From: Eledone cirrhosa
Lineage: Eukaryota
NCBI GenBank assembly: GCA_964016885.1
Contig: OZ024742.1
Location: forward strand, 291,152,001 to 291,216,000
Length of the DNA stretch: 64,000 bases
Reading direction: 5' to 3'
The notes beneath the pieces were generated by a model. It was not told where the DNA came from and did no database searches. It saw only the letters and a program-made list of their open reading frames with translations. The number at the start of each line of letters is the position of its first letter. Positions within the stretch are counted from its first letter, which is position 1. Shown one piece after another: positions 1-64,000 of this stretch. A program made the translations under genes and the position numbers.

Positions 1-425
1 ACCAACCACATTTACAGTGTGGGACTGGGAGGTTTTTACCGTGTTGCCTACACGGCCACATTACAGCGTGGACTGTGTGTTTTTTTTGTCGTGACACCTA
101 CACGATCTCATTTGTTTCGGCCTGGATGATGTGGCACCAACATAACTTTACATTGAAAGGGGCGGTGTGGATGGGGTGGGGGTGGTGGGACGGGGGTGTA
201 TTTTGTTAGAGATGCCTACTGACTGTAGTAGGTTTTACTTTGTATTTAGGTAAGGCGGGTCTTCTCTATTACTGAGTACCGCCAAAGATCTCAGTCCAGT
301 GACATTGTCTTGGAGAGGTGTAAGTGTGTGAGGTCGGAATTTATCAGGTCATCCCAGGTTTTTCTGGGTCTGCCTACTCCGTGGCTACCATCTATCTTTA
401 TTGCCCTGCACTTTTTTATACAGCT
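1..425 (-). mobile_element. 3' end fragment of RTE-clade LINE (end of ORF + 3'UTR), running off the window start
   Basis: Reverse complement matches the 3' end of the RTE copy at ~30175-30600 (KKCRAIKIDGSHGVGRPRKTWDDLINSDLTHLHLSK); 5'-truncated into a (TA)n tract. Confidence 0.85.
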
Positions 426-477
426 GTCATATATATATATACATATGTATGTATGGGTTATATTGAATATTAATAAT

Positions 478-660
478 AATTGTTTCTACTTTAGGCACAA
501 GGCCAGCAATTACCCAGTGCATTACTGGTACTTTATTTTATTGACCCCGTAAGGATGAAAGGCAAAGTTAACCTCGGCGGGATTTGAACTCAGATCGTAA
601 AGGGACATAACTATGCTGGAAAGCATGGCATCCGACCCTCTACCGGTACTGCCAATCCAC
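478..660 (-). mobile_element. tRNA-derived SINE, family B (ATT tail)
   Basis: ~185 bp repeat with A-box-like TGGCAGTA.CGG and B-box GAGTTCAAATCCC, ending in AGTAGAAACAATTATT; at least 7 copies in the window. Confidence 0.75.
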
Positions 661-1087
661 CATTAATAATAATATTTGATTTGTTTGTAAACAAACGGTC
701 CAATTAAAGCTGTGCCATGCCGATGACAAATCATCATCCGTTTGTTCAACACTGGCATTGAGGAACAATCAACATGTTTCTGGGTCATTACCCTTCATCA
801 AGACTGTATACCTCTGTCAATCTGTTGAACGGTTGAAAATATATAGTATTTTCTTAAGTATACATCAGGCTGAGTATACATCAAGCTGAGTAGCCTCATT
901 TGCATACCGAACAAGTTGCTGAATACTAAAAATAAAATTAGTATTTTATTTCTTGCCCTAGCACAGCTGATACATAAGTGTAAGTATGCATACGTACACA
1001 CATATATATATACACATATCTATATATATATATATACACACACACACACATATATACATATGTACGTATGGGTTATATCAAATATTA

Positions 1088-1272
1088 ATAATTGTTTCTA
1101 CTTTAGGCACAAGGCCAGCAATTATCCAGTACATTACTGGTACTTTATTTTATCGACCCTGTAAGGATGAAAGTAAAGTTAACCTCAGCGGGATTTGAAC
1201 TCAAAATGGCAAGGGCCATAACTCTATACGTCAAAGCATGGCGTCCGACCCTCTACCGATACTGCCAATCCA
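1088..1272 (-). mobile_element. tRNA-derived SINE, family B (part of a local duplication of ~430-715)
   Basis: Same sequence as 478-660, and the flanks are also duplicated. Confidence 0.75.
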
Positions 1273-1532
1273 TCAATAATAATATTTGATTTGTTTGTAA
1301 ACAGCCCGATCAATGCTGTGCTATACTACACACACACAGACACATATATATATATAATCTACAAGCGTATGGTAATTACAGTAGTAGTAATCTATATTCA
1401 CTGTAATTACCATACACTTGTAGATTATATTCTTGTAGAAGTCAGGCATTTATCATCTAAGAAGCATTTACTTGGGATTCTATAATTGTATAATCTAATG
1501 TTCACATTATTTGGAGATTTTATTTTAGGGTA

Positions 1533-1686
1533 GTGGATTGGCAGTATTGGTAGAGAGTCGGACGCCATGCTTTACAGCATAGTAACGTCCCTTTACGGAC
1601 TGAGTTCAAATTCGGGGTCGATAAAATAAAGTACCAGTAATGTACTGGGTAATTGCTGGCCTTGTGCCAAAAGTATAAACAATTAT
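1533..1686 (+). mobile_element. tRNA-derived SINE, family B (internally deleted)
   Basis: GGATTGGCAGTATTGG...TGAGTTCAAATT...CCTTGTGCCAAAAGTATAAACAATTATT. Confidence 0.7.
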
Positions 1687-2146
1687 TTGGAGATTTTATC
1701 CTAGTTGTACAATTTTCCTGATTAGAAAAAATTGATGAATTGGATATGAGGTGTTTGGGATAGTTTTGGTTTAAGATTGAATTATTTACATCTTTAATTT
1801 TACTACTAATTCTAGGTATTAGGCAATCTTGGCATCAAACTACATCATTACTCTCGAGTCTCAAATAATAGTGGGGGCAGTGGTGGAATAAGCGGCTATG
1901 TGTGGATAATCGATAATTTTTCTAGGTGTCTCTGTTGATTTTTTTAAAAGACAGAATTAGTTGTTTAGTTTACATCTTGAAACCCTAACCCATCCCATTT
2001 ATTTTATAATGTATGGGATTTCTAGTAATGTACATTTTTTGTTATGTATAATGTTTTTTAATGTTTAAATAATTGTTAAAGTTCTTGTTGTTATGTATGG
2101 TCTTAATAATTGATAATTAATCATTTCCAGTTGTTTACAGATGCAT

Positions 2147-2380
2147 GTTCACATTGCTCCAGTTTACTCAGCTGTAGAAATGAGATGATAGGGACTGGGG
2201 TCCCTATCATTCCACTGTAAAGTGGTCGTGGAGGTGCCACGGCAAAAAAGCACCCAGCACTCACTGTAAATGAGGTTGGTGTTAGGAAGGGCATCCAGCT
2301 GTAGAAATCAAGCCAGAATCAGTTCCCGTCCCACCCTTGCAAGCAGGGAAAAGTGGACGTAAAATGAGATGAGATGAGAT
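2147..2380 (+). mobile_element. CORE-type SINE (family A), 5'-truncated
   Basis: Near-identical to ~7725-7945; CORE-like segment followed by an RTE-derived tail. Confidence 0.75.
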
Positions 2381-2747
2381 GTACCATTGTAACTGTATTG
2401 AAATGGGCATAGAAATAAAAGAATGAATTTAAGTTGTTAACCTTGGTCTTTTGTCATATTAATTATATATATATACATATGCCAGAATCAGTTCCTGTAT
2501 GAGCAAGACAAGGTAAGCCGACCGGACACTGCCCACAGCAGGACAACCCGTCTAACCCATGCAAGCATGGAAGAACGGACGTAAAACGGTGATGATGATG
2601 ATGATGATATGCATGTGTGTGTGTATCTCGGGTTCAATTGGGGGTAACCACAGTAAGTAAGGTACTCAATACATCGTAGAGTATAAATGTTTAATACAGA
2701 ACTGTTTCATTTTCTTTGAATGAAGCAGTTCTAGTCCTGTAGAAGCC

Positions 2748-2749
<2 letters not shown>

Positions 2750-2784
<35 letters not shown>

Positions 2785-3116
2785 GATAAATCTACCAAAA
2801 GTTTACGGTAGTGTCCAATCCGTATGAAGAACTCAATGTAATCCGGATATCATGTCAAATGGAAAGAAGAGATGCATTCAAAAAATCACTTTCGGTGAAA
2901 GATAAACGGAATACAGAGTCATGTGTGTGTGTGTGGTTGTGTGTATATATACATGGGTATGTGTGTGTATGTATATATATGTATATGTATGTGCGTGTGT
3001 GTATATATATGTGTGTATATATATGTGTGTATATATATATGTATATATATATATATATGTATGTGTATGTATGTGTGTATGTGTGTGTACATATATGTAT
3101 ATATGTGTGTTGTGTG

Positions 3117-3147
<31 letters not shown>

Positions 3148-3660
3148 CGGTGTGTATTTATATGTATGAGTATATGTTTTACTTGTTTTTATGTATATGC
3201 ATACAAACAGGTTAATATGCGTGAGGTTAAGTATGTGTATGTGTGTGTGTGTGTACGTATGTATGTATCGAACGTATGGATGTGTAAATGTGCGTATGTA
3301 TATAAGCATGTATATTTTATGTCTCTCTTTTATGTTTTTTTATGTTTTTATTATATTTCTTTTATTATATTTCTTTTTATTTCTAACTTTATAGATACAT
3401 TTTTATAAATATGCTGAGTTTGACACTCTCCTTTAATTACTTACTCCCTTACCTCCTTTTAATTCTGCATCTAAATGTAAGTGTGTGTGGCCGTGTTTAT
3501 GTGTGCGCCTCAATATCCATATAGTTATAATAATAATATATACGTATGTGTGTGTGTGTGTGTGTATATATGTGTGTGTTTGTGTATATATGCGTGTGTG
3601 TGTATGAATGTATGTATATGTGTGTATATATGTATGTATATATATATATATATATATGTA
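2750..3660. repeat. Compound (TA)n/(TG)n microsatellite region
   Basis: Directly visible; the ORFs here are low-complexity artefacts. Confidence 0.9.
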
Positions 3661-4552
3661 TGTATATTTTGTCTGTGGATTATAAACATACAGAGACATT
3701 AGCCCTAAATTTTTATATTTACATGCACTTTTTCGACATGCGTATGCATGTGAACATACATTTTTATGCATATCTGTGAACGAAGTTACTTACATATATA
3801 CACACACCTAACTGTATTTTCTTGATGAATTTTTATGTATTTCATTGGTCTATTTAAAATCTGTTCCCAAACAGACCTGTAATTTTGAATTGTTGTTATT
3901 ATCAATAAATATACTTCATTATTTCTGAAGACAGCATATATATGTGATGGTATGTATATTCTCCTTGATAGTTTGTATAATTTTGTACATAGATCTTTTG
4001 AATATGCATGCCAATTCTAACACATATATGTCCTAGAAACGATCGTTAAATAATGAACTTTTTTTGTTTAATATAAGGAACTGTTTCTTTGTTTTATTCA
4101 TTATTTTTTTAATATTTTATATATATATATATATATGTAAAAGGTAAACCGAAATAACAACACAATCGGTACAGTATATGGAAGGAATATATTAGGTTAA
4201 CGCTTGAAATAGCAGGAAGTAGGTCTTAACATTTCGGACGCAAGACCTCAGAAGAAAGAATGATAAATTAGAAAGATTGAAGGGATGGGTGGGGTGGAAT
4301 TCGAAAAATGTTTTTAGAAAAAATAACAAGTCCATTCATGTATTCCTGTTGCCATCTCATGGAAAACTGTTGATGCTGGCGTTTCGTGTATGATATACTT
4401 TTTTAGAAATGTGGATGATATATATGTATATATATGTATATATATATATATAGGTATTGAAATTTCCGTTGAAAACAGAAAAGGTCATAGAAGTGAAGAG
4501 TGCTCTATGTAAGTATCAGAGCAAAAATTAATGTATAAAAATCAATACAATA

Positions 4553-4634
4553 TAATTACCTCATTACCAGAGGTTTCCCGAATGAGGCGAATACGAAAGA
4601 AACGTCTTCATTCGTTCGTCAGACGAGGCAATAT
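4553..4634 (-). ncRNA. Type I hammerhead ribozyme motif (Penelope-like terminal repeat)
   Basis: Minus strand: TTGCCTCGT-CTGACGA-a-CGAATGA..TCATTCG-g-GAAA-CC-TCT-GG-TA^ATGAGGTAA; 9-bp stem I, stem II, short stem III, GUA cleavage triplet; non-canonical A.G at 10.1/11.1. Confidence 0.6.
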
Positions 4635-4655
4635 AAGGCTTCTTTGGTTTATTTT

Positions 4656-4709
<54 letters not shown>

Positions 4710-4721
4710 CATATTATATAT

Positions 4722-4789
<68 letters not shown>

Positions 4790-4824
4790 ATAAAAAATAA
4801 ACCAAAGAAGCCTTCAATACATCA

Positions 4825-5792
4825 AAAGTCTTTATTAGCCAACAATGTTTCGTCCTATTAAGGACTCATCAGGGCAAGTAAAGCTACAAGAAGCACTATC
4901 GGCCAATACAAGCCAAAAACTCAGAAGAATATGGAGTATACATCTATTAAAGCTTAGGAAAGATATCAAGGAAAAGTTTGCTAAGATTAAGAGTGAGCAG
5001 TTACAAACATAGATAAAGACCAAATAGCAAGGAAGTGATTAACATGTTGAACCCACATTGTAAATATTGTATAATGCAAAAACTTGAAACACAAATGGTA
5101 ATATATTGCGAGACTTACAGTACGATATAGAATATAATATAATATAATAGATGGTGATAATAAAAAGCTTAATGTATGTATATATATATATATATATCTT
5201 TATACATATACACATGAATTATATATTATATTTTATTTTTATTTTTATCTTTATTCTTATTTTTATTTTTATTATATTATACTGTAAACAATATATATAT
5301 ATTGTTATACTTTGGGAGGGTCATGTTGCCAATAATATATATATATATATTTAAATATATATATATATATATTTAAATACTTAATAAGTGTTAGTTTGTA
5401 TTTGTACTAATATGTATATGTATAGATATATATATATACATACATTAAGCTTTTTATTATCACCATCTATTATATTATATTATATTCTATATCGTACTGT
5501 AAGTCTCGCATTATATTACCATTTGTGTTTCAAGTTTTTGCATTATACAATATTTACAATGTGGGTTCAACATGTTAATCACTTCCTTGCTATTTGGTCT
5601 TTATCTATGTTTGTAACTGCTCACTCTTAATCTTAGCAAACTTTTCCTTGATATCTTTCCTAAGCTTTAATAGATGTATACTCCATATTCTTCTGAGTTT
5701 TTGGCTTGTATTGGCCGATAGTGCTTCTTGTAGCTTTACTTGCCCTGATGAGTCCTTAATAGGACGAAACATTGTTGGCTAATAAAGACTTT
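4825..5792. repeat. ~350 bp near-perfect inverted repeat (arms ~4825-5180 and ~5435-5792), each arm ending in a hammerhead motif + AATAAA; Penelope-like pseudo-LTR structure
   Basis: The same 62-aa ORF appears on opposite strands (4835-5023 - and 5594-5782 +); hammerhead GCC-CTGATGA-GTCCT-TAAT-AGGAC-GAAAC-ATT-GTT^GGC at 5742-5779, mirrored at ~4838-4875. Confidence 0.8.
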
Positions 5793-5909
5793 GGTTTATT
5801 TTTTATAATTCTTCGGCTCTGTTTCATTACATTGAGCTATATCTTATACTGTCATTTCTATAATATGAAGAAGGTGTTTAACTCCAACACACTCTAGTAT
5901 TTTAATTCT

Positions 5910-5940
<31 letters not shown>

Positions 5941-5957
5941 CTGTGTGTATATATATA

Positions 5958-7082
5958 TCATCATCATCACCGTTTTACGTCCGTTCTTCCACGCTAGCAT
6001 GGGTTAGACGGGTTGTCCTGTTGTGAGCAGTGTCTGGTCGGCTGACCATGCCTTGCTCATACAGGAACTGATTTGGTTTGATTTCTACAGCTGGATGCCC
6101 TTCCTAACACCAACCTCATTTACAGTGAGTGCTGGGTGCTTTTTCGTGGCGCCTACACGTCCACTTTACAGTGTGGGCTGGGTGCTTTTTTGTCGTGGCA
6201 CCTCCACGGCCACCTTGCAGTGTGGGGGTGTGGGGGCATATTGTCTATATACTTCAGCTTGTACCCATGGGAGGTCAGGTACTCTGTATTACTGCGTGAC
6301 GCCAGAGGTCACGGTCATGTGTTATTGCCTTTGAGAGGTGTAATTGGGTAAGGTCGGCTTTTATCACCTCATCCCAGGTCATCTTGGGTCTCCCCACTCC
6401 GCGGTTTCCATCGACTTCTCGTGCTCTGCACCTTTTTATGCAGCTGTCATCCTTCATACGCATCACATGTCCATACCAGCGCAACCGCCTCTCCTGCACA
6501 CAGCATTTGATTCCTCTTATGCTCAGTCTCTCTCTCAATTCATTTATGCTTTGTCGTTCACGTATATTACTGTTACACATCCATCGGAGCATGCAGGCTT
6601 CATTTCTCTCTAATCTACGTAAGTCTTCCACCTTCAGCGCCCAGGTCTCACTACCATGCAACATCGCTGTTCGGATACATGCATCATACAGTCTGCCTTT
6701 CATTCTGAGGGAGAAGCCTTTTGCAGCTAGCAGTGGTAGTAGTTCCCTAAACTTTTTCCATCCCGTTCTTACCCTAGTTATTGTACTTTCTGAACACCCA
6801 CCTCCGCTGCTAATTCGGTCACCTAGGTAGCAGAAGCTGTCTACTGTTTCTACAGAGCCCTCCCAGAGATTGGTGGTACTTGTTTCCTGTGGCTGTTTGC
6901 TGCTTGCTGTCCCAGCACAACTGCTGCATGTGAAGCCTACATTCTTAATTAAGCTTCCTGAGATCCCGCTACATCTTTTGTGTACCCATTGTTTGCATTT
7001 GGGGCAGAGAATGGAGTTCCTACCTACACCTTTCCTACATACTGAGCAAGGCCATTTCCCTGAGGGGATCTGGGTTCTGTAC

Positions 7083-7083
<1 letters not shown>
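5958..7083 (-). mobile_element. 5'-truncated RTE-clade LINE (C-terminal RT region with Cys/His finger, 3'UTR, (GAT)n tail)
   Basis: ORF 6275-7084: CSVCRKGVG...[44 protein letters not shown], all typical of RTE ORF C-termini. Confidence 0.9.
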
Positions 7084-7128
<45 letters not shown>

Positions 7129-7129
7129 C

Positions 7130-7199
<70 letters not shown>

Positions 7200-7201
<2 letters not shown>

Positions 7202-7615
7202 CCTGGTTGATCCTGCCAGTAGTCATATGCTTGTCTCAAAGCTTAAGCCATGCAAGTGTAAGTTCATGCCGTAAACGAATGGTGAAACCGCGAATGGCTC
7301 AGGAACCGGACCTAATCCTCGGGACCGTATTCCTCACCGCGAGGAGAGTGGATAACTGTGGCAATTCTAGAGCTAATACATGCAACTGAGGCCGCGATCG
7401 CAGGTCGCACCCGGGAGTCGGGTTACAAACGCGCTCAGCGTTCCATCGCTGTCGTCGTTCCGTCTTCCCGCGCGGTCCCAACAGATCGCGTCGACACGGT
7501 CGGCCTTCGCATTGGTCGCGGCGCAAATATTAGACTGAGACCGACGACGCGTCAGATGCCGTCAGCGCCGTTCGCAGTTCGCTGCGTGCCGGTTGCGCGG
7601 TGTCGCGCATTCTAA
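7200..7615 (+). pseudogene. 18S rRNA 5' fragment (dispersed pseudogene, ~415 nt)
   Basis: Starts with the universal eukaryotic 18S 5' end TACCTGGTTGATCCTGCCAGTAGTCATATGCTTGTCTCAAAG; also GGATAACTGTGGCAATTCTAGAGCTAATACATGC; GC-rich expansion segments; no ETS upstream and no remainder of 18S downstream. Confidence 0.92.
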
Positions 7616-7616
7616 T

Positions 7617-7950
7617 GGAGGCACATGGCTTAGTGGTTAGAGCATTGGCCTTGCAATCGAAAGGTTGTGAGTTCAATTCTCAGACCTGGTGATGTGTTGT
7701 TTCCTTGAGCAAGACACTTTATTTCACATTGCTCCAGTTTACTCAGCTGTAGAAATGAGATGATAGGGACTGGGGTCCATATCATTCCACTGTAAAGTGG
7801 TCGTGGAGGTGCCACGGCAAAAAAGCACCCAGCACTCACTGTAAATGAGGTTGGTGTTAGGAAGGGCATCCAGCTGTAGAAATCAAGCCAGAATCAGTTC
7901 CCATCCCACCCTTGCAAGCAGGGAAAAGCGGACGTAAAATGAATGAAATG
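7617..7950 (+). mobile_element. Full-length tRNA-derived CORE-SINE (family A) with RTE-derived 3' tail
   Basis: A-box TGGCTTAGTGG, B-box GAGTTCAATTCT, CORE-like CCTTGAGCAAGACACTT...CAGTTTACTCAGCTGTAGAAATGAG, 3' segment shared with the RTE 3'UTR at ~24470-24620. Confidence 0.8.
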
Positions 7951-7952
7951 AA

Positions 7953-7983
<31 letters not shown>

Positions 7984-8353
7984 CACATATATATATCATC
8001 ACCATTTAACATCTGTTTTCATTGTTGTATATACATCAGGGTCTTCTGCAGTTTCTGTCTACCAAATATCACTCACAAAGCATTGGTCAACCCACAGCTG
8101 TAGACTTGCTAAAGACACCACCACACAGTGGGAGTGAACTCGATACCACATGGTTGCAAGCTGAACTTCTTAACTATACAACCATATCTACATATATTTA
8201 GATAAAAATATTTTATTACTGTATTTTTAGCATACATTGCAGTATAGCTATTCATCTTCATTTAAAATTAATATTACAATGGTATAAATTCATAATTATC
8301 ATCTAAAATTAATATTTTAAATACATTTTAATACATTCTTTTTTGTTTTTCAG

Positions 8354-8369
8354 ACGAAATTACTTCCAG
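8354..8369 (+). CDS. Astacin-MAM protease gene, candidate 16-nt micro-exon (TKLLP-E)
   Basis: Polypyrimidine tract + CAG acceptor and GTATGT donor; phase compatible with the next exon; no homology evidence. Confidence 0.45.
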
Positions 8370-8445
8370 GTATGTCTTGGATATTTTTTACTTACTCTCT
8401 ATATTTTACTATGTTATACTAATATATATTAATATACTGTGAAAA

Positions 8446-8640
8446 TGTGTGGCTTAGTGGTTAGAGCGTTTGACTCATGATTGTAAGGTCATAAGTTTGA
8501 TTACTAGCAGTGAGTTGTGTACTTGAGTAAGATACTCTCATTCATGTTGCTCTAGTCCACTCAGATGGCAAAGATGAGATATATTTGTAATCAAAAGAAC
8601 CAGCCTTGTCATCTTAGTGGTGCATATGCCTGTGGTATAA
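8446..8640 (+). mobile_element. Degenerate CORE-SINE
   Basis: TGGCTTAGTGGTTAGAGCG head and a decayed CORE-like segment. Confidence 0.55.
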
Positions 8641-9036
8641 GAACATAATGATAACTAAAACAGATTATTTTTCAGTCAACATTACAAATTCTTTATAATT
8701 ATTACAGAATGAAAATATAAACACAAATATAGACACATATAATAAATATAATTAATTATTGCTCACAAATATAATGCACACAAATATATGATCAAAGTAA
8801 GAGAAAAAGAAAAAGTAAGAAAAAATATATGATCAAAGCAAGAGAAATAGAAAAGAAAAAAAAAAATGTATAATGTTATCGTGATGCTCAGAAGTTTTTC
8901 TCAAGGAGATTTCTCTCTCCTACGATTTATTTATATTTTTAATGTCTCTGACGATACAAATGAGATATGAAAGTATGCGTAAATGTTGATTATTCAGTTT
9001 TATGCTTGCATCTTAGTATATGGATTTACTTCTATA

Positions 9037-9250
9037 GTTTACTCAGCTGTAGAAATGAGATGATAGGACTGGGGTCCCTATCATTCCACTGCAAAGTGGT
9101 TGTGTAGGTGCCACGGAAAAAAGCACCCAGCACTCACTGTAAGGTGGACGTGTAGGTGCCACGGGAAAAAGCACCCAGCACTCACTGTAAATGAGGTTGG
9201 TGTTAGGAAGGGCATCCAGCTGTAGAAATCAAGGCAGAATCAGTTCCTGA
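9037..9250 (+). mobile_element. CORE-SINE family A, 3' part
   Basis: Matches ~7737-7900 with an internal tandem repeat. Confidence 0.7.
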
Positions 9251-9895
9251 TTGTTGAATCACAATAACCAACACACACACACATACACAGATACAGACAC
9301 AGACACACACACAGAAAACCATGTCCAATCAAAATACACAATGATTATCTCCCTTTCAAAACCTCTCTAATACCTAAGATACCCACTGACCAGCATTTCC
9401 CCAAAATGGCTGACTGGACATACACATGCTTTTTCAACCAAAAATTATTTTTTGTTCCTGCTTCTTCTTACTCTATCTTTCTATTTCTCATTCTATCTTC
9501 TGACAAAGGACTAGTGTCCGAAACGTTAATACTCTTTTCCTACTTTATCAAGTCTCAAACTAATATATTTTTTCATTGAACTGTATTATTTGCTTTATTA
9601 TTTCCATTTAATTTATATGTGTGTGTGTGTGTTAGGTAATTCCGAAGAAAAAGCATTGGAAAAAAGAGTGCTCTATGTATAAAATAGGCAAATATCAAGA
9701 TTTGTAGATCTGTCAAACCTACATATATGTATCCTTGAAAATATGAATTTGATAATTGATAAAACAACATGATAACTAATGCTAATTACAGTTAATTAAT
9801 TACAAAAATATTTGAAGTAAATTTTGCCTTCTTTATACTTAATTTCATAAATGATAGAATGTTGTCTAAATGTGATTCATATTTAACATTTTCAG

Positions 9896-9928
9896 AATTC
9901 GACCCTAAATATCCTGAAGAGGTTCCTG
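9896..9928 (+). CDS. Astacin-MAM protease exon (propeptide, E-FDPKYPEEVP-G)
   Basis: TTTCAG acceptor, GTAAGT donor, 33 nt phase 1-1, joins in frame to the GMFQGDI exon. Confidence 0.7.
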
Positions 9929-10229
9929 GTAAGTTATTTTCATTAGTGTTATTTTCATTGCATGCTGTCACTGCATTACTGAGCAAATGTCTGTGTGTCT
10001 GGGGAATGTGCAGTTGCAAACATTGTTCAAGTGAATGGGCCTGCCTTGAGTATACACCTGTAGATTGGAGAACAACAACTGTGAGGGAGCACTTGCTCTA
10101 GCGATCAGGATGGCCATGGCTTTTTGTGGGTTTTCTCCACGAGTGAAAAAGCCCACAAAAAGTCATGATGCAATGAGTTTTGCTTTCCCAAAATTACATT
10201 GACGATGCTCTTCACAAAATGTGGGTAGT

Positions 10230-11010
10230 ACTAGTTAGTATGATTTTCTGAATTTCTTTTATAGAAAGTTTACCTGGTATATGATCCAAGAATTTGTCAG
10301 TTCATTTGTTTATCAGGCCCAGTACTTTAAGTGTAACTGGAATAGTTATGGTTTTCATACACCACATTTTAAAAATCTGTTTAAAAATCCCTGTACTTTC
10401 AAATTCTTTTTCAAATATCTTAAAAGGCACATTGCAATCAACTGGTACTGCCTTGTCTATCAAGAAGCACATTTTGTTGTTTTTATCTTTTATTATAATA
10501 TCTGGTCTGTTTGCTTTGATTGACCTGTCAGTGTGAATTGTGAAATACCTCGGTATTAGATCATTACCAATTTCACTTACTGGATCTGGATGATGTTGAT
10601 ACCAGCTTTTTGTTGTTTCCTTTCCATAAAATTTGCATATTTCCAGTAGATGTACTGCCCCACGTTGTCATGTCTATATTTATATTCAGGTGGTGCTAAT
10701 GTGGTTCAGGCAGATATTAGGTGATCCACTGTTTCAGCATTTCTGTTGTAGAAATCATTATTTTTTTCACAATGTTTACCTGATAATATTTTACGGCAAG
10801 GCATAGGTCTTGTGTAGCTAGTTTGAAGCCTTCCTTCTGTTTTGGCATTCAGTCCTGAATTGCACATCCATTGATGGCTCTGGGTTTTGTTTACATCAAC
10901 TTGTATGATTCAAGTCCATGTAGAGGTTTATTTCACCATTTTGGCCATGTAGAGGTTTATTTCACCATTTTGTTTTCATCTGCTCAAATGTGTTAATAAA
11001 TATCTTCTCC
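10230..11010 (-). mobile_element. Degenerate R4/Dong-like non-LTR fragment (restriction-like endonuclease region)
   Basis: Minus-strand remnants ETVDHLISA..LAPPEYKYRHDNVGQYIYWK resemble the C-terminus of 62044-62703. Confidence 0.55.
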
Positions 11011-11421
11011 ACCACTAATTAAAATGGAAATCTCTGTTACTAATTATCAAATTATAATCCAGCTTCATTAATTCCAAAGATTTCTCAAGTAAATACCAGG
11101 GTTTATCTGGCTGCTTCCTCTTTACACCAGTCGCCATCAAGATCTCAGACGTCTTTGGACCCCAGACAACTGACCTCTTCCATAAAATTGGAATGACAGC
11201 AGTCCATCTGAAAGGAGCCCTGTATAGTGGGGTGGCTGTTGCAGTGTGTGTTACTGGCCATTGTTGAAACACCATTCTGACTTAGGTGTAGTGTCAATCA
11301 CCCTCTCCCCTTCTGCATTTCTTTCTTCCTTCGTCTAGTAGTCCTAGCTCTTCCCCTCCTTTTCTTCTCATTTATAACATTTCTCCAGATTAATTCTCAT
11401 AAACTATTTCTTGTTATCCAG

Positions 11422-11465
11422 GAATGTTCCAAGGTGATATTGATCTCGAAGGACATAACCCTTTT
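11422..11465 (+). CDS. Astacin-MAM protease exon (propeptide G-MFQGDIDLEGHNPF)
   Basis: FxGDI is the conserved astacin propeptide (aspartate-switch) motif; CAG/GTAAGT splice sites. Confidence 0.85.
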
Positions 11466-11884
11466 GTAAGTATTCAATATTTTGTGGTAACCATGCAGTT
11501 GAGCAAGATGATCTCATAATAAAGATATACTCTTGGGTCCCAAATAATAGGGGGATGGGGGTGGAATAAGTGGGGTGGGAGGTTGGTTGGAAAATTGGTA
11601 ATTATTCTAGGTAGTCCTCATTGATTTTTTTAAAAACCAGAATTAGTAATTTAGTTTACATATTGAGACATCAGCCCAACCTATTTATTTCATAACATAT
11701 GGGATTCCTAGTAATGTACTTTTTTGTCATGTTTTTGATGTATAAAGACAATTAATTGTCGAAGAAATGCTATCACTTAAAATAAAGAGAGGACGCTTTA
11801 GTCATGTCAAAGATATAACTGTCCAAGTGCTTGTGCCAGGAGAAAATGCACTTGGTACACTCTGTAAAGTGGTAGCATTGATAA

Positions 11885-13599
11885 CACTGTGTAACAAAAA
11901 AATATTTTTTCTCTGTTCCTGGCTTGTAATCACTTTTTTTTGTGTTGCTTAGGTCCCAAATAAAAAAAAAAGTGCTATTAAACAGTTAAAAGTTTGGGTT
12001 TGTAAAAATTCTAAGCTATTCACTAGAATTATTTGTATGCTGGATTTTACGTTGTATGTAAGTTTAATTTGCTTATGTTAAATGATTTTTTAAATATATG
12101 TTTCAGGTTAAATTAAAATTATAAAATAAAGAGTAATACCTAAAGAAAATTATAAAAGTTCAATAAAGTATAAAATTGTTAAAAAGTGGATTAAAGAGAT
12201 TTATTGATACTGGATTTTCGCACCCTGAATAAAGGGTAAGTTTTGTTTTAAGCATTCGTCTCCAGGATGAAGCAGTGGAACTTGGTCAAGGAGGAAGTGC
12301 AGGTGACAAGTCAGAGAAGTTGACACAAACCTTTCTCAGGCTCTTACACTCTTAGGGATGGCCTCTGCTTCTGCCATGACATGTCTGGACTGTTTAACGT
12401 TATTGGGGTGCCATTTGTGCCCAAGGAGTGGTGGATATTTATAGACAGCTCCACCACAAGTTTGAAGGCTGTCCTACTCCACAATGGAAACAAGTTCCCG
12501 ACACTGCCCCTAGCTCATTCAGTCTGCACTACAGTGTGAAAGTCCTCTTGGAAGCTCTGCAATATAAAATCATTGGAGACTTCAAGATGGTGGCGTTTCT
12601 GATTGGACTCCAAGGAGGCTTTATCAAATTCCAATGCTTCCTCTGCCTTTGGGACAGTAGAGCCACATCTGACCACTACAAAAGAAAGAACTGGGAACAG
12701 CGAACAGAATTTGTAGTTGGGACCCGGAACGTCATGTGGGAGCCACTGGTTGATCCCAGGATTGTGCTCATGCCACCACTGCACATTAAGTTGGGGTTGA
12801 TGAAGCAGTTTATGAAGGCTCTCAACCAAGAATCAGCCACTTTTAAGTACTTTCTTGAGTTCTTTCCCAAGTTATCTGAGGCCAAAATCAAAGGTGGAGT
12901 TTTTGTTGGACCTCAGATAAAGAAGGTGTTTGAGTCTACCGAGTTCTCCAATAAGCTCAATAGGATTGAGAGAACAGCATGGAACTGTTTCAAGGCAGTT
13001 GTTAAGGGCTTCCTGGGCAACTACAGAGCTGAAAACTACCAGCAACTGGTGCAGGATCTGATAAAGGCTTTTGGCGCCATGGGATGCAGGATGTCGCTTA
13101 AACTCCATATGCTGGATGCTCACCTGGAAAAATTCAAGGACAATATGGGCGCCTACTCAGAAGAACAAGGCGAACGATTCCACCAAGATGTGAAAGAGAT
13201 AGAGCGGAGGTACCAGGGCCACTACAATGAAAAAATGATGGGGACTATATCTAGGGGCTAGTGCGGGAATGCGACCTGGACTACAACCGCAAATCCAGGA
13301 AATCCAGTCATTTCTGACGTGTATAAGTTGCTTTATAAGTGTTATTTGTTTTTACTTGTTTGCTTTTGATAAGCTTGTGTAATAAAATAAATATATACTC
13401 TGTTGATTTAATTATATGAACTGATAAATTAGAAAAAAATGTGTTTTTCTTGAAAAATATGAAAATTTCGAAATATCAAACTCCTGACTATAAACCCAAA
13501 CTTCTGATTAAATAATAGTGTTTTTTTTAATAATAATGGGATATAACAAACCATGAAATGACACTTAGAACCGGGGAACAAAAAATATCTTACACGGTG
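11885..13599 (+). mobile_element. Chapaev3-type (CMC) DNA transposon, internally deleted
   Basis: Termini CACTGTGTAA...TTACACGGTG with TAA target-site duplication (11882-11884, 13600-13602); encloses a transposase fragment. Confidence 0.8.
12428..13261 (+). pseudogene. Transposase C-terminal fragment (Chapaev3-like), frameshifted
   Basis: GDFKMV..LIGLQGG..CFLCLWDSR, PPLHIKLGLMKQF, MSLKLHML..H, SEEQGERFHQD motifs; N-terminus disrupted. Confidence 0.8.
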
Positions 13600-13893
13600 T
13601 AATCTGATATAATGCACTCAATATACTCTTGGGGTCTTGAATAATCCCCCCCCCCCCCCCGCTTATTAATTATTTAGATATTTCCAACCCTCTCCCCTGC
13701 TCTTATCCAGCCCCTATTTTCTCATTATTAATCTTGTGTTTGGAATATAATTTAACAAAGGTTCTTACATAAAATTATAAAGGAAGATTCTTTTGATAAA
13801 TATAAACATTTTAAAACAAACAATTTTATATCATAGAAGCTATGCTGAGCTTTGGTATGAGAAGAGTTAATTTTGATATTTTATGATTCACAG

Positions 13894-13969
13894 TCAAGAA
13901 ATGCAATTGGTTCATCTCAGAAAAAATGGCCAAATACCACCATTCCTTTCAGAATACATTCCTACTTTA
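13894..13969 (+). CDS. Astacin-MAM protease exon (SR|NAIGSSQKKWPNTTIPFRIHSYF; start of mature catalytic domain)
   Basis: R-NAI activation site and the conserved Trp-Pro of astacins; CAG/GTAAGT sites; phase consistent. Confidence 0.88.
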
Positions 13970-14985
13970 GTAAGTAATACTTTATCTACCGTTGTTATAC
14001 TTTAGTGATTCTTATTCTTTTAATCTTCTAATGGTACAAGTCATTAGACTGCAGCCATGTTAAAGCATCAACTTAATCCTTTAGCATTTAAACCGGCTGT
14101 ATCTGGCCAGAATTCTCTCATCTCTTTCTGTTCAAACCAACCATAACTAACCACTCATACTGATGTTAAGGTATTGTTCTCAAAATAAATGACATCAAAA
14201 TCTCATAGATTTGATATTATGTGAGATAATTATATGAGGTAAAGCCTTTACCACAAAAATACAATAGTATGTATAGAGTAATGTAAATGCTAAAGGGTAA
14301 TGGGCTTTTAGCTGATCATATCAACCCCAGAACTTAATTTCTTCAGTCTAGTGTATATTTTATTGATCTCATTTTTTTTATCAAACACAGACAGAGATAC
14401 AAATGTAAACATAGACTTGAACACACACACGCACACACATACTACACAATCACACACACTACACACACGCAAACATAAATAATCTTTCTATATGATAACA
14501 TTTTGGGGGATTGTCATAAACCATTCTATGGACTTGACTATTTAACACAATAAAATAGACATAAATTCCTTTTAAAATTGTCACTAGTCATGTTCACTAA
14601 ACTATGATACTCAATTTTTGTCTCAAAATCTACAAAAAAAAATTCTAATTCTAATCACATGATCATCAATTTTGGGTGCAAAAAACTACACAACTCTATA
14701 CCTAATCACGTGATCTTCCACAACCTATCCAATTCTACTTTATATAGATAGCAGTCTGGGCCACTTTTTTTTGCATAAAACAGAATTAAATTTCCCAAAA
14801 CATCACATGCGAGACATATCACCACATAGCTACACATCTCTCCTTCTCACTTAAATTTTGAAAATCATCCAAACGTGAAACCAGCAAAGTTATTATCAAT
14901 AAATATTCTTAAATACCCCTACTGCATTTTCAACTTCTTGTTTGTATATGTTTTTACCCATGTAGGATCTAAAAAACCTTACTTT

Positions 14986-15025
<40 letters not shown>

Positions 15026-15034
15026 ACAATATGC

Positions 15035-15318
15035 CCCCCCCCCCACCGCAAGGTGGTCGTGGAGGTGCCACGGCAAAAAAAGCACCCAGCCCACACTGTA
15101 AAGTGGACGTGTAGGCGCCACGAAAAAGCACCCAGCACTCACTGTAAATGAGGTTGGTGTTAGGAAGGGCATCCAGCTGTAGAAATCAAGCCAGATCAGT
15201 TCCTGTATGAGCAAGGCATGGTCAGCCGACCAGACACTGCCCACAACAGGACAACCCGTCTAACCCATGCTAGCGTGGAAGAACGGACGTAAAACGGTGA
15301 TGATGATGATGATGATAA

Positions 15319-15320
<2 letters not shown>
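15035..15320 (+). mobile_element. RTE LINE 3'UTR fragment with (GAT)n tail
   Basis: Matches ~24440-24733. Confidence 0.75.
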
Positions 15321-15359
<39 letters not shown>

Positions 15360-15915
15360 AACGAGTAGGACCCCGACGGCTGAGCTCAAGCCATTTCGAT
15401 GGCTAATTCTGGACTCACTCTACTACCCTAAGTATTGAGTACTTTGGTGCGTTATGGTCCATCTGGTTCCTTACCACATTTCCTTCGTTATATATATATA
15501 TCAAGATAAGCAGAACAAGTAAAATTCAACCAATTTTTCAAATAAATCAAAATTAATATACAATTAAAATTAATCAAATATCACAGATACTCAGTCTCAA
15601 TGCTTTATATTTTGTAATTGTATGTAGGTCTATATACACCTTTTAAAATGTGTATATGTGTGTATGTGAGTGTGTGCATGTGTGTATGTGAGTTCCGGTT
15701 TCAATTGGGGGTAACCACAGTAAGTAAGGTACTCAATACATTAGTAGAGTGTATACAACAAATTTAATATAGAAATTGCTTCTATAAGACCAGACCTCAA
15801 AAGCATTTCCATGTAAAATGGCAAGTGACAACTGCTACAACAGCCACCCTACCCCGTGGCGCTCCCTATAGTTAGTGCTATCACTAATTACTTATCAACA
15901 TTCTTCTATTTGTAG

Positions 15916-16051
15916 GTAAATACGAGAAACAAGAGTTTGTTGCAGCAATGAAACATATAGAAGACATGTCACGGGTCAATGGCAAGAATTGTATTACATT
16001 TGTTAACCAGACACATGAAAATATCTATCTGTTTTTTGCTACTGGAAGAGG
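15916..16051 (+). CDS. Astacin-MAM protease exon (KYEKQEFVAAMKHIEDMSRVNGKNCITFVNQTHENIYLFFATGR-G)
   Basis: AM..IE..CI.F astacin pattern; TAG/GTAAGT sites; 136 nt, phase 1-2. Confidence 0.9.
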
Positions 16052-16057
16052 GTAAGT

Positions 16058-16575
16058 CATCATCATCATCATTATCAGCAGCAACAGCATCACTATCATC
16101 ATCATCATAATCATTATAAGCTTAGTCTTCGTCATCACCATCATCCTGATCATTGCCATCATCATCATCATCATCATCGTAATCAATACAATCTTAATCT
16201 TCGTCATCATCATCATCATCGTCATCATCAACATAATCATTATAATCTTTACCTTTGTCATCATTACCATCATTCCCATTATCGTCATCTTCATCATTTT
16301 CATTACCATCATTATCATTTTCATCTTCATCATCATCATCATCATTATAATCTTAATTTTCGTCATCATCACCATCATCCCGATCATTGCCATCTTCATC
16401 ATCATCATCATCATCATCATCAATAAAATCTTAATCTTCATCATCATCACCATCATCATCTGTCTTTATCATTTTCATTATCATCATTATCATCATCATC
16501 AACATAATCATTATAATATTTACCTTTGTCATCATTACCATCATTCCCATTATCGTCATCTTCATCATTTTCCAT
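16058..16575. repeat. (CAT)n-derived degenerate intronic repeat
   Basis: Directly visible, begins just after the donor site. Confidence 0.9.
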
Positions 16576-16791
16576 GATATAATTGCATTAATTTTAACAT
16601 ACAGTCTCAGATCAAGTCACGTACCAGACAAGTCCAACTGTGATTAAAATAACACTTCCATGATATAATTGCATTCATTTCAGTCACAATTTCAGATTAA
16701 GTTATAACTCTGTATAACAAGTATAACTCTGAAACTTTCTCTTCTTTTAAGTTTTGATATTTGTTGTTGTTTTTGTTATATTTGATGACAG

Positions 16792-16967
16792 GTGTCATAG
16801 TCCAGTTGGCTTCAAAGATAAATCTCAAGGTGTGTCCCTTGGTCATGGTTGCCGAGACATGGGCACAACTGTACATGAAACATTGCACAATTTAGGATTT
16901 TATCATGAACAAAGTCGACCTGACAGAGATTTATACATTAAATTAAATATGACCAATGTCCAAAAAG
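16792..16967 (+). CDS. Astacin-MAM protease exon with the zinc-binding motif
   Basis: CHSPVG...GC...HETLHNLGFYHEQSRPDRD = HExxHxxGxxHExxRxDRD astacin signature; CAG/GTAAGA sites. Confidence 0.97.
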
Positions 16968-17019
16968 GTAAGATCTTCATATTTTAACAACTGCTTTAAT
17001 TCAATCATGTTCTGAAGGA

Positions 17020-17415
17020 GCTGGAGATCTCTCATTTCTAACGTAAACTGTCGCTGTACTTATCACCCATACTCCAGAGGTTGGAAATCTCTCCTTTCCA
17101 ACATAGTCAGTCTTTGTACTTATCAACTAAATTCCTAAAGTTGGGGACCTCTTGTTTCCAACATAGTCTATCTCTGTACTTATCACCCAAACTCCTGAGG
17201 TTGGAGATCTCTACTTTCCAACATAGTCTGCCTTTGTACTTATCAACTAAACTCCTAAAGCTAGAAATCTCTTGTTTCCAACATAGTCTGTCTTTGTACT
17301 TATCAACTAAACTGCTAAAGCTGGAGATCTCTTGTTTCCAATATAGTCTGTTTTTGTACTTATCACCCAAACTCCAGAGGCTGGAGATCTTTTGTTACCA
17401 ACGTAGTCTGTCTCT
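17020..17415. repeat. 60-bp minisatellite, ~6.5 copies, intronic
   Basis: Unit ~ACATAGTCTGTCTTTGTACTTATCAACTAAACTCCTAAAGCTGGAGATCTCTTGTTTCCA repeats in register every 60 nt. Confidence 0.9.
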
Positions 17416-18093
17416 ATGAGACTTATTTCTATTGTTATATTAAGAAATTTTCTTGAACAGTTAAACATGAGGAGGAGCCCAATTCCTTGCTCACAGATGA
17501 TGTTGTTATTTATCAGTTATACATGAGTATGGTACTCAATTCCTTGCACACACAATTTCTTTGTAAAACTACAGTTAATATTGCTGCCCATCAGTTTAGA
17601 ATAGATTTTTTCCTGCTGGGACAGACTTATTTAGAAAGGACTCTGTACTCACCTTGCCAGGACCTTGTTATGAAGCATTGCAATATTTATTAACAGAAGC
17701 AGTCCTCCATCCCATAATCCACTGCACCGTTGGGTATACCCTTCAGTTGTTCTATGACTGATTATTCATTATTCTATATTATAATAAAAGCACTGTCCGT
17801 CCATCACATTCACTTTATATATATAGAGGAAGGTGACAAGCAAGAGATATGTACAAAGATAGAGAGAGAAAAGGGAACACCATGTGTTTTCGAGGAGACA
17901 GAAAGAGGTAGATAGACAGAAAGTTATGACGCTGCCCTCATCTATATAGAGAGAGGCGGAGCACCAAGTGAATGAGATGTACATAAACAGAGAGAGAGTG
18001 TGTGTATATGACAGATAGAGGGAGAAGAAGTCACCTTCATCTAATTATTATAAAGCATGATGGCTCATTTCCTCATTTTTTATTCTCTTTCAG

Positions 18094-18336
18094 GCCATGA
18101 AAAAAATTTCCTGAAATTGTATCCTCCATTAATAGATACCCAGAACCTTCCATATGATTACAGTTCTATAATGCATTATGGGCCAAATGCTTTTGCCATA
18201 GACCGTGAGATTCCAACAATCATTCCCTTGAAGAAAGATGTAGTAATTGGACAAAGGAATGGCATGAGTCAGTTGGATGTTATTCAATTACAGAGACTCT
18301 ATAAATGTCCTGAGCGAGAATATATCCAAATACAAG
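18094..18336 (+). CDS. Astacin-MAM protease exon with the Met-turn
   Basis: LPYDYSSIMHYG (SxMHY), IGQRNGMSQLD..LYKC; CAG/GTAGTA sites; 243 nt, phase 1-1. Confidence 0.96.
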
Positions 18337-19182
18337 GTAGTAAAAATCATCTTCATTATGTAATTTAGTTTTTATCAGTCATAACCATTAATGTTTTATC
18401 TGTAATCTATGTATAAATTTCTGCAATTCTATCACTACATGTAAACAGAGAGGAGTAGTTTGACTACTTCATACTACAACTTTTTCTTTACATCTGCTGC
18501 TTGCATGAATTTATATGTGTGTAAAAGGAAGGAAAGGGATGGTGAAAAAACTATGGAGTGTGTGAGTGTTTGTGTAAATGTATATGTGTGTGTTTGTGTG
18601 AGTGTATGTCTGTGAGTGTGTATTTTTGTAAGTTTGTCTGTGTTTGTGCATTTATATTTATATACTCATATATATAAATGTATGCATATGCATATACACA
18701 CACTTACATATACACCTAGTAATGTTAAAATAGTTTAAATCTGTCCCAAACCCAGAGGCTCAACAGGTCAGAGGTTATTGTGGTTTCACTGACATGAAGA
18801 AGACTTATGTTCCTGGACAGGACATAAGTCCATTACAAGGTTAACTATCAACTGCTGCTAGTACTCATTTTTCCAGCTAGAAGTAACATGAAATAAAGTG
18901 TCTTGCTTAAGAACACAATGCACAACCTAGTACACAAGGCACTCATGATCTTGCAATTGTAAACCCAACACCCCAATGACTAGGCTTTGTGCCTGTTATT
19001 TCTGTAATAACCTACAATATTATTATTGTAATAGTTTACACCACCACCACCATCATTACCATCCTCATCCTCCTCCTCATCATCATCACCACCACCATCA
19101 TCATTATCATCACCACCATGAACACCACAACTATTTCTGTATAAATATATTATATAAAGATATATATATATGTATCTTTCAG

Positions 19183-19347
19183 CCAATGTAGTTTCCCCCA
19201 ATTGTACATTTGATGGAGGAATGTGTGGCTGGGAAAACGTGGAGATGGTTCCTTCAATAAAGAACAACACTTGGTTACGTCAAAATGCAGACACTCTCAG
19301 TTTACACACTGGACCAATGGTGGATCATACCATTGGTACCATCGATG
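19183..19347 (+). CDS. Astacin-MAM protease, MAM domain exon 1
   Basis: NCTFDGGMCGW...W.R...TGPMVDHTIGT = MAM N-terminal motif; 165 nt, phase 1-1. Confidence 0.93.
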
Positions 19348-19771
19348 GTAAGGTAAACCTTTTTATTTGTATCATTGTTGTAGACTTAATTTTGGATGGT
19401 AGATTCAACCCTTTAGCATTTACATTACTCTATATTTACTATTGTATTTTTGTGGTAAGGCTTTACCTCACATAATTATGTCACATAATATTGAATCTAT
19501 GAGATTTTGAGATTATTTATTTTGAAAACAATACCTTAACATTGGTATAAGGGGTTGGTTATGGCTAGTTTGAACAGAAAGAGGAGTGAGAATTTTGGTC
19601 AGATATGGTTGGTTTAAATGCTAAAGGGTTAATCTTGGGTCCTCCATGTATATCCAGTTTGATAACAATATGATCACAATCTAATGAGTAGAATCAGTAC
19701 AAGAATATAAAATGTTTAGTTCACAACTTGTCTTTCAACTTGAGAATATCCCCAACATTCTATAATTTCAG

Positions 19772-20019
19772 GTTACTACATCTTCACAGAAGCCTCTTCA
19801 AATTACCATTCTATAGCAAAAATCCGCTCCCCAAAAGTGACACCGGGAGTGCACTGTCTTCAATTTTGGTTCCACATGTATGGTAAAGATATGGGGTCTC
19901 TAAGGGTAAATATAGTTACTGGTGGACAGAAAACTATAAATCTTGCTACAATGAATGGAAACATGGGTAATAAGTGGGTACCCAAGAAGATTGAATTTAC
20001 TGCTACAGACGATACACAG
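19772..20019 (+). CDS. Astacin-MAM protease, MAM domain exon 2
   Basis: GYYIFTEAS..AKIRSP..HCLQFWFHMYGKDMGSLRV..GNMGNKW; CAG/GTAAGT sites; ends in phase 0. Confidence 0.93.
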
Positions 20020-20361
20020 GTAAGTGTTGTCACCATAACTGTTACCTACACCCATAGGTGTCATACTAGCCTTCACATACATAGATACATGCATATATAT
20101 ATTTATTATTTGTACAGAAAAATTACAATGAAACAGTGCTCAGGTGCACTACAATTCATCAAATAGATCCTGTAAAAGGGTGAAAGTAGGGATTCCTTAC
20201 TTAAAGTTAATCTGTACAAATAATAAATATTTGCTCTACGGGTTTTATATATATATATTTTTTTTATATATATAATCCTTATTAAGCCCTCTTCGGATTT
20301 TAGTCTTCATAATTATTATTATATATATATAGAGAGAGAGAGAGGGAGAGAGAGAAAGAGA

Positions 20362-21212
20362 GAGAATAGGATTGGCTGTGTAGTTGCTAGTTAAGGTAGC
20401 TTAAAATGGAGTGAGAACTCTCTCCATTTTAAGCTACCTTAACTAACAACTACACAGCCAATCCTATTCTCCATATATTTTATGTTTCGCTGTGACCAGT
20501 CTTCTCTCACCTTCTACCTACCTATTTCGTTACTATCTACTCTCACCCCTCTTTCTTCCTCTCCCTTTCTCCCTCTCACTTTCACTCATCCTCTCTCTGC
20601 CAGCCACCTCATTGTTTCCCTCGCCTGACCCTCTAGCAGTCCTTTTCTCACTTACACTCGCTGGGGTCAGACGTGTCTTTTCGCTTGCCCACACACTCTT
20701 GAACTTAAGTTCTCTTATTGCTGTGGTCTTGGATTTTCTTACCTTAAGTTGCTCGCACATTGCTCGATTTGTTGTTTTATTCACTGTTCTCTCTTTTCTT
20801 CCCCTTTTCCCCTCTATTTTCCTTCCATTCCTCCTCCATTTTCCCAATAACTTACCCAGTTATTGAACGCTCTGGACGGTAGATATATTGTCTTTAAAGC
20901 GTGGAAATATCCGAACCCCCAGTAGACAACTGATGAGGAAAACTCCCCCCCCCCGTTCTTTCCTTCTTCTTATCCACACTCCATTTTAAGCTACCTTAAC
21001 TAACAACTACACAGCCAATCCTATTCTCCATATATTTCATCATGTTTTTCTGTGACCAGTCTTCTCTCTCTTTCTACCTACCTATTTTGTTACTATCTAC
21101 TCTTACCCCTCTTTCTTCCTTTCCCTTTCTCCCTCTCATTTTCACTCATCCTCCCTCTGTCAGCCACCTCATTGTTTCCCTTGCCTGACCCTCTAGCATT
21201 TCTTTTCTCACT
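20362..21212. repeat. Short foldback (20362-20470) plus partial direct repeat (~20421-20652 vs ~20980-21212); Penelope-like insertion remnant
   Basis: GAGAATAGGATTGGCTGTGTAGTTG..AAAATGGAG versus its reverse complement; two similar ORFs at 20492 and 21052; a CTGATGA remnant at ~20930. Confidence 0.6.
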
Positions 21213-21416
21213 TATATATATATATATATATGATATCGTAATAATAAATACAAAGACCAAAATCTGAAGAGTGCTCAATAAGAATTGTATATATAAATAT
21301 ATATAAAACCATAGAGCAAATATTTATTATTAATACAGATTAAAGTTTAAACAAGGAATTTCTACTTTCACCCTATATGGGACTTTTGCTTGAAATTTAA
21401 TCTGTAATAATAATAA

Positions 21417-21448
<32 letters not shown>

Positions 21449-21756
21449 ATGAAATACACACACACACACACATGTATGTATATATACTTAAAAGGTGAAG
21501 GTGAAAATGCACAGAAGTATATTTAAAGATTATTTTTATTTAATCCGACAGAATGAATAATTTTATAATTGTTGCGTTAAATATAACCAGTTTCGAATGG
21601 CATAACAATCGTATCAAATATTAAATATTAAATAAATGTTTTTCATGTATTCTATGAGCAGTTTGTATATATGAATATATATATATATATATAGTGGTAG
21701 AACACTGGAAGGTAATATCCGTAGTGGTAGAGCACTCAGTCCATGGGACGAGTTAG

Positions 21757-21909
21757 GTAGAAGTGGTTACACAACAGTTAGTTCACCTTGCCGGATCCTC
21801 AGCTCGTAATGGACATGGTTATACGTATAACCATGTCCATTACGAGCTGAGGATCCGCTAAGATGAAACAATCGTTCTCAGTATGGTGAACTAACTGTTC
21901 CGTAACCAC

Positions 21910-21914
<5 letters not shown>
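21757..21914. repeat. Foldback with a perfect 66-bp central palindrome (21792-21857)
   Basis: CGGATCCTCAGCTCGTAATGGACATGGTTATAC|GTATAACCATGTCCATTACGAGCTGAGGATCCG plus outer inverted arms. Confidence 0.9.
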
Positions 21915-21975
<61 letters not shown>

Positions 21976-22010
21976 TTATATGTATATACATGTATATATG
22001 TATATATATC

Positions 22011-22526
22011 TCCACCATCTGAGTGAGTTTCTTGGTCAGTGTCCAAATCTCAGACCCGTACAGCAGCACAGACTCCACTACAGCAATGAAGAGGCAGATT
22101 TTCAGGTCTTCATGAAGGTCTGAGACTTGGACACTGACCAAGAAACTCACTCAGATGGTGGATGGGTGCTACATGAGAATGCTGAGGATGGCTCTGAACA
22201 TTAATCAGTATACACCGAGGATAAAAAACTCAGAACTGTATGGGAGCCTCCCAAAAGTCAGCTCAAAAGTGACACAGAGGAGACTGAGGTTAGCTGGACA
22301 TGCTCACCGACATCCAGAGTTGACATTGCACTCAGTACTCCCGTGGGAGCCCCTGCATGGACACACTGGTAGAGGTAGACCGAGGTTAACATATGTTGAT
22401 GCCCTAAGGACAGACACTGGTTTGTTGGAGACACAGGACATGGCAGCGATAATGAGGGACAGAGACCACTGGAGAGAACTCGTCCACGGATCTCGGGAAT
22501 TTTACCCACCCTAGAAAGAAAAAAAA
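22011..22526 (+). mobile_element. Short LINE 3' fragment (RTE-like, different family) with 5' inversion
   Basis: + strand GSETWTLTKK..RMLRMAL..RRLRLAGH..GRPRLTY; the upstream coding piece (ESVLLYGSEIW) lies inverted at 22011-22115. Confidence 0.8.
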
Positions 22527-23136
22527 TATATATATATATACTATAGAGTAAAGCATGTCCAGAGAATTATTTGATAATATATATACATCATCTCTACTCC
22601 CAATCAGCATAATTAACCACACAAAAAATCAATTAGACCAGGCTATAAGAATAAAAGACACCTATGAAGAAACAGTAAATAAATACGCCACAGCAGCGTC
22701 TTCGCGTCCAACTGCTATAGAATATTTACCCAACATTTCAACAGCACGTGGAAATTAATTAAATATACGGTCAACCATACATAATTAGGTAAAAATTAAA
22801 GTTAGAAATGCTTATATACATACCAGGATTAAATCACTAAATCTCGACCCATCCATGGGTTTTGCTCACATTTTGAGATATCATATTAAGGATATCTCGA
22901 GTTTAGAGCTCATCAGGGGACAAACTCGCTAGGACAGATTATTTTCCGAAGTGGGCCCCGCCAAACACGAATTCAAAATGTTTGAGAACTGTGACGTGGC
23001 AGTGGTCAAGTCAGGAAGGGTGTGATTGGTTGCTTATGGCGAGTGGTTTGGTTGCTAGAAAGCACAGCCCAATATCGCCCAAATTGTATCTCAACCTTAT
23101 GGGAGATTATTAAATATAAATATTTACACATACACC

Positions 23137-23203
<67 letters not shown>

Positions 23204-23223
23204 TATATACATATATATATATC

Positions 23224-23455
23224 ATTTCATCATCATCATCATTTCATTTTACGTCTGCTTTTCCCTGCTAGCAAGGGTGGGATGGGAACTGATTCTGGCT
23301 TGATTTCTACAGCTGGATGCCCTTCCTAACACCAACCTCATTTACAGTGAGTGCTGGGTGCTTTTTTTTTGCCGTGGCACCTCCACGACCACTTTGCAGT
23401 GGAATGATATGGACCCCAGTCCTATCATCTCATTTCTACAGCTGAGTAAACTGAG
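23224..23455 (-). mobile_element. CORE-SINE family A, 3' part
   Basis: Reverse complement of ~7735-7945. Confidence 0.75.
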
Positions 23456-23554
23456 TAAAATATATATATATATATACACATATATATACATATAAATATA
23501 TATATACATATATATATATATACACATATATATACATATAAATATATATATACA

Positions 23555-23601
<47 letters not shown>

Positions 23602-23605
<4 letters not shown>

Positions 23606-24733
23606 AGAACCCAGATCCCCTCAGGGAAATGGCCTTGCTCAGTATGTAGGAAAGGTGTAGGTAGGAACTCTATTCTCTGCCCCAAATGCAAACAATGGGT
23701 ACACAAGAGATGTAGTGGGATCTCAGGAAGCTTAATTAAGAATGTAGGCTTCACATGCAGCAGCTGTACTGGAACAGCAAGCAGCAAACAGCCACAGGAA
23801 ACAAGTACCACCAATCTCTGGGAGGGCTCTGTAGAGACAGTAGACAGCTTCTGCTACCTAGGTGACCGAATTAGCAGCAGAGGTGGGTGTTCAGAAAGTA
23901 CAATAACTAGGGTAAGAACAGGATGGAAGAAGTTCAGGGAACTACTACCACTGCTAGCTGCAAAAGGCTTCTCCCTCAAAATGAAAGGCAGACTGTATGA
24001 TGCGTGTATCCGAACAGCGATGTTACATGGTAGTGAGACCTGGGCACTGAAGGTGGAAGACTTACGTAGATTAGAGAGAAATGAAGCCTGCATGCTCCGA
24101 TGGATGTGTAATAGTAATATACGCGAACGACAAAGTATAAATGAATTGAGAGAGAGACTGAGCATAAGAGGTATCAAATGCTGTGTGCAGGAGATGCGGA
24201 TGCGTTGGTATGGACATGTGATGCGTATGAAGGATGACAGCTGCATAAAAAGGTGCAGAGCACTAGAAGTCAATAGAAGCCGTGGAGTGGGGAGACCCAA
24301 GAAGACCTGGGATGAGGTGATAAAAGCCGACCTTACCCAATTACACCTCTCAAAGGCGATGACACACGACCGTGACCTCTGGCGTCATGCAGTAATACAG
24401 AGTACCCGACCTCCCATGGGTACAAGCTGAAGCGTATAGACAATATGCCCCCACACCCTCCCACTGCAAGGTGGTCATGGAGGTGCCACGGTAAAAAAGG
24501 ACCCAGCCCACACTGCAAAGTGGACGTGTAGGTGCCACGAAAAAGCACCCAGCACTCACTGTAAATGAGGTTGGTGTTAGGAAGGGCATCCAGCTCTAGA
24601 AATCAAGCCAAATCAGTTCCTGTATGAGCAAAGCATGGTCAGCCGACCGGACACTGCCCACAACAGGACAACCCGTCTAACCCATGCTAGCGTGGAAGAA
24701 CGGACGTAAAACGGTGATGATGATGATGATGAT
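23602..24733 (+). mobile_element. 5'-truncated RTE-clade LINE
   Basis: ORF 23558-24430 is nearly identical to 6275-7084; 3'UTR and (GAT)n tail present. Confidence 0.9.
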
Positions 24734-24779
24734 ATGCATGTATTTATATATTTATACATATATATATGTATGTATATAT

Positions 24780-27700
24780 CATCATCATCATCTTCGTTTA
24801 ACGTCCATCTTCCACGCTAGCATAGGTTAGATGGGAGTTGTCCCACGCGAGGCAAGGTTGGTCGGGTGACCGTGTCTCGCTCATATAGGACTATAGAGCA
24901 GGTTTTCTATGGCTGGATGTCCTTCCTAACACCAACCACATTTACAGTGTGGAATTGGGAACTTTTTACCATGTTACCTACCCAGCCACATTACAGTGTG
25001 ACTGTGTGTTTTTTTCTCGTGACACCTACACGATCTCGATCTCATTATCTCATTTATTTGGACTGGATGTTGTGGTACCAACTTTACAGAGAGAAGGTGG
25101 TGTTGGTGGGAGTGGGAGTATAGGGTAGGGGTAGTGGATTGGGGTGTATATTTGGTTAAGAGGTGCCTACTGACTGTAGGTTTCGCTTTGTACATAGGCA
25201 AGGCGGGTCTTCTGTATTACTGCGTAACGCCAAAGATCTCAGTCCAGTCACATTGTCTTGGAGAGGTGCAAGTATGTAAGGTCGGAATTTATCAGATCGT
25301 CCCAGGTTTTTCTGGGTCTACCTACTCCATAACTTCTATCAATTTTGATCGCCCTGCACTTTTTTTATACAGCTGTCATCTTTCATGCGCATCACATGGC
25401 CATACCAACATAGTCTTCTTTCAAGTAAACAGCATCTGATCCCTCTTATTCCTAATTTCTCACTTAGTTCATTTCTCAGCGGCTTATAGTAAGTTCTCTA
25501 ACAAATCAGTATAGCAAAGCTACCACCTCAGTTACTACTCCTTAAGTTTAGACCTGTTTGATGGGTTGATTGCGGAATTTGGAAAGTCTAAGCACTCAAT
25601 GACAATGTCACAGATAAAGATAAATTCACCTCCCGCTGCTGGACGAGAATACAAGGACCCCTCTTTATTTCAGACACGGATGACCAACATAATCCATCTC
25701 CTACACCCCTCCCTGTCCCTCCAACCCATCCATCCCACCCTCACAACTTCAGAGTTGGTACCATGAACGTAGGCACATTGAAAGGTCGTTCAAATGAGGT
25801 TGTAGAGATGCTTGAACGTAAAGAAGTTGATGTTTGTTGTATTCAAGAGACTAGGTGGAGAGGGGGGGGGGCGGGCTCTGCCAGATACATCGTGGGTAAA
25901 AAACGATGCTATAAACTTTTCTGGGTGGGAAATGACAACGGACAGGGTGGTGTAGGAATGATGTTAGCTGAAAAATGGGTAGATAAGGTAATTGACATAA
26001 ATAGAGGGAATGACAGAATAAATAAAATAGGACTAGATCTAAATAGAACTACTGTGACAATAATATCTGCTTATGCACCCCAATCTGGTCTACCTGATGT
26101 TATAAAGGACAGGTTCTATGAGATGCTAATGCACACTACCTCCCAAATAACCGACAGTGACTACATAATTATTGCTGGCGATCTAAACAGTCACGTTGGA
26201 CAACATAGTGATGGCTATGATGGAATCCATGGAGGCTATGGGGTTGGAAATAGAAATGAGGAGGGCTTCAGAATCCTGGAATTCTGTGAAGCAAATGGCC
26301 TAACTATCTGTAACACAAACTTCAAAAAATGGGAAAACCACTTGATCACCTATAGATCAGGGGAACACGCCAGCCAGATAGATTATATCCTTACTAGAAG
26401 ACGGGACAAAGTGTCTGTTGTAAACACTAAATCCCTCCCCCGTGAAGAGTGCACCTCCCAACATAGCCTAGTAGTTAGTGACCTCATAGTCAGGAATAGA
26501 TGTACTCGACGACAGAGGAGGCCTACCTTGAGGAGAAGAATATGGAAGTTGAAGGACCCCATAGCCAGTGACAAATTTAAAAGCTTATTACTTGATGCCT
26601 TTAATAATAAGGAAGAGCAATTAGAGACGTTTGATATAGAGGAACAGTGGCAATTCTTGAAAGAGAACCTGCTGAAAGCAACAGATGAAATCTGTGGCTG
26701 GAGCAGACTTATTGGCAGGAGGAGAGTAACTTGGTGGTGGAACAGTAAGGTGGAAGAGACAGTCAAGGCCAAAAAGCAGGCTTGGAAAGTATGGCAGGAT
26801 GGGGGAAGTAGAGAGCACTATCAAGTGGCCAAGAGAGAAGCTAGGAGACAAGTGTACCTTGCAAAAAGGGAAGCAGAGGATAGAAAGTTCAAGCATGTTC
26901 TACAATGTGAGGACCAAAAACATAAGGTGTTCAGGATTGCTAGACAATGTGTCAAGGAAAACCGTGATATTGTCGGGGAGAAGTGTGTCTGTAATGATAA
27001 CGGTGTGCTTGCCCTCACTGATACTGATAAGAAGATAGCCTGGAAGTGTCACTACGAGAGACTATTAAATGAGGAGAATAAATAGGAAAAAGATAGTCTG
27101 CCCCAAATCAATCCAATAGAAGGACCAACGGTGCATGTTAAAGGTAGTATAATAGGTAAGAAAATCAAAGATATGAAGACAGGCAAGGCAGCTGGGCCTT
27201 CCGAGATAGTTGCTGAGATGTTGAAGGCATCTGGTACGGTGGGACACACTATGGTCTCCTGGATAGTAAACCAAGTCATACAGAACGGGGTCATACCAAA
27301 TGACTGGCATAGCAGCATCATCATTAACTGCTACAATGGTAAAGGGGATGCTCTAGATAGGGGAAACTATAGAGGCATTAAGTTAGTTGACCAGGTCATG
27401 AAGATCACAGAAAGAGTTATAGCGAAACTAATCAGAGAACGAATTGATCTAGATGAAATGCAGTTTGGGTTTGTGTTAGGTAAAAGTACCACAGACGCTC
27501 TTTTCCTCGTACGACAACTACAGGAGAAGTACCTAGCTAAAAGTAAACCCCTCTACTTAGCTTTTGTAGACCTGGAGAAAGCCTTTGACAGGGTCCTCCA
27601 CTCCATTATCTGGTGGGCTCTTAGAAAACTAGGTGTAGATGAATGGCTTGTGAGAGCTTTACAAGCCATGTATAATGAAACAGTTAGTAAGGTTAGAATT

Positions 27701-28494
27701 AACAATAAATATTGTGAAGAATTTAGTGTAAAAGTTGGTGTTCATCAACGCTCTGTCCTTAGCCGCCTCCTATTTATTATTGCCCATCAGGCTATAACAG
27801 AGGAGTTCAAGACCGGCTGCCCATGGGAACTCCTATACGCATATGATCTAACGCTCATAGCTGAATCAATGGTGAACTAGAGAAGAAATTCCAAACATGG
27901 AAGCATGGCCTAGAATCAAAAGGCTTAAAGTTAACTTGTCTAAGACTAAAGTTCTAGTATATAGAAATGAAAATTGGAAATGGCCATGCTCAGTGTGTAG
28001 GAAAGGAGTAGGCAGAAATTCCATTTTATGTCACAAATGCAAAGTATGGGTACATAAAAGATGTAGTGGGATCTCAGGCAAGCTATCTAAGAACGTAGAC
28101 TTTATATGTGGCCGATGCTCAGGTGCAATAAGTAGCAAGTGTCCACAGGATACTAGCTCCTTCTATTGCCCAGATGGTTCTATAGAAATAGTGGACACTT
28201 TCCGTTACCTGGGTGACTAAATCAGCAGTTGTAAAGGGTGTTCTGAAAGTACAGTAGCCAGAGTCAGAACGGGATGGAAAAGGTTTAGAGAGCTTATACT
28301 GCTGTTGGCCACAAAAGGTTTCTCTCTAAAAATGAAAGGCAGATTGTATGATGCCTGTATACGAACAGCAATGCTATATGGCAGTGAGACATGGGCATTA
28401 CGTGCAGAGGATATACGCAGACTGGAGAGGAACAAAGCTTGCATGCTCCGTTGGATGTGTAATAGTAATATACGTGAACGGCAAAGCATAAATG
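24780..28494. mobile_element. Near full-length RTE-clade LINE with inverted 5' portion (APE+RT on + at ~25475-28494; 3' end on - at 24780-25474); pseudogenised
   Basis: APE motifs (NVGTL, CIQETRW, SAYAPQ, GDLNSHVG, QIDYIL, SQH) and RT motifs (QFGF, AFVDLEKAFDRV, LLYAYDL = decayed YADD), with in-frame stops and a frameshift. Confidence 0.92.
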
Positions 28495-29477
<983 letters not shown>

Positions 29478-30745
29478 GGACTTAAAATTAACCTGGCTAA
29501 GACCAAAGTACTAGTTTCTAGGAAAGAAAACAAGGCGGCGGTCCCTTCTGGGAAATGGTCGTGCTCGGTGTGTAGGAAAGGCGTAGGTAGAAACTCCATT
29601 TTATGTCCTAAATGCAAAGTATGGGTGCATAAAAGATGTAGTGGGATCACAGGTAAGCTAACTAAGAACATAGATTTTACATGTGGCCGGTGCTCTGGTG
29701 CAATAAGTAGCAGCAAGTGCCCACAAAATACTAGCTCTTTCAATTGCGCAGAGGGTTCTATAGAAATAGTGGACAGCTTCCGTTACCTGGGCGATAAAAT
29801 CAGCAGTGGGGGAGGGTGCTCTGAAAGTACTGTAGCTAGAGTCAGAACTGGTTGGAAAAAGTTCAGAGAGCTTATACCACTATTAGCTGCTAAAGGGTTC
29901 TCCCTAAAAATGAAAGGCAGGTTGTACGATGCCTGCATACGAACAGCAATGCTGCATGGCAGTGAGACCTGGGCATTGTGTGCAGAGGATATACGCAGAC
30001 TAGAGAGGAACGAAGCTTGCATGCTCCGCTGGATGTGTAACAGTAATATACGTGAACGGCAAAGCATAAACGAACTAAGGAAAAAATTAGAGATAAGAGG
30101 GAACAGATGTTGTTTATTTGAGAGAAGGCTACGTTGGTATGGACACGTGATGCGCATGAAAGTCGATAGCTGTATAACAAAGTGCAGGGCAATAAAGATA
30201 GACGGTAGTCACGGAATAGGCAGACCTAGAAAAACCTGGGACGAGCTGATAAACTCCGACATCACACACTTACACCTCTCCAAGACAATGTCACTGGACC
30301 GAGACCTTTGGCGGTACTCAGTAACAGAGAAGACCCGCCTTACCTAAATATATAGTAAAACCTACTCCAGCCAGTAGGCATCTCTAACAAAATACACCCC
30401 GTCCCACCACCACCACCCCCACCCGATCCACACCACCCCGTTCTATGTAAAGTTATGTTGGTGCCGCGCCATCGAGGCCGAAACAAATGAGATCGTGTAG
30501 GTGTCACGACAAAAAAACACACAGTCCACGCTGTAATGTGGCCGTGTAGGCAACACGGTAAAAACCTCCCAGACCCACACTGTAAATGTGGTTGGTGTTA
30601 GGAAGGGCATCCAACTGTAGAAAACCTGCCAGACAGTCCTATGCGAGCAAGACAATCACTCTTGCCTCAAGTGGGACTACCCCCGTCCAAACCCATGCAA
30701 GCGTGGAACACGGACGTTAAACGTTGATGATGATGATGATGATGA
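29478..30745 (+). mobile_element. 5'-truncated RTE-clade LINE
   Basis: ORF 29421-30347 GLKINLAKTKVL..FRYLG..RRLRWYGH; 3'UTR; (GAT)n tail. Confidence 0.9.
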
Positions 30746-30759
30746 TAATATTAAAAAAG

Positions 30760-31218
30760 AAAAAAACAGTAGAAAATGCTAAAGGGATTTTCTCTCAGAA
30801 TAACAGCAACATATGTATTTACAAAATAGGAATTTCCGCATTATTTGTACTAGTTTCAGCTTGTAGGCTTCTTCATATGACAGAAGTGTATAATGCAATT
30901 AAGTTGCATATTAATAAGAACAATAAGTATATGGGAAATAAATGTGTTTTTACATACATATATAAAGAGACATGTTCACATTTTTGTCTGTAGTTTTCTT
31001 TCTTTCTCTCTCTTTATATGTGTGTAAAAAATATTTTTTTCCTATATTCTTATAGTTCTAATTAATATGCAATTTAATTGCATTATACACTTCCACCATT
31101 TGAAGAAGCCTACATGCTGAAACCAGTACAAATAATGCAGAAATTTCTATTTTGTAAATAAATGTTTTGTTGTTATTCTGAGAGAAAATCCCTTTTGCAT
31201 TTTCTACTGTTATTTTCT
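30760..31218. repeat. Diverged ~155 bp inverted repeat with a degenerate hammerhead-like core
   Basis: ~30760-30912 versus ~31063-31218; tTGAAGA-AGC-CTACAT-GCT-GAAAC at ~31100. Confidence 0.6.
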
Positions 31219-31221
31219 TCT

Positions 31222-31405
31222 TGGATTGGCAGTATCGGTAGAGGGTCGGACACCATGCTTTGTAGCACAGTTATGTCCCTTTACGGACTGAGTTCAAATC
31301 CCGCCGAGGTTAACCTTGCCTTTCATCCTTACGGGGTTGATAAAATAAAGTACCAGTAATACACTGGAATAATTGCTGGCCTTGTGCCAAAAGTAGAAAC
31401 AATTA
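31222..31405 (+). mobile_element. tRNA-derived SINE, family B
   Basis: Same family as 478-660. Confidence 0.78.
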
Positions 31406-31425
31406 TATATATCATCTTGTGTGTC

Positions 31426-31513
<88 letters not shown>

Positions 31514-31520
<7 letters not shown>

Positions 31521-34500
31521 TATAGACATAGAATATTCGAAAATATTCTGTATGTTTATAATAAACATTTTGAAGACCTAATCGCTATAGAATAGAATAC
31601 GTCACGTATTACAATTAGATTCTCGATAAAAGCAAGGGAAGTAATCTACGCGTTTCATTCTTGTTAGAAATCTTCAGGACTACATATCCAGTGCTTTTAT
31701 CGAGAATGACACAGCTAGAGACTTATAGAATACTTAGCTGTGTACAGGAACTGGTTTGAAAGAGCGGTTGCTGGTCCGGCAGAAATTAGAAATTGGAATA
31801 AATGCTCTGAAATAGCGATATATATGTGAATATAGACATAGAATATTCGAAAATATTCTGTATGTTTATAATAAACATTTTGAAGACCTAATCGCTATAG
31901 AATAGAATACGTCACGTATTACAATTAGATTCTCGATAAAAGCAAGGGAAGTAATCTACGCGTTTCATTCTTGTTAGAAATCTTCAGGACTACATATCCA
32001 GTGCTTTTATCGAGAATGACACAGCTAGAGACTTATAGAATACTTAGCTGTGTACAGGAACTGGTTTGAAAGAGCGGTTGCCGGTCCGGCAGAAATTAGA
32101 AATTGGAATAAATGCTCTGAAATAGCGATATATATGTGAATATAGACATAGAATATTCGAAAATATTCTGTATGTTTATAATAAACATTTTGAAGACCTA
32201 ATCGCTATAGAATAGAATACGTCACGTATTACAATTAGATTCTCGATAAAAGCAAGGGAAGTAATCTACGCGTTTCATTCTTGTTAGAAATCTTCAGGAC
32301 TACATATCCAGTGCTTTTATCGAGAATGACACAGCTAGAGACTTATAGAATACTTAGCTGTGTACAGGAACTGGTTTGAAAGAGCGGTTGCCGGTCCGGC
32401 AGAAATTAGAAATTGGAATAAATGCTCTGAAATAGCGATATATATGTGAATATAGACATAGAATATTCGAAAATATTCTGTATGTTTATAATAAACATTT
32501 TGAAGACCTAATCGCTATAGAATAGAAAACGTCACGTATTACAATTAGATTCTCGATAAAAGCAAGGGAAGTAATCTACGCGTTTCATTCTTGTTAGAAA
32601 TCTTCAGGACTACATATCCAGTGCTTTTATCGAGAATGACACAGCTAGAGACTTATAGAATACTTAGCTGTGTACAGGAACTGGTTTGAAAGAGCGGTTG
32701 CCGGTCCGGCAGAAATTAGAAATTGGAATAAATGCTCTGAAATAGCGATATATATGTGAATATAGACATAGAATATTCGAAAATATTCTGTATGTTTATA
32801 ATAAACATTTTGAAGACCTAATCGCTATAGAATAGAATACGTCACGTATTACAATTAGATTCTCGATAAAAGCAAGGGAAGTAATCTACGCGTTTCATTC
32901 TTGTTAGAAATCTTCAGGACTACATATCCAGTGCTTTTATCGAGAATGACACAGCTAGAGACTTATAGAATACTTAGCTGTGTACAGGAACTGGTTTGAA
33001 AGAGCGGTTGCCGGTCCGGCAGAAATTAGAAATTGGAATAAATGCTCTGAAATAGCGATATATATGTGAATATAGACATAGAATATTCGAAAATATTCTG
33101 TATGTTTATAATAAACATTTTGAAGACCTAATCGCTATAGAATAGAATACGTCACGTATTACAATTAGATTCTCGATAAAAGCAAGGGAAGTAATCTACG
33201 CGTTTCATTCTTGTTAGAAATCTTCAGGACTACATATCCAGTGCTTTTATCGAGAATGACACAGCTAGAGACTTATAGAATACTTAGCTGTGTACATACA
33301 GAATATTTTCGAATATTCTATGTCTATATTCACATATATATCGCTATTTCAGAGCATTTATTCCAATTTCTAATTTCTGCCGGACCGGCAACCGCTCTTT
33401 CAAACCAGTTCCTGTACACAGCTAAGTATTCTATAAGTCTCTAGCTGTGTCATTCTCGATAAAAGCACTGGATATGTAGTCCTGAAGATTTCTAACAAGA
33501 ATGAAACGCGTAGATTACTTCCCTTGCTTTTATCGAGAATCTAATTGTAATACGTGACGTATTCTATTCTATAGCGATTAGGTCTTCAAAATGTTTATTA
33601 TAAACATACAGAATATTTTCGAATATTCTATGTCTATATTCACATATATATCGCTATTTCAGAGCATTTATTCCAATTTCTAATTTCTGCCGGACCGGCA
33701 ACCGCTCTTTCAAACCAGTTCCTGTACACAGCTAAGTATTCTATAAGTCTCTAGCTGTGTCATTCTCGATAAAAGCACTGGATATGTAGTCCTGAAGATT
33801 TCTAACAAGAATGAAACGCGTAGATTACTTCCCTTGCTTTTATCGAGAATCTAATTGTAATACGTGACGTATTCTATTCTATAGCGATTAGGTCTTCAAA
33901 ATGTTTATTATAAACATACAGAATATTTTCGAATATTCTATGTCTATATTCACATATATATCGCTATTTCAGAGCATTTATTCCAATTTCTAATTTCTGC
34001 CGGACCGGCAACCGCTCTTTCAAACCAGTTCCTGTACACAGCTAAGTATTCTATAAGTCTCTAGCTGTGTCATTCTCGATAAAAGCACTGGATATGTAGT
34101 CCTGAAGATTTCTAACAAGAATGAAACGCGTAGATTACTTCCCTTGCTTTTATCGAGAATCTAATTGTAATACGTGACGTATTCTATTCTATAGCGATTA
34201 GGTCTTCAAAATGTTTATTATAAACATACAGAATATTTTCGAATATTCTATGTCTATATTCACATATATATCGCTATTTCAGAGCATTTATTCCAATTTC
34301 TAATTTCTGCCGGACCGGCAACCGCTCTTTCAAACCAGTTCCTGTACACAGCTAAGTATTCTATAAGTCTCTAGCTGTGTCATTCTCGATAAAAGCACTG
34401 GATATGTAGTCCTGAAGATTTCTAACAAGAATGAAACGCGTAGATTACTTCCCTTGCTTTTATCGAGAATCTAATTGTAATACGTGACGTATTCTATTCT

Positions 34501-37397
34501 ATAGCGATTAGGTCTTCAAAATGTTTATTATAAACATACAGAATATTTTCGAATATTCTATGTCTATATTCACATATATATCGCTATTTCAGAGCATTTA
34601 TTCCAATTTCTAATTTCTGCCGGACCGGCAACCGCTCTTTCAAACCAGTTCCTGTACACAGCTAAGTATTCTATAAGTCTCTAGCTGTGTCATTCTCGAT
34701 AAAAGCACTGGATATGTAGTCCTGAAGATTTCTAACAAGAATGAAACGCGTAGATTACTTCCCTTGCTTTTATCGAGAATCTAATTGTAATACGTGACGT
34801 ATTCTATTCTATAGCGATTAGGTCTTCAAAATGTTTATTATAAACATACAGAATATTTTCGAATATTCTATGTCTATATTCACATATATATCGCTATTTC
34901 AGAGCATTTATTCCAATTTCTAATTTCTGCCGGACCGGCAACCGCTCTTTCAAACCAGTTCCTGTACACAGCTAAGTATTCTATAAGTCTCTAGCTGTGT
35001 CATTCTCGATAAAAGCACTGGATATGTAGTCCTGAAGATTTCTAACAAGAATGAAACGCGTAGATTACTTCCCTTGCTTTTATCGAGAATCTAATTGTAA
35101 TACGTGACGTATTCTATTCTATAGCGATTAGGTCTTCAAAATGTTTATTATAAACATACAGAATATTTTCGAATATTCTATGTCTATATTCACATATATA
35201 TCGCTATTTCAGAGCATTTATTCCAATTTCTAATTTCTGCCGGACCGGCAACCGCTCTTTCAAACCAGTTCCTGTACACAGCTAAGTATTCTATAAGTCT
35301 CTAGCTGTGTCATTCTCGATAAAAGCACTGGATATGTAGTCCTGAAGATTTCTAACAAGAATGAAACGCGTAGATTACTTCCCTTGCTTTTATCGAGAAT
35401 CTAATTGTAATACGTGACGTATTCTATTCTATAGCGATTAGGTCTTCAAAATGTTTATTATAAACATACAGAATATTTTCGAATATTCTATGTCTATATT
35501 CACATATATATCGCTATTTCAGAGCATTTATTCCAATTTCTAATTTCTGCCGGACCGGCAACCGCTCTTTCAAACCAGTTCCTGTACACAGCTAAGTATT
35601 CTATAAGTCTCTAGCTGTGTCATTCTCGATAAAAGCACTGGATATGTAGTCCTGAAGATTTCTAACAAGAATGAAACGCGTAGATTACTTCCCTTGCTTT
35701 TATCGAGAATCTAATTGTAATACGTGACGTATTCTATTCTATAGCGATTAGGTCTTCAAAATGTTTATTATAAACATACAGAATATTTTCGAATATTCTA
35801 TGTCTATATTCACATATATATCGCTATTTCAGAGCATTTATTCCAATTTCTAATTTCTGCCGGACCGGCAACCGCTCTTTCAAACCAGTTCCTGTACACA
35901 GCTAAGTATTCTATAAGTCTCTAGCTGTGTCATTCTCGATAAAAGCACTGGATATGTAGTCCTGAAGATTTCTAACAAGAATGAAACGCGTAGATTACTT
36001 CCCTTGCTTTTATCGAGAATCTAATTGTAATACGTGACGTATTCTATTCTATAGCGATTAGGTCTTCAAAATGTTTATTATAAACATACAGAATATTTTC
36101 GAATATTCTATGTCTATATTCACATATATATCGCTATTTCAGAGCATTTATTCCAATTTCTAATTTCTGCCGGACCGGCAACCGCTCTTTCAAACCAGTT
36201 CCTGTACACAGCTAAGTATTCTATAAGTCTCTAGCTGTGTCATTCTCGATAAAAGCACTGGATATGTAGTCCTGAAGATTTCTAACAAGAATGAAACGCG
36301 TAGATTACTTCCCTTGCTTTTATCGAGAATCTAATTGTAATACGTGACGTATTCTATTCTATAGCGATTAGGTCTTCAAAATGTTTATTATAAACATACA
36401 GAATATTTTCGAATATTCTATGTCTATATTCACATATATATCGCTATTTCAGAGCATTTATTCCAATTTCTAATTTCTGCCGGACCGGCAACCGCTCTTT
36501 CAAACCAGTTCCTGTACACAGCTAAGTATTCTATAAGTCTCTAGCTGTGTCATTCTCGATAAAAGCACTGGATATGTAGTCCTGAAGATTTCTAACAAGA
36601 ATGAAACGCGTAGATTACTTCCCTTGCTTTTATCGAGAATCTAATTGTAATACGTGACGTATTCTATTCTATAGCGATTAGGTCTTCAAAATGTTTATTA
36701 TAAACATACAGAATATTTTCGAATATTCTATGTCTATATTCACATATATATCGCTATTTCAGAGCATTTATTCCAATTTCTAATTTCTGCCGGACCGGCA
36801 ACCGCTCTTTCAAACCAGTTCCTGTACACAGCTAAGTATTCTATAAGTCTCTAGCTGTGTCATTCTCGATAAAAGCACTGGATATGTAGTCCTGAAGATT
36901 TCTAACAAGAATGAAACGCGTAGATTACTTCCCTTGCTTTTATCGAGAATCTAATTGTAATACGTGACGTATTCTATTCTATAGCGATTAGGTCTTCAAA
37001 ATGTTTATTATAAACATACAGAATATTTTCGAATATTCTATGTCTATATTCACATATATATCGCTATTTCAGAGCATTTATTCCAATTTCTAATTTCTGC
37101 CGGACCGGCAACCGCTCTTTCAAACCAGTTCCTGTACACAGCTAAGTATTCTATAAGTCTCTAGCTGTGTCATTCTCGATAAAAGCACTGGATATGTAGT
37201 CCTGAAGATTTCTAACAAGAATGAAACGCGTAGATTACTTCCCTTGCTTTTATCGAGAATCTAATTGTAATACGTGACGTATTCTATTCTATAGCGATTA
37301 GGTCTTCAAAATGTTTATTATAAACATACAGAATATTTTCGAATATTCTATGTCTATATTCACATATATATCGCTATTTCAGAGCATTTATTCCAAT
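31514..37397. repeat. 310-bp tandem array (~19 units) with an internal inversion at ~33295; retrozyme-like
   Basis: Exact 310-nt period (e.g. GAATATTTTC at 33301, 33611 ... 37331); ~5.7 units in one orientation, then ~13.2 in the other; only a couple of variant bases seen. Confidence 0.97.
33452..33540 (+). ncRNA. Type I hammerhead ribozyme in the 310-bp unit (first sense copy; repeats every 310 nt to ~37260; 6 more on the - strand at ~31620-33258)
   Basis: GTAGTC-CTGAAGA-T-TTCT-AACA-AGAA-T-GAAA-CGCG-TA^GATTAC; stem I extended by a perfect 16-bp pair ATTCTCGATAAAAGCA/TGCTTTTATCGAGAAT; palindromic stem III ACGCGT. Confidence 0.8.
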
Positions 37398-37443
37398 ATA
37401 TATATATATTTGTATATGTAATTTTGATTTACATTTTCTGCAG

Positions 37444-37527
37444 GTGGAATTTGAAAGTATAACTGGGGATCTTTACCGAAGTGATATGGCAATTGATGAT
37501 GTTGTGGTGCAAGACAGAAATTGTTGA
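37444..37527 (+). CDS. Astacin-MAM protease terminal exon ([27 protein letters not shown])
   Basis: MAM C-terminal motif V.FE...G....D.AIDDV...C; TTTTCTGCAG acceptor; phase 0 matches the exon ending at 20019. Confidence 0.9.
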
Positions 37528-37557
37528 TGACATCCTCTTATTATTAATATTATATAT

Positions 37558-37691
<134 letters not shown>

Positions 37692-37774
37692 CTCTCTATA
37701 TATATATATATAAACATATATATATATATATACATATATATATATGTGTGTGTGTGTATATATATATATATGTA

Positions 37775-37817
<43 letters not shown>

Positions 37818-37936
37818 TCACATAGACACATATATATGCATATATATATATATATAAAGATACATGTATTGGTACATATGTATTATGTATGTATATTTAA
37901 GGAAGTTATATTCCTTACACTAATTCACTGTCTTAT

Positions 37937-37942
37937 AATAAA
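37937..37942 (+). promoter_or_regulatory. Candidate polyadenylation signal AATAAA
   Basis: In the 3'UTR and conserved in the duplicate at 45248-45253; low specificity in AT-rich DNA. Confidence 0.4.
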
Positions 37943-39252
37943 TATACTTCTCTGATATGTTTTTATCTTCTGTGGCGTTGAAATTGTAAAAATAATCCTG
38001 AAATCTTAATATATGATATTGAATTTATGTATGTTCCAAATTGTAGGCCATAGTTTCGTATCTAGGTAGTTGAAACTTTGCATAGTAGCCCTTCTTTTCA
38101 AGGAGAAAGTCATATGTAATGTGATCATACAAAATATTTTCTCTGTAACTTCAGAAAGAAAATCTAACAATATTGTATACCTCCAAGCAGGAGCAGATTA
38201 AGCTCTTATGTAATACTTAGCTGAAAATTTCATCAGGTCCCTTACATATTATTTATGGGAGCCCCCCCCCCCCCCCCCCCCAAAAAAAAAGAAAGAGTTT
38301 TGGAGCCCTTTAACCCTTCAGCATTTACATTACTGTATATTTACTATTGTATTTCTGTGGTAAAGGCTTTACCTCATGTAAGTTTCTCACATAATATTGA
38401 ATCTATGAGATTTTGATATTATTTATTTTGAGAACAATACCTTAACATCAGTATAAGCAGCCAGTTACAGCTGGTTTAAACAGAAAGAGGTGAGAGAATT
38501 CTGGCCAGATACAGCCAGTTTAAATGCTAAAAGGTTAAATATTGTGGGACCCTGTCTACAGTCCAGTCACCCACAACCCATCTATAATCCACCATTGCCT
38601 CCAAGGACTTTAATAGACAGTGGGTAAATTTACTGATTAAAAAAACAAGCCTGAATGCTTGAGCATTAATATGGGCAAGTTTCTTGTACCAGAACCTTGG
38701 AAGTAAAATTTGGTAGACAGAAATTGTACAAAAGCCTATGTTGAACTCCATGAGTATGGACACAACAGACAAATCCTGTTTGTGTGTGTGGGGAGGGTAA
38801 TAGTGAATGCAGTTACATCTTTAATCATTTTGTTATCAACTTGACAAAAATCAGCTTGGATTCTATGAAATAAAAAGAGTCCCTATTCAAATTAAAATCT
38901 TCCAACACAATTTCATATAAGAACCTTATGTTAAGTTGCTATCTTAATAATGAAATAATAAAAAATCTTAGTAAATCCTTCAAAAGTTTTCATTAACCTT
39001 TTTGATACTAATCTGACCAAAATTATCTCTGGTTCTATGAAACAAAATCACCCATTTTAAAGGGTTTCTATTTTAATTAAAACCTTCCAAAATAATCATA
39101 TATAAGAATTATATGTTATATTACTATCTTAGCAATGAAATAATTAATAACTTTAGTAAATCTCTCAAAATTAAGGGAACCATATCCTGGCTCTTTCGTT
39201 TCATATTCGGCATGGATTTTATGGCTGAATGCCTTTCATATCACCAACCATA

Positions 39253-40550
39253 TTACAGAGTGTACTGGGTGAATTGTATCATACCACATTATAGAGTGTA
39301 TTGGGTGAATTGTATCATGACACCAGCACTACCACTTTACAGAGTGTATTGGGTGAATTGTATCATGACACCAGCACTACCACTTTACAGGGTGTATTGG
39401 GTGAATTGTATCATGACACCAGCACTACCACTTTACAGGGTGTATTGGGTGAATTGTATCATGACACCAGCACTACCACTTTACAGGGTGTATTGGGTGA
39501 ATTGTATCATGACACCAGCACTACCACTTTACAGGGTGTATTGGGTGAATTGTATTATGATGCCAGCACTACCACTTTACAGGGTGTATTGGGTGAATTG
39601 TATCATGACACCAGCACTACCACTTTACAGGGTGTATTGGGTGAATTGTATCATGACACCAGCACTACCACTTTACAGGGTGTATTGGGTGAATTGTATC
39701 ATGACACCAGCACTACCACTTTACAGGGTGTATTGGGTGAATTGTATCATGACACCAGCACTACCACTTTACAGGGTGTATTGGGTGAATTGTATTATGA
39801 TGCCAGCACTACCATGTTACAGAGTGTATTGGATGCATATTATTTTAACACTAGTACTGTTACTTAACGGGGTGTACTGGGTCAAAATTAGCATAGCACT
39901 AGCACTACAACTTTATAGAGTATAAAGATACATTTTATTGAGAAACAGCACTGTCACTTTACATTGTGTAATGGGTGTATTATGCCATCAGCACTACAGA
40001 AAATACTGGCAGCATTTTTATCATAGCACTAGCTCTACCATTTTACAGAGCGTAATTGGTGCATCTTATTGTGATACTAGCATTGCCACTTTACAGTGAT
40101 GAAGTTTATTGTGACACTTCCATTACCACTATCATAGCACCAGCTCTACCATTTTACAGAGTGTAATTGATGCATCTTATTGTGATACTAGTATTGCCAC
40201 TTTACAGTGATGAAGTTTATTGTGACACTTCCATTACTACTTTGCAGAATATACTGGGTGGATTTTATCATGGCACCAGCAATGCCAATTTACAGAGTGT
40301 ATTAGGTACATTTTATTGAGAGCAGCATGTGATGGATGTGTTTTATCACATTACAGAGTGTACTGAATGCATTTGTATTGTAGCACCAACACTAGCATTT
40401 TATAGAGTGTAATAGGTACATTTTTATGATGGTGCCAGTATTACCCCATTACAGAGCTTACTGGGTGCTTTTTTGTCACAACACCTGTACTGTCACTTTA
40501 CAGAGTGTGCTGGGTGCATTTTATTGTGATACCAGCACTACCACTTTACA
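39253..40550. repeat. 48-bp minisatellite (~11-12 near-perfect copies at ~39290-39830, degenerating to ~40550)
   Basis: Unit GTATTGGGTGAATTGTATCATGACACCAGCACTACCACTTTACAGGGT. Confidence 0.92.
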
Positions 40551-42954
40551 AACTAAACATATTCATGACGTTCCCCACAGCACTCAAAGAAGTTGACCTA
40601 TAGCTCAACATTTCAACTTACCTGATCACTCTATTGACCATTACTGAGTGTTTGGAGTTTCTGATCTCCATGGTTCTTCCTATTTTAAATATAGAAGTGA
40701 CTATTTTTAACTTTTGGTAATGCCTCACCAATAATGAACGATTCTCTATTTCATAAAGAAAATACCTGCTAAATATCATCATGGACGCAACAGACAATAC
40801 ACAGGTAAATGTTGTTGCTATATCTGTCATATAGAGAGGTAGGTGTTAGTGCCATACTTGTCAAATATTACCTTTAATTCAATAGAAAATTCACAAGTAG
40901 ATGGTGTCACAAAATCTATCACAGACACAGCTAAATGTTATCACCATACTTGTCACATTCGAAGGTTAAGTGTTGTCACCATACTTTTAAAAAACACAGG
41001 TATATGTTGTCACTGTACCTTTTAAAAACACATGTAAATATTGTCATCATACCTGAAGAAGGGGTCACCAAATGTAGTGGTGGTTAAGAGGATAGCTTGT
41101 TGTTGACCAAATGTGTAGTTGTATTTATGGTTTGGTTAGTCACTTGTTCATTGTAGTGTGAAAGAATTTGTAGTAGTAATTGTTGGCTTGATTAACTATT
41201 TTGTGAGTTACTCTCTTCCATATAAAACACTGTGTGAACGCTTGTGACTTATGGCAAATGAATTGCGTGTTGAATGTTGAAGGATGAAAGGGAAATTATC
41301 GATATTCAGTGAACAACAACAAAAGTCTCTACTTTGATAATTTTTATTAAGAAATATCTTACATAGAAGTTATTATGATAACATAGAAAAAACAACAAAT
41401 AGTCCAAATGAAATTGTGTATTATGTTTGTGTGAATGGTTTGACATGGATGCTGTAGTAGTCAGCAAAGATTGCATGGAACTAACCTTTGTTGGAATCAA
41501 ATGGGTGTATGACTGCCTTGTCTCATGGTCAAAAGTTTTGAGACCCAATATGTTGGAGTGAGTCTGTTGGCAAGTACAGTATTCTGATATTTGTCATGAA
41601 TTGAATTGAACTGGTTGTTGGACAGCCAAGAGCAGACTATTTATGAAAATTCTATTGTCATTGACAATAAGCAGATGACTTTCAGAAAACTGTATTCTTC
41701 CAGACAGTTTGGCAACATTAACCCCCAGAGAGTACAGTACAAAGAAAATCACTTGTCTATGAGGCCAAAGGTTGTATGATTTATTTCCGCAACCAGAGGA
41801 ACAATAGTTTAAATCTCACTGCATAGATTTGCTACATATCCATGTTGGTGTTGTCACCATACCTGTCAAATACACAGGTAAATGATGTCACCATACTTTT
41901 CAAATATTGTTTTTACTGCAATAGACAAATTAAAAGTAAGTGTATTCACTATACCTGTAAATACTGTGTTCACTGCAATCAAGAATACACAGGTGAAAGT
42001 TGCTAGCTTTTATTGACAAAGGTTAACATTGTCAAAGTATCTGTTAAACACACAGGTATGTTGTCACTATAAGTGTCAAATATATGCCTAACTATACAAT
42101 GTATAGTGGGTGGGTATATTGGTGTGAAAAGATTATCAAATAATGTGAAAGCTACAGTGTAAAGAGCTAATGGAAGGAGCTACAGATAGGGAAGGATGTT
42201 AAGCTGGATCTTGGGTATGGTGTGAGGTTGGAAGGTGTAAAAACGTTTTGTTACTTTGAATGGAGAAGATGGATCAAACTCCACAAGAGTATCTTGAGTA
42301 AGATGTGCATAGAAGTCCCAGGAACTGAGTGGTGTGCTAATGAGAAGAGGAATGTTGCTGAAACTGAAGGGAAAGGTGTATGTTGTATGTGTGGGAGGTG
42401 CCATGATTTATGGGAGTGAGATGTGTGTGATGAATGTAGAGCAATGGAAATAGATCCAATAGTGAATGTTGTGAAATGAAATGAAATGGAATGAGGTGGG
42501 TGGGTTCTGTGTTGAGAAGGATGAAAGTGACTGAGTGAGAAGAGTGATGGAAATGAATGTGGAAAGAACTTGAGGAAGAGGAAAACTAAGAAAGAGAAGG
42601 AAATGTAAGCCAGAGATTGGTGAGCAGAAATGAATGGAATAGCGTGTCATAAGGCCTGTAAGGAAAAGGGCTTCAAAATTGTTGTAGCTGTTACTATGAT
42701 AGCGATATGAAGTTAAAAATATCTTAGTATTTATATATATTTATCTATTTGGTGTTTTTTAAAAAATTGAATTCTGAAAAGAATATTAATCGAAAAGAAA
42801 AAACACTATGTAATTTATAAAAATAAACACTATTATCAAACGGAAAGCGTTTATATTTGAAGTCTCTACCTAAATCTACCTGATGAATGAATTGATAAAC
42901 TTAACCAGAGCAAGGGAGACAATCTGAAAGTAAAATGATTTCCTCCATTTATTT

Positions 42955-43226
42955 CATCATTACTTTTATGTCTGGTTTTCCATGCTTGCATGGGTTAGAC
43001 AGGTCTTTCTCAACATGGCATCTCTCCACATGTCACAATCTTTTTTCATCACCTCTGTGAGTTTTAGTGATTTGAGGTCAGCTCTAACAACCTCTGCCCA
43101 GGTCTTTCTTAGTCTATCTCTATTGCGGCTTCCTTTCTCTGGTATTTCCTGGCACTTCTTCACCCACCAATCATCATCCATGTGCCTCACATGTCTGTAC
43201 CAATGCAATTTTCTCTCTTGGATTCC
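42955..43226 (-). mobile_element. RTE-like LINE 3' end fragment
   Basis: IQERKLHWYRHVRHMDDD..RKTWAEVVRADL..W. Confidence 0.75.
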
Positions 43227-43699
43227 TCCCAAACCCTTTATGGGAACGAAATAATACAATAATCATTAAATATAAATTACCCCATTAAATATTTCACCAA
43301 ATACAAAATATACAAGACAATTAATTTTCTTGAAAAAAAAGACAAAACTGTATATTATGATATTCAAATCCCGCCAAGGTTAACTTTGCCTTTCATCCTT
43401 ACGGGGTCGATAAAATAAAGTACCAGTAACGTACTGAGTAATTGCTGGCCTTGTGCCAAAAGTAGAAACAATTATTTTAACATTTGTAAGGTCAAACATT
43501 TCATTTTCTATTATAGTGAATAAATAATTTTTTTCTTTTTATATACAAATGTACGTATGTTATTAGCAGTTTCAATTATTCATGTATTGCCAATGATTAA
43601 AAAAAAAACATCTAATTTTTCAGATGATTTCTGTATGAGTACTAACTTCCACATTGTGTGTTGATTTCTATTTCCTTTCAGCTGTACTTACACACCTGA

Positions 43700-43744
<45 letters not shown>

Positions 43745-43989
43745 GAGTGGAAACAGTATGAGGAAACAAAGACTCTCCAATCTGGACAAAATATGAAACT
43801 CTCTCTTGGGGTGGGGCCCAAATAAAACACACTCAGTACACTTTGTAAAATGGTTGGCATCAGGAAAGGCATCTACCATAGAAACCATACCAAATATGTA
43901 AAATAGTCTTGTACCATGACAATTTGTCCAATCCATGCCACCATGTATGTAGGAAGGGGGTCTTTACTTATATGTGTATATATATACAC

Positions 43990-44064
<75 letters not shown>

Positions 44065-44309
44065 CACATATGAGTAAAGACCCCCTTCAGTCACGAATGA
44101 ACATAAGATTTGTACCTAGAAAATTTCCCTCCTGACGCACAAGTCCAGGCAATCTTATTTGTGGAAGACCACCAGTCACCTATGTATACCAGAATCCCCT
44201 CTCCATGCCACCAGCGTTGAGCAAGTGAAAGGCAAAGGTCAATCACTTGGCAGTAGGGGTGTCACAACTCATTTCTACAGATGGGTGAACTGGAACAACT
44301 TGAAATAAG

Positions 44310-44900
44310 GTATCAAATTCTTGGAGGGTTCCGTAGAAGCTCCTTGGGTGACCAAATCATCAGTGGAGGTGAGTATTCCGAAAGTACAATAGATAGAGTG
44401 AGAACAGGATGGAAGACATTCAGGAACTACTACCACTGCTAGCTACTAAAGGTTTTTCCCTCAAACTGAAGGGCAAATTGTATGAAGTGTGTATACGAAC
44501 AGCAATGCTGGATGGCTGCAAAGCCTGGGCGCTGTGTGCAGAGGACCTGTGTAAATTATAAAGAAATGTAGCTTGCATGTTCCGATGGATGTATAATAGT
44601 AATATTCATGAATGGCAAAGCCTAAAAGAACTGAGAGACTGGGCATAAGAGGGATCAGATGCAGTATGCAGGAGAGGAGATTGTGTTGGTATGGAAATGT
44701 GATGTGTATGAAGGAAGACAGCTGTATAAAAAGATACAGAGCGCTCAAAGTTCACAAAAGCCATGGAGTAGGAAGACTTGGGATGAGGTAATAAAAGCTG
44801 ACCTTGCACAATTGCACCTCTTAAAGGCAGTGGTCTCTAGCGTTATGCAGTAATACAGATCCACTTTTCCCTGTGCACGGTTTGAAGCATACATCTTAGT
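44310..44900 (+). mobile_element. Degenerate RTE-clade LINE fragment
   Basis: Decayed match to ~23820-24430. Confidence 0.7.
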
Positions 44901-45004
44901 ATGCACCTTCACCTCCCACGTCATAACACCCCATATATATATGTGAAATATATATATATATATATAGACATCACATGGAATTTTTTAATTCATACTTTTT
45001 GCAG

Positions 45005-45088
45005 GTGGAATTTGAAAGTATAACTGGGGAACATTACCGAAGTGATATGGCAATTGATGATGTTGTGGTGCAAGACAGAAATTGTTGA
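45005..45088 (+). CDS. Duplicate terminal exon of the astacin-MAM gene ([27 protein letters not shown]); alternative last exon or duplication remnant
   Basis: Differs from 37444-37527 at two adjacent codons; intact TTTTTGCAG acceptor; 3'UTR homology continues to ~45430. Confidence 0.65.
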   Translation: MEFESITGEHYRSDMAIDDVVVQDRNC

Positions 45089-45118
45089 TGACATCCTCTT
45101 ATTATTAATATTATATAT

Positions 45119-45170
<52 letters not shown>

Positions 45171-46046
45171 ATACATGTATTGGTACATATGTATTATGTA
45201 TGTATATTTAAGGAAGTTATATTCTTTACACTAATTCACTGTCTTATAATAAATATACTTCTCTGATATGTTTTTATCTTCTGTGGCGTTGAAATTATAA
45301 AAATAATCCTGAAATCTTAATATATAATATTGAATGTATGTTCCAAATTGTAGACCATAGTTTCTTACCTAGGTAGTTGAAACTTTGCATAGTGGCCCTT
45401 CTTTTCAAGGAGAAAGGCATGTTATGTGACCATTCCTAAGATATTATATCTGTAGCTCCATATTCTATGTACTATACATGCATATTTGATCAGTTGTAGT
45501 GCACCTGAACACTGTACACAATATTTTTTTCTTTATATAATACACAGTCATCATACTTGCCCAATATTGTATTGTCATTTACTGTAAAAGTCGAAAAACA
45601 TAATACTGAGGTTGATGTGATTGACTAAATCCCTTTAAACTAAGCAACTAATCCTGGTTTTTAAAAAAGCCAATGGAGACAACCTAGAAAAATTACCGCT
45701 CCCCCACTTATTCCAACCCCACCTAGGAGTACATGACAAAGTCTTTGAATTAATTTAAACAAAATTTCTATGTGCTTGAGCCTGTTTTGTATTTACTTTA
45801 TTGACTGGTTATTGAACTGTTGGACTATTTTTTTTGCAATATGATTCAGACATAAAGTATCTATGTTTTCTGTTTGGAAAAGACAAAACCATGCATTTTT
45901 AGAAGAATGGTATTAATACAGATAATAGTTGTTGTTGAAATAACAAGAATGGCTTTTTGGTTTATATACAAGAGTTTACTTCATTGAAGTCAAAGAAAGG
46001 ACAATAAACATATTACCACTAGTTGTGAAGGTTGACGATGTTATTA

Positions 46047-48679
46047 GTGTAGTTGGTTCTTGAGGCTGTTGGTAGTAAAAAGAGTTGCTCTTAACATGTT
46101 CACTGGAGTAGGATGGTATTTGCACTCCACGTGTTGTGGGTGAAGGCTGAAGTGGAGAAGGCGAAGTCGTCTCCGTTCTCCAGGGCTGCTGCGGGTAAAA
46201 GAGAGAGAACACTCTCGCTGTCTCAATATATAGTCCCCATGGGGACGTAACTCCAATTACCTCCTGTTGTTGACACTAGGGGTCACTACAGTCCCCAAGG
46301 GACGTAACTCTCATGAGTTCTGGATTTCACCGCTAGGGGTCACTACAATACCCTCCTCCAGACGATAGGCGAAAAGCCCGAAGGTAACTGTAGTGAACCC
46401 GCAAGAACGGGATCCAAGCAAAGGTATGAAACAATAACAAAAAAATAAAAAGGTACATGCATACATAATACAAAGAAAAAGAAGAAAAAAAAAGAAAAGG
46501 GTCCATAGTGGCCAGTTCATATAAAAAATGTCTGACAGAGTTTTTGGGCCAGTGGACTCTTCGACTGGAATGGGTCGTGGTCTTGTATGTAGGTGAAGGT
46601 GGAGCAGAAGGAGCAGGTGTATGCACAATCGAGAAAGATTGGGTATTTGTGGCTCAGGTGTATGAGCGTCAGTGTATGCCCTTTTTATTCTATCCATCGA
46701 AATTGTCTCTCTGGATCCCTTAATGTCTACTGTGAAATGTTTGTCAGTACGTAATAACACATGGTAGGGTCCAAAGTATGGTTGTGTGAGAGGTGGACTA
46801 ACCGCGTCGTTTCTGACAAAGACATGTGTCCACGAGGCAATATCCCTTGGGACTGCAGTTTTAATAGTTTGTTTCCTAGTATCCATAGGCGGTAAGTCCT
46901 GAAAAATGAGATACGTAGGAAAGAGGATCTTGAAAAGCAAGATCAACAGAGGCAAGCATTTGCCCAGGCAACACTAGAGGAGCACCATACAATAATTTGG
47001 CCGGGGAGAACCCAAGGTCCTCCTTTATGGATGACCGAATTCCTAATAACACAATAGGAAGGTACTCGCTCCAACGTAGAGAGTCTGGATAGGCGTGAAG
47101 AGCGGCCTTTAATTGGCGGTGAAAATGTTCCACCATTCCGTTTGAAGCAGGATGATAAGATGTAGTCCGAATACGTTGAGCGCCAATAATTTTTGTCAGC
47201 TCTGAGAAAAGATGAAAAAGATGAGATTCAAATTGCCTACCACGGTCTGTGGTAATTGTGGTTGGCACTCCATAGCGGGCAATCCACCCTGATACCAGGG
47301 CACGCGCTATCGTCTCGGTGGTAATGTCCTTTAAGGGGATGGCTTCAGGCCATCGCGAAAAACGATCAATGCAGGTCAAAAGGTAAGAATATCCACTACT
47401 GAATGGCCAAGGTCCAACGATATCGATGTGGATGTGTTGAAAATGAGCATCCGGAGTACTGAAAGTACCAAGTGGAGTCCGGATGTGTCTGTGGACTTTA
47501 GATTTTTGACACTGTATGCAGGAACGGCACCAGGCAATAATTTCTCGCCTCATATTTGGCCAGAAAAATCTAGCCGTTATGAGCTTTACCGTGGCTGAAG
47601 ATCCTGGGTGAGAAATGCTGTGCAAAGCAAGGAAAACAATTCGATGGTGAATCTCGGGAACATAAGAACTTGGTGAATCTGTAGATACATCGCAGAGAAT
47701 CTGTCTGTTGGTAGTTGACAAGGGCAGATATTTCAGGTTGCAAGTCGCAAATTCAGCTGATTGAGTACCCAACGATTCGAGTGCAGGTTGGTCTGCTGCC
47801 AAACGCCTTAAATCGATCTCCTGGGATGACGAAATCAAGCTGATTGGCAAGCGTGACAAGGCGTCTGCAGCTGTATTTAGTGAGCCAGCAATGTGCTGTA
47901 TATCACTTGTAAACTGTGAAATGTAATCAAGGTGCCTTGTCTCTCTGGGCGAATATTTGTTGGCTTTAGCCCTCAAAGCGAAGGTGAGAGGTTTGTGGTC
48001 AGTGAAAACCGTAAAAGTTCTTCCCTCAAGAATATGAGAAAAAATGTTTCAATGACAGATATATGGCTAATAACTCCCGACCAAACGTGCTGTAACGAGT
48101 TTCTTCTGGTTTCAGCTTCCTGGAGAAAAATGCCAAAGGTTGTTGGTTTTCAGCATTATACTGTTGTAAAACTGCTCCCACAGTGGTATCAGATGCATAG
48201 ACACAAAGCGAAAGCTTGGCCTCTGGTACTGAGCGGGCTAGCAAAGATGAATTAGCAAGTGCTGTCTTGGCAGTCTGGAAATCTTCGAGTTGTCCTTGTG
48301 TCAAGGAAATATCCTCATTCTTCTTATGACGATTTTTCAAAATCTTGGTAAGGGAAATTTTGCACATTGAGGAAGTTGGTGTAGTTGGTTCTTGAGGCTG
48401 TTGGTAGTAAAAAGAGTTGCTCTTAACATGTTCACTGGAGTAGGATGGTATTTGCACTCCACGTGTTGTGGGTGAAGGCTGAAGTGGAGAAGGCGAAGTC
48501 GCCTCCGTTCTCCAGGGCTGCTGCGGGTAAAAGAGAGAGAACACTCTCGCTGTCTCAATATATAGTCCCCATGGGGACGTAACTCCAATTACCTCCTGTT
48601 GTTGACACTAGGGGTCACTACAGTTCCCAAGGTACGTAACTCTCATGAGTTCTGGATTTCACCGCTAGGGGTCACTACA
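46047..48679 (-). mobile_element. Gypsy/Ty3 LTR retrotransposon, internally deleted (RNase H + integrase retained)
   Basis: Direct repeats 46047-46347 and ~48379-48679 starting TGTAGTG on -; polypurine tract GGAGGAGGG next to the 3' LTR; RNase H PLAFFSRKL..YSTFGRELLA; integrase [25 protein letters not shown]; the 3' LTR probably extends left of 46047. Confidence 0.9.
46876..47976 (-). pseudogene. Gypsy pol fragment (integrase)
   Basis: H..SHPG..WP.M..C..CQ zinc finger and DDE core; flanked by frameshifts. Confidence 0.88.
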
Positions 48680-48829
48680 CATTTATGAGAATATCAATTT
48701 CATTCTTGGACCAATTTTGTTTGTCGTAGATCTGTTGTGTTGTCACTGTGATACTCCTTTTCTTTTGTGTACACTTTTATGTGAGTGTGTGTGTGTTTGT
48801 AATATAAACTTTGGGGGTTTATATTACAT

Positions 48830-49075
48830 ATCTGTGCATGGAGGATGACCTCTGGGTAAAGAAGTGCCAAGAAATCCTAGTAGAAGGAAGACACAGTCGA
48901 GGAAGACCAGAAAAAACATGGGCGGAGGTGGTGAGAGCAGACCACAGATCGCTGAAGCTCACGGAGGAGGTGACAAAGGACCGTGACGAATGGAGAGATG
49001 CCGTGCTTAATAGGACCCGTCCCACCTTTGCAAGCAGGGATAAGCGGATATAAAATGATGATGATGATGATGATC
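48830..49075 (+). mobile_element. RTE-like LINE 3' end with (GAT)n tail
   Basis: MEDDLWVKKC..RGRPEKTWAEVVRAD..DRDEW. Confidence 0.75.
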
Positions 49076-49226
49076 TGGTGTGTGACTGTTACCAGTTCTG
49101 TGCAGACCTGCCTCTACAGTTCCCCAAATAAAAAACAAAAGACATTCAAACCATCAATTTGAAAGTAATTTATTTTCAGGTAAGATAGGAAATTAACAGT
49201 GTGCTGGGTTTGGTTGCCAGATGAAA

Positions 49227-49316
49227 CTATTTTTTACAAGATCTTGGTGAGAATGTCACATCATCAATAGCAATATAAACGTTAGGAGAGCTACCTGTGT
49301 CACCTTCAAACTGAAT
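49227..49316 (-). CDS. Paralogous MAM-domain gene, terminal exon (IQFEGDTGSSPNVYIAIDDVTFSPRSCKK*)
   Basis: FE...IAIDDV...C MAM C-terminal motif; CAG acceptor; TAG stop; phase 0. Confidence 0.88.
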   Translation of the reverse strand: MQFEGDTGSSPNVYIAIDDVTFSPRSCKK

Positions 49317-49432
49317 CTGTTTAGAAAGGAGAAAAATAAAAGTCAAAGGTTAACGTAGATTACAATGAATTAAATGTCATTAAGTGAAGAAAATACAATT
49401 GTATATTATAAATAAAGTCTTTGGAGAACTAT

Positions 49433-49583
49433 AAGGGGACCTTCCAGAAGTGGTTGGAGTACTACAACAAGTGCATTGAGGTTGGAGGATCCTACTTTGA
49501 GGGAGACTAGAGTTTTGTGTTCATCTGAGTTAAATAAATGTCTCACTGGTAAAAGTTTCAAAACCTCTTGAGTCTACCTCGTA
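49433..49583 (+). mobile_element. Mariner-like transposon 3' end fragment
   Basis: FQKWLEYYNKCIEVGGSYFEGD* (mariner C-terminal W....KC....G.YFE) followed by a TIR-like end ...ACCTCG-TA. Confidence 0.65.
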
Positions 49584-49807
49584 TTTTGCTTGTCTCACTG
49601 TGTGTTTGAGAGTTACACTTTCAAAAACCTTAACAATGGAATAACATTGAAGACATAATCTAAATCTTTAACATAATGAAAACTCATATTATGAAGATCT
49701 ATACATTTTATATATCAAAACAGAAATACAAACATTTAAAAAATATGGAATTTCTATGGGTTCTGCTTGTAAATTTTTTTACTCTTTAATTTGGAAGTAC
49801 TCAAGGC

Positions 49808-50839
49808 CAGGGGTTCACAACCTTTTTTTCGCTGTGGACACCAAAATAAGTAATTTTTTCCTGTGGACCACCTAAACTTTAAAATCTTTTGTAATAGAAC
49901 TGCTACTTATAAGCATCAGTAGATGTTTTTTTTTCAATGAATTAGAAAATGCTATTATCATGTCGCAGTGCCTAAAAATCTATGCAAATAAACAGCTGAA
50001 GTCGTACTTATGCGAAGAATAAGAACAGCGCTTTAAGTCAAATGCATGGATCAAAAAAGAATTTGCTATTGCACCAAGCAACGCATAACTTATTCATTAT
50101 TAATTTGAATTTTTTCGATTTCATACCTCAGCGACAAATATGAAGTATTGATGTTGAGAATAAGTTTCTACTTCTAATTGGTAAGATCGATTTGATTGGT
50201 CAATACCATTTTCACTTTGCAATGAAAGTTCCTTTTTTGTTCCTCTAAGGGACATGCTTTGAGCATCAAGACGACAGAGAACAAACAAATGAGAACACAA
50301 ATAAGAAAACCAATTTGAAAATGTCTATTTTTTCAATAAAGCTTTATTTGATAGAATCGAGTAGAAAAAGGTTACTGAGTCCTGGAAAACACTCCCTATC
50401 ATTCAGATGAAATGGAAAGCTGTACAGTTTAAATATGATAATGTGTAGGGTAAGTTAAAAAAATGCAAAGATTTAAGTTGGGATCAGTACAAAAGGCCAT
50501 GTAAACGTTTGAGGGAATACAACAAATTGAATTAAATTAAAAATGTCAACAACACAATTACGCCAAGTCATCAGACAACACGTCAAAAAACTGTCAATGA
50601 GACCCTTGTGCTTGTTTTTGATCCACAAGTTTAGAAATCCTTGGCTCTATGTGGCTCAAGCGAAGTCTCAAAGTGCACTCTCAAGTGCGAGGTGTGATGA
50701 GGCATGTTTCGTTTGTGTGACGTGTGCGTGTACGGAAGAATTTAAATTTTTCAGGTGGACCACAGAAAATTTTCTGTGGACCACCTGAATTTTCCTGTGG
50801 ACCACTAGTGGTCCACATGGACCAGGTTGAGAACCCCTG
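49808..50839. mobile_element. Non-autonomous hAT element (MITE-like)
   Basis: TIRs CAGGGGTTCACAACC / GGTTGAGAACCCCTG; perfect 8-bp TSD CTCAAGGC (49800-49807, 50840-50847); subterminal GTGGACCAC repeats. Confidence 0.92.
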
Positions 50840-51515
50840 CTCAAGGCCTCCATGACTGATGAAAGTGAGAGAGGATGAAGTCTTCAAAAGTGGAAACTTG
50901 ATCTAAAAGCTTGCAACTAAGTGGACTTCAGTAAAGGTACCCAAGGGCCAGGTGGGGACAGATTAAGTTTACCACTCAGAATCAAGTCTACCAAACAAGA
51001 TTGTATCTGTCAAGTAGACCTACAAAAGGAAAATGAAAGGAGCTGATCATTTGATCAGGCCAAGGAAACATTTTCCGTTGGTCTTTTCATTGCTGATACT
51101 ATCTGTCAGTTGCAACTCCTTGCAAAAGAAAGGAGCTGATCATTATATCAGATCAAAGAAACTTAGTCTCCATTGGTCTTTACATTGCTGATTCTATTTG
51201 TCAGTCACAACTCCTGGTAGAGGAAAGCAAGATTTCAACTCAGAGTACAAAGTGTTAGAACAAGCACCAGTGTGTTTAATCTGACGCTTTTGTGACTCTA
51301 CTTTGGGATTAAATGTAGTAATTCAACGACAATGAGGAGTTTGTGAATAACGATAGTACTCTTTTACATGTTTGAATTGTTTCAGTCATTAAACTGTGGC
51401 CATGTGGTACATTGTATTCTTCAGCCATGAAGCAGTTTAATTGAACACATCAACCCCATATCAATCTCTTTTTGTCAAACTGCTAAGTTGCATGATATAA
51501 GCAGTAATCATGTAT

Positions 51516-51588
<73 letters not shown>

Positions 51589-51733
51589 CATATATATGAT
51601 GGGTTTCCACATACTTTCCATGACCATATTTCACCCTCAAGGCTGCAAAGCAAATTCTAAGGAATTCACACAGCCTGTATATATGGTAGAAGAAAACAAA
51701 AAGCGAACGCTTTGAATTATTTCAATGTCTTAC

Positions 51734-51987
51734 TTTAGTATTCTTAGTTGATGTGATAGACATCTTCATTTTAGTCCATTTGCTTTTTTCGATTCCCTTT
51801 GTAGAAAATAAAGCTGAAGAAACACTGCCTTCATTAATTTGGTTCACTCTTAGTGTTGCATGGATAGAGATATAATCATGAGTCTGATACCAAAATCTAA
51901 GGCAGTAATTACCTTTAGACAGAAGTGGAATTTGGATTTTTGCTGTTTGATTTGATTGTATAGCACCTTTTGTATATAGATAGGAAC
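51734..51987 (-). CDS. Paralogous MAM-domain gene, MAM exon 2
   Basis: G-SYLYTKG..AKIQIP..YCLRFWY..LRV..KW; CAG/GTAAGA sites; same phases as 19772-20019. Confidence 0.88.
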
Positions 51988-52187
51988 CTGGATTTGGAGA
52001 ACATAATGCAGTGTGATGTTTTAATAAAATTTTATTCATTACAAATTTTCAGAAATTATTTACAATGTAATGACAAAAAGGAAAATAATAAAGAAAAGAA
52101 TAGAAAGAAATGGTTGGACAGTATAGTTATATGTAGACATATATCTCTCCATCTCAATCTAGCCTAGAAAATCCAGCATTTAAATGA

Positions 52188-52372
52188 TAATTGTTTCTAC
52201 TTTAGGCACAAGGCCAGCAATTACCCAGTGCATTACTGGTACTTTATTTTATCGACCCCGTAAGGATGAAAGGCAAAGTGAACCTCAGAGGAATTTGAAC
52301 TCAGATTGTAAAGGGACGTAACTATGCTGGAAAGCATGGCGTCCGACCCTCTACCGATACTGCCAATCCACC
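52188..52372 (-). mobile_element. tRNA-derived SINE, family B
   Basis: Same family as 478-660. Confidence 0.78.
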
Positions 52373-52857
52373 GATGATAATGAGGATATATATAAATATA
52401 CAAACTCTACTGCCTTGGTTGGGTGGTATATCTCATATATATGCCCCATGGATAAGATGGCAAAAGCATTGCCTATGAGGTTGTACCTTATAGGAGCTTT
52501 CTTAGGTGTTTTAATGATAGGAGCCCCCAGTCCTATCATTAAAAGCAACATAAAATAAAATGTCTTGTTCAAGACTACAATGTACTGCCTGTCTAGAAAT
52601 CGAATGTAGGACCTATTGATAACACCCTGACCAGGCATTGAGTCTTCATTCTATAAAAGTACACTTACTTTCAAATAGCTGCTCTAAACTTCCACAAGCA
52701 TTCCATGGTCATTTTCCATGCTAGAGCAGGGGTTAGACTTGCAAGCCCCATGGCAGGCTTCTCAAAATTCATCCTATCAGCTGCATCTCCCCTCACTAAC
52801 CTTCTGTCTTTTTAATTCCTCTTCTATCAAATAGCTACACTATAAAAGTACACTAAC

Positions 52858-53022
52858 CTTCAAATGTGCCATAAGTGTGATCATAAAGAGGTCCAGTATG
52901 TGGCCGTTTGGTAAAGTGAGAATGTTGAGCCCATGCATCAGCTTTCGAGTGTTGACTGAATCCTATGTGATTCCAACCACACAAACCATTATCAAATGTA
53001 CAGTTGGGAGACACTATATGAC
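52858..53022 (-). CDS. Paralogous MAM-domain gene, MAM exon 1 (HIVSPNCTFDNGLCGW...HTGPLYDHTYGTFE)
   Basis: Same 165-nt length, phase and VSPNCTFD.G.CGW motif as 19183-19347; AAG/GTTAGT sites; not in the ORF track. Confidence 0.9.
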
Positions 53023-53442
53023 CTTGAGAAAATAAAGGGATTGCTTTTGAGAATAATTTCTAAATGTACACACAGTACATATTTATATATATATATATAT
53101 ATATATAATCATCATCATAATTTTACATCTGCTTTTCTATGTCTTCTGATGAAAAGCCAACTAAACTTGAAAACTGGTTAAAAGTGTTTATCATTTTTCA
53201 GTTAACAAGGAAATACGTCTATTTGGTATGTTTACAAGTCTATACACTAAAAACGTGTAAATTTATATACACATTTATACAGTCTTATATCAGATATTTC
53301 TATTCTGTATTGATGTAGATACCTCTTTACTATATGTGATGTAATGCAATGGCCAATACAGCTTGGCATTAGAGTCATGACAACTCATTTTTACCATCTG
53401 AGTGAACTAGGGCAATGTGTCACACTCAAGGACACAATATAA

Positions 53443-53484
<42 letters not shown>

Positions 53485-53760
53485 TTTCATTTATTAGCCA
53501 CAAGGGCCGACATGTAGGGGACAATACAAAGACAGGGACAGTGGGGGTTTACAATAAGGTCGAGTAAAAGTGCACAATGGCAAGACTAATTTAACAATGA
53601 AAATATAAAAATATAAAATAAACTATGCATAAATATAACAAAATAAATTCCCCAATAGGGGGTGGACGACCCTGGGGTGATTCGGGTACCCCACCAATCC
53701 TGAACCACCCTGCGCTTCTAGGGCACCCAGGAGAGCACCCCTCTCCTCAAGTTAGCCAGC

Positions 53761-56700
53761 CTATAGGCGCATGGTCAGAGTAGGCCCATTCACACGAGCC
53801 ATTCTCGCCACATTCACCCACCTTTTAGCAAATGTACTGGGGGGCAGCACTTCTCTCTCCACCCTCACCCTCCTTTCCAGGTGAAACTTGAAGAAGTTGA
53901 TGAGGGATTGGCCGAAGAGAAAAGTGTCTGTCTTTAGTCCTTTCAACCTGGTCCACCATATAATCTCTTTCGCAACTGCCACCAGACAGAGGAAAATGTC
54001 CTGCTCTTCCTGACCTAAGGAAGGTGGCGGCTCGATCTTCACTACGGACTCGGCCGATAGCCGGATTCGTTCCACACGCGACAGTAGCTGTTCGACATAA
54101 CTCCACAAGTCAGTAATGCACGGACATTGGACAAGTGCGTGCAGAACGGTTTTGTCGTTCTGTGCGCATCTTGGGCAGGTCCGTCTTACAGCACTTCCGT
54201 GCCTGTAGAGTTTATCCCGAACCGGCAGTGCCCCCCGGTAGCACTGCCAAGCGAGGGATTTCTGGAAATTGTCCATCGTCCCCGGCTCAAAAGTCCTCCG
54301 GTACAGACTGGTCAGTTCGACTTCGTCGAGGCCCAAAGCTTCTCCGAGTGCGTCATCACACTTGTCCACCACTAATCCTCTATAGAACTCGAGAGTGGAA
54401 GTTCCACTGATCACATTGCCCGCTTGGTAGAGGGCAGTGAGTGCCTGGCAACATTCCAGGTGCCAGTCACCCAGTCTCGGTCTCTTCTTGACCCAGGACT
54501 GCAGCTCAGTCAAAGAAATGAGCTGCGGAAAGGCCCGTCTGATAAACGGCGACCACACCTGTTCACCATTGAGGCAGAATATCTGGAGATGTCGCAGCCT
54601 CAACGCATGTCTGCGCATCATTAGCCACGGCATGCCCAGCCCTCCGTGTAGAGGGTGCTGGCAGCAGATGGACAGCCTCACCAACGGAACTTGTCCCCTC
54701 CACAAGAATTTGAAGAGGAGCCGTTCCAACTTGACGAGGCGCGGACGGGGGCAAGGCACGACGGTTAGGCGGTAGTAGATGACGGACGCGATGTACGCAT
54801 TCGCCACCTCCGCGCGACCTTTCAGTGATAGCTTCCTCCCAGCCCATTTTTGGGTGAGACTGGCTACTCTGCTTGTTACCTCGTCCCAATTCTTTTCCAC
54901 CTGGAGGTCTGGTCCGAACCAAACCCCGAGCAACTTTACTGGTCCGTCCATCCAGCGCCCCACGATGCTGTTGGACGGCATGGGCTTGCCTCTCCAGGTT
55001 CCGAGCTGCAAGCCCACCGACTTTTCCGGGTTAAGTTTGGCTCCTGTCAACCTTTCATATTCCTTCAATAAGGTGCCGACCACCTCGATTTCTGAGGTGT
55101 TCTGAAGTTTCTGCCCTGCAACAGCTCCAGCTTCCCCAGTAAAGGCTCGAGAGTCAATACGTACAGAAGGGAAGAGAGAGAGCACCCTTGACGGACCGAT
55201 CGGGAAAGCCGGAATGGTTCCGAGAGGTGGCCATTAACCTTGACCACCGAGTGTGTGCCGCTGTGCATTGCAACGATCCAGCTTCTAAAGACAGGGCCGA
55301 AGCCAGCTGCTTTGAGGACAAACTCCAGATACCGATGGTCGACCCTATCGAATGCTTTCGATTGATCTAAATTGATCAGTGCCCCACCGAAGCCAGGTTT
55401 ACACCCTACCCTCTCTATGATGTATAGCATGAGGTGGAGATTGTCGTGTATGGACCTGGCTGGGATTGCGCAAGTTTGCACCTCCCCAACCAAATCCTCG
55501 ACGACAAGCGCCAATCTCTTTGCTAACACCTTGGCCAAAATCTTAAACTCTGTGTTGAGCAGAGTTATGGGCCTGAAGTTCTCTAATGTATCCCTCTTGT
55601 TCTCGTCTTTCCTTATCAGCGTCACCACTCCCCAGCTCACAGAACTGGGAATACTCCCGTTCTGCTGCCAGTTGCAGTAGAGGGCTTCGAGGAGATTGGA
55701 GAACAAGTCTGGCATATTTACGTAAAGCTCGTAGGGCAGGCCATCCAAACCGGGTGACTTGCGCCTCATGCAGCTGACAAGGGCGTCCTGAATTTCGGCT
55801 GAAGTAATCGGCCTTTCGCAGCGCTCAGCGTCGACCGTCGAGATGCGCGGCAAGCCGTCAAGGTAGGGACTGAAATCCGCTACTCTCTCTGACTCGCCAC
55901 CCTCCCTGAACAACCGAGCAAAGTGCTGGCGAAAGGCCTCAGACATCCGCTTGGAATCGCTTATCTCGTGTCCGTCTCGGTCCGCCAAAGACTGAATTGT
56001 GGTTTTATTACCACGCTGCGCCTCCGCCACGCGGGCCCATCGAACAGCATAGTTCCCTCGTTTCTCAGCGCACGCGCCTTAGCTCTGACAATGCAACCTT
56101 CGTGTTTGGCATTGAAGAAATGGTCTAATGCCATTCTTGCCGCTAGCGCGTCAGTTGCGATGCCACTACAAATAGCCTCGTCTAACTTATCTACCAGCTC
56201 CCCCTCCTTTCTATTTTTCTCTAACGCTAGTTCTTTGCTGAACTCTATCGAAGTTACTCTAATCTCTCTTTTGAGAGCCCCCTACCATCTGTTGTTGATG
56301 ATCCCCCCTGTCAACTTTTGCTTAACTAACTTGTTGACTCGGTCCCTGTAAGCCTTACGTGTCGGAAATGACATGTTCAGCTTCCAGTAACCCGGTCCTA
56401 ACCTACGCGTTTTATCTAGGTCGACCGTACAGATCACAAATTTGTGATCTGAATAGGCGACCGTTTTAAAAAGTGGACAGCCCACACTATTTCTATCTAT
56501 TTTCCTAATGAAGATTCTGTCTATATACGATCTAGATGACCCCATTCGGTTGGTCCATGTCCATACTGGCACATTGGGGAAATCTAGTCGATACCTGTCA
56601 GACTGTTGGAACTGGCTGAGTAGGTGCTTGAGGCTTTTGCACCCCCCGCTCCTATCGGCTACTCCCACACAGTCCCAGCGTGCGTCTAAGATGCCATTCC

Positions 56701-57123
56701 AGTCCCCCGCTAACAGTAAAGAGCGGACGTATCCAGAAAGGTCTCCAGGCGCCTAAAGAAGTCAGGTCGTCCGGCCCCTGTAGGGGCGTAGATGGCCAGC
56801 AGTCTAAAGGCACCACCTTCGCTACTGCTCACATCCAAGACCACCAACTTACCGTCCGGGTCCCGGAAGATCGACCTTACCTCGAGTTCCAGTCCTTTCC
56901 TAAACAGCACTGCCACCCCACCCCCCATTCCCGGCCTGCTAACAGATGCGAAGATCTGATAGTCGTCGAAAATGGGGGCTAGTGTGCGCGTGTCAGAAAT
57001 TCTGGTCTCGCTTACGGCAATCACATCCATTTCCAGCGACCGGAGGTCGTTGAGCAGGCGACCCTGCTTCCAGGGTGACCCCAGGCCGCGATCATTTAAA
57101 CTTCCTACTCTTAATATGGCCAT
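53761..57123 (-). pseudogene. Tx1/L1-type ORF2 (AP endonuclease - reverse transcriptase - zinc finger), disrupted
   Basis: SLN.RGL, VSETR, IYAP, YSDHK, GPGYWKLN, KSPGLDGLP.E.Y, FRPITLLN, LDQSKAFDRV, VRQGC, CPRC..TVLHALVQC. Confidence 0.9.
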
Positions 57124-57132
57124 ATTGGTAAG

Positions 57133-59117
57133 CTAAGAGAGAGAGAGGGAAGGTTTACTTACCTCCCGGGTCTTGTGAAGGTCGGGTGGTTCGACCTCCA
57201 TGGTTGGTGGGGTTTCTTTTGGTAACCCCTTTAAAAGTCTTGATGTGGGTTTCACATTCGGGTTTCCCACGTCTTGAGGAAAGCTCTCTCGAATTTCTTT
57301 GAAGGAATTGAGTGACATTCGGACCAGAATCAAATCTTCTGGCACGCAAAATGTGCTCATTTCAAAAATCTCCCCCTCTGTTTGAATGTCCTCGCTTCGC
57401 GTTAAGAGGGCCATCAGTTTATCGTTGGCCCTTCTGACAAGCACGAAGTTTTTAACATTTTGTTGGTGTGGTTTTATTTGTTTTCGTTTTGGTGAAGGTG
57501 GTGGCGATGGTTTTGGTGGTGTTGTTTCAGGTATGTCTATGTTTGTTGTAGGTGTGGTGTCTGCAATTTCAGGTATTTGTGTGTTTATTTGTACTTGTGT
57601 TTGTTTAGGTTGTTTGCGTTTCGGGGATTGTGGAGGTGGTGTCGATGTTGCTGATGGTGCTGATGTTATTGGGGAAGTGTTTGCGTTAGTGGTATCTGTA
57701 TTTTTTGTTGTGTGTGTTTTTGTGTTTTGTTGGGGCTTTTTTTTTTGTGAGTTTTCTCTGTTTTTTTGCACTTTTGGGTTTTCCTTCATCTTTGCTGCTG
57801 GAAGACAAAGGGTCTGTGTCTGTGAGTGTCTCTGTGTCTGTGTGTGCGTTTATTTATTTTTTGTCTATGTGTATAATTGTGGGGGGGGGGGGGGGTAGGG
57901 GGAGTGGGAGAGCTTTCCTCGTTTTCTCCTTGGATTGGTTTTGGTGTTGGTGGTGATCCGGCTGCTTTTGATGTTGGTGTCCGTGTTTTTGTTGATGTTG
58001 TTTTTGGTGGTGGTGGTGGTGCAGCTTTCCGTGCTGACACTGGCGTTGGCAACAAAGGAGGTTTGCGACCCCCTGCATTTTTGCGCTGAGGGCAGAAGGC
58101 TTGAAGATGCGTTGCTTCCCCGCAAACGAAGCAGCGTGGCCTTCTTCCGTCAATCATTAGTTGGATTGTTGTCCCGTCCTGCAGGCGGGCAAAATCTGGG
58201 ATGTTATTCATATCCTCCGGTTTCATTTGGAGAAGAATCTCCAAATCCATTCCGGACCAGTCCTCTCTCTCTGTCCATTTGATGTCCAGGAGGGTGGTGT
58301 CTGTCCCCTCCTCGATTACGCATCCCAGCAGCCACCATATGTTCATTCCTGGTGGGATGCTGGGAATGCGTACCTTCACAGTCCTTTTACCCATATAGGA
58401 CGGATGCATGATGATGCGTTCCGTTCTGCAGGGGGTCACTGAGTGCTTAATAGCGAGGACCTCGGTTTTGAACAGTACCGAGATGGTACCGAACTGTTTG
58501 CCTCTTGCTTTGTACTCTATGTTACTTCTGATGTACTCCAAAGCAGCCTCTACCTCTGCTTGGCTCGCAAGTTCCACTTTTCGTGTCTGCACCGAAATAC
58601 ATCGAAAGAGCACCGTCCTCCTTTGCATGGCCGCTATTGCCTCATCCGGGATGGTCAGGTTTGCCCAGGACTTCTCCCGTTTAATTAGCCTCCACGCTTT
58701 GGCCAACTGTTCGTCTTTATCGCTAATATCAATATTGATATTCAATAAGCGCTTTGTTTTTGCTGCTGCTGCAGCAAATGTGGTGTTTCTGGTGCTCTTA
58801 TTGTTGTTGTTGTCATTCTTGCTGTTGCCACCACCATCCTTGTTTACATTGAAGCTGTCGGTGTTATTGTCGTTATTGCTCTGAGTTGTTGTTGGGGTGG
58901 TGGTGGTGGTGGTGGCGGTGGTGGTGATGTCGTTTTCAGATGATACTGCTGCTATGGTAGAAGGTTGTGATGGTAGCTTTTTAGTTTTGCCTTCACATTC
59001 AGTAGAGTGGATGACAGGCATGACTGTAGCCGTCGTAGTCGTGGTGAAATCTGCAGTGGCTGCCTTTAAACTTTTGACCTGAACGTTATTTACCGTTTCA
59101 AGGTCGAAAATTTCCAT
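57133..59117 (-). pseudogene. Tx1/L1-type ORF1 (gag-like zinc-knuckle protein), split into two frames near 57790-57900
   Basis: CFVCGEATHLQAFC (CX2CX4HX4C); T/P/K-rich low-complexity linkers. Confidence 0.75.
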
Positions 59118-59359
59118 AATTTTCTTTTGGTGGGGAAGCGATTTTTTTCAAAGTTTTAAAAAAATAAATCTGAATATTCGGGCTTAAAGCCTGAATATTG
59201 AGAGGTATCCCTCTCTTTAAATCAAGATGTGTACCTTAAGTTTCGTTAACGACAAGAAAATACAAAAAAAAGACACTTTAAAACAGTTTAAAGCTACAAA
59301 CCTTTTCCCCCGCAGACTTGTCTGTCTTCACACATGTGCGGCCTAATAATAATAATAAT

Positions 59360-59547
59360 AATAATTGTTTCTACTTTAGGCACAAGGCCAGCAAATACCC
59401 AGTGCATTACTGGTACTTTATTTTATCGATCCCCGTAAGGATGAAAGGCAAAGTCAACCTCGGCGGGATTTGAACTCAGATCGTAACGGGATGTAACTAT
59501 GCTGGAAAGCATGGTGTCCGACCCTCTACCGATACTGCCAATCCACC
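59360..59547 (-). mobile_element. tRNA-derived SINE, family B; its (ATT)n tail abuts the Tx1 5' end
   Basis: Same family as 478-660. Confidence 0.78.
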
Positions 59548-59719
59548 AATAACAGGCAACTTCAGCAAAAAGTATATTATATTATTGTAATGCATTAGGT
59601 GATTGCTGGCCTTGTGCCTGGAGTGGAGACAGTTATTAATAATTTCATTCTTAAGCCACGCAATGCTCACATTAAGGAACCAATCATGATAATAACAATT
59701 TAAAAAAACAACAAAAAAG

Positions 59720-62700
59720 AAAACCCCGTGACCAAGAAATACCGGGATGGCGGCCGGCGGGGAATAGCCGTGTCTCTAGGGGAGAACGACCCCTCTAGTC
59801 TTGGTTGACACTCGTTCTAGAAGTGGTAACACGAAATGATTACCCCTTGGCGGATAAGGATAAAACGCGATAAAATAAAGTAAATGTCTAATGATAAAAT
59901 CTCATACCGGATCGGTCGTCACCTGGGTAAAAAAGGGCCGCGTTCCTCAGAGAGGAACCAGACTGGGGTCGAAAAATCAGCTAATGGTTCAAACCTTCCC
60001 ATCACTTCAGAGCTGGAGACCTCCCATAACCGGAATACTCCTACTGTTGGCCCTCCATGCTCACCACCAAGAAATCCAAAGAAAAAGAGAGAAAAATGGT
60101 CAAGGGAAGATAATAAAGAAGTCCTTGAGGCTTTCTACACTGCCATGTACTACCCATCAAATACATCGAATACAGAACAGATATATATCAACTGGAAAAA
60201 GAAACATCCCGAAAACAGAGGCTATATTGACAGTAACAAACTAGCCAATATACGAAGAAATATTGTAAAAAAAAAGTTACTAACTGATATAGAAATTGAT
60301 CAGATCAAGCTATTAGCACAAAGTCAGCGAAGGGAAAATGAAACATGTCTCAGTGAAAACGAGGTAAATTGTAACACTTCGAATCCCAGGGGTGGGGCGG
60401 AATCACTGGCAACAGAACAAACTAAAGAAAGGATCGAAAAAGTGGAGGGAGTGCATGCTCAAGATGAAACTCCAAATGAAAATAATGAGATCGTAAATGA
60501 TAAAGAAATGAATGAGAATGAACTTGCCAACTTGAAGTATGAAATTATGATCGAATGGATGAAAATGAAAGAATCTGACATGGGGCAACGAGACACCCTC
60601 CCTAAGATCCAGAACTCCAAACAGAACCAAAAGATAATACACAAGACTAACATAATTCTCAAAAACATTATCATCACAAACAAACTAAACATTACTGATT
60701 TAAATCATCTCTATTATGCATCGGCTAAAGTCACCACTCACTTATGTGGAGTGAAGATGAAAAAACAAAGGAATTCCCACAAGAAATCTACTTGGCAAGA
60801 GAACATTAATCGCCAAATAAACCTTCTCCGATCTGACATAGAAATTTTAACAAACTATAAAGTAGGTGAACATGTTAAACAAACTAAACTTAGAAAATTG
60901 AAAAGAAAGTACAGTATAAAATCAACAAGTGACATAAACATGCTGATAGAAATAATCAAGCAAAAAGTGTCGGCCAAAGCTGCTCGTATAAGGCGCTTTG
61001 AAAAACGATCTAGATTCTATAAGGACAATAATATGTTCAAAAACAACCAAAGAAACTTCTACAGAAAAATTGGTAAGTCAACAATAACTGCTAAATCAAT
61101 ACCACCCAAGGAGGAAGTGCAAGAATTCTGATAGACAGACAAATGAACGATACAGCTCACCTTGAAGAACAAATATGGGAAAATATAACAGTTGAACAGT
61201 TGCGCTTGGCTCTAAGAAAAACCAGCAAATGGAAATCCCAGGAAAAGACAAAATACAACATTTTTGGATAAATGCCTTCACAGAGTCTCATGAGCTGTTA
61301 GCCCAACTTTACAATGAAATAGTTAAGGAGCCAGAAAAGATACCATCATGGCTAGTTAACGGCATTACATTCCTGCTTCCGAAGAATGATGAGACAAACA
61401 ATCCCAAAAATTACAGACCGATAACTTGCTTGACCACAATGTATAAAATTTTAACATCAGTCCTAACTGAATATACATATGACCACCTGATAACAAATGA
61501 CCTCTTTCCCATTGAGCAGAAAGGGTGTAAACGAGGCTCATATGGCTGTAAGGATCAGCTTTTGGTTAACAAAATGATACTGGAAGATTGTCATAATAGA
61601 CACAAAAATCTATCAATTGCTTGGATAGATTATAAAAAAGCATTCGATAGTTTGCCACACAGTTGGATTGAAAAATGTTTAGAGATTTTCAAAATATCCC
61701 CCGTTGTCAGGAGGTTTTTGTCATTCAGTATGAAGACATGGAAAACGACACTCCTTTTGAATAGCGAAACAAAATCACTGAAAGCTGGAGAAGTTAATAT
61801 TAATTGTGGAATTTTTCAGGGTGACTCTTTATCACCGCTTTTATTCTGCATCGCACTTATACCATTAAGTAAAATGCTCAATGAAACAAAACATGGATAT
61901 AAAGTCTATGACAAAACCATTAATCACTTGTTCTACATGGATGACCTGAAACTATTTGCAAAAAATGATGAACAATTGCAAGGGCTATTATCCACTGTGG
62001 AACAGTTCAGTGATGACATTAAAATGGAGTTTGGACTAGATAAATGCGCCAAAGCAACGTTCACCAGAGGAAAGATCAGTGTCTGCCAACAAAAAATTAC
62101 CAAGCCAACATAATAAAAAATGGATGCAGCCCATTATGCCGTGTATGCAAAAAACAACCAGAGACCATTGACCATATAATTTCAATGTGCAGTCCTATAG
62201 CTCCAGCCGAATACCTAAACAGGCATGACAGAGCTGCACAATACATACATTGGATAATGTGTAAGCATTTTGACCTGCCCCATCAAAAGAATTGGTGGGA
62301 GCATCAACCACCTCCCATACTTGAAAAAGATCACATCTCAATCTTGTGGAACTTTAGCATCCAAACAGACCGAAAAATAGATGCAAATAGACCTGATATA
62401 ATATTGAAGGACTTTAAAAAGAGGGTATGCCTGCTAATTGATATGTCCGTTCCAATAGACAAGAATGTATCTATAAAAACATTTGAAAAATTGAGCAAGT
62501 ATAAGGACCTGGAGATAGAAATTGGAAAAATGTGGAAATTGAGAACTAAAACAATACCAGTGGTTGTGGGCGCTCTGGGAATGATACCTAAGGGGTCTAA
62601 TGATTACTTATCGCAAATTCCAGGAAACCCGCGTATAGGAGAAATACAAAAGATAGTACTAGTGGGAACTGCCCATATACTAAGGAAGATTCTGTCAATA

Positions 62701-62872
62701 TAAGTACATCACAAGTCTAAACACTAAAGATGCATGTGTGAGTATGTATGTTCTTTCTTGAACATGGCGGGCCTTGTTGTCTCTTGAGGTCACTGGTTGT
62801 GACTTGGTGATAACTCGTATGAACATAAAGCAAAATAAATGCAACTGTAATAATAATAATAATAATAATAAT
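59720..62872 (+). mobile_element. R4/Dong-like non-LTR retrotransposon (RT + restriction-like endonuclease), defective, ending in (TAA)n
   Basis: YRPITCL, EQKGC, AWIDYKKAFDS, GIFQGDSLSPLLF, FYMDDLKL; CRVC..ETIDHIISMC, RHD, RPDI, IDMSVP..K..KY; stop at 61129-61131; RT joined directly to the zinc knuckle by a deletion near 62075; 5' boundary approximate. Confidence 0.88.
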
Positions 62873-64000
62873 GATTTCTTTATTGGCCACAAGGGCTGAC
62901 ATCAAGAAAAACATTACAGACGGCACAGGACGGTACAGGACGGTACAATGTGGGTTTTGTTCGTGTAAAGATTTTTATTATTTATATAAGAAAAGAAAAA
63001 GAAAAAGACATAGAAACATATATATATATAAACAATAAAAATGAAAATTGAAACAATGAAAAATTCCCCAATAGGGGGGAAACCTCCAAGGGTTACTCGT
63101 GGTGAAAACCACACAAAAGACCACGGCCACCCTGACCACCAGGACAAGCGCCCTCTCTCAATTTTTCTATTTCTCAAACTACAGGCATATATTCAGAGTG
63201 GTCCCGTTCACTCGGACCATTCTCGCTACATTCACCCACCTTTCAACAAACTTGCTAGAAGGTAGCACTTGCCTCTCCACCCTGATTTTCCTCTTCAAGT
63301 GAAACTTGAAAAAGTTAATTAGGGATTCGCCGAAGAGGAAAGTTTCTGTCTTTAATCCTTTTAACCTTGTCCACCACACAATCTCTTTCGCCATGGCCAC
63401 CAGGCAGATGAAAACCGCCTGCCCTTCCTCCCCGAAGGAAGACGGCGAGACCATCTGCACAATGGACTCAATCGATAACCGGATCAGTCCTATACGCGAC
63501 AGCAACTGTTCGATATAGCTCCACAAGGCAGCAATGCTCGGACACTGAACGAGTGCGTGAACGACGGTTTCGTCGCTCTGCCCATATCTCGGACAGGCTC
63601 GGCTGACGGCACTTCCGTGTTTGTAGAGCTTATCTCGAACTGGCAACGCTCCCCTATAGCACTGCCAGGCCAGGGATTTTTGGAAGTTATCCATAGGCCC
63701 TGGGCTGAAAGTTCTCCGGGAGAGAGCAAACAGCTGATCTTCTTCGATGCCCAGGATCTCTCCGAGAATGCCATCGCTCTTCCCCTCCACTAGTCCTCTA
63801 TAGAACGCTGAGGTGGATGTTCCACTGATACCGGTGCCCAGCTGGCAGAGGGCAGTGAGCGCCTGGAGATATTCCAGTTCCCAAGCGCTATCCCTTGGTC
63901 TTTTCCTGACCCAGGACTGCAGCTCCGTCAAGGAGACAAGCTGTGGGAAAACGTGCCTGGCGAACGGCGACCACACCTGTTCACCGTCAAGGAAGCACCA
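62873..64000 (-). mobile_element. Second Tx1/L1-clade element, 3' portion (continues beyond the window)
   Basis: ORF 63179-63976 is homologous to 53761-54570; same 3' terminus CCCTTGTGGC.AATAAA..GAAATC-(ATT)n. Confidence 0.9.

Follow-up and report, generated by a model that had tools for sequence, protein, structure and literature searches.

The hammerhead array in the last intron of an astacin-MAM protease gene of Eledone cirrhosa was found to be one arm of a two-armed insertion of retrozyme units. The reading that we consider probable is that of a recent insertion into a (TA)n tract, made by a Penelope-like enzyme from what is likely a circular RNA, with little effect on the host gene. Taken separately, a Penelope-type two-ended insertion is very likely; a circular RNA template for the arms is likely; and a small effect on the protease gene is expected with somewhat less assurance. 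The window analyzed here is the whole 64,000-nt stretch (contig OZ024742.1, positions 291,152,001 to 291,216,000), and the relevant features are listed below in window coordinates.

11422-11465, 13894-13969, 15916-16051, 16792-16967, 18094-18336, 19183-19347, 19772-20019, plus strand: seven coding exons of the astacin-MAM protease gene
31428..31517, no strand: left part of the target, a (CT)n(TA)n tract
31508..33296, minus strand: antisense arm of 5.8 units, with 6 cores and 2 substitutions inside it; the short outer end, at unit position 39-48, runs into the TA tract
33294..33296, no strand: arm junction, 3-nt overlap (unit position 120 versus position 1)
33294..37397, plus strand: sense arm of 13.2 retrozyme units, all identical and 310 nt long; the outer end, which is the long 'tail' end, lies at unit position 74
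33413..35192, plus strand: stretch of the sense arm for which pairing with the antisense arm is predicted in the pre-mRNA, covering 6 cores and leaving 7 free
37196..37238, plus strand: last hammerhead, with helix I of 6 bp (extended by 3 + 16 bp), CUGAAGA, U.U at 10.1-11.1, a 4-bp helix II, GAAA and a predicted cut after 37232
37398..37443, plus strand: right part of the target, a short (TA)n, followed by the pyrimidine tract and the AG acceptor, intact despite the insertion
37444..37527, plus strand: proximal last exon, coding part, GDLY form
45005..45088, plus strand: second, distal copy of the last exon (GEHY form); it has an AG acceptor of its own, a (TA)n upstream that holds no array, and a similar 3' region that contains AATAAA

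The sense arm comprises 13 full 310-nt units (GC 34%, 106/310) with 0 differences among them, plus 74 nt; TRF gave 13.2 copies at 100% identity. A hammerhead core is present in 13/13 full sense units, with plus-strand CTGAAGA...GAAA cores at 33482+310n and the last at 37202. The antisense arm directly adjoins this array, and the junction between the two is asymmetric. The initial annotation had placed 13 sense ribozymes in the intron before exon 37444; its units, cores and coordinates were confirmed, but it described one arm only, omitting the antisense arm, and the last exon proved to be duplicated. The array end, put at ~45 nt before the acceptor, lies 46 nt from exon 37444, and the last predicted cleavage at 37232 agrees with the core at 37202, cut after GUA, 211 nt before the exon.

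The units, which the initial annotation had read as retrozymes, also fit a non-LTR retrozyme, as they are 310 nt long, low in GC, dispersed in many copies and provided with one core each. The insertion consists of such units end to end with no RT-EN ORF of its own and is therefore not an autonomous Penelope-like element. As described in the available portions of PMC7229834, PMC7761336 and Li 2026 (10.64898/2026.07.22.740005), metazoan non-LTR retrozymes likewise have a non-coding tandem unit of 150-450 nt with low GC and one type I hammerhead, and form many dispersed arrays that are often intronic and occur together with Penelope-like elements. RNA circles have been demonstrated there, whereas the window family is known here from DNA and contigs, and it is in the window family that most insertions diverge into two multimeric arms whose fixed ends lie 35 nt from each other in (TA)n. 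No earlier account of two-armed retrozyme arrays or of octopus retrozymes turned up in the literature listings and passages covered.

Genome-wide, 806 exact cores and a further 5,361 of a sister variant were counted, and the core count is not due to chance because a reversed control pattern gave 0 matches. Two diverging arms were present in 51 of the 60 insertions examined: 32/39 in the first set, all diverging (28/39 with a stricter script), and 19/21 in the second. On contig C1, 17 of 20 consecutively listed loci were two-armed. The sense orientation of the array, pointed out in the initial annotation, is uninformative, as 51/60 insertions carry arms on both strands and an intronic insertion will nearly always bring sense copies with it. 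The window insertion ranks second longest among the 39 of the first set, whose loci were selected for the closest matches and for a full minus-strand unit, a choice that overstates youth in that set.

The outer ends of the arms were highly regular. One outer end lies near unit position 39-48 and the other near 74, 35 nt apart (35-48 and 68-81 in the second set, where they were read by eye), and one short and one long outer end were paired in 48/50 two-armed insertions with both ends seen (30/32 + 18/18). A (TA)n tract stood at the outer end of 67/71 arms, which reach up to 19 units, and long-end and short-end arms showed no difference in length (p 0.5). The inner ends (n=56) were compatible with a uniform spread (KS p 0.24), none of the 56 lay within 5 nt of the cut site, and 19/28 arm junctions overlapped by 1-8 nt.

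An inverted array could also arise as an assembly or fold-back read artefact, or with an inflated copy number. Thirteen units without a single difference would fit such an origin, as would the absence of cover of 37392-37546 in all 4 runs, DNA included (mapped to 37088-37546, with 26 letters after the donor unread; uninformative). Against it stand the asymmetric junction (120 versus 1), outer ends at family-wide fixed sites, and dozens of loci that share the build with different junctions. DNA contigs also showed the short end as loose ends, and it was present in the raw reads of another sample (place 37371). We therefore regard an artefact as very improbable, although the exact unit number of the window array could be off.

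The regular outer ends lead to the Penelope-like elements. According to the available part of Craig 2021 (PMC8557442), these insert as an inverted 5'-truncated copy with a 30-40-bp tail at one end only, at (TA)n targets. The tail is produced by two internal RT start sites, and both strands are cut and extended, as described for the lizard Penelope in the portion seen of Frangieh 2024 (PMC11167929). The window family has the inverted truncated copy with a tail at one end (51/60; 48/50) and the microsatellite target (67/71), and, judged from its ends, the 35-nt 'tail' appears to be the signature of Penelope-like elements. In comparison with elements bearing a C-terminal GIY-YIG (PMC8557442; PMC11167929; PMC4209133, as far as the accessible sections go), the inverted 5'-truncated copy, the tail at one end and AT-rich targets are shared, as is a hammerhead whose helix III is a short palindrome, followed downstream by two internal RT starts. 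In contrast, the window insertion has no ORF, and its arms are many-unit repeats of a 310-nt RNA.

Within the same genome, copies encoding RT and GIY-YIG bear a hammerhead with the same CUGAAGA-U...U-GAAA build as the unit. In ORF-bearing Penelope copies a (TA)n run begins +135 to +151 or +197 to +212 away from the core (7/8 hits), against +160/+195 in the retrozyme unit, and one Penelope copy (L099) itself diverges and bears both kinds of end. Elements of this type are common in the genome, and among the 90 GIY-YIG loci fetched (150 scored, 10,597 candidates) none was an autonomous partner whose terminal repeat resembles the unit. Three candidates were rejected: L064 matched at 78% over 97 nt but belongs to another family, as a small two-armed insertion in its own right, and L101 and L102 gave weak hits alone.

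These features suggest a course of events in which tandem transcripts would self-cleave as double hammerheads and the monomers would be ligated to circles. A Penelope-like enzyme would cut a (TA)n tract, and its RT-GIY-YIG protein would begin cDNA at its two internal start sites. Reverse transcription would then proceed from both broken ends, making several turns of the circle on either side, and the joining of the two cDNAs would give two diverging arms.

Variation among the units bears on the template. We found 39 differences in 202 full units; 0/51 variants were common to several loci, and most were confined to a single unit. At four loci (L147, L148, L149 and L152), a private variant was present in every copy of both arms, as one unit-length template would give. 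At L147, position 113 failed the check as a 'locus-wide' variant, and two such candidates at position 185 could not be scored. An excess of T>C over A>G among unit variants (9 vs 0, p 0.005, one of six pairs) was dropped; the second set gave 3 vs 5, or 3 vs 2 without the diverged L161.

In place of a circle, the template of the arms might have been long multimeric transcripts, linear and uncut, that came from a homogeneous master array, or short two-armed insertions might have grown by later tandem duplication; we consider this alternative unlikely. Variants do recur at 2-, 3- and 6-unit periods (L035, L036, L038), and scattered repeated variants are present in L144, L157 and L158; at these six loci, arm length can also stem from later duplication, a multimeric template or assembly. 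Hammerhead cleavage was moreover not needed for Penelope insertion in vitro, where the protein used unprocessed RNA (Frangieh 2024, PMC11167929, part seen), and local amplification has been proposed in the available text of Li 2026. However, a linear origin would require every hammerhead to stay uncut in arms of up to 19 units, and a cleaved linear template would stop at the cut site, where the inner ends show no excess. It also sits poorly with the prevalence of single-unit variants, none common to several loci, and with the private variants that fill both arms. The 13 identical units of the window themselves cannot tell rolling-circle copying from duplication, a multimeric template or assembly. 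Contigs of run X4 cover the unit, although contigs cannot show circles, ends, strand or locus. They mostly carry the sister core variant (214/225 depth units at 37206), and they gave no sign of special expression of the window subfamily, contig depth being a poor measure.

The 13 motifs are genuine type I hammerhead cores, for which self-cleavage is predicted from motif and fold. The unit contains CUGANGA, GAAA, UH and helices I and II, and the last hammerhead motif recurs every 310 nt from 33476. A palindromic ACGCGU stands in place of helix III, in agreement with the double-hammerhead form described in PMC4209133 (available part). When two neighboring units were folded alone, the double hammerhead was the predicted minimum-energy structure, at -109.9 versus -101.2 and -90.8 kcal/mol for the monomeric folds, with a predicted pairing probability of 0.89-0.99. 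Cutting of the pre-mRNA is plausible because two neighboring units are predicted to form this structure alone. The usual G10.1-C11.1 pair closing helix II is replaced by U.U in the unit, a mismatch also present in an ORF-bearing Penelope family of the genome; a family variant, 37209 T>A, gives A-U at this position. Among DNA-run variants of at least 5% in 37188-37251, 9/10 places fall on N7, in loops or on pairing-preserving positions (37199, 37209, 37234), and none strikes a core base other than N7. The ribozyme call is thus made from core motif, fold and pattern of variation; no Rfam hammerhead family matched in the window at the gathering threshold, nor at E<=10 on 36800-37400.

The host gene encodes an Astacin domain with HExxHxxGxxH and Met-turn followed by a MAM domain, as in meprin-like proteases. 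Pfam matches of its exons were Astacin at E 1e-20 and 6e-18 and MAM at E 6e-12, with a weak MAM match of the short last exon (E 0.035). The last three exons of the set 11422..20019 were seen spliced in a contig, and the gene may have further 5' exons. The reading frame continues from the exon that ends at 20019 into 37444, the TENTQ-VEFES junction is continuous in octopus relatives (68-72% identity over the exon queried), and tblastn found no further exon of this protein between 20019 and 37444. The last exon occurs in 2 copies in the genome, at 37444 and 45005, which differ at 2 coding bases, and the exon ending at 20019 in 1 copy. A spliced contig of run X4 leaves donor 20019 and stops exactly at the first base that differs between the two last exons, so that splicing of this donor to a last exon occurs in the X4 sample, whose animal may lack the array. 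No run is on record as RNA among the holders listed; the RNA-like status of X4, whose sample differs from that of the best DNA holders, is deduced solely from a contig in which three exons are joined.

With the same origin, the insertion might nevertheless matter, although we consider this unlikely: its seven free hammerheads, cutting the nascent RNA as dimers often enough, would lower full-length mRNA and, with the distal last exon 7.5 kb farther on, shift splicing to the proximal GDLY exon. The initial annotation had proposed lower expression, a truncated MAM domain or a change in last-exon choice; for the last of these a substrate exists in the duplicated exon, and the X4 contig ends where the two copies first differ. 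The strongly favored double-hammerhead fold, itself predicted, also weighs against a small host effect, as does the length of the insertion, and retrozyme hammerheads of invertebrates can cut quickly (0.8 per min in coral). By arithmetic at 3.5-4.1 kb/min, a mammalian figure, transcription would take ~0.5 min from the first free cut site to the proximal acceptor and ~2.5 min to the distal one. Even the slow Cpeb3 intron ribozyme affects its mRNA (PMC10919898, as excerpted), and retrozymes are depleted in Xenopus genes (Li 2026, part seen).

Other observations make an effect of this kind doubtful. Both last-exon forms are present in other octopus species, and exon choice therefore predates the array. 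The unit carries U.U in place of the usual G-C, and Xenopus retrozyme dimers cleaved in vitro in 1/9 cases (Li 2026, available text). According to the accessible part of PMC2995048, two studies reported that splicing tolerates hammerhead cleavage of the intron and is blocked only by a fast HDV ribozyme. Retrozyme copies are also located in introns in 44% of cases in X. tropicalis (Li 2026, same portion). The Cpeb3 HDV-like ribozyme and the engineered intronic hammerheads (Dye 2006, Fong 2009, via PMC2995048 and PMC10919898) likewise place a sense self-cleaving motif in an intron in a race with splicing. They are, however, single, conserved or engineered, with measured rates, whereas the window insertion is a young transposon array with an antisense arm and predicted activity.

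The array would accordingly be best pictured as a passenger of the host gene. The antisense arm, transcribed first, is predicted by folding to pair with six of the 13 cores in a 1.78-kb duplex and may mask them. For the remaining seven, transcription would reach the proximal acceptor within about half a minute, and tethering of the exons may rescue most cut transcripts. A bolder combination, in which an ongoing retrozyme burst left hundreds of near-identical insertions as two-ended rolling-circle Penelope footprints and the fresh, half-masked array acts as a kinetic last-exon switch, appears rather improbable.

In the available literature, the integration route and mobilizing retroelement of animal retrozymes are called open. 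The 2020 review (PMC7761336, portion seen) describes retrozyme repeats without a motif pointing to a mobilizing element, and Li 2026 argues, in the part available, from co-occurrence and pLTR similarity. Two-ended rolling-circle footprints, if true, would fix both the machinery and its start sites. The window family is young, with ends, junctions and per-insertion variants still legible, and from these precise predictions follow: reverse transcription that begins at unit positions ~39 and ~74, a (TA)n target, and multimeric cDNA from a 310-nt circle. An in vitro system has already been built for the lizard Penelope (Frangieh 2024, as above). The two-armed build also alters how arrays in gene scans are to be read, as each intronic insertion brings sense ribozymes together with long double-stranded RNA. 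For the splicing effect of a natural hammerhead array, the locus offers an internal ratio, that of GDLY to GEHY junction reads per allele.

The initial annotation had placed 13 sense-strand units upstream of an exon at 37444, and this was borne out: positions 33294-37397 (+) held 13 units of 310 nt without differences and then 74 nt more, with the final predicted cut at 37232 and a gap of 46 nt between the array end and the exon. An antisense arm (31508-33296, 5.8 units, six cores) had been missed; it overlapped the sense arm by 3 nt where the two met, and the outer ends of both arms reached (TA)n. Each unit contained GUAGUC-CUGAAGA-U-UUCU/AGAA-U-GAAA-CGCG-UA-GAUUAC, with hammerhead positions numbered by the standard scheme. 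Helix I comprised 6 bp with 3- and 16-bp extensions (96-nt fold, z -6.2), helix II was a 4-bp helix with U.U closing, and a palindrome stood where a stable helix III would be. An Rfam search of the array did not recognize a hammerhead; the assignment was made from motif, fold and family variation. When DNA-run variants of at least 5% at 37188-37251 were compared with the predicted fold, nine of the 10 variant places were N7, loops or pair-keeping changes. We regard the array as genuine; all sequence features tested identify it as a non-LTR retrozyme. Minisatellites were also present at 39282-39832 (48-nt unit, 11.5 copies) and 17019-17415 (60-nt unit, 6.5 copies).

The exact 43-nt core gave 806 matches in the genome (433 forward, 373 reverse; control, 0), and a sister pattern gave 5,361. 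The first 100 core matches listed grouped into 20 loci, which by extrapolation suggests a subfamily of about 160 loci. From 169 locus candidates, 39 were scored (the present insertion and 38 fetched loci); the second set, 20 regions of contig C1 with 21 insertions, combined all 12 loci not yet fetched of the 20 with nine of the 13 clusters among the sister-pattern matches listed, four single-core clusters being omitted. The diverging two-armed build was found in 32 of 39 insertions of the first set (28 of 39 by a stricter script, which stops at indels and short arms) and in 19 of 21 of the second, and none in either set had converging arms. Among two-armed insertions with both ends visible, one end lay near unit position 39-48 and the other near 74 in 30/32 and 18/18 cases, and (TA)n adjoined 67 of 71 arm ends. 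The plain (TA)n retained upstream of the acceptor of a second, distal last exon of the host gene is likely the target state before insertion. Inner arm ends were scattered (KS p 0.24), and none of the 56 came within 5 nt of the cut site; the 28 junctions showed overlaps of 1-8 nt (19), blunt joins (3) or 1-12 added bases (6). Such a geometry would correspond to two-ended ('twin') priming. The 202 full units differed at 39 places, which underestimates the age of the family because the best matches were sampled. A diverged form of the unit was abundant in a sequencing run of a second species (X5), so the family is older than the current burst.

In part of PMC8557442, Penelope-like elements are described as inserting into (TA)n and leaving a truncated copy in inverted orientation and a tail of 30-40 bp at one end; according to part of PMC11167929, two internal RT start sites give the tail in vitro, with cutting and extension on both target strands. 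The genome contained >10,000 GIY-YIG candidates, and the fetched copies with RT and GIY-YIG had a hammerhead built as in the unit and ended at two distances from it, bracketing the end distances of the unit. One Penelope-like family comprised the following loci:

L092, L096, L097, L099, L101, L178, L198: RT + GIY-YIG, terminal repeats almost the same from copy to copy, hammerhead with U.U closing

Locus L099 held two diverging copies, with the two kinds of end represented once each; L098 was likewise a diverging Penelope-like pair. Because the tail, arm and target marks coincide with RT + GIY-YIG copies of like hammerhead and ends, the enzyme behind the insertions is very likely a Penelope protein, although none of 90 GIY-YIG loci yielded a copy with the unit sequence. 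A small two-armed insertion of a different hammerhead-like repeat family (L064:2449-2864) matched the unit solely over the region with both end sites (78% over 97 nt), and this common segment is a candidate protein-binding segment.

The arms crossed the cut site many times with no scar, the cut site was never favoured as an inner end, and at four loci one private variant was present in each copy of both arms. Taken together, these features fit a unit-length circular RNA, which would be copied round and round into the arms; such a route was put forward, without demonstration, in the parts covered of PMC4209133 and PMC7761336. At six loci variants repeated at several-unit spacing, which shows that arm length also depends on duplication after insertion, on multimeric templates or on assembly. 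The family footprint is most probably that of Penelope-type, two-ended and likely rolling-circle integration, a more solid result than the proposal in the initial annotation that the array acts on its host gene. We found no description of this footprint for retrozymes in literature searches or in the main-text portions covered of 10.64898/2026.07.22.740005, PMC7229834, PMC7761336 and PMC4209133, or in the portions covered of PMC11167929, PMC8557442, PMC10919898, PMC2995048 and PMC6962438.

The host exons from 11422 to 20019 plus 37444 formed a single frame encoding astacin and then MAM, and the closest protein records, from Octopus bimaculoides and O. sinensis, were auto-named meprin-like or 'astacin-like metalloprotease toxin 2', so that an octopod host is likely. 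The exon at 37444, previously taken as terminal, was in frame with the upstream exons, but a second copy lay at 45005. The proximal (GDLY) and distal (GEHY) forms differed only at coding bases 27 and 29, and each had its own acceptor and a similar 3' region (37444-38153 and 45005-45460); the genome search returned two last exons and one preceding exon. The GEHY ending was found in four O. bimaculoides records and the GDLY ending in that of O. sinensis; since each occurs in another octopus species, both forms likely predate the array. Despite the GDLY/GEHY difference, both copies carried species-specific residues (QDRNC vs QDGTC in relatives), which could reflect either gene conversion acting on an old duplication or a long-standing polymorphism. 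Between the two last exons, at 40787-40827 and 41870-41895, were short degenerate copies of the exon end and donor at 20002-20042.

Since most insertions carry both arms, sense ribozymes in introns are expected for either gene direction. The antisense arm precedes the sense arm in the protease pre-mRNA, and the predicted fold has a continuous duplex from 33296:33413 at its centre; by arm length, six sense cores would be covered and seven free. Two free neighbouring units were predicted to fold as a double hammerhead, which makes cutting of the pre-mRNA plausible. In the parts covered of the sources, however, eight of nine Xenopus dimers were silent in vitro (10.64898/2026.07.22.740005) and intronic hammerhead cuts were reported as tolerated (PMC2995048). 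The array may regulate its host gene, a role that we consider possible but rather unlikely, and the duplicated last exon makes it open to test; only size, however, sets the protease locus apart from other insertions. A second MAM-domain gene converges on the astacin gene (minus-strand exons 53026-52856, 51988-51728 and 49319-49236; 32-46% identity), and transcripts reading through from it would carry the six minus-strand cores in sense.

A 1,461-nt contig of run X4, taken as RNA-like from its spliced contigs, joined exons 18094-18336, 19183-19347 and 19772-20019 with no mismatch, which speaks for splicing in an animal with or without the array. It ran 26 letters beyond the 20019 donor, the first two matching GT and the rest known by count alone; the two last exons start with GT and are identical over exactly 26 letters. 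The simplest cause of this stop would be a graph fork at the base where the last exons diverge, implying that either both exons are used or the distal exon is used with an edited or allelic base 27. Merging with unspliced RNA would give a stop at 27 if words of 31 letters are assumed. The last exon region lacked cover in every run mapped to it, DNA runs among them. At the unit at 37145-37333, X4 showed A>G at eight places and T>C at two, mostly absent from DNA runs, and several fell in helix II and its loop. These differences possibly represent double-stranded-RNA editing (A-to-I) of inverted-arm family transcripts; alleles can mimic this pattern, and the locus is not assignable.

Several broken LINE fragments (RTE-like, by eye) lay upstream of the array in the same intron (23600-30730), and further remnants, of LINE and LTR type, occupied 46100-48700 and 53500-64000. 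An 18S rRNA 5' fragment at 7200-7610 (Rfam SSU_rRNA_eukarya, E 4e-26), which lies beside a TA tract and has a tRNA-like SINE head after it, is likely a retrocopy.
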